A stretch of 51,000 bases of DNA from Fidelibacterota bacterium (GCA_041645495.1 JBAZPZ010000004.1:1-51000), one strand, 5' to 3'. Shown: positions 1-51,000, numbered from the stretch's first letter. Notes: generated from the letters alone by a model not told the origin. Translations and numbers: made by a program.

Positions 1-421
1 AGAGTTTCAGAAAGTCCTGATTTTGCATGAGCGACTGGAAATCTTTGCTCTGCATCAGGTTTTGAAATTGGGCTTCGCCCGTAAGTTCAATCGAAAAGTC
101 ACTTTTATTCAGATTATACAGGGTATTGATCAGGCCTTGTGTCAGTTTTAAGTCTGCCAGCGATGAGAATTGATGTTGAAACTGACTTTGCGAAGCGGCT
201 TTCAGGAACTCCTGACTCTGCGCCAGTCTGAGGAAATCCTGACTCGTGAATAAATTCTGAAACTCGGCGTTTTGAATCATCGACCGGAATTCCTTGTTCT
301 TCATTAAATTCTGGAATTGCGCGCTCTGAACGACCTGATTGATTTTCAGCGTATCCAGAACGACGTCTTTATCCGAGAATTGTTCGCCCCGGAATTTGTT
401 GACTTTCTGGGCGCCGCCCAT
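1..421 (-). CDS. Hypothetical repeat protein, N-terminal 140 codons (the gene runs off the left edge)
   Basis: Absent from the ORF track because it is edge-truncated. Hand translation of the minus strand from the ATG at 421..419 gives MGGAQKVNKFRGEQFSDKDVVLDTLKINQVVQSAQFQNLMKNKEFRSMIQNAEFQNLFTSQDFLRLAQSQEFLKAASQSQFQHQF..., with no stop down to position 2. An AGGGGA SD-like motif lies a few nt upstream. Phe recurs with an exact 9-residue period. I recognise no family. Confidence 0.45.
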   Translation of the reverse strand, partial: MGGAQKVNKFRGEQFSDKDVVLDTLKINQVVQSAQFQNLMKNKEFRSMIQNAEFQNLFTSQDFLRLAQSQEFLKAASQSQFQHQFSSLADLKLTQGLINTLYNLNKSDFSIELTGEAQFQNLMQSKDFQSLMQNQDFLKL

Positions 422-652
422 GGTTCCCCTCGCTTTGTCGAGAGCTGCCGGCGGCCAAAAGAGTGAAAAGTATCCGATCAAAACGACGACAACGACGATT
501 CCAGCGATGAACCAATCCCGTTAGCCGTAAACCGGTTCCTTCACAAATGTCATTTTCATTTTACGAACCGATTGTGTAAACTCGTCTTAGCATGAATTTC
601 GGAAAATACGAGTCGGGACGATGAAGTGAGAACAAGAAGAAGGAAGACGAAT

Positions 653-1612
653 ATGAGACGAGAGCAATGGCAATTCGGAAATCGGAAAAAATATGTATGG
701 ATGGCAGTGACTTTATGCGCAGGAATTATTTCTTTGGTATCGTGCACAAAAAGTACGGCTCGACACGAAGGATTCGTCCAATCGGGCGATGCGCGGATTT
801 ATTATTACACAATCGGAAGAGGAGAACCGATCCTGATGATCAATGGCGGTCCGGGAATGGAACATACTAATTTGACGCCGCAAATGGAACGACTGTCTGA
901 AAATCACCGTCTGATCTTTTATGATCAGCGCGGAGTCGGTAAATCAGAAGCGCCGATCACGCCGGAATCGATCACGCTGGATAATTACATCGAGGATATC
1001 GAGGTGCTCCGAAAAGAATTAAAAATCGAGAAGATCGATCTGCTTGGTCATTCCTTTGGCGGGCAATTGGCGATGCTCTACGGCATTAGGTATCCGGAAA
1101 ACCTGAGGTCGCTGGTTTTGGTTTGTCCGGCCAGCGCATCGTCAGATTTTTATAAACCGTTTTCGGAAAATTTTGAGCGAAAGATCACGACAGCAGACCG
1201 GAAAACACTGACAAAAATCTTCGAATCGGACGATTTTCAGCGACGTAAACCGACAGCGTTTCAGGAATATTATCAGGTTTATTTCCGCCCCTATTTTTTC
1301 CGGCAGGACAACGCAAACTTAGTGAATATGCAGGTGACCGAATTGACGGCAATGAATTCCGATTCGGTGTCGGATTTGTTGTCGCCATATCTGAGCGAGT
1401 ACGATTTTCACGCCGATCTGTCGAAAATTACATGTCCGACGTTAATCATCGCCGGAGACTCCGATTTGATTCCTCTCGAGTTTATGGAGCGTATCCGGAA
1501 AGCGATCGGCGGCTCGGAATTGGTCGTTTTAAAAGAGTGCGGGCACTTTCCATATGTCGAAGTCCCGGAAATTTTTCTGGATACCGTTGAAAAATTTCTG
1601 AACCAGCTATGA
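653..1612 (+). CDS. Alpha/beta-fold hydrolase, proline-iminopeptidase-like, probable lipoprotein
   Basis: ORF 626..1612. It has a GHSFGG nucleophile elbow, an N-terminal MINGGPG oxyanion-type motif and a C-terminal GHFPYVE (catalytic His). The signal peptide ends in the lipobox LVSC. ATG 653 is preferred over GTG 626, and ATG 701 is also possible. Confidence 0.8.
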   Translation: MRREQWQFGNRKKYVWMAVTLCAGIISLVSCTKSTARHEGFVQSGDARIYYYTIGRGEPILMINGGPGMEHTNLTPQMERLSENHRLIFYDQRGVGKSEAPITPESITLDNYIEDIEVLRKELKIEKIDLLGHSFGGQLAMLYGIRYPENLRSLVLVCPASASSDFYKPFSENFERKITTADRKTLTKIFESDDFQRRKPTAFQEYYQVYFRPYFFRQDNANLVNMQVTELTAMNSDSVSDLLSPYLSEYDFHADLSKITCPTLIIAGDSDLIPLEFMERIRKAIGGSELVVLKECGHFPYVEVPEIFLDTVEKFLNQL

Positions 1613-1740
1613 AACCGAGTGAATCGGCGTTAAGAAAAACTGTTTCCATTTTCGTCGAATTTTGTTACTTTGAACGGTATTCGATTGAAATGGTTTAGTG
1701 AGATTTTAACTGACGGAGTTAGTTGCGTGGAGAGTCATTC

Positions 1741-3345
1741 ATGTTCACTATTATAGGCAAGTTTCTATCCGGGTTAGGACTTTTTTTTACCGGCATCGAA
1801 ATTCTGTCCAATAATCTGAAACAGGCTTCCGGCAGGCGATTTAGACAGATCGTCGCCCGGTGGACGGGCAAAGACTGGAAATCCGGCGTTTTAGGTACGC
1901 TGGCTGGCGCCATTATGCAGAGCAATTCCGCCATTACCTACATAACGGTCGGGATGATCCGGAGTGGCCTGATCTCGGTGCGGCGCGCATTGCCGATTAT
2001 CGCCGGCGCGAACGTCGGAACGGCGACACTTGTCTTAATGGCGACACTGGACATTAAGTTGTTCATGCTTTACCTGTTAGGCGTCGCCGGGCTTTGTTTC
2101 GCGTTTGATAGACCCGCCAAATACCGCACACTGGTCGGAGCGTTGCTGGGAATCGGCCTGCTTTTTCTCGGCATTTTCATGATCGATGAAGGATCACGTT
2201 CTCTCCAAAATTATGAATGGTTCAAGACGATTCTGCTCCTGACGTCGAAATCGTACATCTTTGCATTTCTCATAGGCGTGATTCTGACGATGATCGCGCA
2301 ATCTTCGGCGGCTGTTTCTGTCGTGGCGATCACGATGGCAAGCATCGGACTCTTCAGCATCGAACAGACGATGATGATCATTTACGGCACGAATGTCGGC
2401 TCGGCTCTGATTTCGTGGCTTATGTCGGGCGGGCTTAAAGGAAATTCCCGGCAGATCGCCATGTTTTCGGTGTTTTACGATTGCTTCGGCGGAGTGATTT
2501 TTGTGATTCTGTTTTATGCCGAGATTTACCTGCATGTGCCGTTGATGAAGGCGTTGATCACATCGTTGCCCGGTTCCGTCCAGCAACAGATGGCTTATTC
2601 GTATCTGATTTATAACCTTTTTACGGGAATTGTTCTCTGGAAGTTCTTCGACAAAACCGGTCGCGTACTGGAAAAATTCTATCCGCCGACGGAGGAAGAG
2701 GACGAGTCGAAGGTCAAATTTATTCACGACGGTGCGCTGGTTTTTCCCGAATCCGCGATGGAACTTATCGAAAAGGAACAACTTCGGTTGGCGAATCGGT
2801 TTCCCAAATATATGGATAACGCGCGGTGCATCGTCGAAAAAGGAACACGCGATGGCGTCATCGAATCGTATCACAATGCCTTTTCTTCGGTTGTGAACGA
2901 GATTCAGAATTTCCTGACCGATCTCGTCGAAGAACGGACGTCGCCGCATTCGTCGGAGCGGTTACTTACAATCCAAAACAAGCAGAGCATCATCGTTTCG
3001 ATCGAAGAGAATCTGTACAACTTGGTCAGGACGCTGAATCAATCTCCATGTAACCCGGCGGCGCGTTCGCTGGTGCAAAATTTTATCGAAGGTCTGGACA
3101 CGATTTTGCTCACCGCGATCGATGCACTGGACGACGCCGAAGATTCGACTGCCGAACTGCTGAAAAACATCACGCAGGACAGAGGCAGTACGATGGAGCG
3201 CATCCGAAGCACTTATTTATCCGGCGAAAGCGCCCTCGACATGCAGAGTAAAGCGACGCTTCTCTATGTAACCAATCTTTTCGAACGAACCGTCTGGATG
3301 TTGAATCGGCTGTCCCGGTTACTCGAAGTGAAGGAAAGCAAATAA
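1741..3345 (+). CDS. Na+/phosphate cotransporter family protein (NptA/YjbB-like) with a C-terminal PhoU-like helical domain
   Basis: ORF 1723..3345. The polytopic membrane N-terminus carries the duplicated motifs GANVGTATLVLM and GTNVGSALISWL, typical of Na/Pi cotransporter repeats. The C-terminal roughly 200 aa are soluble and helical. ATG 1741 (MFTIIGKF...) is preferred over TTG 1723. Confidence 0.8.
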   Translation: MFTIIGKFLSGLGLFFTGIEILSNNLKQASGRRFRQIVARWTGKDWKSGVLGTLAGAIMQSNSAITYITVGMIRSGLISVRRALPIIAGANVGTATLVLMATLDIKLFMLYLLGVAGLCFAFDRPAKYRTLVGALLGIGLLFLGIFMIDEGSRSLQNYEWFKTILLLTSKSYIFAFLIGVILTMIAQSSAAVSVVAITMASIGLFSIEQTMMIIYGTNVGSALISWLMSGGLKGNSRQIAMFSVFYDCFGGVIFVILFYAEIYLHVPLMKALITSLPGSVQQQMAYSYLIYNLFTGIVLWKFFDKTGRVLEKFYPPTEEEDESKVKFIHDGALVFPESAMELIEKEQLRLANRFPKYMDNARCIVEKGTRDGVIESYHNAFSSVVNEIQNFLTDLVEERTSPHSSERLLTIQNKQSIIVSIEENLYNLVRTLNQSPCNPAARSLVQNFIEGLDTILLTAIDALDDAEDSTAELLKNITQDRGSTMERIRSTYLSGESALDMQSKATLLYVTNLFERTVWMLNRLSRLLEVKESK

Positions 3346-3347
3346 AT

Positions 3348-4649
3348 ATGACAATTACATTTGAACAACAGTCGGATGTTTTGATCGGGAAAATGACAGG
3401 CAGGCTGGATTCCGTCAGCGCCAATGAAACAAGCGAAGCACTTAGTTCACAGGTTAATTCGGGCGCCTACCGGATCGTTCTGGACATGGCGAATGTCGAT
3501 TATTTATCGAGCGCGGGCATCCGCGTTTTACTCACGCTCAAGAAAATGATCGTCAAACTCAACGGCGACGTGAAATTGGCCGGCGTTCAGCCTTATCCGC
3601 TTAGCATTCTGAAAATTTCCGGTTTCCTCACGATTTTCAGTGTTTATGCCACGGTCGAATCGGCGCTCGCATCTTTTTCAACGGAAAAGACCGGAAAGGA
3701 AACCGAAGCGGTTTCATTCGATGAATTTCAGATGGCAAACGCCGTCTGGCATGTTTTTCCGCGAAGCACTGAACCGACCCGGATTCGGGTGAGCGGGGAC
3801 AACCGCGATTTCCTTTTTGCGAGATGCTCGCGCGCCGGAATCGTTTCGACGGGTTTATCGAAGATCAAATACTCGCTCGGCATTGGCGCAATGGGTGAAA
3901 CCGTCGAGAATTGTTACGACCGGATCGGCGAACTGATGGTTTTGAACGGCGCGTTGATCTGGGTTCCGACAGACGCTCATAACGTTCCGGATTTTCTGAT
4001 CCCGCGAGGCGAAGCCGACGATGTGAAAATCCATACGGCTTTCCACGTGATGCTGGATGACAATTTCAACGAAATCGTGGCGTTCGATGCGACCGACAAG
4101 CAAGAAGGTTTGTCTTTGAAAAATCTCTATCAGGAACTCTTTTGTCTCGCCAGGCAACGGAATCCGGAATTCAGCGGATTGATTGGAATCGTCATGCGGG
4201 CAGACGTCGGTTCTATTTTCGGCGCCGGGATCAAACGCGCGCCTATCGTCGAAAATGCACCTGCAAACGGCGAATCGATCACGCATCGCGACAACATCAA
4301 AGAGTGGCTGAATTTCCAGATCGAACCGGAATATCCGAACACGACCGCGTTAGTCGTTGGCGTCGGATTGGATGTTCGGTTTTCGATCGATCCGACGACA
4401 ATCCAGTCGATTTTTTCCCTCGATCAGCAAGGAACGCGGTCGCCGCTAACGCATAGCCATTCGGCGATATTCCAATTTTTACCGTCGGGACAGCATCCGA
4501 TCCAGCTGGAAGCCGAAATCAAGGACATCGTCGAGAACGGCGAATTTCTCGGCATGGAGCATCTTTTGGATAAATCGACTTTCAAAAAAGGCGTGATCGG
4601 CTTGAGTTATATCCGGGAAATCGTTCTGGAGAAAGCGGAAAAGATATGA
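3348..4649 (+). CDS. STAS-domain protein (SpoIIAA/RsbV-like anti-sigma-factor antagonist fold, residues ~1-110) fused to an unassigned C-terminal domain of ~320 aa
   Basis: The N-terminus LDMANVDYLSSAGIRVLLTLKK...LAGVQPYPLSILKISGF matches the STAS pattern (compare SpoIIAA ...FMDSSGLGV...). The candidate phospho-acceptor is Ser54 at 3507..3509. I match the rest of the protein to no family. The start is 2 nt after the upstream stop, and the stop overlaps the next start (ATGA at 4646). Confidence 0.8.
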   Translation: MTITFEQQSDVLIGKMTGRLDSVSANETSEALSSQVNSGAYRIVLDMANVDYLSSAGIRVLLTLKKMIVKLNGDVKLAGVQPYPLSILKISGFLTIFSVYATVESALASFSTEKTGKETEAVSFDEFQMANAVWHVFPRSTEPTRIRVSGDNRDFLFARCSRAGIVSTGLSKIKYSLGIGAMGETVENCYDRIGELMVLNGALIWVPTDAHNVPDFLIPRGEADDVKIHTAFHVMLDDNFNEIVAFDATDKQEGLSLKNLYQELFCLARQRNPEFSGLIGIVMRADVGSIFGAGIKRAPIVENAPANGESITHRDNIKEWLNFQIEPEYPNTTALVVGVGLDVRFSIDPTTIQSIFSLDQQGTRSPLTHSHSAIFQFLPSGQHPIQLEAEIKDIVENGEFLGMEHLLDKSTFKKGVIGLSYIREIVLEKAEKI

Positions 4650-5515
4650 TACTCTGGATCGGCGCGATCACACAAGGACTCGGCTATGCTTTTCTGGCGC
4701 TGGGCGTCTATCTGACATTCCGCGTCCTGAAATTTGCCGATATGACCGTGGACGGCAGTTTCGTGACCGGCGCATCCGTTACGGCGATTTTAATCATTAA
4801 CGGCGTTCATCCGTTGCTCGCGATGCTGGCGGCGATTGTTGTCGGTAGTCTTTTCGGAATGTTAACCGGATTGATTCATACCAAATTCAAGGTCGATCCG
4901 CTTTTGGCAAGCATTCTGGTGATGACCGGGTTGTATTCTATCAATCTGCACATCATGGGGCGGTCGAATCTGCCGCTAATGAACGAACGAACTGTCGTTT
5001 CAATCGTCGAAGGCTGGAACTTCGGCATTCCGGATTTTTGGATCGTCCTGGCCGCTTTTCTGGTTGTAGTTCTAATCTTGAGATGGATGCTGGTAGTGTT
5101 TTTAAAAACCGATCTCGGACTCGCTCTGCGGGCGACGGGCGACAATCCGCAGATGATCAGTGCGCAGGGCGTGAATACCGACACGACGAAAATCTTCGGG
5201 CTGGCGCTTTCCAACGGACTGGTCGCCTTTTCCGGCTCGCTCATCGCCCAATATCAGGGATTTGCCGACGTTGGAATGGGCATTGGAATTTTGGTCGCTG
5301 GAATCGCATCGGTAATTATCGGCGAGTCCATCGTCGGGAAGAAAAGCGTAAACCTGCTGATCTGGGGCGTCATCTTCGGTTCGATCCTGTTTCGTCTATT
5401 GATCGCGCTGGCGCTGAAAGCCGGATTGAATCCGATCGATCTGAAACTGGTAACGGCAGTTTTCGTTTTTCTGGCGTTGGCGTTGCCGCAGATTCGGAGG
5501 TTTTTCAAGAAATGA
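4646..5515 (+). CDS. ABC transporter permease (COG4120-type, partner of PF04392 binding proteins)
   Basis: 289 aa polytopic membrane protein. It has the branched-chain/BMP-like permease signature ...DLGLALRATGDNPQMISAQGVN.... It lies directly upstream of the cognate ATPase with an ATGA overlap. Confidence 0.85.
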   Translation: MILWIGAITQGLGYAFLALGVYLTFRVLKFADMTVDGSFVTGASVTAILIINGVHPLLAMLAAIVVGSLFGMLTGLIHTKFKVDPLLASILVMTGLYSINLHIMGRSNLPLMNERTVVSIVEGWNFGIPDFWIVLAAFLVVVLILRWMLVVFLKTDLGLALRATGDNPQMISAQGVNTDTTKIFGLALSNGLVAFSGSLIAQYQGFADVGMGIGILVAGIASVIIGESIVGKKSVNLLIWGVIFGSILFRLLIALALKAGLNPIDLKLVTAVFVFLALALPQIRRFFKK

Positions 5516-6324
5516 TTCGGTTGGAAAAAATCTGCAAGACGTTCGTACACGGCGGCGGCGACCGCATCTTGGCTTTAAATGCCGTCGATGTATTCATTCC
5601 GGAAGGCGAATTTGTGACGGTTATCGGAACCAACGGTTCCGGGAAATCGACGTTTTTAAATGCCATTGCCGGAAAATTTATTTGCGACTCCGGCAAGATC
5701 ATTCTCGATGGAAAAAATGTGACCAATCAGCCGGAATATAAACGCGCCGGATTGCTCGGAAGAGTTTTTCAGGATCCGTTTACCGGAACATCACCCGGTA
5801 TGACGATTTTCGAAAACCTGAGAATCGCGATGTTGAGAGGCATGCCGCGCCGCCTCAAACTCGGACTCTCCGAATCCGAACGGAATCGATATTACGACGA
5901 ACTGAAAAAATTGGAAATGCATCTGGAAGAACGGTTGAACGCCACCGTCGGACTGCTTTCGGGCGGACAGCGTCAGGCGCTGACTCTGCTCATGGCGACG
6001 ATCCGCAAGCCGAAAATCCTGCTTTTAGACGAACACACCGCCGCTCTCGATCCCAAAGCCGCCGAACAGATTGTCCGGCTCACGAAGAAAATAGTCGGCG
6101 AAAATCATTTGACGACCGTGATGATCACACATTCCATGACGCAGGCTCTCGATCTCGGCAGTCGGACGATCATGATGCACAAAGGAGCCGTCATCGGCGA
6201 TTTTTCCGGCGACGAGCGCAAGCGGATGAAGCCGGTCGATTTGCTGAATCGGTTCAATGAACTGCGGAAGCAGGAATTGATGGACGAGGAATTGGTAAGC
6301 ATGCTTCAGGAAGGATATTATTAG
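5512..6324 (+). CDS. ABC transporter ATP-binding protein (COG1101-type)
   Basis: Walker A GTNGSGKST, signature LSGGQRQ, Walker B ILLLDEHTAALD. True start is MIRLEKICKTF at ATG 5512. The ORF-track start at 5038 is an in-frame read-through of the permease gene. Confidence 0.9.
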   Translation: MIRLEKICKTFVHGGGDRILALNAVDVFIPEGEFVTVIGTNGSGKSTFLNAIAGKFICDSGKIILDGKNVTNQPEYKRAGLLGRVFQDPFTGTSPGMTIFENLRIAMLRGMPRRLKLGLSESERNRYYDELKKLEMHLEERLNATVGLLSGGQRQALTLLMATIRKPKILLLDEHTAALDPKAAEQIVRLTKKIVGENHLTTVMITHSMTQALDLGSRTIMMHKGAVIGDFSGDERKRMKPVDLLNRFNELRKQELMDEELVSMLQEGYY

Positions 6325-7317
6325 ATGATGAAAAGTGAAATGAAACGGTTCACGACAATATTCATATTGGCGACCTCGGTCTTCACGATGATGCAATGCC
6401 GGAGCAAATCGGACGAAAAAGTGACGACGATCGGTCTGTTTCAGTTCGCTTCCCGAATCACTGTCGATGAGGCGATGAAAGGCGTGCGCGACGTTCTCGC
6501 AGACAGCGGATATATCGACGGCAAAAATTGCCGAATCATTTACCGGAATGCGGAAAACGATTTTTCGACGGCGCAGTCGATGGCGAATGAATTCGTCGTG
6601 AAAAATGTAGACATCATCATCAGCATTACCACTCCTTGTCTGCAGGTGACGGCGAACGCGAACAAAACGATTCCGCATGTCTTTGGAATGGTTACCGATC
6701 CGTATTTGGTCGGTGCCGCAAAAAGCCCGACGGAACATCAGCCGAATCTAACCGGATTGGCGACATTTCAGCCGGTCGCGGACGGCGTTGATCTGATCAA
6801 ACGGGTTCTTCCAAAAGCGAAACGCATCGGCGTGATCTGGAACCCATCGGAAGTTTGCTCGCAGGCATGTTTGAGCAGAATGCGTCCGGCGATGCAAAAG
6901 AACGGATTTGAACTCATCGAAGTTACCGTCACCAGCACTAATGAAGTTCAGATGGCGGCGCAAAGTCTTGTCGAGAAGAAAGTCGATGCCATCTACATTT
7001 CCGGAGATAATACTGTCGAACTGGCGATTGCCACGATAGCCGCCGTCGCAAATCCGGAGAAAATTCCCGTCGTGACCAATAATCCGATGCACACCGAAAA
7101 AGGCGCGCTGATGAGCATCGGTGCCGATTATTATACCGTCGGAAAAGAGACGGCGAAACTTGCCGTTCGCGTATTGAAAGGTGAAAAGCCTGCGGACATT
7201 CCGATCTCGGATCTCTTGCCCAAAGAGTTGTGGCTGAATCGGGAAGTCGCAACGGAGATGCGAATTCGTTTTCCGGAAACTGTCGTTGCGCAGGCAAAGA
7301 AAATTGTTGGTAAATAA
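6325..7317 (+). CDS. ABC transporter substrate-binding protein (PF04392/COG2984-like), paralog 1
   Basis: Signal peptide with Cys (TMMQC). It shows conserved blocks shared with the next ORF (IGxxQ..., ...DGKN.RI.Y(F)QNA..D..T, ...II/VTISTPCL, RIGV/PWNPSE, KVDAIY/V.S.DN.V). It starts immediately after the ATPase stop. Confidence 0.85.
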   Translation: MMKSEMKRFTTIFILATSVFTMMQCRSKSDEKVTTIGLFQFASRITVDEAMKGVRDVLADSGYIDGKNCRIIYRNAENDFSTAQSMANEFVVKNVDIIISITTPCLQVTANANKTIPHVFGMVTDPYLVGAAKSPTEHQPNLTGLATFQPVADGVDLIKRVLPKAKRIGVIWNPSEVCSQACLSRMRPAMQKNGFELIEVTVTSTNEVQMAAQSLVEKKVDAIYISGDNTVELAIATIAAVANPEKIPVVTNNPMHTEKGALMSIGADYYTVGKETAKLAVRVLKGEKPADIPISDLLPKELWLNREVATEMRIRFPETVVAQAKKIVGK

Positions 7318-7328
7318 GGAGAACCGAA

Positions 7329-8288
7329 ATGTTCAAACGACTAATGGTTATATGGATGCTCGGTTGTGGAATCTGTGGATTTTTCGGTTGTGGCCGATCC
7401 GATGCTCTGCCGACGGTAGGCATCGTTCAAATTTTGGAGAATCCACAGCTGGATCAGGGACGATTCGGCGTCGTGGACGCGCTGAAGAAAGCCGGGTTTG
7501 TCGATGGAAAGAACATCCGGATCGACTTTCAGAATGCGCAGGGCGATCTGCCGACGATCGATATGATTTTACAGAAATTCGTCAGCGAAAAGGTCAAACT
7601 GATCGTGACGATCAGTACGCCGTGCCTGATCTCCGCCTGCAATAATGTGAAAGATATTCCGGTCGTTTACACGATCGCTTTTCAGCCGGAGGTTCTCGGC
7701 GTTAAAAGCGTACCGCCGAAGATCGTCGGAGTTTACGATCCATTGGAAACCGACCGGATCGTCCAACTGATGCGGAGATTGATTCCCAGGCTCAGGCGCG
7801 TCGGTATTCCATGGAATCCGTCGGAAATGAATGCGCGCTTAGCCGTGGAAAGTATGAAGAAAACCTTGACGCGGAATCGGATCGACATCGTGGAAATGGC
7901 CGTCGCCGGAACTTCGGAAGTGTATCAGGCGGCGTCTGCGCTTGCCAACCAGAAAGTCGATGCAATTGTCGCCTGCTCGGATAACAGCGTGTACGCGGCG
8001 ATCGGCTCGCTGGTGAAAGTCGGCGAAACCAGTCGGATTCCGATTTTTGTCCTTGAACCGACGATCGTGCAGGGCGGAGCGAGTGTTGGTTTGGGAATCG
8101 ATTATTACGACTGGGGTTCTGCCAGCGGCGAGTTGGCGGTTCGAATATTGAAAGGCGAATCTGCGGAAGACCTTCCGGATGTAGCTCTCGAGAAAAAGAA
8201 ACTATATCTGAATCTGACACACGGAAAGGCGCAAGGTCTCGATTTTCCGCCGGATTTGGTGAAGAGCGCCGACAAGATCATCCCATAA
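7329..8288 (+). CDS. ABC transporter substrate-binding protein (PF04392/COG2984-like), paralog 2
   Basis: Lipobox-like GFFGC. It is clearly paralogous to 6325..7317. AAGGAG sits at 7316..7321, 7 nt before the ATG. Confidence 0.85.
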   Translation: MFKRLMVIWMLGCGICGFFGCGRSDALPTVGIVQILENPQLDQGRFGVVDALKKAGFVDGKNIRIDFQNAQGDLPTIDMILQKFVSEKVKLIVTISTPCLISACNNVKDIPVVYTIAFQPEVLGVKSVPPKIVGVYDPLETDRIVQLMRRLIPRLRRVGIPWNPSEMNARLAVESMKKTLTRNRIDIVEMAVAGTSEVYQAASALANQKVDAIVACSDNSVYAAIGSLVKVGETSRIPIFVLEPTIVQGGASVGLGIDYYDWGSASGELAVRILKGESAEDLPDVALEKKKLYLNLTHGKAQGLDFPPDLVKSADKIIP

Positions 8289-8350
8289 ACAACGATGACG
8301 GTCATATGAAAATGGAACACTCCGACAGGATGCAACACAAGGAAAAATGT

Positions 8351-9307
8351 ATGAGAAGAGCAATCATTTCGTTCATGATATTGTTGGGATTCATCGGCGT
8401 GGAAAGCCGGGCGGAGAATCAGAAACCGGTCGTTCTGCAGGTACAATGGTTCCCGCAGGCGCAATTCGCCGGTTACCTGATGGCTAAGGAAAAGGGGCTC
8501 TTCTTGGCGGAAGGAATTAACGTGGAAGTCCGGTTTGCCGACGAACACACCAGCCCGATCAACGAACTGTTTAGTGGGCGCGCCGACTTTTGTACAGCAT
8601 GGATTTCCCAGACGCTGACACTGGAAAAACCGATCGTCAATATTTGTCAGGTTTTGCAGAAATCGTCGCTCATGCTCGTCGCCAAAAAAGAGAGCGGCAT
8701 CTTGAAGCCGGAGGATATGAACGGAAAGACGATCGCGATCTGGGGCGGCGATTTCTCGATCCAACCGTACGCATTTTTCCGGAAATTCAACATCAAACCG
8801 AATCTAGTGCCTCAGGCGTACAATATCGATGCGTTTCTCGTCGGCGCCTATGACGTTGCTTCGGCAATGTATTACAATGAGTACAACAAATTCTATCTTT
8901 CCGGAATCGATCAGGACGAATTGGTGCAATTTTTCTATTCCGATTACGGCTTGAATTTCCCGGAAGATGGCGTCTATTGCACACCCAACACCTTTGCAAC
9001 GAATCCGGCGCTCTGCCGGAAAATGAAGCGTGGCATACTGAAAGGTTGGGAATATGCGTTTGCCCATGAGGAGGAAACGTTGGACATTTTGATGGACTAT
9101 TGCGCGAAATATCACGTCCGCACAAATCGCGCCCATCAAAAATGGATGCTGGAAGCCATCAAACAGGCGGTCATTTATCAGGTCGGCGACGATCCGAAGA
9201 AATGGGGCGTTTTAAAGAAGGACGATTTTCTGCGCGTCGCGGAGGAATTGAAGCAACAGGGATTCATTCGGACTATTCCCGATTACGAAAATTTCTACAA
9301 AGAGTAA
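8351..9307 (+). CDS. NMT1/THI5-like (SsuA/TauA-type) periplasmic substrate-binding protein
   Basis: ORF 8306..9307. The QWFPQAQFAGYLMAKEKGLF motif is typical of NMT1/THI5-type binding proteins. The signal peptide MRRAIISFMILLGFIGVESRA begins at ATG 8351, though 8306 is possible. Confidence 0.7.
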   Translation: MRRAIISFMILLGFIGVESRAENQKPVVLQVQWFPQAQFAGYLMAKEKGLFLAEGINVEVRFADEHTSPINELFSGRADFCTAWISQTLTLEKPIVNICQVLQKSSLMLVAKKESGILKPEDMNGKTIAIWGGDFSIQPYAFFRKFNIKPNLVPQAYNIDAFLVGAYDVASAMYYNEYNKFYLSGIDQDELVQFFYSDYGLNFPEDGVYCTPNTFATNPALCRKMKRGILKGWEYAFAHEEETLDILMDYCAKYHVRTNRAHQKWMLEAIKQAVIYQVGDDPKKWGVLKKDDFLRVAEELKQQGFIRTIPDYENFYKE

Positions 9308-9312
9308 AATCT

Positions 9313-11238
9313 ATGGAAAAGCATCATAAATCTACCGTGAAGAAACCGATCGTCCGGCGACTCGTCATCTGGATCGGCGTTCCCCTTTTTGTCGTCTATT
9401 TTGCAGTCGTCGTTACGAATTATGTTCAGAGCAAGAACGCCGCCATCGAGCGGATGAATCTGTATTTGATCGAACTGACCAGCCACTATGCATCCGAATT
9501 AAACTCACAGTTTTTAGTGATTTCCCAGACTCCGACGATCGTCGTCGAAGCGATCGAAGCGATGAAAAATCCGACAGAAAAAGCCTTATTCGATTTGATG
9601 GAACGCCGTCTGACGGTCAACCAAAACATATTCGGAATGAGTATCGCTTTTGAACCATATGCCTTCAGTTCGCAGGAAAAGGAATATGCGCCGTATGTCT
9701 TTCGTTCCAAAAACGGCCTGGAAAAGGTCTTTCTGGATCATGGATACAATTACACGACTGCCGATTGGTATCTGATTCCCAAACTTCTCAAGACAACTTA
9801 CTGGACGGAGCCATATTACGATGAAGGCGGCGGGAACACGCTGATGTGCACTTTCTCGCATCCGCTTCATCTGAAAGGAAAATTTGCCGGAATCGTGACC
9901 GCTGATATTTCGCTGACCGAACTGGAAAAAACGATGCGAGGGACCAATATTATCGCAGGCTACACGTTTATTGTCGGTCGAAGCGGAACGTTTATCTATC
10001 ACCCCAACGCCGATTATGTGATGCGCGAATCCATTTTCAGCCTCGCCGAACGCTTCAAGATGCCGGATTTGCGCGCGGTTGGAAAAAACATGATTCACGG
10101 CAAGCAAGGCATCGCCGCCTATAAAGACCTTCAAACAGGCGAGAGAAACTGGACGGTCTATACGCCGATTCCTTCCTGCCAGTGGACGTTCGCCGCAGTT
10201 ATTCCCGAAGAAAAAGTGCTGGGACCGGTCAATGCGCAAATGTACCGGCAAATTTCATATATGTTAGTCGGACTGGTTATTATTCTGATTGTGATTGTCT
10301 GGGCTTCGTACGGAATTACGATTCCGCTGAGAAAACTTGCCGGATTCGCGGAAAAAATATCGACCGGCGATCTGAACGTTCAGATCGAAGGAATCAAAGG
10401 CGAGGACGAGATTCACGAGTTGGCCAGTGTCTTTAATAAAATGGTCGCCGACTTAAAACGACATATTAAAGATTTGACGACAGCAACCAAAGCGAAGGAA
10501 GCCGTCGAAAGCGAATTGCGCATCGCCCGACAAATTCAGGAATCGCTTTTGCCGCGCGTTTTTCCGCCGTTTCCTGATCGTACCGAATTCGATCTGTTCG
10601 CAAAAAATTATGCCGCCAAAGACGTCGCCGGCGATTTCTACGACTTCTTTTTTATCGATGAAAACCAGCTCATCATCATCATTGCGGATGTTTCGGGCAA
10701 AGGCATTCCGGCGGCGCTGTTCATGGCCGTCAACCGGACGCTGATGAAAACCGTTTGCCAGAAGGGCGTCGGCCCCGCCGAGTCGTTGAAAAAGGCGAAC
10801 ACGATTTTAAGTCTGGATAATGACGCCTGCATGTTCACGACGTTGTTCCTCGCTGTTTACGACGTGAAAACCGGCGAAATGACATTTGCCAACGCCGGCC
10901 ATAATTCACCGTTCATCATTTCAAAAGACGGTTCTCATCGGACGCTGGAGTCGTTTGGCGACATTTTTCTCGGTGTCACTCCGGATTTTACCTACCGCGA
11001 AGGTCATGAACATATCGATGTCGGCGACCTTCTGACGCTTTATACCGACGGCGTCACCGAAGCGACTTCGCCCGAGGAAACGTTATTCGGCGAAGAACGA
11101 TTTATCCGCAATATTTCATCGCACATGAATCAATCGCTCGACCTGATCTGGCATGAATTACATGACGATCTGGATAAGTTTCAAGAAGGCCACCAGTTCG
11201 ACGACATCACGCTGATGTTGCTGAGAAGAAATACGTAA
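9313..11238 (+). CDS. Membrane sensor phosphatase: TM - Cache-like periplasmic domain - TM - HAMP - SpoIIE/PP2C (RsbU-type) phosphatase
   Basis: Start MEKHHKST at ATG 9313. The track start at 9100 overlaps the previous gene in another frame. Two TM helices flank a ~270 aa periplasmic region with Cache-like motifs (YVFRSKNG..., WY..., EPYYDEGGGNTLMCT). HAMP region: IPLRKLAGFAEKISTGDL...FNKMVADL. PP2C motifs: VAGDFYDFF, IADVSGKGIPAALFM, NAGHN, LYTDGVTEA, DDITLMLL. Confidence 0.85.
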   Translation: MEKHHKSTVKKPIVRRLVIWIGVPLFVVYFAVVVTNYVQSKNAAIERMNLYLIELTSHYASELNSQFLVISQTPTIVVEAIEAMKNPTEKALFDLMERRLTVNQNIFGMSIAFEPYAFSSQEKEYAPYVFRSKNGLEKVFLDHGYNYTTADWYLIPKLLKTTYWTEPYYDEGGGNTLMCTFSHPLHLKGKFAGIVTADISLTELEKTMRGTNIIAGYTFIVGRSGTFIYHPNADYVMRESIFSLAERFKMPDLRAVGKNMIHGKQGIAAYKDLQTGERNWTVYTPIPSCQWTFAAVIPEEKVLGPVNAQMYRQISYMLVGLVIILIVIVWASYGITIPLRKLAGFAEKISTGDLNVQIEGIKGEDEIHELASVFNKMVADLKRHIKDLTTATKAKEAVESELRIARQIQESLLPRVFPPFPDRTEFDLFAKNYAAKDVAGDFYDFFFIDENQLIIIIADVSGKGIPAALFMAVNRTLMKTVCQKGVGPAESLKKANTILSLDNDACMFTTLFLAVYDVKTGEMTFANAGHNSPFIISKDGSHRTLESFGDIFLGVTPDFTYREGHEHIDVGDLLTLYTDGVTEATSPEETLFGEERFIRNISSHMNQSLDLIWHELHDDLDKFQEGHQFDDITLMLLRRNT

Positions 11239-11284
11239 AACGAACAGGACAGGCGACACCAGAAACTGATGATGCCAGTTATAA

Positions 11285-12109
11285 TTATGGCGTTGCGATT
11301 GGTTTTAGAAGTGAGCGAAAAGTCTCGATAGAAATTAGCGGCAAATCGGCGATGTTCTGGATAAACGGACTGACGTCCTGCAGAACTATATTAAAATCGG
11401 TTTGTTCGACTTTCCGGAAAACAACATTCCGCCAGTTGGATTCATCCACGGAAAATTCAAGTTCACCGGACTGTTTGAGCGCATTGTTCAAATATAAAAA
11501 GTTTGGCGAGAGATCACTCCATCGGCTTAGATAGAAAAGCAGATCGTAGAAGTCGCGTCCTTTCGTGAATTCCCGTCGGAGAAGTGCATGGAGTTTTCCC
11601 GACAAAAAAGTCTTTAGATCATGATGCCGAATCGCGAAAGGGAAATAGGTGTTGACGATGGAATTTTCAGTCTGGTAACCTTCAGGCGGATTGGTGTCAA
11701 TTTCGATTTTGACGCTCAGAACTGCATTTTTATGTGGCGATAAATTGGCGTTTAACAAAAGTCCGGTAAAGCCGAGCCAGAGCGTTAGGACGGGCTTGTT
11801 CAGGCTGGGAGACGCCGTCAGTGTGTAATTCTGCTTCTCCAACCGTCGAACCAAAGAAGAAAAGATAGCCTCAAATCCGTCTGCTTTTTGTGACAGGTCA
11901 ACATGAAAATCCAAATCCTCTGAAAAACGGCGTAATCCGTGAAGAATCCGAAGCGCGGTTCCACCATGAAAAATTATTTGTCGGTGTGCATTGAGTTCAA
12001 AAAGCTCTCTTAAAATGACATGCTGAAGATATTCACGCATTCGGTTTTTACCTGATCGCGGGTCTTCGGATTGTCTGGCGATTTGAATGGCTTCGTCTTT
12101 CAAGTCCAT
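11285..12109 (-). CDS. abiEii: AbiEii/AbiGii-family nucleotidyltransferase toxin (DUF1814, type IV toxin-antitoxin)
   Basis: 274 aa. IFHGGTALRILHGLRRFSEDLDFHVD is the characteristic NTase motif of AbiEii. It overlaps the upstream antitoxin gene by 10 nt. Confidence 0.85.
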   Translation of the reverse strand: MDLKDEAIQIARQSEDPRSGKNRMREYLQHVILRELFELNAHRQIIFHGGTALRILHGLRRFSEDLDFHVDLSQKADGFEAIFSSLVRRLEKQNYTLTASPSLNKPVLTLWLGFTGLLLNANLSPHKNAVLSVKIEIDTNPPEGYQTENSIVNTYFPFAIRHHDLKTFLSGKLHALLRREFTKGRDFYDLLFYLSRWSDLSPNFLYLNNALKQSGELEFSVDESNWRNVVFRKVEQTDFNIVLQDVSPFIQNIADLPLISIETFRSLLKPIATP

Positions 12110-12714
12110 AACTCTGGAATTGATAAAAGTAGTGTGATTGTTCGGATCGTTTTTGGACTATTAATTTTTTCAGTGAACTGTTTCAGTTTATCAATGTCCA
12201 GTGATTTGAGGTTTTGAAAGCGCATTTCCTTCAGACGTGAAATCGTCCACTCGCCGGTGGATAAGTAGAAAAAATCCAGCAGGGCTTTTTCTGGCAGGGC
12301 GATGAAAAAATCGGTTTCCCTGCGTCGATAACCCCAAAAACGTTCCTGCAGGATTTTGTAGTATGCAAATTGACCGATTTCTGTCGTCCACTTTTTCGAT
12401 ACTTGCGTCGTGACGGACTGAATGACGGAAACACTTTCCGGGATCAATCCGTAGAATTCGAGCGCTGAATGGAGACTAATGTATGAAGGATGGTAAATGC
12501 TGTTGGCGATTGAAAAATGATTCGGTTTTGATTTGCGGTAAAGTTCGGGTAGCAGATAATGCCCCCGATGAAGTTGAATCAACTTTTTCTGACTGACCCA
12601 ACGGGATAAACGAGCGCGGATTTGTGCGGGCGGTTCGCCGAGAAGTACGTCCAATTCGCCCGATTCAAAATAGGGTCGGCTTGAATAACGACTGATGAGT
12701 GTTTCATATTTCAT
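12100..12714 (-). CDS. abiEi: AbiEi-family antitoxin / transcriptional autoregulator (type IV toxin-antitoxin)
   Basis: 204 aa. It has an N-terminal winged-helix-like segment (...RLSRWVSQKKLIQLHRGHYLL...) and an AbiEi-like C-terminal domain. It lies immediately upstream of, and overlaps, abiEii. Confidence 0.75.
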   Translation of the reverse strand: MKYETLISRYSSRPYFESGELDVLLGEPPAQIRARLSRWVSQKKLIQLHRGHYLLPELYRKSKPNHFSIANSIYHPSYISLHSALEFYGLIPESVSVIQSVTTQVSKKWTTEIGQFAYYKILQERFWGYRRRETDFFIALPEKALLDFFYLSTGEWTISRLKEMRFQNLKSLDIDKLKQFTEKINSPKTIRTITLLLSIPELWT

Positions 12715-12720
12715 GTATAT

Positions 12721-12748
12721 AATTTACCACAAGTGGTAAGTTACGCAA
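12721..12748 (-). promoter_or_regulatory. Putative abiE promoter with an operator palindrome in the spacer
   Basis: The minus strand reads TTGCGT-N16-TAAATT-ATATAC-ATG. The perfect inverted repeat TTACCAC-AA-GTGGTAA (12724..12739) fills the -35/-10 spacer, and a second small palindrome GTAA-G-TTAC lies at 12736..12744. The whole intergenic gap is only 56 nt. Confidence 0.35.
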
Positions 12749-12770
12749 ATGAATAATTACTACTCCGTGA

Positions 12771-14432
12771 TTATTTAATCACCGGATTCGGCTTGAGGAA
12801 CCGTGGCGTCACCATCAATGTCTTCTCGAATTTCACTGAAACCGCGCCGGGATCAGCACCGCGTGGTTTCCAGACGTACTTCTTTTGTGTATAAATAACC
12901 GGAACGAGTTTGGAATGTTTCGACCTGCTGTAAATGGCGGCGACACTCGCGCATTGCTCAAAAATTGATTTTGGAAATGACGCCGCACGCTTCGGATTCC
13001 GAAGAACGACATGAGAACCCGTCGTTCCCTGCGCATGAAACCAAAAGTCGTCGGGGCGGGCAATTTTAAAAGTCAGTTCGTCGTTGTCGTGGGCGTTTTT
13101 TCCGACCAGTATTTCACAGCCTTCAATAACAAACCGGTGAAACGGTTGGCGCTCGATTTCCTGCCGGATTTCGACGGAGGCGAGTTTGGATTGTAACTGT
13201 TTTTCCATTTTTCGTAAATCGTCGAGTGATTGTGCTTTTTCGACGACTTCCAAACGCTCCGTAATCCGACGGATTGCTACTTCGGTTTCGGCAATGGATT
13301 TTTGCAGATTCGTTCGGGAATGCTCGATATTTTTCGATTTGGTGTAATATTTTTGGGCGTTTTCGGTAGGTGAGATCTCAGGATTCAGCGGAACGATCAG
13401 ATCGTTTTCCGGATTTTCCATAGATGGAATGGCGACCGATTTTGCACGCGGCGGAATTTGACGGAGATTCGAGAGAATCGCGTCCGCCCAGAGCCGATAG
13501 AGCGTTGACGTAGGAAGTTTTTCAAGGTCGGTTTGCTGGTTGTGTAGTTTCCGTTGGAACACAATCAGCGCGCCGTTCAACTTCTGTGAAAGTGCTTGTC
13601 GCAGTTGAAAACCGAGATGATTTTGGAAAAACTCTGAAATGAAAAACCGGTCGGCGGACGGCAGATCGTCGAAACACCGGGACGGTCGAGCCGATTTCGA
13701 GTGGAATTCTGTGAATGCCATCGTGGGTTTGTCTTCGGAATAAACCCGGAATTGCGGATGAGAAAGTTCATTAAAAATAGTCAGGATTTCGTTAAGGAAA
13801 ATATCGGTTTGGCTGTCGGAGAAATTGATCGGAAGATCGGTCGGACGAATATTGCTCCGGAAACAGATTTCCGCGATCAGTTCTTTCGAAAGGTATGGAA
13901 AACATCCTGACCGGAAGAAATCACCAACGGTTTGGTTTGTCTGATCTGAAAATTCCCGTCGAAGAGTGTTTTCATCGGCCATCGGAAGAAAATCCGAAGT
14001 GAAATCGTTTCGTCCGGGAATTCGGAAAATTTCTGTTTTCTTGAACGCCTGAATCATGTGAAAATCCGCATCGAGAATGGCGGCGTTGCCGTTGATTCCG
14101 AACAACTGAAAAAGCAGAAAACCGTCGCCGCGATTCCATTCGACGACCAACTGACGATCGATGCGATGCCACCGAACGTCCGTGACAATTTTTCCCTCGA
14201 TTTCCGCCAAAACCGCAACGCGTTGTTTCGGATTCGGCGCGGAGAATTCCACTGAAAAATGCGGAAGCGGCGGCTGAATGGAAAAATGCAGATCTGAAAA
14301 TTCCCGGCATCCGCTGACCGGAAAATTTACTTCCCGTTTTTTGTAGGTGAATGGTTTGCCGAAAACGCAACCGACCAGATTTTCTCGAAGAAATTGTCCA
14401 AGTAACCGAACATGAAACCAACTATTGAACAT
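12771..14432 (-). CDS. NFACT-family protein (FbpA/RqcH-like ribosome quality control factor) with a C-terminal NFACT-R/DUF814 domain
   Basis: 553 aa. C-terminal ...ILVGKNAHDNDELTFKIARPDDFWFHAQGTTGSHVVLRNP... is the DUF814 signature. It has a central coiled-coil region and an NFACT-N-like N-terminus. Confidence 0.75.
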   Translation of the reverse strand: MFNSWFHVRLLGQFLRENLVGCVFGKPFTYKKREVNFPVSGCREFSDLHFSIQPPLPHFSVEFSAPNPKQRVAVLAEIEGKIVTDVRWHRIDRQLVVEWNRGDGFLLFQLFGINGNAAILDADFHMIQAFKKTEIFRIPGRNDFTSDFLPMADENTLRREFSDQTNQTVGDFFRSGCFPYLSKELIAEICFRSNIRPTDLPINFSDSQTDIFLNEILTIFNELSHPQFRVYSEDKPTMAFTEFHSKSARPSRCFDDLPSADRFFISEFFQNHLGFQLRQALSQKLNGALIVFQRKLHNQQTDLEKLPTSTLYRLWADAILSNLRQIPPRAKSVAIPSMENPENDLIVPLNPEISPTENAQKYYTKSKNIEHSRTNLQKSIAETEVAIRRITERLEVVEKAQSLDDLRKMEKQLQSKLASVEIRQEIERQPFHRFVIEGCEILVGKNAHDNDELTFKIARPDDFWFHAQGTTGSHVVLRNPKRAASFPKSIFEQCASVAAIYSRSKHSKLVPVIYTQKKYVWKPRGADPGAVSVKFEKTLMVTPRFLKPNPVIK

Positions 14433-14479
14433 TTTTTAGATTGGATGAAATGGATTGAGAGTTGGTGAAAAAATAAAAA

Positions 14480-15379
14480 TCACTCGACACCGATCGTTGT
14501 CGTCATAGTATGAACCTGAAGAGGAGCGAGCGTAACACCGTTCTCCGCCGCGTTTGCCGTTTCGATGCAGACCATTCGTCGGTAGCCGTCCGGTTCCATG
14601 TCGGCGACTATTTCCGAAAGCAATTCCCCCGGATTCCAGACGACGGTAGAAAAACTGCCGGATTTTTGGACGTGGATTACCCGGGAAAAAAGCTCGTCTC
14701 GAAGGAGACAATCGGAAGAAGTGTGCAGATAGACGCGATTGACGACTTCGTCGAACCGAATCGGTCCGTACTGGACTTTTCGGCTGAATTGATCGACGGC
14801 GTCGATGTAGGTAGTTCTGTCTAAACCGTCGAGAGAAATATGCCGGACATCGCTGATGTTGAAATAGGAATGAAGTGCCTCGGTGAATTGAAATTCGCGT
14901 TCGTCAATATTTTCGATGCGGAGTTCGACGGTCAACAATTTCCCGATCGTGAAAATGATCTCGGCGTTGAAGCGAAAGCCGAACAAATCCGGCGTCGTAT
15001 CATATTCGCTCAATGTCATCCGAATCCGTGTTTCGTCGGAAGAGAGCGCCTGAACGGAGCGCAAATGCCAAAATAATATTCGTGAAAATCCATGCGACGG
15101 TTTGGAATGATCCGATGGATGCGCGCCAAACCACGGCCAGCAAACGAGAATACCGCCACGAATCGGTTTTTCGGCTTCGTAAAAACTTTTTGGGCTCATC
15201 CACAACAAATCTTCCTGCCCGATCGGTATAAATGACAACACCTGAGCGCCGTAAATGGAAATCGTCGCGGACGAAAGCGGGCTGACAATCCGCACCATAG
15301 GAAAATCGCCCGAAGAGCGGAAAAATTGTACGCGGTCTGGAATTCCGAATCGCGCATTTAGTAAATCGACATCTCTCAT
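14480..15379 (-). CDS. D-hexose-6-phosphate mutarotase (glucose-6-phosphate 1-epimerase, aldose-1-epimerase superfamily)
   Basis: 299 aa. Motifs IRGGILVCWPWFG, HGFSR and TEALHSYF are typical of YeaD-type mutarotases. Confidence 0.8.
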   Translation of the reverse strand: MRDVDLLNARFGIPDRVQFFRSSGDFPMVRIVSPLSSATISIYGAQVLSFIPIGQEDLLWMSPKSFYEAEKPIRGGILVCWPWFGAHPSDHSKPSHGFSRILFWHLRSVQALSSDETRIRMTLSEYDTTPDLFGFRFNAEIIFTIGKLLTVELRIENIDEREFQFTEALHSYFNISDVRHISLDGLDRTTYIDAVDQFSRKVQYGPIRFDEVVNRVYLHTSSDCLLRDELFSRVIHVQKSGSFSTVVWNPGELLSEIVADMEPDGYRRMVCIETANAAENGVTLAPLQVHTMTTTIGVE

Positions 15380-15558
15380 GGTTTAATTATCTCAATACGA
15401 TTCTCGACTAAAAACGACTGACGAACTTCCGGAATTTAATTATTTTGCAAGCCCAAAAGAAAACATTAAATCGATTCCTGCTACGGACCTATCGACAAAA
15501 GTGTAAACAAACCGATAAGCATCTGTCGAATGCGATTTATAGAATTTCAGATGTTCGG

Positions 15559-16155
15559 TCAGAACAATCCGCCGACTGAAAAACCGATGATCTGGTAATT
15601 GTCGCCCTCGACTTTCCGGAACGAGTAGTTCAGGTTCAGTAAAATCCGTGTTCCGCCCAGATCGAAAGAGATTCCGCCGCCGACCAGCGCGCCGAAACCG
15701 TTTTCGCTGTCGATAGAATTATCTTCCGAATTCTGATAGTTCATTTTCGCCAGACCGGCATCCGCGCGCAGAAACGGTCCCTGACCGAACCTTTGACCGA
15801 CATAGTGAATGACGCTTGCGCCGTAAAGGAATTGATTCCATTGGAACCAGGTGTCTTCATAATCAAATCGGTCGCCGGCGGAATTGATGACGACACCTCC
15901 GATCGTTTTAGGTGTCAGAGGAAAATAAAAACCCAGCATATCTATCGAGATGGTCGTGCGTTGAACGCCGTCCACATCTTCGATGATATCGATGGCTTCC
16001 TGAACGCCCTTCGGATAGGTGATCGCCGCGCCGCCGAGTCCCCAGTACAAATACCAGGATTCTCGGCCGTCGGCGGGTTGTTCGGCAAATGCGACATTCG
16101 CGATTAAAATCAATCCCAGAAAGTAACTGCTCCGCTTCATGAATTTTCCGCTCAT
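15559..16155 (-). CDS. Small outer-membrane beta-barrel protein
   Basis: Signal peptide MKRSSYFLGLILIANVAFA (alternative start at 16140). It has alternating hydrophobic beta-strand patterns and a C-terminal ...GFSVGGLF ending in Phe. Confidence 0.6.
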   Translation of the reverse strand: MSGKFMKRSSYFLGLILIANVAFAEQPADGRESWYLYWGLGGAAITYPKGVQEAIDIIEDVDGVQRTTISIDMLGFYFPLTPKTIGGVVINSAGDRFDYEDTWFQWNQFLYGASVIHYVGQRFGQGPFLRADAGLAKMNYQNSEDNSIDSENGFGALVGGGISFDLGGTRILLNLNYSFRKVEGDNYQIIGFSVGGLF

Positions 16156-16394
16156 TCCTCACTCCTTTTTCAATTTGACTGATTTTAGGAATGAGAACAG
16201 GTAAAACCAAGAAAAAATTTGCCGGATAACATCCGGGCGACTTGAATTTCTCTGATTCGTTCGAGATCAAAAATATAAAAAACAAGGATATTTTTCATGT
16301 TTAAACCATTAAAATACATGCAATAATAATTCGTTTTTCCATTTGCTTGTCTGAAAACGGGTAATTAACTTCAGGCGATTTTTTGGAGATTTGA

Positions 16395-17273
16395 ATGATA
16401 CAAAGCATGACCGGATTCGGGAAAAGTGAAAAACAAACGGAATTTGGAACGTTGATCGTCGATTTGCGCTCCGTCAACAATCGCTACTGCGACGTGGCGA
16501 TCAAGTTACCGGAATTTCTGGAGGTGTATTCGGAAGAAATCAAGCGTCTGCTTTCCGAGAAACTGATGCGCGGACGCATCACGCTTTCGGTTTCGCTCAA
16601 CGGAGCGAGTGAAGAAATCACTCGTCTGAAACTCAACCTGCCGGTCATCCGCCGGTTCTATGATAGTTTAACCGAACTTTCCAGCGAACTTGGCATCGAC
16701 GAGAAGATCAAGATCGAGCATCTTTTGATGTTGACCGACCTGTTCGACATCCATTCGCCGAACGTTGAAGCGGAAAATGTCATCGCCATATTGAAAGAAG
16801 CGCTTGAATCGGCGATCTCCGAACTCAGCGAGATGCGTTTTCGGGAAGGAGATTTTCTTCGGAAGGAACTGGAATTACATCTCGTGGTGATCGGTGAAAA
16901 AGTCTCGGAAATCGAGAAACGCTTCGTTTCCTGCAAAAATGGCTACTTTGAGAAAATGAAGAAAAACCTCAAAGAACTCTGCGCCGACCTGAATTTTGAT
17001 ACAGACCGGGTTTTGCAGGAAGCCGCACTTGCCGCAAAGCGGATCGACATTACCGAAGAGTGCGAACGGCTGAGAAGCCACCTGCATCAATTCAAAAAAT
17101 ATATAGAAGACGACGAACCGTCCGGGAAGAAAATGACTTTTCTGCTTCAGGAAATGAATCGCGAAGCGGCGACGATCGGCTCGAAATCCGAGGAAGCGCG
17201 CATCACGCATTTGGTCGTGCTGGTGAAAGATGAGATTGAAAAAATCAGGGAACAGGCGCAGAACATTTTATGA
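16395..17273 (+). CDS. yicC: YicC-family stress-induced protein (endoribonuclease YicC)
   Basis: MIQSMTGFG...SVNNRY... N-terminus and C-terminal LLQEMNREAATIGSK, both hallmarks of the YicC family. Confidence 0.9.
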   Translation: MIQSMTGFGKSEKQTEFGTLIVDLRSVNNRYCDVAIKLPEFLEVYSEEIKRLLSEKLMRGRITLSVSLNGASEEITRLKLNLPVIRRFYDSLTELSSELGIDEKIKIEHLLMLTDLFDIHSPNVEAENVIAILKEALESAISELSEMRFREGDFLRKELELHLVVIGEKVSEIEKRFVSCKNGYFEKMKKNLKELCADLNFDTDRVLQEAALAAKRIDITEECERLRSHLHQFKKYIEDDEPSGKKMTFLLQEMNREAATIGSKSEEARITHLVVLVKDEIEKIREQAQNIL

Positions 17274-17839
17274 ACGATAAAGGTCTGTTGCTTGCAATAG
17301 CCGGTCCATCCGGAATCGGGAAGACGACGATCTGCCATCAACTGCTTAAAAGCGACGGCAGATATATTTTTTCCGTTTCCTGCACCACGCGCGCATGCCG
17401 GGAAAACGAAACAGACGGCGTCGATTATCATTTCGTCACGCGTGAAGAATTCCAGCGACTCATTTGCGAAGGAAAACTCGCCGAATGGCAGGAAGTCTTC
17501 GGCAATTTTTACGGAACGCTGAGATCGATGATTCAGAAAACGCTCGATCATGGTAATATTCTTCTGCTGGACATCGAAGTCAAAGGCACGCTGAATATTA
17601 AAGCCATGTATCCGAACGATACGATCACGGTCTTTCTTCTGCCGCCCAGCGACGCCGAGTTGAAGCACCGGCTGAAATCGCGCGGCACGGAATGTGAAAA
17701 ATCGATAAAAATCCGCTCCGCCCGCGTCGAAGAAGAGTTGGAACTCGGAAAAAAATTTGATTATCAGGTGACCAATGACGACCTGTATGAAACGGTCAGT
17801 AAAATCAAGAAAATCGTAAATGGAGAGAAAAATATATGA
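17270..17839 (+). CDS. gmk: Guanylate kinase
   Basis: P-loop GPSGIGKTT, CTTRACRENETDGVDYHFV and IEVKG motifs. ATGA overlap with yicC. Confidence 0.95.
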   Translation: MNDKGLLLAIAGPSGIGKTTICHQLLKSDGRYIFSVSCTTRACRENETDGVDYHFVTREEFQRLICEGKLAEWQEVFGNFYGTLRSMIQKTLDHGNILLLDIEVKGTLNIKAMYPNDTITVFLLPPSDAELKHRLKSRGTECEKSIKIRSARVEEELELGKKFDYQVTNDDLYETVSKIKKIVNGEKNI

Positions 17840-18153
17840 CAGAAACGATTCCTTTTTCGAAATTGAGAGAGCAGTCCGAAGACACATTCGAACTCGTCGT
17901 GGCCGCTTCTAAAAGAGCCGGACAGATCAACAACCTGAGAACGGCAAAATATCCGCTCCCAACATTGACGGAAGATCAGGAAGAAACGTTTGAAGAGACG
18001 CCGGAAGAAGAAGAGATGGTCAATTGGGATAAGATGGAAAAGCCGGTGACGTCGGCGGTTAACGAAATGCTCGCCGGTAAAGTTAGCTACCGTTACAGGG
18101 AAGAAGCCAAAGAAACGGTCGCCGAAGAGATGGATATTGATCTTCAGGAATAA
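17836..18153 (+). CDS. rpoZ: DNA-directed RNA polymerase subunit omega
   Basis: 105 aa. FELVVAASKRAGQIN is an RpoZ-like motif. It follows the conserved gmk-rpoZ synteny and has an ATGA overlap with gmk. Confidence 0.8.
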   Translation: MTETIPFSKLREQSEDTFELVVAASKRAGQINNLRTAKYPLPTLTEDQEETFEETPEEEEMVNWDKMEKPVTSAVNEMLAGKVSYRYREEAKETVAEEMDIDLQE

Positions 18154-19330
18154 AAAAATCGTCTTAGGACTTACCGGCGGTATCGCCATTTACAAGTCCG
18201 CCTCATTGCTCCGGCGTCTGGTGAATGACGAAGGCGCTGACGTGACGGTCGTGATGACGAAATCCGCCCAGCAGTTCATGTCGCCGCTGATCTTTGAAAC
18301 ATTCAGCGGAAAGCCGGTTCTGACGGACATGTTCGACGGAATCCGCATCTCGACGCGGCATGTCGATTTGGCGACGGCGGCCGATGCTATTCTGGTTGCA
18401 CCCGCGACTGCGAATATCGTCGCAAAGACCGCGAACGGCATTGCGGACGATTTCCTGAGTACGCTCATTCTGACCGGCGGCAATAAAACGATCTTTGCGC
18501 TGGCGATGAACGACAACATGTTCGCAAATCCCATCACGCAGGCAAATATCCAAAAACTCCGCGATCTTGGATACGGATTGATCGAGCCGGAAACCGGAGA
18601 TTTGGCATGTCATACCACCGGAAAAGGTCGTCTGGCAGACGAATCGACGATCCTTGATTATCTGGATCGGCGACTGAACGGAAGCGGATTGCTGGCAGGA
18701 AAACGGGTGATCGTAACCGCCGGAGCGACGCGTGAATTTATCGATCCGGTTCGGTTCGTTTCCAACAAATCCACGGGAAAAATGGGTTTTGCGCTGGCAA
18801 AGGAAGCCGCAAAGCAAGGCGCAGACGTTCTGCTGATTTCGGGTGCGACATCTGCTCCGGTTCCGACGGAAATTCATACCATCCGGGTAGAATCGGCAAA
18901 GCAGATGGAAAAAATACTCGTTGAAAATGCCGGTTCAGCGGATTTTCTATTCATGGCCGCCGCCGTGGAAGATTTTTGTCCCGCAAAGATTTCCGACGAG
19001 AAGATCAAGAAAAACGATGCGCCGGACCAATTATCTCTGAGTATTTCGCCCGACCTGATAGTTTCTTTCCGGAAGATGAACGAGAAAGCGTGCGTTGTTG
19101 GCTTCAGTGTCGAAACAACCGATGGGAAAGCCCGTTCGGCGGATAAAATGAACCGAAAAAAAATGGATTTCGTCGTCTGGAACGATCCGTCGAAATCCGG
19201 AGTCGGATTCGAGAGCGACACCAACGAGGCGACGATGCTCGGACGAAATGAAAAAGAGTGGTTTTTCCCCAAAACGACCAAGCGCGAAATCACCGCGCAG
19301 ATCATTCAAACCGTTGTGGAGAATCGCTGA
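18137..19330 (+). CDS. coaBC: Bifunctional phosphopantothenoylcysteine decarboxylase / phosphopantothenate-cysteine ligase
   Basis: 397 aa. It has the flavoprotein N-domain (GLTGGIAIYK, PATANIVAK) and the CoaB C-domain (VTAGATREFIDPVRFVSNKSTGKMG). TTG start overlaps rpoZ by 17 nt. Confidence 0.95.
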   Translation: MIFRNKKIVLGLTGGIAIYKSASLLRRLVNDEGADVTVVMTKSAQQFMSPLIFETFSGKPVLTDMFDGIRISTRHVDLATAADAILVAPATANIVAKTANGIADDFLSTLILTGGNKTIFALAMNDNMFANPITQANIQKLRDLGYGLIEPETGDLACHTTGKGRLADESTILDYLDRRLNGSGLLAGKRVIVTAGATREFIDPVRFVSNKSTGKMGFALAKEAAKQGADVLLISGATSAPVPTEIHTIRVESAKQMEKILVENAGSADFLFMAAAVEDFCPAKISDEKIKKNDAPDQLSLSISPDLIVSFRKMNEKACVVGFSVETTDGKARSADKMNRKKMDFVVWNDPSKSGVGFESDTNEATMLGRNEKEWFFPKTTKREITAQIIQTVVENR

Positions 19331-19336
19331 CGACTG

Positions 19337-20032
19337 ATGAATGAATTCCGAAAAAAACTGACAGACTATTTTAGACAGCAGGGCGAACTTTATTCGTCCG
19401 AATACTTTTTTGATGAAATGCCGGGAATTCTTCGATCGCGACCGGACGATTCTCCGACGAGCGAAAGATTTTTGTCGGATTTTCACCAACTTGACGAAGA
19501 AGCGAAAAAGTGCATTGCCTGCGAACTGGCTCAGACACGCAAGCACGTCGTTTTTGGCGACGGAAATCCAAACACCAGCCTGCTGTTCATCGGCGAAGCG
19601 CCGGGCGAGAATGAAGATTTGCAGGGCAAACCATTCGTTGGAAGAGCGGGAAAATTATTGGACGATCTTCTGAAGGAGATCGGGCTGAACCGGACGCATG
19701 TCTATATTGCTAATATCATCAAGTGCCGTCCGCCTGGAAATCGCCAGCCGGTACCGATAGAAGTCAATGCGTGTATCCAATTTTTATTGCGTCAGATCGA
19801 ACTCATTCAGCCGCGACTGATCGTCTGCCTCGGTTTGGTTGCGGCAAAATCGCTTTTAAAACTCGATCTTCCTCTCAACCGGATGCGCAATCAGGTGTTC
19901 AATTTTCAAAGTGTCGATACGATGGTAACTTATCATCCGGCGGCCATTCTTCGGAACATCAATCTGATGGACGTGGCGCGGGAAGATTTTGAAAAGATCA
20001 AACAAATTTATCATGAAAAGTCAGGGAGTTGA
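19337..20032 (+). CDS. Uracil-DNA glycosylase, family 4
   Basis: GEAPGENEDLQGKPFVGRAGKLLD and HPAAILR motifs, plus Cys residues for the Fe-S cluster (CIACELA..., ...IIKCRPP...). Confidence 0.9.
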   Translation: MNEFRKKLTDYFRQQGELYSSEYFFDEMPGILRSRPDDSPTSERFLSDFHQLDEEAKKCIACELAQTRKHVVFGDGNPNTSLLFIGEAPGENEDLQGKPFVGRAGKLLDDLLKEIGLNRTHVYIANIIKCRPPGNRQPVPIEVNACIQFLLRQIELIQPRLIVCLGLVAAKSLLKLDLPLNRMRNQVFNFQSVDTMVTYHPAAILRNINLMDVAREDFEKIKQIYHEKSGS

Positions 20033-21420
20033 CTGTGGCACAAAAAGACGGTGAATATCTAAAAGTTCCGCCGCACGCCGATGAAGCGGAAATTTCAGTG
20101 CTGGGCGCCATGATGCTCGAAAAGGAAGCCGTGAGCAAAACGATCCAATATCTGGACCACACGGCGTTCTATAAAGAAGCCAACCAGACGATTTTTCGCG
20201 TCATGGTCGAATTGTTCAACGAAGGCGAACCGATCGATCAGGTCAGCGTCGTCGATCGTTTGAAACGGAACAAATTGCTGGATAGAGCCGGCGGGGCGTA
20301 TTATCTGACCGGATTGATCGAGGCGACGCCATCTGCCGCCAACGTCGAATATTACGCGAAATTGGTGCTCGAAAAATCGCTTCTGCGGAAATTGATTCTC
20401 TCGTCGAATGAGATTCAGGAAGAGGCGTACGACGCCAAAGAATCGGCGGAAGAAATTATCGACTCTGCCGAGCAGAAAATCTTTGCTCTGTCCGAAAATA
20501 AAATGCGCCGCGGCTTTAAGAATTTCAACGATGTCCTGAATCAGACATTCGAGCATTTAGACACGATTCACAATAAAGCCGGACACACGACGGGCGTTCC
20601 GACCGGATTGATCTTGCTGGACGACCTGACATCCGGATTTCATCCGGGAGAATTGATCATCCTTGCGGGAAGGCCGGGAATGGGTAAAACGGCGCTGGCG
20701 CTGACCATCGCGCGAAACGCCGCCGTCGAATACAAAACACCAGTCGGCATTTTCAGTCTGGAAATGTCGGACTGGCAGTTAGCGATGCGACTTTTATGTG
20801 CCGAAGCAAAGGTGGACAGCCATCTAGTACGCACACGGAAATTGCCGCAGGATCAGTGGGGCAGACTCAGCACATCGGTCGGAAAACTCCAGAATGCGCC
20901 GATTTTCATCGACGATTCGCCGACCTTGACGGCAATAGAAATCCGTGCGAAAGCGCGTCGGTTGAAAGCTGAGCACGACATTCAGATGATCATTGTCGAT
21001 TATCTCCAGCTCGTCCGCGGACATCAGGCGGAGAACCGCCAACAGGAAATCACGGAGATCACGCGAAGCCTGAAAGCGCTATCGAAAGAAATCAATGTTC
21101 CGGTCATCGCGCTTTCACAGTTGTCCCGCGCGGTCGAAACCCGCGGTGGCGATCATCGGCCACAACTTTCGGATTTGAGAGAAAGCGGCGCCATCGAGCA
21201 GGATGCCGACGTCGTAATCTTCATCTACAGGAAAATGTATTACGAGAAAAAAGACACCGCGGACGATAGAATGCCTTCCGAGGAGCATGCAATAGCCGAG
21301 ATCATCGTCGAAAAACAGCGTAACGGTCCACAGGGAACCGTCAAGGTTGTCTTTATCGACAAATACACGCGCTTCGAGAACATGAGCATGAAGGAACAAT
21401 CCGCGGAATCGCCTTTCTGA
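20029..21420 (+). CDS. dnaB: Replicative DNA helicase DnaB
   Basis: PPHADEAEISVLGAMML N-terminus, Walker A GRPGMGKTA, and SQLSRAVE...DLRESGAIEQDADVV. TTG start overlaps the UDG stop (TTGA). Confidence 0.95.
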   Translation: MTVAQKDGEYLKVPPHADEAEISVLGAMMLEKEAVSKTIQYLDHTAFYKEANQTIFRVMVELFNEGEPIDQVSVVDRLKRNKLLDRAGGAYYLTGLIEATPSAANVEYYAKLVLEKSLLRKLILSSNEIQEEAYDAKESAEEIIDSAEQKIFALSENKMRRGFKNFNDVLNQTFEHLDTIHNKAGHTTGVPTGLILLDDLTSGFHPGELIILAGRPGMGKTALALTIARNAAVEYKTPVGIFSLEMSDWQLAMRLLCAEAKVDSHLVRTRKLPQDQWGRLSTSVGKLQNAPIFIDDSPTLTAIEIRAKARRLKAEHDIQMIIVDYLQLVRGHQAENRQQEITEITRSLKALSKEINVPVIALSQLSRAVETRGGDHRPQLSDLRESGAIEQDADVVIFIYRKMYYEKKDTADDRMPSEEHAIAEIIVEKQRNGPQGTVKVVFIDKYTRFENMSMKEQSAESPF

Positions 21421-23600
21421 TGCCAACTCCATTCATCTCAAAAGTTTTCTCGAAGGAGGACAAACGACCGCAGAAATTCTATACGCTTGTCCGTAACACA
21501 GACGCCGAAAAAATCTTTTCTGACGCAGATGAAGACTTTCTCTGGGAGGTGTATGTATTTGCGCGGGAAGCGCACCGCGGACAGTTGAGGAAATCGGGCG
21601 AACCTTATTTCGAACATCCGTACGCCACGGCGAAAATCCTTACCGACCTCGGAATGGATCCCGTTACGATCGCTGGCGGACTTCTGCACGACGTCATCGA
21701 AGACACGGGCATCCGGTACGAAGATGTCGAGAAAGAATTTGGTCCCGATGTCGCCAAACTCGTTGAAGGCATCACGAAAATTTCCGGTATCACCTTTCGC
21801 AACCGGCAGGAAGAGCAGGCGGACAATTTCCGGAAAATGTTGCTCAGCGTCGCCGAAGATATCCGGGTGCTGATCATCAAACTGGCCGACCGTCTGCACA
21901 ACATGCAGACGCTCGAATCTCTGCCGCCGATCAAGCAGAGACGCATCGCCATCGAAACGCGCGACGTTTACGCTCCGCTCGCTCATCGGCTGGGCATGTA
22001 TAAGATCAAGTCCGATATGGAAGATCTCGTTCTGAAAACGCTGGATCCGGACGCTTACAAATTTTTACTAAAGAAAGTCAAGGATAAGAAAAGCGAGCGG
22101 GAAAAATATCTCCAAACCTTCATCGAGCCGCTACAGAAAGCGCTGGCAGATCAACCGTTCAAGGCGCGAATCTTCGGACGGACGAAGAACTTCTATTCCA
22201 TTTATAAAAAAATGAAAACGCGGAACAAGCCGTTCGAAGAGATCTACGATCTGTTTGCGCTCCGCGTCATCGTCGATACCAAAGAAAACTGCTATACCGT
22301 TCTCGGAATCGTCCACGAACTCTTCAATCCGATCATGGACAGATTCAAAGATTATATCGCCAGTCATAAAGCGAATTATTATCAATCGATTCACACGACG
22401 GTTTACGGACCGGGCGGTCGGTTGGTCGAAATTCAGATTCGGACGGAAGAGATGAACGAAATCGCCGAGGAAGGCATCGCGGCACACTGGCGCTACAAGG
22501 AAGGCCGGAAAAAACCGGACGAAGTCGATCAATACGTCAAATGGCTTCGCGATCTGATCGAAGTGCTCAAGACGGAATCGGCTGGTCCGAAAGATTTCAT
22601 GGACACGTTGAAGATCGATCTGTTCAAGGACGAGATTTTTGTGTTTACGCCGATGGGTGATTTGATTCGTCTGCCCAAAAGCGCGACGCCGATCGATTTT
22701 GCATTTGAAGTTCACACGGCAGTCGGTTACCGCGCGATCGGCGCCAAAGTGGACGGAAAAATGGTGCCGCTGAATTCGGAGTTGAAAAGCGGACAGACGG
22801 TCGAGATCATCACGTCCGAAGCGCATCATCCCAGCTACGCCTGGCTGAAGTTCGTCAAAACATCGAAGGCGATCGGCGCCATCAAGCGGTGGGTTCACAA
22901 AACCCAGTACGAAGAAAGCGTCAAACTTGGCAAGGAAATCCTCGAAAAGGAAAACCAGCGCAACAAGAATTTGCGATTTCTGAAAACCGTTCAGGAATCC
23001 AGAGAATCGCTTGGCTATCCGGACATCAACAAACTTTACGCGGCGGTCGGCGCCGGGAATCTGACGGTTACGTCGATTTTCAACAAACTCTTTCCGCAGG
23101 AACAGCCGGAAAAAACGGAAAAAGACTACGACGCGATCTTCCTCGAAACGGCGCGAAAAAACATCCGCGGGATCAAAGTTCACGGTATCAGCGACCTCAT
23201 GGTTTCTTACGCCAAATGCTGTAATCCGATTCCGGGCGATCCGATTCTCGGATATGTCAGCCGCGGACGCGGTATCATCGTTCATCGAAGCGATTGCAAC
23301 AATCTGCCGGTTCTGCTGGAAGAGAGTGAGCGGATGCTGAATGTCGAATGGGACGTTGACCGCAATCAGTCGTTTTATGCTTATCTGAAAATCATGGGGC
23401 AGGAGCGGAAGAACTTTCTCAAAGATATTACCGAAATTATTTCATCCACCGATACCAATATCGTCAGTATCGACGGAAAAGTGGATGACACGATCATTCA
23501 TATTTCACTGGTTGTTCAGGTCGAGAATGTCAAACATCTGAACAAAGTGATCATGAAGTTGCAAAACGTACAGGGTATGATTTCAATCGAACGAAAATAA
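21420..23600 (+). CDS. rel: Bifunctional (p)ppGpp synthetase/hydrolase, RelA/SpoT family
   Basis: 726 aa. It has an HD hydrolase domain (GEPYFEHP...LLHDVIEDT), a synthetase domain (GRTKNFYSIYKKM...DLFALRVIV...YQSIHT), a TGS domain and a C-terminal ACT domain. Confidence 0.95.
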   Translation: MPTPFISKVFSKEDKRPQKFYTLVRNTDAEKIFSDADEDFLWEVYVFAREAHRGQLRKSGEPYFEHPYATAKILTDLGMDPVTIAGGLLHDVIEDTGIRYEDVEKEFGPDVAKLVEGITKISGITFRNRQEEQADNFRKMLLSVAEDIRVLIIKLADRLHNMQTLESLPPIKQRRIAIETRDVYAPLAHRLGMYKIKSDMEDLVLKTLDPDAYKFLLKKVKDKKSEREKYLQTFIEPLQKALADQPFKARIFGRTKNFYSIYKKMKTRNKPFEEIYDLFALRVIVDTKENCYTVLGIVHELFNPIMDRFKDYIASHKANYYQSIHTTVYGPGGRLVEIQIRTEEMNEIAEEGIAAHWRYKEGRKKPDEVDQYVKWLRDLIEVLKTESAGPKDFMDTLKIDLFKDEIFVFTPMGDLIRLPKSATPIDFAFEVHTAVGYRAIGAKVDGKMVPLNSELKSGQTVEIITSEAHHPSYAWLKFVKTSKAIGAIKRWVHKTQYEESVKLGKEILEKENQRNKNLRFLKTVQESRESLGYPDINKLYAAVGAGNLTVTSIFNKLFPQEQPEKTEKDYDAIFLETARKNIRGIKVHGISDLMVSYAKCCNPIPGDPILGYVSRGRGIIVHRSDCNNLPVLLEESERMLNVEWDVDRNQSFYAYLKIMGQERKNFLKDITEIISSTDTNIVSIDGKVDDTIIHISLVVQVENVKHLNKVIMKLQNVQGMISIERK

Positions 23601-23601
23601 C

Positions 23602-23607
23602 AGGAGG
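23602..23607 (+). promoter_or_regulatory. Shine-Dalgarno site (AGGAGG) for the IHF/HU-like gene
   Basis: AGGAGG lies 7 nt upstream of ATG 23615. Confidence 0.6.
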
Positions 23608-23614
23608 TTTTTTT

Positions 23615-23962
23615 ATGAAATTCAAGACGTACACGAAAAAAGACGTCGTCAGGTGGACTGCGAAGAGATTGGATACCAAGATTTTCGACACCGAGACAAT
23701 CGTTGACGGCGTTTTTCAGACGTTACGGGAAATGCTGAGCGAAGACGAAAAGAATCTGCGTATCGAAATCCGAAACTTTGGCGTTTTTGAAGTGAAACCG
23801 ACGAAGGCAAAACCCAAAGCCCGCAACCCGCGCACCAACGAAATCGTCTATGTTCCTCCGAGAAGAAAGACGCACTTCAAACCGGGCAAACTGATCAAAG
23901 CGTCGCTGAAGTCTCCGGGCGACACCAAGAAAAATAACGAACTGTCGCTGTTCGGCGAATAA
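23615..23962 (+). CDS. HU/IHF-family DNA-binding protein (integration host factor-like)
   Basis: 115 aa. IRNFGVFEVKPTKAKPKARNPRTNEIVYVPPRRKTHFKPGK is the DNA-binding beta-arm of the IHF/HU fold. Confidence 0.85.
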   Translation: MKFKTYTKKDVVRWTAKRLDTKIFDTETIVDGVFQTLREMLSEDEKNLRIEIRNFGVFEVKPTKAKPKARNPRTNEIVYVPPRRKTHFKPGKLIKASLKSPGDTKKNNELSLFGE

Positions 23963-23967
23963 GCCCC

Positions 23968-23988
23968 GAACTTCAGCGAAGTTATTTT
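23968..23988 (+). terminator. Weak candidate intrinsic terminator after the IHF/HU-like gene
   Basis: AACTTC-AGC-GAAGTT hairpin (6 bp stem, 3 nt loop) followed by ATTTT. The short, AT-rich stem keeps confidence low. Confidence 0.3.
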
Positions 23989-24035
23989 CATCGGATTTGT
24001 CTAAACGCCGGCTGACGCCGCAGATGGAGAATTGA

Positions 24036-25631
24036 ATGACGCTTCTTCGACCCAATTGTTCCAACTTCCGTGATTTTCTCAGGAAAACGCCTTCGTTCGT
24101 CTGGATTATTCTATCCGGATTGCTGACGTTCGCGGCATTTCCGCCATTGCCGCTCGGTTTTCTGGCATACGTCAGCCTGATACCGTTTATCTACGCGCTG
24201 AGAAAGGACGATTTTCACCTCGGAATGGAAAAAGGATTCATCTTCGGAATTATCCTGAATTTGGGCATTCTATTCTGGCTCGCGCTCAACGAAGGTACGC
24301 AATGGTACTGGGCGACGCTATCGATGTTGTCCGGCGTGCTGTTTTTATCGCTGAACTACGCGGCGATCGGACTGATCGTCGGAATCATTGGACGGCGCCT
24401 CGGGAAGAACATCGGCGTTCTCTCGGTTCCATTCGTCTGGATTGCCGTCGAATATTTACGCTCGTTCGGGGCGATGGGATTCACGTGGAATAATCTCTGT
24501 TACACACAAGCGTATGCCGTTCAGCTGATCCAGATGGCCAGCGTCGTCGGTTCCGGTGGAATCGGTTTCTGGATCGTCGCGATCAATGTGCTGATCTATT
24601 TCGTTCTATCCGGAAATGTCCGCAGTAAGAAAACGCCGGTTCTGTTGTCTGTTTTATTTTTGATGTTTTTTATCCCGGAAACATACGGCCTTCTGCGGCT
24701 GAAATCGGCCGGTTCGTCTGCGGAAAAACGGGTCGCGCATGTCGGACTGATCCAGCCGAACGTCGATCCGACCCAGAAATGGGAGCATCACTCCTTTCAT
24801 CGCAACATGCAACTGCTTCACGATCTGACGGATTCTGTCGCGGTGAAGCCTTTGGATCTGGTCGTCTGGCCGGAAACCGCTACGCCGACTTTTTTACGAC
24901 AGGATCGGAGAGGCGCGCTGACCGACATCATTTCGCACATCACGCGGCTCAATGTTTCGCTCCTGACGGGCACACCGGATTTCGAATGGCTCAACGAAGA
25001 TGATTACGAAGTATTCAACTCAACGTTTTTATTGAGACCGAATTCATATGAGATCGAAGATTACAGGAAGATCAAACTCGTTCCTTTTGGCGAGTACATT
25101 CCGCTTTCCGACCTGTTTCCCGAATTGGATAATTTGAACCTCGGACAGGGGAACTTTAAGGCGGGAAAGGCGGTAAACGTATTCCGGATTCCATTGAAAG
25201 TCGATCGGTCGGTCAAATCGGACAGCACGCTTGGATTTACAACGGTCGTCTGTTACGAATCGACGTTTCCGTCCATCATTCGTGAAGGAGCGAAAAAGGG
25301 CTCCGAGCTTCTTGTCATCGTTTCAAACGACGCGTGGTTCGGTTACACGACGGCGCCATTTCTGCATGCGGAGATTTCCAGATTCCGGGCGATCGAGAAC
25401 GGCATTCCGGTTGTCCGTTCCGCGAATACCGGGATTTCATTGATTTTTGATTCCCGCGGCAGGGAAATCTGCCGGAAAGGATTCGGCGAAAAGGGATGGT
25501 TAGACGCGGTAATCGAACAGGGAGAGCCAACGACGCCGTATGTCCGATTCGGCGATTGGGTGGCTCTGCTTTGCGTCGTGATTTCGGCTGGAACGATCGT
25601 GGTCGCTTTAATCAAGAAAAGAGGAATATGA
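24036..25631 (+). CDS. lnt: Apolipoprotein N-acyltransferase
   Basis: 531 aa. It has a polytopic N-terminus and a C-terminal CN-hydrolase domain with the VVWPE and VVCYES (catalytic Cys) motifs. Confidence 0.9.
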   Translation: MTLLRPNCSNFRDFLRKTPSFVWIILSGLLTFAAFPPLPLGFLAYVSLIPFIYALRKDDFHLGMEKGFIFGIILNLGILFWLALNEGTQWYWATLSMLSGVLFLSLNYAAIGLIVGIIGRRLGKNIGVLSVPFVWIAVEYLRSFGAMGFTWNNLCYTQAYAVQLIQMASVVGSGGIGFWIVAINVLIYFVLSGNVRSKKTPVLLSVLFLMFFIPETYGLLRLKSAGSSAEKRVAHVGLIQPNVDPTQKWEHHSFHRNMQLLHDLTDSVAVKPLDLVVWPETATPTFLRQDRRGALTDIISHITRLNVSLLTGTPDFEWLNEDDYEVFNSTFLLRPNSYEIEDYRKIKLVPFGEYIPLSDLFPELDNLNLGQGNFKAGKAVNVFRIPLKVDRSVKSDSTLGFTTVVCYESTFPSIIREGAKKGSELLVIVSNDAWFGYTTAPFLHAEISRFRAIENGIPVVRSANTGISLIFDSRGREICRKGFGEKGWLDAVIEQGEPTTPYVRFGDWVALLCVVISAGTIVVALIKKRGI

Positions 25632-26299
25632 AAAGAGTCATCGGTATTCTCATATTGGTCGTTTTTCTGGGTAAGTTCGCATATCCGGAAACACAGACCG
25701 TCACGGATTCGTCTGTCGCGCTTCCGCAGTTGTCTCTTCAGCAAGCCAGAAAAACGTTCCTCAAATCGCTGGTTCTTCCCGGCTGGGGCGAACATAGCCT
25801 CGGCAATCACCGGCGCGGATACGGTTTCAACAGTGCTGAAGTCCTTTGCTGGATCGCTTATGCCGCTTTTCAAATTCAGGGAAAAACGCTGAAAGAAAAT
25901 ATGAAAGCCTATGCCGCCGAACACGCGGGCGTTTATCCGAAGGGAAAGGACGATTACTACTTCACCGATATCGGCAATTACATGAATATCTTCGAGTACA
26001 ATGAGCAGAAACTCCGAAACCGGCAGTACGAATCGCTCTATCCCGAAAACGCCAAATATTACTGGGCCTGGGACAGCGACAATTCCCGGAAAAAATTCGA
26101 TCGTCTGCGGGTTCGCAGCAGTTCCGCGTTAAGAAATTCCACATTCGCCATCGGCGCGCTCGTCGCCAACCGGATCATTAGTGTCATCGACGTCATGATC
26201 CTGACGAAAGATCGCGTCGAGAAAACCGGACCGGACTTTGACGCGACTTTTTTACCGCTACGGGAAGGTCTTGAGTTGCAATTGAATTTGAATTTTTAG
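25628..26299 (+). CDS. Hypothetical secreted/envelope protein
   Basis: Start MKRVIGILILVVFLGKFAYP at ATG 25628 (ATGA overlap with the lnt stop). The track start at 25496 lies inside lnt. It contains an LPGWGEH motif and ends ...LELQLNLNF. I recognise no family. Confidence 0.6.
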   Translation: MKRVIGILILVVFLGKFAYPETQTVTDSSVALPQLSLQQARKTFLKSLVLPGWGEHSLGNHRRGYGFNSAEVLCWIAYAAFQIQGKTLKENMKAYAAEHAGVYPKGKDDYYFTDIGNYMNIFEYNEQKLRNRQYESLYPENAKYYWAWDSDNSRKKFDRLRVRSSSALRNSTFAIGALVANRIISVIDVMILTKDRVEKTGPDFDATFLPLREGLELQLNLNF

Positions 26300-26306
26300 G
26301 AAATAC

Positions 26307-27062
26307 GTGAACGGATTCGTTTCACATATCGATGCAAGAGCCAAACTGATCTGGGCGATTCTGGGAGCGACGCTCGTCTTCCAAATCGACACCTGCGCCG
26401 GGCAAGCGCTATTTTTTGCGTTGTTCGGACTCGTTCTGCTTTGCATCGGAACGGATTTTCGCCGGTTGATCAAATCGATCCGCTATTTTCTGATCTTCCT
26501 GCCGCTGACTTTTGCGGTTCATCTCGTATTCACTGGCGGAATTCTCGGACTGTTAACCGGAAAACCGGGTGGAAACGTCGATCTGCAAATGCCGCTGATG
26601 TTCACGATCCGGATAGGCAATTTCCTGTTTTTGATGGCGTTCGTTTTTCAGTGGATCGGCGCCGTCGAAACGCTTGATTGCATTCACTGGTCGATCCGCC
26701 CGCTGAAAAGATTCGGAATTCGCACCGACGATCTGTTTCAGGTCGTCTTTATCGCCGTTCAGTTTTTCCCGATTGTTAAGGAAGAATACCGGCGACTCGA
26801 TCAGGGATGGCGGTCGTTCGTTTCTTCCGACACGAGTTCGGTGCGAAAACGAATTTTGCATGTTCGCGAACGGCTCATTCCGCTGATGATTTTTAGTTTT
26901 CGGAAAGCCGAAACACTTGCCGAAGCGATGGCCGTGCGCGGCTACGCCGGTCGTTCGGAGCGGTCATATTACGGGCAATTTGAATCGAAACCGATCGACG
27001 TAGCGCTCGCATGCGGATCGGCTGTCGTTTTGCTGATTTTAGTCGCTGGATTGCCGGTATGA
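26307..27062 (+). CDS. ecfT: Energy-coupling-factor transporter transmembrane component (EcfT/CbiQ family)
   Basis: 251 aa polytopic protein with a DARAKLIW N-terminus and C-terminal ...SFRKAETLAEAMAVRGY, which resembles the EcfT coupling-helix (Ala-Arg-Gly-type) motif. GTG start. Confidence 0.75.
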   Translation: MNGFVSHIDARAKLIWAILGATLVFQIDTCAGQALFFALFGLVLLCIGTDFRRLIKSIRYFLIFLPLTFAVHLVFTGGILGLLTGKPGGNVDLQMPLMFTIRIGNFLFLMAFVFQWIGAVETLDCIHWSIRPLKRFGIRTDDLFQVVFIAVQFFPIVKEEYRRLDQGWRSFVSSDTSSVRKRILHVRERLIPLMIFSFRKAETLAEAMAVRGYAGRSERSYYGQFESKPIDVALACGSAVVLLILVAGLPV

Positions 27063-27793
27063 TCAGACGATTCGCCATGGAAATTGAATACGACGGAACG
27101 AATTATTGCGGCTGGCAGAGACAGGCGAACGATCCGACGATTCAGGCGACGCTCGAAGATGCGCTATTGCCGCTCAATCGTCATCAGCCGGTCGTCGTGA
27201 TCGGCTCCGGGCGAACGGACAGCGGCGTTCATTCGACGGGACAGGTTGCGCATGTCGATTTGGATAACGAGTTGTCTGCGGAAACCGTCGAAAGGGCGTT
27301 GAACGCGACGATTCCCGATGATATTTGCGTTAAAAACTGCCGGGAAGTCGAAAAGGATTTTCATGCGCGGTTTTGGGCAAAACGCCGGACGTATGTCTAT
27401 TGGGTTTTATTGAAACCGGATATTTTTCGGCGAAAGTACGCATGGTTTCCCGGATTCGATTACGATCGCGAATTGCTGGATCGGTGCGCCGTTGAAGTAC
27501 TCGGCGAACACGATTTTACGCGGCTTTGCCTGACATCGACGAAGGCCGAAACCCGGATTTGTACGATTTTCGATTCCCGCTGGGAAACGACGAAAGAGAG
27601 CCTGACATACCAAATCGTCGGGAACCGTTTTTTGCATAGCATGGTCAGGATTTTAGTCGGGACAATGATGGAAATCGCCCGTGGGAAATACACCGTCGCG
27701 GAATTCAAAAATCTTCTTGATAATCCAAATGGCGGAGTGCAAGTTTACACCGCGCCGGCCAGAGGTCTTTTTCTGCAAGGCGTGCAATACTGA
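27059..27793 (+). CDS. truA: tRNA pseudouridine(38-40) synthase TruA
   Basis: MIRRFAMEIEYDGTNYCGWQRQ...GSGRTDSGVHSTGQVAHVD (catalytic Asp). ATG 27059 overlaps the ecfT stop (ATGA). Confidence 0.95.
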   Translation: MIRRFAMEIEYDGTNYCGWQRQANDPTIQATLEDALLPLNRHQPVVVIGSGRTDSGVHSTGQVAHVDLDNELSAETVERALNATIPDDICVKNCREVEKDFHARFWAKRRTYVYWVLLKPDIFRRKYAWFPGFDYDRELLDRCAVEVLGEHDFTRLCLTSTKAETRICTIFDSRWETTKESLTYQIVGNRFLHSMVRILVGTMMEIARGKYTVAEFKNLLDNPNGGVQVYTAPARGLFLQGVQY

Positions 27794-27794
27794 C

Positions 27795-27800
27795 AGGAGG
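27795..27800 (+). promoter_or_regulatory. Shine-Dalgarno site (AGGAGG) for tal
   Basis: AGGAGG lies 5 nt upstream of ATG 27806. Confidence 0.6.
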
Positions 27801-27805
27801 AAAAA

Positions 27806-28450
27806 ATGAAGTTGTTTATCGACACAGCCAATCTGGAAGAAATAAAAAAAGCCCAATCATGGGGAATTTTGGACGGTGTGACGACGAATCCGACGTTGTT
27901 GTCCAAAGAGAAGGGAAATTACCGCGAACTATTGAAATCGATTTGCGAAGTGGTTGACGGACCGGTCAGCGCCGAAGTTGTCGCTTTGGACGCGGCAGGC
28001 ATGGTGCGCGAAGCCAAAGAACTCGCGCCGATCGCCGAAAATATCGTCATCAAAATTCCGATGACGCTCGACGGACTCAAGGCGATCAAAGAACTGACCG
28101 CCGCCGGAATTCGCACCAACACGACGCTGGTTTTTTCTCCGCTTCAAGCCTTACTCGCGGCCAAAGCCGGAACGACGTATGTCAGCCCGTTTGTCGGCAG
28201 ATTGGACGACATTCATCAGGTCGGCATGGAATTGATCCAGCAGATCGCCACGATTTTCGATAATTACGGATTCACGACGGAAATCATCGTTGCCAGCATC
28301 CGCAATCCATTGCACATCGTCGATGCGGCTTTGATCGGAGCCGATATTTGCACGATCCCGTTTTCGGTCATGGAAAAAATGTCCAAACATCCGCTGACCG
28401 ATAAAGGAATCTCGACGTTTCTTGAAGATTGGAAAAAGGTCGAAAAGTGA
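27806..28450 (+). CDS. tal: Short-type transaldolase / fructose-6-phosphate aldolase
   Basis: 214 aa. [14 protein letters not shown]...GVTTNPTL...IKIPMT (Schiff-base Lys)...SPFVGRLDD. Confidence 0.9.
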
Positions 28451-29553
28451 ATAAATCAAAACTGATTACTTTTATTGTTATTTTGATGAGTCTGACGACG
28501 CTCGTCGCCGCTCCGAAACCGTCCGTTCAGGACGACATTACCGCATCGCGGCAGAATGCCATCACCCGGGCGATCGAAAAGGTCAGTCCGGCCGTCGCCG
28601 GAATTAACGTGACGGCAATTCAGGAATACGCCTCCAATCCGTTTTTAAACGACCCGTTCTGGAACCTGATGTTTCCCGAACAAATTCATCGCGAGCGTGT
28701 AAAAAGCGTCGGATCCGGCGTTGTGATCAGCGTGGACGGATTTGTCGTAACCAATGCGCATGTCGTCGAAAACGCCGAAGAGGTCGTCGTGACGCTCATG
28801 GGCGGGAAAGAGTACAAGGCGAAAATCATCGGCATCGATCAGGTTTCCGATCTGGCTCTGCTTCAAATCGAAGGCAATCAGTTTGCCTTTGCGAAGATGG
28901 GTTCGTCGGATGACGTGATCATCGGCGAATGGGTGATCGCGCTCGGAAATCCGTTCGGACTTTTCAATGTGAATTACAAACCGACGGCAACCGTTGGCAT
29001 CGTTTCCGGGACCAAATTGGATTTCGGACGACAGCAGACCGGAAAAGTCTATCAGGATATGATTCAGACGGACGCTTCGATCAATACCGGCAACAGCGGC
29101 GGACCGCTGGTGAACGCGGCCGGCGAGGTCATTGGCATCAACACGTTTATTTTTACCGGGAGCAATTACAGCGAAGGATCGATCGGCATCGGATTTGCCA
29201 TTCCGGTGAATCGCATCAAAACAATCGTCGCCGAAATGAAAAAAAGCGGTAACATCAATCGCAGTTTTAAAACCGGGCTTTCCGTCCAGAATATCGACAA
29301 ATTTCTCGCCAGTTATCTCAAACTACAGTCCAATTCGGGTGTCATTGTTACGCAAGTAGCACGCGGCAGTTCGGCATTTCGCGCCGGCATCAAAGTTGGT
29401 GACGTCATCACGCACGTCAACAAGCGAAAAATTGCACAGGATACGGACATCATCGCGGAAATTCAGGAGAATTACCTCAAAGTCGGCGATAAAATTCGGA
29501 TTAATTTCCTGCGCGGAAAGCAGGAGCAGGAAGTGGATCTGGTGCTGGAGTAA
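28447..29553 (+). CDS. HtrA/DegP-family (S1C) serine protease with one PDZ domain
   Basis: Catalytic triad contexts VTNAHVV, DLALLQ and GNSGGPL, with a C-terminal PDZ domain. Signal peptide [24 protein letters not shown] 28447 (GTGA overlap with tal) is preferred over 28429. Confidence 0.9.
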
Positions 29554-29556
29554 ACG

Positions 29557-30855
29557 ATGATCGGACGATACACACGCGCTGAAATGGGAAAAATCTGGTC
29601 GGAACAACATAAGTTCGAGACCTGGTGGAAAGTCGAACTCGAAGTTTGTCGCGTCCAAAAAGAGCGCGGCGTGATTCCGGAATCCGCTTTCGCGGAAATC
29701 GAATCCGGAGCGAAGTTCGACATCGCCCGCATCGAAGAGATCGAGGCAACGGTCCGGCACGATGTAATCGCTTTTTTGACCAACATTTCTGAAAACGTCG
29801 GTGAGTCGGCGAGATTCATTCATCAGGGAATGACCTCATCCGACCTGCTCGATACTGCGCTGGCGATTCAGTTAAGCGACGCCGGCGAACTGATCCGCGC
29901 CGACCTGAAAAACCTGATCGACATTCTCGGCCGGCAGGCGATCCGATACAAACTGACGCCGATGATCGGCAGAACGCATGGAATTCACGCCGAACCGATT
30001 ACGTTCGGTCTTAAGTTTCTGATCTGGAAACAGGAATTACTACGGCATTTGCGGCGGTTCGAATTGGCCTTGACCGATGTGAAAGTCGGTAAAATTTCCG
30101 GAGCCGTCGGAACCTATCAGCATCTGGAGCCGGAAGTCGAACAAAAAGTTTGCAGGAATCTCGGACTTCAGCCGGCGCCGGTAAGCAACCAGATCGTTCA
30201 GCGCGATCGTCATGCATTTTTCGTGACTACGCTGGCGGTGATGGGCGCGAGTCTGGAAAAAATCGCCACCGAAATCCGGCATTTGCAGCGGACGGAAGTT
30301 TTGGAAGCGGAGGAATATTTTTCAAAAGGGCAAAAAGGCTCATCGGCGATGCCGCACAAACGGAATCCGATTCTATCCGAGCGGATTTGCGGCTTGGCGC
30401 GCTTGTTGCGCGGCTACGCGGTGACGGCGATGGAAAACGTTCCGCTTTGGCACGAACGCGACATTTCGCATTCTTCCGCCGAGCGGGTGATCCTTCCCGA
30501 CGCCTGCATTTGCGCCGATTTCATTCTCGGCGAAACCGCTCGCGTTCTCGATTCTTTGGTCGTCTATCCGGAAAACATGAAACGCAATCTCGAAAAAACC
30601 GGCGGACTGATCTTTTCACAGGAAGTTCTGCTCGCGCTTGTGAAAAAGGGAATGTCCCGGGAAGATGCCTATGCCGCGGTTCAAACGATCGCCATGGAGG
30701 TTTGGCAGAACGGCGGCGATTTTAAAAGAAAACTCTGCAAAGACGCCGTTGTGAGCGAACATTTGAGCGCCGCGGAATTGGATGAGTTATTCGATCTGAA
30801 AAAAGTGCTGTCACGGATCGAAGGAATTTTTCAACGACTTGAACATGAGGAATAA
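29557..30855 (+). CDS. purB: Adenylosuccinate lyase
   Basis: 432 aa. MIGRYTRAEM..., GMTSSD, and GSSAMPHKRNP (fumarate-lyase signature). Confidence 0.95.
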   Translation: MIGRYTRAEMGKIWSEQHKFETWWKVELEVCRVQKERGVIPESAFAEIESGAKFDIARIEEIEATVRHDVIAFLTNISENVGESARFIHQGMTSSDLLDTALAIQLSDAGELIRADLKNLIDILGRQAIRYKLTPMIGRTHGIHAEPITFGLKFLIWKQELLRHLRRFELALTDVKVGKISGAVGTYQHLEPEVEQKVCRNLGLQPAPVSNQIVQRDRHAFFVTTLAVMGASLEKIATEIRHLQRTEVLEAEEYFSKGQKGSSAMPHKRNPILSERICGLARLLRGYAVTAMENVPLWHERDISHSSAERVILPDACICADFILGETARVLDSLVVYPENMKRNLEKTGGLIFSQEVLLALVKKGMSREDAYAAVQTIAMEVWQNGGDFKRKLCKDAVVSEHLSAAELDELFDLKKVLSRIEGIFQRLEHEE

Positions 30856-30856
30856 T

Positions 30857-31570
30857 ATGCAAAAGGGTAAAGCGCTTTACGAAGGCAAAGCCAAGATTAT
30901 TTATGAGATAGACGATCCAACTCTTGTCATTCAATATTTCAAAGACGACGCGACCGCATTCAACGGAATCAAAAAAGGGCAGATCGTCGGAAAAGGCGTC
31001 GCCAATACCGCGATCAGTTCGATGTTGTTCGAATTGCTCGAAAAGAACGGCGTCGAAACGCATTTTGTCCGGCAGATTTCCGATAACGAAATGCTGGTCA
31101 AAAAAGTCCAAATCGTGCCGGTGGAACTCGTTGTCCGAAACATCTCGACCGGCAGTCTCTGCAAACGGTACGGCGTCAAGGAAGGAATCGTATTCAAATC
31201 GCCGATCGTCGAATGCTACTTAAAAAACGATGCGCTCAACGATCCGCTGATGAACGACGATCACATCCTCGCGCTCGAAATTGCGAAGGCTGAAGAACTG
31301 TCCGCCATGAAGCGGAGCGCGCTGAAAATCAACGAAATTTTAAAGGTATTTTTCGACTCGATTGGCGTAAATTTGGTCGATTTTAAACTGGAATTCGGAC
31401 GTTACCAGGATCGGATTTTACTTGCAGATGAAATTTCGCCGGATACCTGCCGGTTTTGGGAAAAAGGAACAAACCGGAAACTCGATAAAGACCGGTTTCG
31501 CCTTGACCTTGGCGACGTCGAATCCACTTATAAAGAGATGTGGAAACGGATTGTCGGAGAGAAAAAATGA
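30857..31570 (+). CDS. purC: Phosphoribosylaminoimidazole-succinocarboxamide synthase
   Basis: MQKGKALYEGKAKIIYE..., LVDFKLEFG, and ADEISPDTCRFW. ATG 30857 lies 1 nt after the purB stop. Confidence 0.95.
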   Translation: MQKGKALYEGKAKIIYEIDDPTLVIQYFKDDATAFNGIKKGQIVGKGVANTAISSMLFELLEKNGVETHFVRQISDNEMLVKKVQIVPVELVVRNISTGSLCKRYGVKEGIVFKSPIVECYLKNDALNDPLMNDDHILALEIAKAEELSAMKRSALKINEILKVFFDSIGVNLVDFKLEFGRYQDRILLADEISPDTCRFWEKGTNRKLDKDRFRLDLGDVESTYKEMWKRIVGEKK

Positions 31571-32205
31571 TTAGAAAAGAAGGCGCGAAAATACTCGTTC
31601 CGACATTTTTCATTAGCTTCATCCTGCTCATGCTTTCTTTGCGGCCGGGTTGGGGCGTGCTCTGGATTCTGTTCTGGTGCGCTTTCGGCTTTTTCCTGTT
31701 TTCACTTTGGTTTTTCCGTGACCCGAATCGGCTGATTCCGGACGATCCGAACGCGATCGTCTGCCCGGCGGATGGAAAAGTCATTTCGATCCAAGAGATC
31801 GAAGACGCGTTTGTGGGAAAATGCACACGGGTCGCCATTTTTATGTCGGTCGTCAGCGTTCACGTCAACCGCGTTCCGATCAGTGGCGTCGTGAAAAACG
31901 TCGAATATATTCACGGAAAATTTTTATCCGCGTTCAAGCCGGAAACATCGCTGGAAAATGAACGAAACGCCATTTCGATCGAGAACGAACGGTTGCGGAT
32001 CAAGGTTGTCCAGATCGCCGGAATCGTTGCCCGGCGTATCATTTCCTATATTGTCGTCGGCGATGAATTAAAACGCGGCGAACGTTTTGGCATGATTCAA
32101 TTCGGCAGTCGCGTTGAGCTGTTCGTTCCGCCGATCGTCCGCATCTGCGTCCGACCCGGCGAAAAAGTCACCAGCGGTGAAACTATCATTGGAGAAATTT
32201 TATGA
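31567..32205 (+). CDS. psd: Phosphatidylserine decarboxylase (short type)
   Basis: About 212 aa with two N-terminal TM helices and the self-cleavage motif FGSR in ...GMIQFGSRVELF. ATGA overlap with purC. Confidence 0.85.
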   Translation: MIRKEGAKILVPTFFISFILLMLSLRPGWGVLWILFWCAFGFFLFSLWFFRDPNRLIPDDPNAIVCPADGKVISIQEIEDAFVGKCTRVAIFMSVVSVHVNRVPISGVVKNVEYIHGKFLSAFKPETSLENERNAISIENERLRIKVVQIAGIVARRIISYIVVGDELKRGERFGMIQFGSRVELFVPPIVRICVRPGEKVTSGETIIGEIL

Positions 32206-32930
32206 GATTTAGAAAATCCATTCCGAGCATTTTTACGATCTTCAACATGTTCTCGGGGTTTCTGGCAATTCTTCAGATTTTTCAGGGGCATTACATCACG
32301 GCGGTGATGTTGATCATTCTGGCATTCATTTTCGACGGGCTCGACGGAAAAGTTGCCCGCTTGTTGCAACAACAGTCGGATTTCGGCATCGAGTTCGATT
32401 CGCTGGCCGACATCATTTCCTTCTGCGCCGCTCCGGCCATTCTAGTACACGACTTGTACGTGGCCGATCTTGGAGTCGTCGGCGCGATCATCAGTTTCTT
32501 TCCGCTTCTATTCGGCGGATTGCGGTTGGCGCGGTTCAACCTTCATGCGACGTACGTCAAGAATCCTTATTTTTCCGGTTTACCTGTCCCGGCGAGCGCT
32601 TTGACGATTGGCTCATTTGTGTGGTTCAATTATGTACTGTTCGGCAATTACGGCGATTCCAAGATCGCTTTACCGATGGTGATCGTTATCTCGTTTCTGA
32701 TGGTGAGCAACATTCGTTTCAGCGCGACGATGACGATGTCCTTTACCAAAGGATTGTTCATTTCCATCCGGACGGCGTCGATCATCCTGCTGGCTTTGGC
32801 GGCGCTGATTTTTCAGGGATATGCGGTTTTCCCGATCATGTTCATGTTCATTGTGACGCACTTATTGATGTGGCTCGTCGGGTACGAAGAGCCGCGTGTG
32901 CATTTTTCGCTCCGAAGAAAGGACAGATAA
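32202..32930 (+). CDS. pssA: CDP-diacylglycerol-serine O-phosphatidyltransferase
   Basis: CDP-alcohol phosphatidyltransferase motif DGLDGKVARLLQQQSDFGIEFDSLAD. Polytopic membrane protein with an ATGA overlap with psd. Confidence 0.9.
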   Translation: MRFRKSIPSIFTIFNMFSGFLAILQIFQGHYITAVMLIILAFIFDGLDGKVARLLQQQSDFGIEFDSLADIISFCAAPAILVHDLYVADLGVVGAIISFFPLLFGGLRLARFNLHATYVKNPYFSGLPVPASALTIGSFVWFNYVLFGNYGDSKIALPMVIVISFLMVSNIRFSATMTMSFTKGLFISIRTASIILLALAALIFQGYAVFPIMFMFIVTHLLMWLVGYEEPRVHFSLRRKDR

Positions 32931-32933
32931 ATT

Positions 32934-33191
32934 ATGTGGAAGGCTAAAGTCGTTGTCACGTACAAGCCGGGAATTCTCGACCCGGAAGCCAAAACCATTC
33001 ATCATGCGTTGGTTTCGCTCGGATATACCGATTTCAAAAACGTCGAAACAGGCAAATATTTTCAACTGACTTTTAAAGAAAAAATGACTCGCGATCAAGC
33101 GGAAACCGTCGCACGTGAAGCCTGCGATAAATTGCTCTCGAATCCGGTCATCCAGAAATACACGTACGAAATGACGGAGGTTTCCGAATGA
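32934..33191 (+). CDS. purS: Phosphoribosylformylglycinamidine synthase subunit PurS
   Basis: 85 aa. [27 protein letters not shown] is typical of PurS. Confidence 0.9.
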
Positions 33192-33874
33192 AATTCGGAG
33201 TCGTCGTATTTCCCGGGTCGAACTGCGATCATGATGCCTATCATGTTCTCAAGAAAGTCCTGGACGCGAACGTCGATTATATCTGGCACAAGGATCGGTC
33301 GCTTCGTATGTTTGACGTGATCGTTTTACCGGGCGGATTTTCATACGGCGATTATCTGCGCGCCGGAGCCTTGGCGCGGTTTTCTCCCATTTTGCAGGAA
33401 ATCATCCAATTTGCCGAACACGGCGGATTTCTGATCGGAATCTGCAATGGTTTCCAGATTTTGGTCGAAGCGGGACTTCTGCCGGGTGCGCTGATCGCCA
33501 ACGATCACATGCGTTTTCGCTGTCAGGACGTCTTTCTGAAAGTCAAGACAACAAGCAACCGGTTTTGTGGATTGTATCGCCCCGGACAGGTCTTGAAAAT
33601 GCCGATAGCTCATTACAGCGGGAATTATTTTGCCGACGAATCGACACTGAAAGAATTGCAGGATAAAGACCGGATCGTCTTTCAGTATTGCAATTCGATC
33701 GGAGAAGTATCGGAAGAATCGAATCCGAACGGTTCGCTGATGAACATCGCCGGAATCGTCAACCCGAATAAAAACGTACTGGGGATGATGCCGCATCCGG
33801 AGCGGGCGGCGGAAAAAATCCTCGGTTCCGACGACGGTTTGCAAATTTTTAAATCTTTTTTAGGAAAGAACTGA
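33188..33874 (+). CDS. purQ: Phosphoribosylformylglycinamidine synthase glutaminase subunit PurQ
   Basis: [16 protein letters not shown]..., GICNGFQ (catalytic Cys), and [11 protein letters not shown] overlap with purS. Confidence 0.95.
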
Positions 33875-33875
33875 G

Positions 33876-34151
33876 ATGGAAAAATCCCGGAAAAAATTGG
33901 CTTTGGTTTTCGTACTGGGAGTTTTATTGCTGGGCGCAATGCTTGGCTCGCTATGCGGAGAACTGATCAAATCGGCTCTGCCGGAAGGCGTGGTCAAAGA
34001 GGTTCTCCTTCGGTCGATCGATATTTCGCTCGGACCGGGAATTCTGGATCTTGTCATGTTTTCGATCACGCTGGGATTCACCCTCAAATTTAATTTAATC
34101 GGATTGGTAGGATTGGCTGTCGCCTACTATCTTATCAGGTTTTGGAGATAG
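33876..34151 (+). CDS. Small membrane protein (DUF4321-like)
   Basis: 91 aa with two hydrophobic helices. Its size and pattern resemble DUF4321 proteins. Recognised from memory only. Confidence 0.5.
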   Translation: MEKSRKKLALVFVLGVLLLGAMLGSLCGELIKSALPEGVVKEVLLRSIDISLGPGILDLVMFSITLGFTLKFNLIGLVGLAVAYYLIRFWR

Positions 34152-34156
34152 CCGTC

Positions 34157-34162
34157 AGGAGG
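34157..34162 (+). promoter_or_regulatory. Shine-Dalgarno site (AGGAGG) for tatA
   Basis: AGGAGG lies 4 nt upstream of ATG 34167. Confidence 0.6.
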
Positions 34163-34166
34163 AATC

Positions 34167-34433
34167 ATGGGTAATTTAGGTTTCAGTGAAATTTTATTAA
34201 TATTCTTGGCATTTTTAATTCTGTTTGGCGCGAAAAAGTTACCGGAGTTTGCCAAGAGTCTGGGTAAATCGCTGAGAGAATTCAAGAAAGCCACCAGCGA
34301 TATTCAGGATGAGATCGAGAGCGCCTCGACCACTGCGCAGAAACCGGTCGAAACCAAGAAATTCGATTCTGTCAAAGAAACACCGAAGGACACAACTTCA
34401 GGGAAATCGGATCAGCCGGAAATTCAAGGATAA
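34167..34433 (+). CDS. tatA: Twin-arginine translocase subunit TatA/E
   Basis: ILLIFLAFLILFGAKKLPEFAKSLGKSLREFKKA is the canonical TatA TM plus amphipathic helix. Confidence 0.9.
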   Translation: MGNLGFSEILLIFLAFLILFGAKKLPEFAKSLGKSLREFKKATSDIQDEIESASTTAQKPVETKKFDSVKETPKDTTSGKSDQPEIQG

Positions 34434-35821
34434 TGCCGGTGAAAATAGACTCGTTGATCCAACGCGCGGAATCCATTGTCGCGCGCGTCAGTAAAGATAA
34501 TCCGTATCACGCGTTTCTTTCGATTCTGCCGGACGTTGACGAGCGCGCCCGGCAGATCGAAAGCAAAATACAATCGCAGACTTCCGGCAGTCTCGGCGGA
34601 TTGATCGTCGCCGTCAAGGATAATATTTCGGTTAGCGGCGTTCCGACGACCTGCGGCTCGGCCATCCTGAAAAATTACATTCCACCCTACGATGCGACAG
34701 TTGTAAAGAAAATCCTCGCGCAGGACGGTCTGATTATTGGAAAAACCAACATGGATGAGTTCGCGATGGGCTCATCAACCGAACATTCCGCGTTCGGAAC
34801 GGTTCGGAATCCAGTCGATGAAACGCGCGTCCCGGGCGGATCGAGCGGCGGTTCGGCCGCGGCTGTTGCAGGCGGTTTGGCTGACGTGGCGCTCGGTTCC
34901 GACACCGGCGGTTCCATTCGCCAACCGGCGGCTTTTTGCGGAATCGTCGGCATCAAACCGACATACGGACGCGTCTCGCGGTACGGATTGGTTGCCTTTG
35001 CATCGTCATTAGACCAGATCGGCGTCTTTTCAAAACGCATCGAAGACACGGCAAAATTATTGACCGTCATTTCCGGCGTCGATCCGAACGATTCGACCTC
35101 TTCCGATACGCCGGTTCCCGATTACTCGGCCGGTTTGGGAAAAGAGATACGCGGTCTTCGCGTCGGAATTCCGAAGGAATATCTGTCCGAAGGTTTAAAC
35201 GACGAAATTCGTCAAAGAATTGAAAAATGCGTCGAATTTTTTAAATATTCCGGCGCCGAGATTGTTCCGGTTTCTCTGCCTCATACACCTTATGCTATTG
35301 CAACCTATTACATCATCGCGACGGCAGAAGCCTCTTCCAATCTTGCCCGGTACGACGGAATCCGCTATGGACTGAGCAAACGCGGCGGCGACCTCGAATC
35401 CGTTTACCGGGAAACTCGCGCGGAAGGCTTCGGCGACGAAGTCACACGCCGAATCATGCTGGGAACGTACGTGCTTTCAGCCGGCTACTACGACGCTTAT
35501 TACGACAAGGCTCAGCGCGTCCGCAGGCTGATCAAAGAAGATTTCGTGAACGCTTTTCGTCAGGTCGATTTTCTGTTCACACCGCCGACACCAACGACCG
35601 CTTTTCCGATCGGCGGCAAAATCGAAGACCCGTTGGCGATGTACCTCAGTGACGTTTATACGGTTCCGGCAAGTCTTGCCGGCGTTCCCGCCATCAGCGT
35701 TCCGCTCGGAAACGCTTCAGACGGTCTGCCGATCGGCGGCCAGATCATCGGCAACTATTTCGATGAGGAAACAATTTTACAGGTCGGTCATTATATTGAA
35801 CGAAATTTTTCGCTGAATTAA
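34433..35821 (+). CDS. gatA: Asp-tRNA(Asn)/Glu-tRNA(Gln) amidotransferase subunit A
   Basis: Amidase signature GGSSGGSAAAVAGGLADVALGSDTGGSIRQPAAFCG. 462 aa. Confidence 0.95.
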   Translation: MPVKIDSLIQRAESIVARVSKDNPYHAFLSILPDVDERARQIESKIQSQTSGSLGGLIVAVKDNISVSGVPTTCGSAILKNYIPPYDATVVKKILAQDGLIIGKTNMDEFAMGSSTEHSAFGTVRNPVDETRVPGGSSGGSAAAVAGGLADVALGSDTGGSIRQPAAFCGIVGIKPTYGRVSRYGLVAFASSLDQIGVFSKRIEDTAKLLTVISGVDPNDSTSSDTPVPDYSAGLGKEIRGLRVGIPKEYLSEGLNDEIRQRIEKCVEFFKYSGAEIVPVSLPHTPYAIATYYIIATAEASSNLARYDGIRYGLSKRGGDLESVYRETRAEGFGDEVTRRIMLGTYVLSAGYYDAYYDKAQRVRRLIKEDFVNAFRQVDFLFTPPTPTTAFPIGGKIEDPLAMYLSDVYTVPASLAGVPAISVPLGNASDGLPIGGQIIGNYFDEETILQVGHYIERNFSLN

Positions 35822-35836
35822 CTGACATTCGAGTTT

Positions 35837-36829
35837 ATGTTCTATTTTGCAGACTGGTACTTTCTATTTTTATTGATAGCGATCCCGGCGATCGTCTGGT
35901 GGTATCGGCGAAAAGGTCACCGGAAAGAGGCCACCTTTCGTTTTCCGTCTATTCAATCCGTCCGGGAAATTTCCGGCGATAGACAAAAGTGGAAAATACA
36001 GGCGCTTTTTCTGATGAAACCGACAGCCGTCGTTTTGCTCATTCTTGCGCTGGCGCGACCGCAGAGCGGATCGAACACGCGCGAGTTTTCGACGGAAGGA
36101 ATCGACATCATTCTCGTTCTCGACATTTCCGGATCGATGGGCGCGATCGACTTCAAGCCGAACCGCATGGAAGCCGCCAAATCCGTTGCGATGAATTTTA
36201 TCGAAGGCAGGAAAGACGACCGCATCGGACTGGTCGTTTTCGCCGCTGAGAGCTTTTTGCAATGCCCGCTAACTATCGACTACGATGTGCTGAAAGGACT
36301 GCTGAAGCAGGTGACGATCGTCGAACAAAAATATGACGGGACGGCGATCGGAATGGCCATCGCCAACGCGGTCAATCGTCTGCGTGATAGTCAGGCGAAA
36401 AGCCACGTCATGATCTTGCTTTCGGACGGTCGAAACAACGCCGGTGAACTCGATCCCAGCACCGCGGCGAATATGGCCAAGGCATTCGACATCAAAATAT
36501 ACACGATCGGAGCCGGAAAACGCGGGCAGGCGCCTTACCCGGTTCGGTTCCCGGACGGTCGCATCGAATACCGGATGATGGATGTGGAGATCGACGAAGG
36601 CATTTTGAATGCCATCGCCGAGACGACGGGCGGAAAATATTTTCGTGCAACCGACGAAAAAAGCTTATCGACGATCTACAACGAAATCAGCAAAATGGAA
36701 AAAACCGAAGTGAAGGTGAAGGAATTCACGAATTATCGCGACCTGTATGTGTGGTTTCTTTTACCGGGAATTCTGCTGCTTTTCGTCAGCGCCGGATTGG
36801 GACAATCGTTCTGGAGGAAAATGCCGTAA
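35837..36829 (+). CDS. batA: VWA-domain membrane protein BatA
   Basis: N-terminal TM helix, MIDAS motif DISGSM, C-terminal TM helix. First gene of the batA-E order. Confidence 0.8.
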   Translation: MFYFADWYFLFLLIAIPAIVWWYRRKGHRKEATFRFPSIQSVREISGDRQKWKIQALFLMKPTAVVLLILALARPQSGSNTREFSTEGIDIILVLDISGSMGAIDFKPNRMEAAKSVAMNFIEGRKDDRIGLVVFAAESFLQCPLTIDYDVLKGLLKQVTIVEQKYDGTAIGMAIANAVNRLRDSQAKSHVMILLSDGRNNAGELDPSTAANMAKAFDIKIYTIGAGKRGQAPYPVRFPDGRIEYRMMDVEIDEGILNAIAETTGGKYFRATDEKSLSTIYNEISKMEKTEVKVKEFTNYRDLYVWFLLPGILLLFVSAGLGQSFWRKMP

Positions 36830-37848
36830 TGGTTAAATTCGCGCATCCGGGATTGTTTTGGCTGTTTTTACTCTTTGCGGGAATCATCGTGCTTCTCATC
36901 GTTTACCGGATTCGCCGGAAAAACGATCTCCGCTTACTGGCCGGCGACGATCTGTCTAATAAACTTCTGGACGATTTCAGCCCGACGATGCGGCGGATCA
37001 AAGAAAATCTGTTGATTTGGGGACTTCTCTTTTTGGTGATCGCCGCGATCGGACCGAAAGTGGGAAAGAAACTCGCCGAAATCAAACGGCGCGGCATCGA
37101 CGTCATTATTGCACTCGACACTTCCGTCAGCATGAGAGCCGAAGATATCAAGCCAAGCCGTCTGGAGCGGGCGAAATACGAGGCGGGAAAATTCATCGAA
37201 GGACTTCAGGGCGACCGGATCGGCGTCGTGACGTTTGCCGGAACGGCTTACCTGCAATGTCCGTTGACGCTGGATTACAGCGCCGCCAAGTTATTTCTCG
37301 ACGCAATCGACACCGGCGTCATCGGAACGCAAGGCACGGCCATCGCGGATGCGATTCAAACGGCGGCAAAGGCGCTCGATTCGAAGGATAAAAAGCACAA
37401 GGCCGTGATCCTGATTTCCGACGGCGAAGATCATGAGGGCGAGATTGAAAGCGTCATCGAACAGGCTGAAGAGGAAGGCATCGTGATTTATGCCATCGGC
37501 GTCGGAACATCGACGGGCGCTCCGATTCCCGTACCAAGCACAGACGGCATGGGAATGGAATTTAAAAAAGACCGATCCGGACGAATCGTGACGACGGCGA
37601 TGGACGAGACCGTTCTGCGCCAGATTGCGAACGCGACCGACGGCAAATTCTATTCGCTCAATCAGACCACTGACGCATTCGGGAAGATTTACAAAGAAAT
37701 CCTGCAGATGGACAAAAAGGATTTGCGCTCCCACGAATACAGCGATTATCAGGAACGGTATCAAATATTCCTGGCGATCGGATTGTTGCTTCTCATCGCC
37801 GAGATCGTCCTACCGGAGAAAATAAAACGCAAAGCGGAAGAAGAATGA
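36829..37848 (+). CDS. batB: VWA-domain membrane protein BatB
   Basis: Start MVKFAHPGLFW at ATG 36829 (TAATG junction). MIDAS motif DTSVSM, with terminal TM helices. Confidence 0.8.
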   Translation: MVKFAHPGLFWLFLLFAGIIVLLIVYRIRRKNDLRLLAGDDLSNKLLDDFSPTMRRIKENLLIWGLLFLVIAAIGPKVGKKLAEIKRRGIDVIIALDTSVSMRAEDIKPSRLERAKYEAGKFIEGLQGDRIGVVTFAGTAYLQCPLTLDYSAAKLFLDAIDTGVIGTQGTAIADAIQTAAKALDSKDKKHKAVILISDGEDHEGEIESVIEQAEEEGIVIYAIGVGTSTGAPIPVPSTDGMGMEFKKDRSGRIVTTAMDETVLRQIANATDGKFYSLNQTTDAFGKIYKEILQMDKKDLRSHEYSDYQERYQIFLAIGLLLLIAEIVLPEKIKRKAEEE

Positions 37849-38558
37849 TGAAGTTTCTCAAAATAGACAGGTTGTTCATCGGAGTTTTCTTTCTGACAAT
37901 GGCGGCCGGAAATGTGTTTTCGGCGGATGGTGCGCTGAAACTCTATCAAAAAGGCAAATACGACGACGCCATCCGAAAATACAACCGCATCATCAAAGAT
38001 CATCCGGATTGGGAAGAGGCGCATTACGGCAAAGGCGCCGCGTTGTACAAATCCAATCAGGTCGAAGAGGCTATCCGGGAATTTGAAAGCGCCATTCCGA
38101 TGAAAGATCCAAAACAGAAGTCCGCCGTTTTATACAACATGGGCAACGCCCTCTATCAGGCCAATCGCATCGACGAGAGTTTGCAGTTCTACAAAAAAGC
38201 TCTCGAACTGAATCCGAAGGACATGGACGCCAAGTACAACTATGAACTGGCCAAAGCCATGCTGAAACAGCAAAACTCCCAGGACAAACAACAGAGCGAC
38301 CAAAATCAACAGAAAAAGGATCAGAAAGATCAGCAACAAAATGGGCAAAACAAACAGGAACAACAGCAAAAAGAGCAACAGAAACAGAACGCCCGGCATC
38401 CCGAAGATTCGGGACAGATGAAAAACCGAAAAGAAAAAGAGAAAGATCAGAAAGAAGCCGCCCAAATTCTGGATGCTCTCAAAGAGAACGAGAAGAATCT
38501 GATGCAGGAACGAATGAAAATACAGTATTCCGGAATCAAGAAGGAAAAAGACTGGTGA
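37845..38558 (+). CDS. batC: TPR-repeat protein BatC with a Gln/Lys-rich C-terminal half
   Basis: TPR motifs (...YGKGAALYKSNQVEEAIREFESAI..., ...YNMGNALYQANRIDESLQFYKKALELNP). Position between batB and batD. Confidence 0.7.
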   Translation: MMKFLKIDRLFIGVFFLTMAAGNVFSADGALKLYQKGKYDDAIRKYNRIIKDHPDWEEAHYGKGAALYKSNQVEEAIREFESAIPMKDPKQKSAVLYNMGNALYQANRIDESLQFYKKALELNPKDMDAKYNYELAKAMLKQQNSQDKQQSDQNQQKKDQKDQQQNGQNKQEQQQKEQQKQNARHPEDSGQMKNRKEKEKDQKEAAQILDALKENEKNLMQERMKIQYSGIKKEKDW

Positions 38559-40387
38559 GCGCTACAAAACGATCCAATTCTTTGCTTATTCTGTTTTTTC
38601 TGCTTGTGCTGACCGGCGCGACGATTGCCGATGAACTCCGTGTTTCAGCGTCCGCCGACCCGAATCAAATCACCGCCGACGACCTGATCACTTTCACGAT
38701 TCAAATCGAAGGAACGAGTGATTTTCCAAACGTTCCGCCACCGCAAAGTCCGGACTTCGTCATCGTTGCCGGGCCATCTCAATCCAGCAGCATCCAGATC
38801 ATCAACGGCCGCATGAACGCCTCAAAAATGATCAGTTGGCGGTTAGCGCCGACCAAGACCGGCAAGTTGGTCATTCCACCCGTTTCGATCACGTATCGAA
38901 GGAACGTTTACAAAACCGAACCAGTGACCGTTAACGTTTTGGGACAATCGGCTTCGCAACCGCCGGCAAAGCAGAATCCGCCCGCCCAGCAACCGAACAC
39001 ATCGCAGGGCGCGGGTGTTTTATTGAAAGCTATCCCGTCGAAAACGACGATTTATAAAGGCGAAGAACTGGGCGTCGCTTTTACGCTCTATTTTAAAAAT
39101 GTCCGAACCTACGCGCCGAAAAAACTGCCGGATGCGAAAGGATTCTGGATCGAAGAATTTCCCATCAAAACCGAACCCGAGGTCACGACGGAAAATTTAA
39201 ACGGAGTGACCTATAAAAAGGCGATCATCAAACGACTGGCTCTGTTCCCAACGACTTCCGGCGATTTGGTAATCGATCCGTTCGTCATCGACGTGGAAGT
39301 GATCGTTCCGTCCCAAAAAAGGCGCTCGATTTTCGACGATTTCTTCGACGACTCGTTTTTCGACAACTCATTCGGCGAGGCGAAAGTCGTCAGCGTTTCG
39401 TCCAGTCCGGTTCGCGTGACCGTCCGGGACTTGCCGGAGTCGGGTAAACCATCCAATTATTCCGGAGCCGTCGGCAGATTCACGATTTCGGCATCGATCG
39501 ATACCGCCGAGACGACCGAAGATCAGGCCCTGACACTGAAATATCAGATTTCTGGCACAGGCAATGTCGGCTCGCTGAAAATGCCCGAACTGCAACTTCC
39601 GAATACGCTGGAAGTGTTCGAGCCGAAGATCGGAAAGAGCGTCAACAACCAGGGAAATGCGATTTCCGGAACAGTGACCTACGAATATGTACTGATCCCG
39701 CGGAGTTCAGGACTCATCCGGATTCCGCCGGTCACTTTTTCCTATTTCGATCCGAATCGCGACGGCTACGTCAGCGTGACTGCGAGAGGATTTGACGTTC
39801 GGGTCAATCCCAAAGGAAAAATGTTCGCATCAGATCAGTCCGGTTTGAACAAAGAAGAGGTTTCGCTTTTGGGGCAGGATATCCGGTTTATCCGACGCGA
39901 CAATTCCGGATGGAATAAGATCGGCAGTTCGGTTTTTTCGGAGATTTGGTTTTGGCTCTTGACGATCTCATCCGTAGTGATTTTTTCCGGCGCATTCGGT
40001 TTCCGGTGGTGGGCGGAAAAGATGGTAACGAATATTTCCTTCGCGCGCAAACGCCGCGCCTTGCCGAAATCCCAGAAAGGATTTGCGCAATTAGATGAAA
40101 AAATGAAATTAGGCGATCTGTCGGATTTTGCCTCGATCTTGAATCAAATTCTCGTCAACTTTATTTCCGATCGCCTGAATTTACCGTCGGCAGGAATCAG
40201 CACGCCGGAGATAGAAGTCTGTCTGAAGAAAAAAGGAGTTCCCGAGGAAACAGTTTCCCGGGTCGTTGTGATTTTATCGGAACTGGAACAATTACGATTT
40301 TTACCTTCCGCCGCCGATGCTGAGAGATATTCGATATTGGTTAAAGAGGAAAAAGAACTGATAACGCTTTTGAGCAAGGCAATCTGA
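38555..40387 (+). CDS. batD: BatD-family (oxygen tolerance) protein
   Basis: 610 aa. It has a signal peptide, repeated beta-rich modules, a single TM helix near residue 470 and a cytoplasmic tail, matching BatD size and topology and its operon position. GTG start (GTGA overlap). Confidence 0.75.
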   Translation: MSATKRSNSLLILFFLLVLTGATIADELRVSASADPNQITADDLITFTIQIEGTSDFPNVPPPQSPDFVIVAGPSQSSSIQIINGRMNASKMISWRLAPTKTGKLVIPPVSITYRRNVYKTEPVTVNVLGQSASQPPAKQNPPAQQPNTSQGAGVLLKAIPSKTTIYKGEELGVAFTLYFKNVRTYAPKKLPDAKGFWIEEFPIKTEPEVTTENLNGVTYKKAIIKRLALFPTTSGDLVIDPFVIDVEVIVPSQKRRSIFDDFFDDSFFDNSFGEAKVVSVSSSPVRVTVRDLPESGKPSNYSGAVGRFTISASIDTAETTEDQALTLKYQISGTGNVGSLKMPELQLPNTLEVFEPKIGKSVNNQGNAISGTVTYEYVLIPRSSGLIRIPPVTFSYFDPNRDGYVSVTARGFDVRVNPKGKMFASDQSGLNKEEVSLLGQDIRFIRRDNSGWNKIGSSVFSEIWFWLLTISSVVIFSGAFGFRWWAEKMVTNISFARKRRALPKSQKGFAQLDEKMKLGDLSDFASILNQILVNFISDRLNLPSAGISTPEIEVCLKKKGVPEETVSRVVVILSELEQLRFLPSAADAERYSILVKEEKELITLLSKAI

Positions 40388-40388
40388 T

Positions 40389-41156
40389 ATGAACGTACGC
40401 GAAATCTTCATCGTGATTTGGGTGAGTTTGACTTCCATGGCATTCGCCGGAAACGATCAAAGCGCCGATTATTTATTTGAAAAAGGTAACACCGCATATC
40501 AAAACGAGAACTATTCGGAAGCGATCGACCAATACCAGTCGATTTTAGCGCTGGGACTCGAAAGCGGTTCGCTGTATTACAATCTGGGAAATGCCTACTA
40601 TCGCACCGGTGCCATCGGGCTGGCGATTTTGAATTACGAACGCGCACTGAAATGGTTGCCGAATGACGAGAACGTCCGGTTCAACCTCAAATTGGCAAAC
40701 CTGACCGTCAAAGACCGGATCGATCCGCCACCCGAATTCTTCCTGTTTCGCTGGGTCCGGCAGGCAACGAATCTGCTTTCTTCCAGAGGTTGGGGATTGC
40801 TCGTGGCGATTTTTCTATTCATCGCGTCGGTTGCCGTTGCCGTCTTGACACTCGCCGAAGCCAAGCGGTTCCGGACGTCACTGAAATATCTGACGGGAAT
40901 CTCAGCCGCTATCGTGCTGATCTCCGTAGCCGCGATGATTCCGAGACATCGGATCGAAACGGGGCAAAACGCGGGCATCATCATTCATTACAGTGTTCGG
41001 AGTTTAGCCGCGCCGCAGGAAGGAAGTACGGAATTGTTCATCGTTCATGAGGGCACGAAAGTCGCGATTCTCGACAAAGACGGTGATTGGCTGAAAATAG
41101 AATTGATCGACGGAAAGCAGGGGTGGATTCCAGCCGATGACATCGGTACAATCTGA
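40389..41156 (+). CDS. batE: TPR plus C-terminal SH3-like domain protein BatE
   Basis: TPR (YNLGNAYYRTGAIGLAILNYERALKWLP), TM helices, and a C-terminal SH3b-like ...GDWLKIELIDGKQGWIPADDI. Confidence 0.7.
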   Translation: MNVREIFIVIWVSLTSMAFAGNDQSADYLFEKGNTAYQNENYSEAIDQYQSILALGLESGSLYYNLGNAYYRTGAIGLAILNYERALKWLPNDENVRFNLKLANLTVKDRIDPPPEFFLFRWVRQATNLLSSRGWGLLVAIFLFIASVAVAVLTLAEAKRFRTSLKYLTGISAAIVLISVAAMIPRHRIETGQNAGIIIHYSVRSLAAPQEGSTELFIVHEGTKVAILDKDGDWLKIELIDGKQGWIPADDIGTI

Positions 41157-41229
41157 TGACGTCCGATTTTGATGTTATCTTTTCCTATTATTCTCAATAT
41201 TTCTTATATTTTATCCGGTTTGTTCAAAA

Positions 41230-41712
41230 ATGTCGATGAAAAAATACTTCACCTGGATTCTTTTGCTCTTCATCTTCAACATACCGTTTTCCCAGACGCT
41301 TCCGCCGCAAGACGAGACGTTCAATCCATTGACACTGAACGAACCCGCTTTGCCCTTGCTTGACGGCACGGTCGTTCAGGAAATCATCTCGGACATCGCC
41401 ACGCCCGTTTCCTCGAATCGTATAGCAGGCGATTCGCTGAAGACAATCGAAAAGACAGGCTGGAAAGTACAAGCGTTCATCACCAACGATTTCGATCTGG
41501 CCGACTCGGTTTATCGGCAATTGCTGGCCGCTTTTCCGCCGGAAGATGTCGAAAAGGCATTTCATTCGCCCAATTATAAAATTCGGATCGGAAACTGTCA
41601 AACGCGCGAGGAAGCGGAACGCGTGTTGAAACGCGTGGAAGGTCTTGGGTTTCACGAAGCCTGGATCGTTCAGACAAAAATCAAATCAAAGGAACGAATA
41701 ATTTCCTATTGA
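41230..41712 (+). CDS. SPOR-domain (septal peptidoglycan-binding) protein
   Basis: Signal peptide. C-terminal GWKVQAF...YKIRIGNCQTREEAERVLKRVEGLGFHEAWIV fits the SPOR fold pattern. Confidence 0.7.
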   Translation: MSMKKYFTWILLLFIFNIPFSQTLPPQDETFNPLTLNEPALPLLDGTVVQEIISDIATPVSSNRIAGDSLKTIEKTGWKVQAFITNDFDLADSVYRQLLAAFPPEDVEKAFHSPNYKIRIGNCQTREEAERVLKRVEGLGFHEAWIVQTKIKSKERIISY

Positions 41713-41741
41713 TAGAAAAATTAAAGTAAAGGAAGGTACAC

Positions 41742-42497
41742 ATGTCAGGCCATTCAAAATGGAGCACAATAAAAAGAAAAAAGGGCGCTCTTGATGCAAA
41801 ACGCGGCAGAACGTTCACGAAGATCATCAAGGAAATTCAGGTCGCCGCGAAAATGGGCGGCGGTGATGAAAATTCCAATCCCCGTCTGAGAGCGGCTATT
41901 CAGGCCGCCAAAGCCGCGAACATGCCGCTCATTAACGTCGAACGCGCTATCAAAAAAGGAACAGGCGAACTCGAAGGCACCGTTTACGAAGAGATCAACT
42001 ATGAAGCGTACGGACCCGGCGGCGTCGCGATTCTCATGGAATCCATGACCGACAACAAGAATCGCACGGTTTCGGAGATCCGCCACATTCTTTCACGCGC
42101 AGGCGGCAACCTTGCCACGGCCGGAAGCGTTGCCTACAATTTTGAGAAAAAAGGCGTCATTACGGTCGATAAAAAAGTCTGTACCGAAGACGATCTCTTG
42201 CTCATCGTGACTGACGCCGGTGCGGACGATCTGACGGTCGAAGGCGAATATTACGAAGTCAGCGTCGAGCCGCATTCGTTTGAAGCCGTCAAAAATGCGC
42301 TGAACACCAGCAATATTCCCGTCGCAGAGTCTTCGATCACGATGGTTCCGAAGAACACGGTTAAATTAGACGAAAAAACGGCCCAAAAAATTCTCTCGCT
42401 CATGGACGCGCTCGAAGAGCACGAAGATATTCAAAACGTTTACGGAAACTTTGACATCGATGACGCGATTCTGAGCAAACTTCAGGAAAATGCCTGA
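41742..42497 (+). CDS. yebC: YebC/PmpR-family DNA-binding transcriptional regulator
   Basis: MSGHSKWSTIKRKKGALDAKRG... is the invariant YebC N-terminus. 251 aa. Confidence 0.95.
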   Translation: MSGHSKWSTIKRKKGALDAKRGRTFTKIIKEIQVAAKMGGGDENSNPRLRAAIQAAKAANMPLINVERAIKKGTGELEGTVYEEINYEAYGPGGVAILMESMTDNKNRTVSEIRHILSRAGGNLATAGSVAYNFEKKGVITVDKKVCTEDDLLLIVTDAGADDLTVEGEYYEVSVEPHSFEAVKNALNTSNIPVAESSITMVPKNTVKLDEKTAQKILSLMDALEEHEDIQNVYGNFDIDDAILSKLQENA

Positions 42498-42991
42498 TGG
42501 TTCAAGAAATTCGGGTTATCGGCGTCGATCATGGTATTCATCATACCGGTTACGGTGTCCTGAAGAAAACTGCGGACAAAATCGTTTGTCTGGATCAGGG
42601 CTCCATCGACACGTCGCCGAACGATCCGTTTCCTCAAAGACTTCAAAAAATCTATAATGAACTCGTCATCGTTATTCAAAAATGGCAACCCGACATGATG
42701 GTCGTCGAAGAAGCCATTTACGCGCAAAATATCCACATCGCTTTGATGATGGGACATGCGCGCGGCGTCGTTCTATTGGCTGGCGTGAACAGCGGCGTCG
42801 AGGTTTGTGAATACGCGCCGAAGAAAATCAAATCCTCCGTCGTCGGCAACGGTAATGCGACGAAGGAGCAGGTTCGCTTCATGGTTTCGCGTATTCTGGG
42901 AATCGATGAAAAATCCCTAAAACTCGACGCCTCCGATGCCTTAGCCGCCGCCATTTGTCATCTCAACCAAAACCGATTGATTAACAGGTGA
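42497..42991 (+). CDS. ruvC: Crossover junction endodeoxyribonuclease RuvC
   Basis: IGVDHG..., VVEEAIY, and a DASDALAAAICH C-terminus. Confidence 0.95.
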   Translation: MVQEIRVIGVDHGIHHTGYGVLKKTADKIVCLDQGSIDTSPNDPFPQRLQKIYNELVIVIQKWQPDMMVVEEAIYAQNIHIALMMGHARGVVLLAGVNSGVEVCEYAPKKIKSSVVGNGNATKEQVRFMVSRILGIDEKSLKLDASDALAAAICHLNQNRLINR

Positions 42992-42993
42992 CG

Positions 42994-43587
42994 ATGTTTG
43001 CCTATTTAAAAGGAATTCTGGAACACAAAGAGCCAACGATGGTGATTCTCGACGTCAACGGCGTCGGCTACCAGATAACGATTCCGCTTTCGACGTACGA
43101 ATCGCTACCGGCGCCGCATCAGATGGCGAAACTGCTGACCTATTTTCACGTCCGCGAAGATATTCAGGCGCTGTACGGATTCGCGACAACCGACGAAAGA
43201 AACCTTTTTCTGATGCTGATCGGTATTTCGGGAATCGGGCCGAAAATGGCCATCACGATTCTCTCAGGCGCTTCACCGGAACATTTCAAGAGGCGCATCA
43301 TTTCGGGCGACGTCAAAGCATTGACGCTGATCCCGGGCATTGGACTGAAAACTGCCAAACGCATCATCATTGAACTCCGTGAAAAACTGGTCGGCAAAGA
43401 TGAAACGGTTCCGGAAGAGATGGACGAATTTTCCGCCGGGCAGGATCGCGATGAAGCGTTGAAGGCGTTACTATCGCTCGGTTATCGTCGGAGCGAGGCG
43501 CTGAATGCTTTGAAGAAAGCGCATCAGCAGATCGGCGAAAACGGCACTGTCGAGCAATATGTCAAAGTCGCATTGAATAAAATGTAA
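42994..43587 (+). CDS. ruvA: Holliday junction branch migration complex subunit RuvA
   Basis: MFAYLKGIL...VNGVGYQI..., and HhH motifs GISGIGPKMA / IPGIGLKTAKRI. ATG 42994 is preferred over GTG 42988. Confidence 0.95.
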   Translation: MFAYLKGILEHKEPTMVILDVNGVGYQITIPLSTYESLPAPHQMAKLLTYFHVREDIQALYGFATTDERNLFLMLIGISGIGPKMAITILSGASPEHFKRRIISGDVKALTLIPGIGLKTAKRIIIELREKLVGKDETVPEEMDEFSAGQDRDEALKALLSLGYRRSEALNALKKAHQQIGENGTVEQYVKVALNKM

Positions 43588-43602
43588 AAAAAGGATCGAA
43601 TC

Positions 43603-44706
43603 ATGGACGAAAACATGAATGTCAAGAAAACGCCCTTTTATGAAAAACACGTCGCTCTCGGCGCCAAAATTCTGCCATTTGCCGGCTATTTTATGCCGAT
43701 CCAGTACGCCAGCATTCTGGACGAGCACCGCGCGGTGCGGGAAAAGGTCGGCGTCTTCGACGTCACGCACATGGGCGAGTTTATCGTCACCGGCGAAAAC
43801 GCGGGAAAATTTCTCAACACGATTACGATTAACGATATTTCCAAACTCCTTGTCGGTCAGGTTCAGTATTCGGCGATGTGTTATCCGGACGGCGGTATTG
43901 TCGATGATTTGCTCGTCTATCGCTTTCCGGACTATTACATGCTCGTCGTAAACGCTTCGAATCTGGAGAAGGATTTCAACTGGATAAAAGAGCATGTTAC
44001 TGCCGGCGTTTCGCTGAAAAATATATCGGACGAGACCAGCTTGCTGGCGATTCAGGGACCGAAGTCGTTTGCCACGCTTCAAAAATTGACGACCGTCGAT
44101 CTTGAATCGATCCCGTTTTATCACTTCGCGGAAGGCGAACTCGCGGGCATTCCAATGATCATTTCCCGAACCGGTTACACCGGCGAGCGTGGCTTCGAAC
44201 TCTATCACAAACCAGAATTCAGTGAAAAACTCTGGAACGCAATTTTCGAGGCCGGAAAGGAATTTGGAATTCAGCCGATCGGTCTCGGCGCGCGCGATAC
44301 GCTGAGACTCGAAATGAAGTACGCGCTGTACGGCAACGACATCGACCAGACGACGAATCCCATCGAAGCGGGACTCGGCTGGATCACCAAACTCGACAAA
44401 GGCGATTTTATCGGTCGGGACGTTCTGGTAAAAGTCAAGGAAGCGCCGGCCGTTCGGCGAAATGTTCCGTTTGAAATGCTCGAGCGCGCGATTCCGCGGC
44501 ACGGCTATAAAGTTTTTGCCAACGGAAAAGAGATCGGCGTTGTCACCAGCGGAACACAATCGCCGACGCTGAACAAGGGAATCGGTGCCGCGTACGTTTC
44601 GGCTAAATTCAGCAAAACCGGTTCTATCATTGAAATCGACATTCGGGGAAAAATGAACAAGGCAGTTGTCGTCAATGCACCGTTTGTCCCGTCGCATACG
44701 TTATGA
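43603..44706 (+). CDS. gcvT: Glycine cleavage system aminomethyltransferase GcvT
   Basis: KKTPFYEKHVALGAKILPFAGYFMPIQY..., GVFDVTHMGEF, SRTGYTGERGFEL, and GLGARDTLRLEM. Confidence 0.95.
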   Translation: MDENMNVKKTPFYEKHVALGAKILPFAGYFMPIQYASILDEHRAVREKVGVFDVTHMGEFIVTGENAGKFLNTITINDISKLLVGQVQYSAMCYPDGGIVDDLLVYRFPDYYMLVVNASNLEKDFNWIKEHVTAGVSLKNISDETSLLAIQGPKSFATLQKLTTVDLESIPFYHFAEGELAGIPMIISRTGYTGERGFELYHKPEFSEKLWNAIFEAGKEFGIQPIGLGARDTLRLEMKYALYGNDIDQTTNPIEAGLGWITKLDKGDFIGRDVLVKVKEAPAVRRNVPFEMLERAIPRHGYKVFANGKEIGVVTSGTQSPTLNKGIGAAYVSAKFSKTGSIIEIDIRGKMNKAVVVNAPFVPSHTL

Positions 44707-46949
44707 GCGAAAGACGCCAGGAAATCACCGGACTGTTACTGATCCTTCTCGGAATTCTTGTATTCCTGAGTCTGGTGTCGTTCGATCCGATGGAAGAGCC
44801 GACGATTTCCCGGAACGTCGTCATTCAAAACTGGATGGGCATCGTCGGGATTTTCATCTCGCACTATCTCATCAAATTCACGATCGGCGTTGTGTCATTC
44901 TTTTGTCCGATTCTGTTCGTTTTGTGGGGTTGGTGGCTGTTTTCAGGAAGAGAAAAGCGCAATCTGGTTCGGTTCAGCATTTATGTCTTCATTTTATCGC
45001 TCGTCGTTTCCATATCGCTGGCGCTACCGGCGATCCGGCAGTCGATTTCATCGGACATCGGCTTTCGGTACAGCGGATTGGTCGGCGGAGCGTTGGCGAA
45101 AGTGATGTGCGATTTTCTCGGTTTTTATGGAACGATCGTCACGCTTTCCGTCGTCGCTTTGATTACGATGAGAGGTTATTTTAGTTGGAGTTTCTACGGC
45201 CCGTTCGAAAAGTTTTCGATCTGGCTGATGAACAAGCGGCAGAAAAAAGCACGCGCCGTCGTAAAAACGCCGCCCCGAACCTTCGGGGCAATTCTTAGAA
45301 AACCACCCGAGCCGGAGATACCGAAAGAAGTAGAACCGGAACCGCCCGGCATTCCGATTGAACCCGAGGAAGAAATAGATTTAGCCTTTACCGTCGATAA
45401 ACCGATCACCGATTCAAAAATCCCTCAGGCTGAGACAACCGTCGCACCGCCGGTCAGGAAAAAATACCACTTACCGACGCTTGATCTCTTAAATCCCGTT
45501 CCCGATCCCGAATATTCGGGACAGGTGACGAAGGAAGAGATGGAAGAAAATGCCGTGTTGGTCGAAAACGCGCTGGAAACTTTCGGCGTGAGCGGGAAAG
45601 TCGTGCATGTTTCGCCCGGACCGATCATCACGCGGTACGAGATCGAACCCGCGTCGGGCGTTCGGGTCAGCCGCATCGCCGCGTTGTCGGATGATCTGGC
45701 GAGAATTCTTCAGGCGAAACGGATTCGTATCGTTGCGCCGATCCCGGGTAAATCGGTCGTCGGCGTCGAAATTCCCAATCGTCATCCGTCGGTAGTTTAT
45801 ATTAAGAGCATCATCGGATCGAAACAATTCATGGACTCCGAATCGCTTTTGACGATCGCGCTGGGAAAAACAACGTCCGGCGAGATTTACACCGTCGATC
45901 TGGCGAAAATGCCTCATCTGCTGATCGCTGGAGCGACAGGTTCGGGGAAAAGCGTTTGCGTCAATTCCATCATCGCGAGCATTCTCTATCACGCCAGGCC
46001 GGACGAGGTCAAGTTCGTACTGATCGACCCCAAAAAACTGGAACTTTCGATTTATAAAGCGCTCGAAAAATATCATTTGATCACCTGCGAAGACCTGGAT
46101 GAATTTGTCATCACGCGCCCGGACAATGCGATCGTGGCGCTTCGTTCCGTCGAAATGGAAATGGAACGGCGGTATGAAATTCTCGCCGAGGCGACGGTGC
46201 GGAATATCGACGAGTTCAATGCCAAGGTGAAAAAGGGCGAGATCGAAAAGGACTTTTTCCCGTACATCATCGTCATCATCGATGAGTTGGCAGACCTGAT
46301 GCTGACCTCTGCCAAAGAGGTCGAAGAACCGATTACGCGGCTGGCGCAAATGTCCCGTGCAGTCGGCATTCATCTTATCATTGCCACGCAGAGACCGAGT
46401 GTCGATGTGATCACCGGCGTCATCAAGGCGAATTTTCCCGCGCGCATCGCTTTTCAGGTCGCATCGAAAGTTGACTCGCGGACGATTCTGGATTTGAACG
46501 GCGCCGAAAAATTATTGGGCAGAGGCGACGGACTGATCACGACACCTCAAAATCCGGAGGCATTTCGCGTCCATTGCGCGTTCATCTCACTCGATGAACT
46601 GGAAAGAATTTTGTCGTTCATTCAGAAACAGCCACAACCGGGAGAAATGGAACTTCCATCGGTTCAGGAAGAAAAAGTCGGCGACGACGGCGAATATGGA
46701 AGCGGCGAACGCGATGCGCTGTTCTATCAGGCGCTCCGATTGGTCGTTACGCATCAGCAGGGATCGATTTCGCTGTTGCAAAGACGGCTACGCATCGGCT
46801 ATTCCCGCGCGGCAAGGCTGATTGACGAACTGGAACGGGCCGGAATCGTCGGTACGTTTACCGGCAGTAAAGCCCGGGATGTTCTGGTTGATGAAACATA
46901 TCTGGAAACACTGAACGAAGAAGATTCGGAAGATTCGGACAATCCGTAA
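44703..46949 (+). CDS. ftsK: DNA translocase FtsK/SpoIIIE
   Basis: N-terminal TM helices, Pro/Glu-rich linker, motor domain (AGATGSGKSV, IVIIDELADLM) and a C-terminal gamma winged helix (SISLLQRRLRIGYSRAARLIDELE). Confidence 0.95.
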   Translation: MSERRQEITGLLLILLGILVFLSLVSFDPMEEPTISRNVVIQNWMGIVGIFISHYLIKFTIGVVSFFCPILFVLWGWWLFSGREKRNLVRFSIYVFILSLVVSISLALPAIRQSISSDIGFRYSGLVGGALAKVMCDFLGFYGTIVTLSVVALITMRGYFSWSFYGPFEKFSIWLMNKRQKKARAVVKTPPRTFGAILRKPPEPEIPKEVEPEPPGIPIEPEEEIDLAFTVDKPITDSKIPQAETTVAPPVRKKYHLPTLDLLNPVPDPEYSGQVTKEEMEENAVLVENALETFGVSGKVVHVSPGPIITRYEIEPASGVRVSRIAALSDDLARILQAKRIRIVAPIPGKSVVGVEIPNRHPSVVYIKSIIGSKQFMDSESLLTIALGKTTSGEIYTVDLAKMPHLLIAGATGSGKSVCVNSIIASILYHARPDEVKFVLIDPKKLELSIYKALEKYHLITCEDLDEFVITRPDNAIVALRSVEMEMERRYEILAEATVRNIDEFNAKVKKGEIEKDFFPYIIVIIDELADLMLTSAKEVEEPITRLAQMSRAVGIHLIIATQRPSVDVITGVIKANFPARIAFQVASKVDSRTILDLNGAEKLLGRGDGLITTPQNPEAFRVHCAFISLDELERILSFIQKQPQPGEMELPSVQEEKVGDDGEYGSGERDALFYQALRLVVTHQQGSISLLQRRLRIGYSRAARLIDELERAGIVGTFTGSKARDVLVDETYLETLNEEDSEDSDNP

Positions 46950-47023
46950 TCTTATTTTCTGTGAGAAATATCACGATGACGCTGTCCGGAAATTCTTATA
47001 CTATTTGGAAATTTTTGTAATTC

Positions 47024-47662
47024 ATGACGATATCTTCACTCCATAAATTTTTTGTCGTACTGTTATGCGGTTTCGTGTTGGCGTTTTCTTCGGAAAATGA
47101 CACGCTTGAGCAGGTGAAAAAATACTATTTGTCGTCGGTTCCTTTTCAGGTTCAACTGACTGTTCGTCAAAAATCGCAGGCTCAGAAATCTTCCAGCGAA
47201 ACCGTAGGTGCATTTTATCTGGGAAAGAACGACCGGTTTCGCGTCGATTTTCCGGAGCAAACAGTCATATTTGACGGTAAAGCATTATGGAGCCTCGATA
47301 AAAAAACCGATCAGGTGATCGTCGAGGAAGTGAACCCGCGTTCGGGCATGAAGCTCATCTACGATTTGATGATAGGAAATTGGTCGGGATTTTCTATCGG
47401 GAATTGCACAACTCAAAAGCCCGGCAGTCTGACCCGCCTGCAACTGACGCCAAAAGATAAAAACGCCTTTTTTAAATCTATCACTCTGACTATCGATCTA
47501 AAAAGTGGAATATTAAAAAGCATCGTTTACCGGGATTTCCAGAAAAATGATGTCACAATTGTCATCGCTGATGAAAAATCGTGCGAAAAAGAGGAAAAGG
47601 AGATCTTCCGGACTGACCAGTTTCAGAAGAAACAAATCATCGATTTGAGGAATGGAAATTGA
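47024..47662 (+). CDS. LolA-like outer-membrane lipoprotein carrier/sorting protein
   Basis: Signal peptide. F.Q....S........G.FYL.K.DRFRVDF......IFDGK.LW..D is a pattern typical of the LolA fold. Confidence 0.6.
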   Translation: MTISSLHKFFVVLLCGFVLAFSSENDTLEQVKKYYLSSVPFQVQLTVRQKSQAQKSSSETVGAFYLGKNDRFRVDFPEQTVIFDGKALWSLDKKTDQVIVEEVNPRSGMKLIYDLMIGNWSGFSIGNCTTQKPGSLTRLQLTPKDKNAFFKSITLTIDLKSGILKSIVYRDFQKNDVTIVIADEKSCEKEEKEIFRTDQFQKKQIIDLRNGN

Positions 47663-48654
47663 CGTCGGGGTTGCGTAAAAAATTTCTTAACTGGAAAGTA
47701 CTGGCTGGCATTTTGTTAAGTGCGGCGGGACTCTATATCGGATTCAGAAAATTCGATGGCGCCGCTTTCATGGCTTCGCTCCGACAAACGAATCTTTGGC
47801 TGTTCCTGCTGGCAATGGCTCTGATGGTTTTCACGGTTTTTCTTCGTGCGTGGCGATGGAAATACCTTATCATGCCACTAAAAAAAATTCCTATGAAACA
47901 TTTGTTCGCATCGGAAATGATATGTTATTTCGGAAACAATGTGTTTCCTTTGCGGTTCGGTGAATTGCTTCGCTGTTACGCGCTGAATCAATCGACCGGT
48001 CTCTCTTCGGTGTCGATTTTCGGAACTGTTGTCGTCGAAAGAATAATCGACGTCATTACGTTTTTCGTCATCATGTTGATAACGATCTTTGTGTTTCCGG
48101 GATTACCCGAAATGATACGGCACGGTGGAATTATCGCGGTATTTATTATTTTACTTGTCGGCATTTTGGTTTATATTTTAGAAATGAAAAAGACGACTAT
48201 CAGAAAATTCGTCAATCAATGGACAAATAAGAGCAAACATGGAATGAAAATTCTGGACATATTCAATCGGTTCCGGCAGGGATTGACGACGTTGAGAAAG
48301 ACGCCGCACCTCGGTATGATCGCCTTACAGTCGGCGACTATCTGGAGCATTTGCATTTTCATCAACTGGATCGTCGGAGTCTCATTGGATACACAGTTTT
48401 CGCTCTACGAAGTCTTGCTCATCTTTTTCGTAACATCTGCGATCATTTCGGTGCCATCTGCACCCGGATATGTAGGTACCTATCATGCGGGTGCTATCGG
48501 AATTTTGGTTTTTTTGGGTGTCGAATTGAGCAAAGCGCAGGCAATTGCCGTTATTTTGCATGCAGTCGGGTTTATTTCGTTGACCTCGATCGGGCTGCTC
48601 TATTTTTTAAGATATTCCGTTCGCGCCAACGGTTCTGAGTTTGAGAAAGGATAA
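47659..48654 (+). CDS. UPF0104/LPG-synthase-TM-like (flippase-like) integral membrane protein
   Basis: 331 aa with about 8 TM helices. RAWRWKYL and ...GELLR... motifs are typical of the family. TTG start (TTGA overlap). Confidence 0.7.
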   Translation: MTSGLRKKFLNWKVLAGILLSAAGLYIGFRKFDGAAFMASLRQTNLWLFLLAMALMVFTVFLRAWRWKYLIMPLKKIPMKHLFASEMICYFGNNVFPLRFGELLRCYALNQSTGLSSVSIFGTVVVERIIDVITFFVIMLITIFVFPGLPEMIRHGGIIAVFIILLVGILVYILEMKKTTIRKFVNQWTNKSKHGMKILDIFNRFRQGLTTLRKTPHLGMIALQSATIWSICIFINWIVGVSLDTQFSLYEVLLIFFVTSAIISVPSAPGYVGTYHAGAIGILVFLGVELSKAQAIAVILHAVGFISLTSIGLLYFLRYSVRANGSEFEKG

Positions 48655-48665
48655 AAAAGGAAGAG

Positions 48666-51000
48666 ATGGAAGGATTAAACAACCAATCGCAATCCGATTT
48701 TCAGGAAAAAGAGGTTTCCTTACAGGATTACCTTCGCATTTTATATCACGGCAGATGGATCATCGGAATTTTATTCGTTCTGGTGATGATTATAACCACC
48801 TATATTACTTTTACGACAACGCCGCAATATCAATCTACGACGCTTCTTTCATTGGCAGGCAGAGCAGGACAGACTTCTACGCTGTTTTCAAATCCGTTTA
48901 TGCCGACCAATATGATGAAAGTGAATAACGAGATTGAAGTCCTTAAGAGCAATGCATTGTCCCGTCGCGTCATTGTCGCGCTCAGACAATCGCCTTATGC
49001 CGATACGCTGTACATTCTCGGCACGCGACATTATCAACAAAAAGGGCTGGATTTTAAGAAAGTTTTTAAGCCGTTAGTATTCGGCCTTGAAAGTATTTTT
49101 CAAAACAGCCCATTCGATACATCTACCTCTGCCATCGATACACTGGATAGGGCGCTGGTTCGGGCTCTTCAAGCCAGCATGAAAGTGGAACCGATTCGTG
49201 AAACGGAAGCGGTAAGATTAACTGTTACATCCGCGAGTCCGAACGAAGCCGCGTTTCTTGCCAATATGATTGCGCGGGAATATTACCGGCTTGACCTTGA
49301 GTTCAACCTGGGAGAAGTGGTTGAGGTCAAGAATTTCCTCGAGGAGCAATTAGTTGACATTGAAAAAGATCTGACGACGTCTGAAGAAGCGCTCAAGGAC
49401 TTTCAAAAACGTGAAGGGGTCTTCGGGCTTGACGAAACCGCACAAACGCTCATTGATCAACTATCTACTTTTGAAGCTACATATTACACTTCACTGGCTG
49501 AAATGGAGATTGCGAAAAAGAAATGGGATAACCAGCAAAAGATTCTGACTGACCGCGAACAGATGGTGTTAAAAGAGGCGGTTAATACGACCAATCCGTT
49601 GATCGCTCAATTGAGACAGGCAATCGCTGAAATCGAAGCTCAAAAAATCACTGCAATGGCGATTCAGGGTTATAAGACAGGCGATGTAGCTATTCGGGAA
49701 TTGGACGGCCGTATACAAGAACTTAAATTGAAATTATTTAAAGAAGCGGAAAATCTAACGAACTTAGGTTTGTCGCCAGAGGAACAATCTAAAATTTCTT
49801 CCGATCTTTTACGCGATGTCCTTTTCACCAGTGTCGAGAAAATTGCACTTGAAGCCAAATGCTCCGAATATAAAGATCTGGTCAATCAATATGCCGCCAA
49901 ACTCAACAAACTTCCCGAAAGCAGTCTGCAATATGCACGCCTGGATCGCGAGCGGCAGGTCAACGAAAAGTACTTCATCCTGATGAAAACAAAATATCAG
50001 GAGTCCCGCATCACCGAAGCGAGCAAAATCAGCAACATTCGAATCGTCGATCCGGCCGTTCCACCGGAAAAACCCGTGAAACCCAAAAAGAAAATGAACA
50101 TGTTGCTGGGATTGTTTCTCGGCCTCGGCCTCGGCGTCGGAATCGCCTTCGTCAGGGATTATTTAGACCATTCGATCAAGAGCACCGAAGATTTGCAGCG
50201 GCTTGGGCTTGCGACGATTTCGATCATACCGAAGATCGACGTGAAAAGCGCTATCGAGAAATCCTTAAAGGTATTTAAAGGCGAAAACCTCGAACATTCG
50301 CTCAAATCACGGCTCGTGACGCATTACGATCCCAAGTCTTCCGTCGCGGAAGCTTACCGGACTTTGCGAACGAATATCCAATTTATGAATCCCGATAATC
50401 CGATCCGGACGCTGGTCGTCTCCAGCGCCGGTCCGGGCGACGGAAAATCAACCACCGTCGTCAACATCGCAATTACGTTCGCCAGTTTGGGAAAGAAAAC
50501 GCTATTGATCGATGGTGATCTTCGGAAACCGATTCTGCACAAGGTGTTTGATGTCTCGCGCGGACCCGGATTGACCCATGCGATGATCGAAGATTTGAAT
50601 GATTCCGACATCATCCGGGCGACGGAAATCCCAAACCTGTACCTTATCACGTGCGGAGATATTCCGCCGAATCCTTCGGAAATCCTGTCTTCTCAGAAGC
50701 TGAAAAACTTTATCGAGCGCATGAAGAGCGAGTTCGAGATCATTCTCTTCGATTCCCCGCCGATTATCGCCGTTACTGACGCCAGCATCATGTCAAAGAT
50801 GACTGACGCCATTTTATTGGTCGTCAAAGCTAGCGTGACGGACACCCGCGTCGTAGCGCGCGCCGTCGAACTCCTGAAACAGGTAAAGACGCACTTGATC
50901 GGCGCTGTCCTGAACGGCGTCAACATCACCGCCGGTTACGATTCCTATTATTACTACTATCATTACTATTACTATTACGGCGACGGCGGCAAGAAGAAAA
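48666..51000 (+). CDS. Polysaccharide-biosynthesis tyrosine autokinase (Wzz/GumC chain-length domain plus BY-kinase, Wzc/EpsB-like), 3' end beyond the window
   Basis: Edge-truncated, so absent from the track. Hand translation from ATG 48666 gives MEGLNNQSQSDFQEKEVSLQDYLRILYHGRW.... It shows TM1, a coiled-coil periplasmic domain, TM2 (MLLGLFLGLGLGVGIAFV), Walker A SSAGPGDGKST, Walker A' LIDGDLRKP, Walker B ILFDSPP and a Tyr cluster at 50937..50978. Confidence 0.9.
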   Translation, partial: MEGLNNQSQSDFQEKEVSLQDYLRILYHGRWIIGILFVLVMIITTYITFTTTPQYQSTTLLSLAGRAGQTSTLFSNPFMPTNMMKVNNEIEVLKSNALSRRVIVALRQSPYADTLYILGTRHYQQKGLDFKKVFKPLVFGLESIFQNSPFDTSTSAIDTLDRALVRALQASMKVEPIRETEAVRLTVTSASPNEAAFLANMIAREYYRLDLEFNLGEVVEVKNFLEEQLVDIEKDLTTSEEALKDFQKREGVFGLDETAQTLIDQLSTFEATYYTSLAEMEIAKKKWDNQQKILTDREQMVLKEAVNTTNPLIAQLRQAIAEIEAQKITAMAIQGYKTGDVAIRELDGRIQELKLKLFKEAENLTNLGLSPEEQSKISSDLLRDVLFTSVEKIALEAKCSEYKDLVNQYAAKLNKLPESSLQYARLDRERQVNEKYFILMKTKYQESRITEASKISNIRIVDPAVPPEKPVKPKKKMNMLLGLFLGLGLGVGIAFVRDYLDHSIKSTEDLQRLGLATISIIPKIDVKSAIEKSLKVFKGENLEHSLKSRLVTHYDPKSSVAEAYRTLRTNIQFMNPDNPIRTLVVSSAGPGDGKSTTVVNIAITFASLGKKTLLIDGDLRKPILHKVFDVSRGPGLTHAMIEDLNDSDIIRATEIPNLYLITCGDIPPNPSEILSSQKLKNFIERMKSEFEIILFDSPPIIAVTDASIMSKMTDAILLVVKASVTDTRVVARAVELLKQVKTHLIGAVLNGVNITAGYDSYYYYYHYYYYYGDGGKKK

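Follow-up and report, generated by a model that had tools for sequence, protein, structure and literature searches.

The array described here raises the question of what a secondary carrier, an ABC importer, a STAS protein and a membrane sensor phosphatase do together in a single run of genes. It lies in the window, by which we mean the whole 51-kb stretch of DNA that was analysed, and comprises eight genes, all on the + strand, between positions 1741 and 11238. An earlier sequence-only reading had described eight co-directional and nearly gapless genes, and all of its starts, stops, and gaps were checked and found correct. In gene order, the gaps are 2, -4, -4, 0, 11, 62, and 5 nt, the sixth becoming 17 nt instead of 62 if the NMT1 gene uses the ATG at 8306. 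This close same-strand spacing is the pattern expected from an operon. A scan for promoters and terminators was uninformative, since consensus promoter counts across the array were at chance level and the terminator-like sites all fell within coding sequence, with none in an intergenic gap and none after the PP2C gene. A hydrolase gene lies upstream of the array, and a convergent AbiEii toxin gene lies downstream of the PP2C gene.

The first gene (1741..3345) encodes a 534-aa carrier of the Na/Pi-cotransporter family (PF02690 at 2.9e-45; NF037997, Na_Pi_symport), with a membrane domain of ~310 aa and a cytoplasmic tail of ~220 aa. No PhoU match was found for the tail, earlier called PhoU-like, in Pfam (E up to 1) or among PDB sequences, and single-sequence AF2 modelled it as all-helical with low confidence (pLDDT 45). 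The gene for a 433-aa protein that we call STAS-ALDC (3348..4649) begins 2 nt after the carrier gene, and its stop shares an ATGA overlap with the start of the permease gene (4646..5515; BPD_transp_2, PF02653 at 6.5e-29), which overlaps the gene for a 270-aa ATPase (5512..6324; PF00005 at 1.9e-27) in the same way. Two substrate-binding lipoproteins follow, the first of the TrpX-like family (6325..7317, PF04392 at 2.5e-66; 7329..8288, PF04392 at 2.4e-58). These PF04392 binding proteins, the BPD_transp_2 permease, and the single ATPase make up a TrpXYZ-type set, with the two lipoproteins scoring 254.7 and 193.9 bits against NF041285, the TrpX equivalog that would mark tryptophan specificity, below its 390-bit cut-off. 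The array ends with an NMT1/THI5-type periplasmic binding protein (8351..9307, alternative start 8306; PF09084 at 1.7e-30) and a 641-aa Cache-HAMP-PP2C membrane sensor phosphatase (9313..11238). The latter is built as a TM segment, a periplasmic dCache domain, a second TM segment, HAMP, and a PP2C/SpoIIE domain, and it matches PF07228 (SpoIIE) over its full length at 9.7e-51 as well as MCP-like_PDC_1, dCache_1, and HAMP.

The product of the second gene had previously been called a STAS fusion protein. Its STAS part was borne out, but a C-terminal domain with the fold of alpha-acetolactate decarboxylase (ALDC) had been overlooked. Residues 1-107 form a STAS domain of the SpoIIAA/RsbV type (PF01740 at 3.7e-18, and also TIGR00377), and residues ~122-430 form the ~310-aa ALDC-fold domain, which no Pfam model covers. 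Foldseek searches with the AF2 model of the protein (pLDDT 88.4, pTM 0.83) placed the STAS part on SpoIIAA/RsbV structures at TM ~0.9 and the C-terminal domain on ALDC structures (1xv2, 5yho, and 4bt2 among them, at TM 0.65-0.70), with 12 ALDC chains at E-values from 5e-10, the best, to 4e-8 and target-normalised TM of 0.63-0.70. The predicted phospho-acceptor is Ser55 (codon 3510-3512), which aligns with phospho-Ser58 of SpoIIAA and replaces Ser54, the residue named earlier; both serines are invariant among 25 homologues. Also invariant, in the C-terminal domain, are E195 (3930-3932), H369 and H371 (4452-4460), and H405 (4560-4562). A metabolic role would also fit E195, HxH...H, and the aldehyde dehydrogenase or ALDC genes at some loci.

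STAS-ALDC is a previously unannotated family of 539 clusters at 50% identity. In a library with a single genome for each bacterial or archaeal species, 416 matched stretches were confirmed to hold relatives. The C-terminal domain almost always occurs fused to STAS. Some members carry a further C-terminal kinase fusion, TCAD9/APH-like in L021 and L024 and Pkinase in P0022.

One explanation for such a protein is that it is mainly a zinc-dependent decarboxylase- or hydrolase-like enzyme acting on an imported substrate, with the STAS domain serving only as a phospho-switch through which the PP2C sensor tunes catabolism instead of transport. The fold is in its favour, as are the invariant GE motif, which hhalign aligned to the 'DGEM' segment of canonical ALDC, and the invariant HxH...H, a putative counterpart of the ALDC zinc triad (the alignment itself reaching only the GE segment). 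Aldehyde dehydrogenase genes also occur repeatedly nearby (L002, L007, L091, and the P0022 locus), as do canonical ALDC genes (L017, L033, L025, L032, L110, and L137). However, PF03306 (ALDC) matched 0 of 25 family members, even at E up to 10, and only ~20 residues could be aligned confidently between the two. The kinase fusions and the RsbW and PP2C neighbours are typical of signalling proteins rather than catabolic enzymes, and the canonical ALDC homologues encoded alongside lie outside the cytoplasm, being a lipoprotein and SLH/GH3 fusions. We thus regard a mainly enzymatic role as unlikely. The ALDC-fold domain is probably zinc-binding and could itself be a candidate output or ligand sensor.

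Gene neighbourhoods tie this protein to the importer. At all window-clade loci whose flanks extend sufficiently (L001, L002, L006, L007, L008, L010, L011, L014, L016, L017, and L095), the STAS-ALDC gene lies in or beside a permease/ATPase/PF04392 operon. Wherever the contig is long enough, the orthologous permease shares that operon, directly downstream of the STAS-ALDC gene in most cases, and the 270-aa ATPase has an orthologue in L002, L006, L007, L008, L010, L011, L012, L014, L017, and L095. The same linkage is found in a deep branch at 25% identity (L012, L050, and L136), and at L012 and L006 the STAS-ALDC gene is embedded between importer genes. Three transporter classes recur beside STAS-ALDC genes: importers of this ABC type, Na/Pi carriers, and NCS2 permeases. 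Within 2 kb of the STAS-ALDC gene, 20 of 141 non-redundant loci have a transporter of one of these classes and 32 of 141 have a PP2C, RsbW, or short STAS gene; these counts carry no phylogenetic correction and are lower bounds, many loci being on short contigs. Cloacimonadota and further uncultured lineages show the same components again. In most family members, which form a clade at 31-37% identity in Verrucomicrobiota, methanogens, and Firmicutes, no transporter adjoins the gene, so transport is not the family's only role. The earlier pairing of STAS and PP2C genes was supported: STAS-ALDC, the phosphatase, and the ABC importer form one conserved neighbourhood across lineages. Of this recurrent and previously undescribed neighbourhood, the array represents the form seen in Marinimicrobia.

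The importer had also been credited with three binding proteins. Two of these, the PF04392 proteins, stand, but the NMT1 protein probably does not serve the importer, because it co-varies with the phosphatase instead. In L002, L017, L033, and L077, its gene directly precedes the orthologous Cache-HAMP-PP2C gene, and the pair stays together even where it is apart from, or divergent to, the ABC genes. The NMT1 protein is a probable co-sensor of the phosphatase.

A further possibility is that of two independent units in one operon, in which the NMT1/Cache-HAMP-PP2C sensor would act on other phosphoproteins, STAS-ALDC would belong with the ABC importer, and the Na/Pi carrier would be a chance neighbour. 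At several window-clade loci (L006, L008, L010, and L011), STAS-ALDC and ABC genes do occur with no PP2C gene in sight, many genomes have PP2C genes in large numbers, and an adjacent Na/Pi carrier occurs in only five lineages. Nevertheless, the orthologous pair recurs beside STAS-ALDC, together with RsbW and a short STAS, in four further lineages (L002/L003, L017, L033/L096, and L077), and its orientation varies, being divergent in L002/L003 and within one operon in L017. At L017 and L033, a single strand carries PP2C, RsbW, short STAS, (binding protein), and STAS-ALDC in that order. Carriers of the same Na/Pi subfamily also adjoin STAS-ALDC genes of distant family members (L059, L126, L147, and L164). 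An arrangement of two unconnected units therefore seems very improbable to us.

A phosphorylation switch also needs a kinase, and here the window differs from its relatives. The claim that the window has neither a GHKL kinase nor a sigma factor was upheld: Pfam scans of the array's eight genes, the hydrolase gene before them, and 38 more ORFs (almost every non-overlapping ORF of at least 120 aa, plus two shorter) revealed neither a GHKL kinase nor a further STAS nor a sigma-70 region. When all six frames of the 51 kb were searched with HMM profiles of RsbW and STAS made from relatives, no kinase and no second STAS appeared. A contig of the same gene order, L093, whose STAS protein is 99% identical to the window's, reaches 6.6 kb further upstream, and that extension too is free of an RsbW-type kinase, a second STAS, and any sigma factor. 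The phospho-cycle thus cannot be completed with the parts encoded at this locus, and with the kinase and short STAS missing, either the module is reduced or the kinase, if any, works in trans. As a trait of the whole system, however, the lack of a kinase did not survive comparison. In relatives, an RsbW-like HATPase_c_2 kinase (L002, L017, L033, L077, and L096) and a short STAS accompany the orthologous phosphatase, whose gene precedes or adjoins that of the kinase in L002, L017, L033, and L077, and at L007 and L012 the STAS-ALDC gene adjoins a fusion of an NCS2 (nucleobase-type) permease to HATPase_c_2. The missing kinase is a peculiarity of the window locus, which is a reduced version of the system.

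Another explanation is an ordinary partner switch, in which STAS-ALDC would antagonize an RsbW-type anti-sigma/sigma pair encoded elsewhere, with transcription as the output, possibly of the array operon itself, and adjacency to transporters would reflect co-regulation rather than physical control. It would suit the likeness of the STAS domain to SpoIIAA/RsbV structures and TIGR00377 as well as the HATPase_c_2 proteins of relatives, and the search for sigma factors and kinases covered the 51-kb window and the 6.6 kb of L093. On the other hand, no sigma factor follows the rsbW-like genes of L002, L017, L019, L021, L069, and L077, none was found in the Pfam-annotated related loci, and among 110 unassigned ORFs from the surroundings of 19 loci, no sigma-70 family was common to two or more. 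Two loci have the kinase domain joined to a permease, and the conserved 310-aa extra domain of STAS-ALDC is absent from canonical antagonists. We consider a conventional sigma-directed switch distinctly unlikely.

The reading we prefer, though we hold it tentatively and at slightly below even confidence, is a partner-switching-type serine-phosphorylation module coupled to an ABC importer of the TrpX family and, in this array, to a Na/Pi-type carrier as well. An external ligand would be sensed in the periplasm by the NMT1-like protein and by dCache, and HAMP would relay this inward to the cytoplasmic PP2C domain, which would remove phosphate from Ser55 of STAS-ALDC. In relatives, the phosphorylating partner would be the RsbW-like kinase, free-standing or fused to the NCS2 permease, for which the short STAS may compete. 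In one phospho-state, STAS-ALDC, whose gene appears translationally coupled to that of the permease, might dock on a co-encoded transporter in the manner of MlaB on MlaF and alter uptake. The ALDC-fold, probably zinc-binding domain may bind a small molecule and so add an internal metabolic input. There are precedents for a STAS protein that regulates an ABC ATPase (MlaFB, PMC7367683) and for a PP2C/kinase/partner module whose output is not a sigma factor (SiaABCD, PMC7647112). What the sequences show is the gene content, the folds of the domains, the conserved synteny, and a window free of kinase and sigma factor; for the STAS-ALDC module, we infer both the dephosphorylation partners and transport as the output.

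A more specific and more doubtful version makes the transporters themselves the switched partners. STAS-ALDC would toggle between an RsbW-like kinase, whether free-standing or NCS2-tethered, and the cytoplasmic face of an ABC, Na/Pi, or NCS2 transporter, gating uptake post-translationally. An external cue, through NMT1 and Cache-PP2C, would then be integrated with an internal cue through the metabolite-binding ALDC-fold domain.

To our knowledge, partner switching is known almost only for freeing sigma factors, with few enzyme outputs, and little is understood of how bacterial importers are controlled post-translationally. The newly defined family ties STAS phosphorylation kits to three transporter classes, permease-kinase fusions included. 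If the link is physical, uncultured phyla such as Marinimicrobia, Cloacimonadota, Verrucomicrobiota, and methanogens would have a general mechanism by which signals gate nutrient uptake, and the ALDC fold would gain a signalling role.

Several known systems share parts of this design. The C-terminal domain has its fold in common with ALDC (PF03306) and the zinc fold of human PTD012/C11orf54; its GE motif aligns with the catalytic-Glu segment of ALDC and HxH...H resembles the zinc triad, but the third His lies 34 residues past HxH compared with about 11 in ALDC, there is no HMM-level sequence match, and the domain is fused to STAS. With RsbU-RsbV-RsbW and SpoIIE-SpoIIAA-SpoIIAB, the array shares a STAS protein with an acceptor serine and a PPM/PP2C (SpoIIE-type) phosphatase, and its relatives alone add the small HATPase_c_2 kinase and second STAS. 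It differs in lacking a kinase, in having no sigma factor either here or recurrently in relatives, in the 310-aa ALDC-fold domain on its STAS protein, and in genes embedded in transporter operons. The phosphatase resembles chlamydial RsbU, a membrane sensor phosphatase with a periplasmic domain (PMC11619594). Its best NCBIfam match is SiaA (69.6 bits against a 700-bit cut-off), and SiaABCD of Pseudomonas aeruginosa likewise combines a HAMP-PP2C phosphatase, a kinase, and a phospho-switchable partner for a non-sigma output (PMC7647112, PMC8457831). There, however, SiaC is not a canonical STAS protein and the output is a diguanylate cyclase rather than a transporter.

The pairing of STAS with a secondary carrier recalls SLC26/SulP, whose carriers bear STAS at their C-terminus, although here the STAS protein is separate, encoded 2 nt from a carrier of the Na_Pi_cotrans type (PF02690). 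At L007 and L012, the RsbW-like domain of the NCS2 permease could recruit STAS in trans, and these permeases belong to the same 7+7 TM fold class as SLC26/SulP. The Mla system differs in that the transporter here is a binding-protein-dependent importer (BPD_transp_2 and PF04392), with no MlaE permease or MlaD MCE protein, and in that MlaB is a STAS-only protein; we also know of no cognate kinase/phosphatase pair acting on MlaB. Both systems nonetheless encode a cytoplasmic STAS protein inside an ABC transporter operon, and in Mla that protein, MlaB, binds and regulates the ABC ATPase MlaF (PMC7367683, PMC5016091).

The array at 1741-11238 consists of eight plus-strand genes, and listing of the open reading frames together with direct reading of the junction sequence confirmed that they are co-directional and tightly packed. 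A Na/Pi-type carrier (1741-3345; Pfam Na_Pi_cotrans) is followed by a 433-aa STAS protein (3348-4649; Pfam STAS at residues 3-106), the permease (4646-5515; BPD_transp_2) and ATPase (5512-6324; ABC_tran) of an importer core, two binding proteins (6325-7317 and 7329-8288; both ABC_sub_bind, PF04392), an NMT1-type protein (8351-9307, alternative start 8306; NMT1), and a sensor phosphatase (9313-11238; MCP-like_PDC_1/dCache_1, HAMP, and SpoIIE). From 5' to 3', the gaps between successive genes measure 2, -4, -4, 0, 11, 62, and 5 nt. Consensus promoters over the array occur at chance level, and terminator-like sites all fall within coding sequence, with none in the intergenic gaps and none after the PP2C phosphatase gene. 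Scanning the window for Rfam families and tRNAs gave no hits. A search of Pfam and PDB sequences gave no PhoU match in the tail of the Na/Pi carrier, and the single-sequence AlphaFold2 model of this tail (pLDDT 45) was too poor for a fold search.

The STAS protein is the center of our interpretation. At its N-terminus lies a STAS domain of the SpoIIAA/RsbV type, matching SpoIIAA-type antagonists among PDB sequences in a profile search (E from 1e-15 to 2e-20) and the structures of RsbV and SpoIIAA in Foldseek (TM about 0.9). The sequence-only reading had pointed to Ser54 as the phosphorylated residue; the phospho-Ser58 of SpoIIAA aligns instead with Ser55. None of Leu53, Ser54, Ser55, Gly57, and Arg59 varies across 25 homologues with identity down to 22%. 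For residues ~122-430, the Pfam scan of these 25 family members gave no match. A confident AlphaFold2 model built from the family alignment (pLDDT 88.4, pTM 0.83) was used for Foldseek, which places this region in the alpha-acetolactate decarboxylase (ALDC) fold; the modeled domain matched 12 ALDC chains (E from 5e-10 to 4e-8, target TM 0.63-0.70) as well as the related zinc fold of human PTD012. We refer to the protein as STAS-ALDC.

No ALDC homology was found at the sequence level by the Pfam scan of 25 members or the PDB profile search. In hhalign comparisons with four canonical ALDC domains encoded at related loci, only the LGxG...GE(L/M)xVLxG segment aligned confidently (E 0.011), pairing "LGIG...GELMVLNG" of STAS-ALDC with "GLGT...DGEMVVLNG" of canonical ALDC, the segment that contains the catalytic Glu of ALDC. 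Invariant residues of the C-terminal domain among the 25 homologues are G178xG180, G194-E195, P207-T-D209, D215, H369xH371, and H405. Because hhalign confidently aligned the GE segment alone, we infer rather than align the correspondence of the HxH...H residues with the ALDC zinc triad; in ALDC the third His lies about 11 residues after HxH, whereas in STAS-ALDC the distance is 34. The same domain bears on one alternative, namely that STAS-ALDC is an enzyme acting on an imported substrate. Canonical ALDC (PF03306) domains also occur near STAS-ALDC genes in four homologue-bearing loci (L017:5885-6673, L033:259-1047, L025:4662-8576, and L032:1450-4773). These proteins are extracytoplasmic; they include a lipoprotein whose lipobox is LFLSC, that of L025 is a 1304-aa GH3-SLH-sensor-ALDC fusion, and in the 1107-aa ORF of L032 a C-terminal ALDC domain is the sole domain detected. 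A canonical ALDC outside the cell and STAS-ALDC inside hint at a shared ligand.

The family is large. A word-index search returned 28 homologous proteins, which understates its size, and a pattern scan of a genome library in which each bacterial or archaeal species is represented once gave 452 matching stretches, 416 of which encode a relative, in hosts including Marinimicrobia, Cloacimonadota, Verrucomicrobiota, Syntrophomonadaceae, Dehalococcoidales, Methanobacterium, and Methanoculleus. With only the C-terminal domain as query, a full HMMER search gave 539 clusters (50% identity) at E up to 1e-3 and 273 at E up to 1e-10; in nearly all clusters the ALDC-fold domain begins at about residue 120-170 of 400-470-aa proteins, so fusion to STAS is close to universal. 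A metagenome scan added at least two loci (L095, L096) from the clade of the window. C-terminal kinase-like extensions are mostly archaeal: archaeal members of ~810 aa carry a TCAD9/APH/RIO-like kinase domain (L021:7182-9608, L024:9998-12439), and the 722-aa homologue P0022 has an added Hanks-type Pkinase domain. In P0022 an N-terminal kinase fusion was ruled out since the HMMER search places its ALDC-fold domain at residues 140-431; its position in our neighbor-joining tree is unreliable because the kinase domain was first taken as N-terminal. Our literature search found no paper naming acetolactate decarboxylase together with a STAS domain, and the architecture is absent from a 2021 review on STAS proteins (PMC8256260).

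Within the window clade (37-89% identity), all 10 leaves of the tree are ABC-linked. L093, L094, and L001/L013 share the eight-gene order of the window, while L095, L010, L014, and L008 have STAS-ALDC, permease, and ATPase, to which L006 and L011 add three or four substrate-binding proteins (SBPs). In L001/L013, an 89%-identical Neomarinimicrobiota MAG, the permease frame is split (8654-8968 and 8971-9564) with no called gene, reflecting pseudogenization or else an assembly error. The genes lie in two divergent arms in L002/L003 (Cloacimonadota; GNAT, STAS-ALDC, permease, ATPase and Aldedh, short STAS, NMT1, Cache-HAMP-PP2C, HATPase_c_2) and in L007 (Xan_ur_permease-HATPase_c_2 fusion, STAS-ALDC, permease, ATPase, three SBPs and Aldedh, short STAS, Cache...). 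L017 has them on one strand (permease, ATPase, SBP, canonical ALDC lipoprotein, NMT1, Cache-PP2C, RsbW, short STAS, STAS-ALDC), and L033 and L096 insert an SBP between its last two genes. Recurrently paired beside these systems are an aldehyde dehydrogenase gene and, directly after it, a short STAS gene (L002:7581-9330, L007:985-2740, L091:758-2556, and the P0022 locus). The ABC link extends to a basal branch at 25% identity (L012, L136, and the second copy in L050).

These neighborhoods bear on the importer, which had been credited with three binding proteins. In every case the NMT1 gene immediately precedes the Cache-PP2C gene, including where the two run divergently to the ABC genes (L002, L077), and NMT1/SsuA-type binding proteins go with BPD_transp_1 rather than BPD_transp_2 permeases. 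For both reasons we interpret NMT1 as sensing together with the phosphatase and not as a third importer binding protein. The array might alternatively be two independent units in one operon.

The lack of a GHKL kinase or sigma factor in the window was borne out by Pfam scans of its ORFs, which found no GHKL kinase or sigma-70 domain, and by RsbW and STAS profile HMMs built from relatives, which in a search of all six frames found the single STAS gene and nothing else. The remaining window is housekeeping (among others NFACT, YicC, Gmk, Dfp, UDG, DnaB, RelA/SpoT, Lnt, TruA, Tal, HtrA, PurB/C/Q, Psd, PssA, GatA, BatA-D, YebC, RuvCA, GcvT, FtsK, and LolA), including an aerotolerance-type Bat operon (BatA, VWA protein, TPR protein, BatD, and TPR-SH3 protein; 35837-41156). 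The final ~2 kb (48930-51000) has lower G+C (~43%), no listed ORF above 98 aa complete within the window, no Rfam or tRNA match, and no notable repeats.

Relatives whose contigs run past the orthologous phosphatase gene encode an RsbW-like kinase beside it or fused to an adjacent permease, which contradicts the idea of a system kinase-less by design. In the window, a minus-strand AbiEii toxin gene (PF08843) with an overlapping upstream ORF (11285-12714) lies convergent to the array, 46 nt past the PP2C gene. The 204-aa upstream ORF has no Pfam match and occupies the expected place of the AbiEi antitoxin. Because the RsbW-like kinase gene of L002 and L017 holds the position of this putative type IV toxin-antitoxin pair, the pair may mark a rearrangement that deleted the kinase gene. 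The arrays of L093 and L094, whose STAS protein is 99% identical, stop at the same convergent pair, and the 6.6 kb of L093 upstream, beyond the reach of the window, hold no kinase and no additional STAS gene. A response-regulator-HATPase_c protein upstream in L001 was rejected as the missing kinase because it has an ordinary histidine-kinase H-box and matches the RsbW profile over only ~50 residues of the common GHKL core (9.6 bits).

The genome and metagenome scans together gave 141 non-redundant loci, over which neighbors were counted; these are raw per-locus counts ignoring kinship, and they are lower bounds because many contigs are short. Within 2 kb and 10 kb, respectively, PP2C was found at no fewer than 15 and 24 loci, RsbW-like kinases at 16 and 22, short STAS proteins at 17 and 30, ABC importers of the window type at 14 and 15, Na/Pi carriers of the window's subfamily at 6 and 9, and NCS2 permeases at 4 and 6. 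At least one partner-switch part lies within 2 kb at 32 or more loci, and any of the three transporter classes at 20 or more. Na/Pi carriers adjoin distant family members (L059, L126, L147, L164), and PP2C-RsbW-NCS2 operons adjoin the STAS-ALDC gene in L107, L109, and L111. A Dethiobacter MAG encodes, 39 nt downstream of STAS-ALDC, a 620-aa 5TMR-LYT-SpoIIE-HATPase_c_2 fusion (L048:11344-13206), thus combining phosphatase and kinase in one membrane protein. In two distant branches, proteins of 572-577 aa joining Xan_ur_permease (NCS2) to a C-terminal RsbW-like HATPase_c_2 domain (E ~2e-5; L007:2948-4666, L012:12986-14719) directly adjoin STAS-ALDC/ABC genes; in L012 a binding protein and permease flank STAS-ALDC and the permease-kinase fusion closes the operon. 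We know of no description of an anti-sigma-type kinase tethered to a transporter. In the 31-37% identity clade, most members lack any counted partner-switch or transporter neighbor.

STAS-ALDC could also be a conventional antagonist of an anti-sigma factor, its partners being encoded elsewhere in the genome. No sigma-70 domain was found among the Pfam-annotated loci, and no sigma-70 family was common to at least two of 110 otherwise unassigned ORFs from 19 loci. The comparative data partly support the earlier proposal of a STAS/PP2C transporter module, in that the STAS protein and PP2C appear functionally linked, in a module associated with transporters and not with a sigma factor. Our preferred reading of the array is a partner-switching-type module around an undescribed STAS-ALDC-fold protein, coupled to transporters. 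Going beyond gene content and fold, in the most likely mechanism NMT1 and dCache would detect an external signal, HAMP would relay it to the PP2C domain, and PP2C would dephosphorylate Ser55; the phospho-state could then alter the association of STAS-ALDC with the co-translated importer and/or carrier, with the ALDC-fold domain perhaps supplying a small-molecule input. There is precedent for such outputs in MlaB-MlaF, where a STAS protein regulates an ABC ATPase (PMC7367683), and in SiaABCD, whose PP2C phosphatase, kinase, and partner protein form a module with an output other than a sigma factor (PMC7647112).
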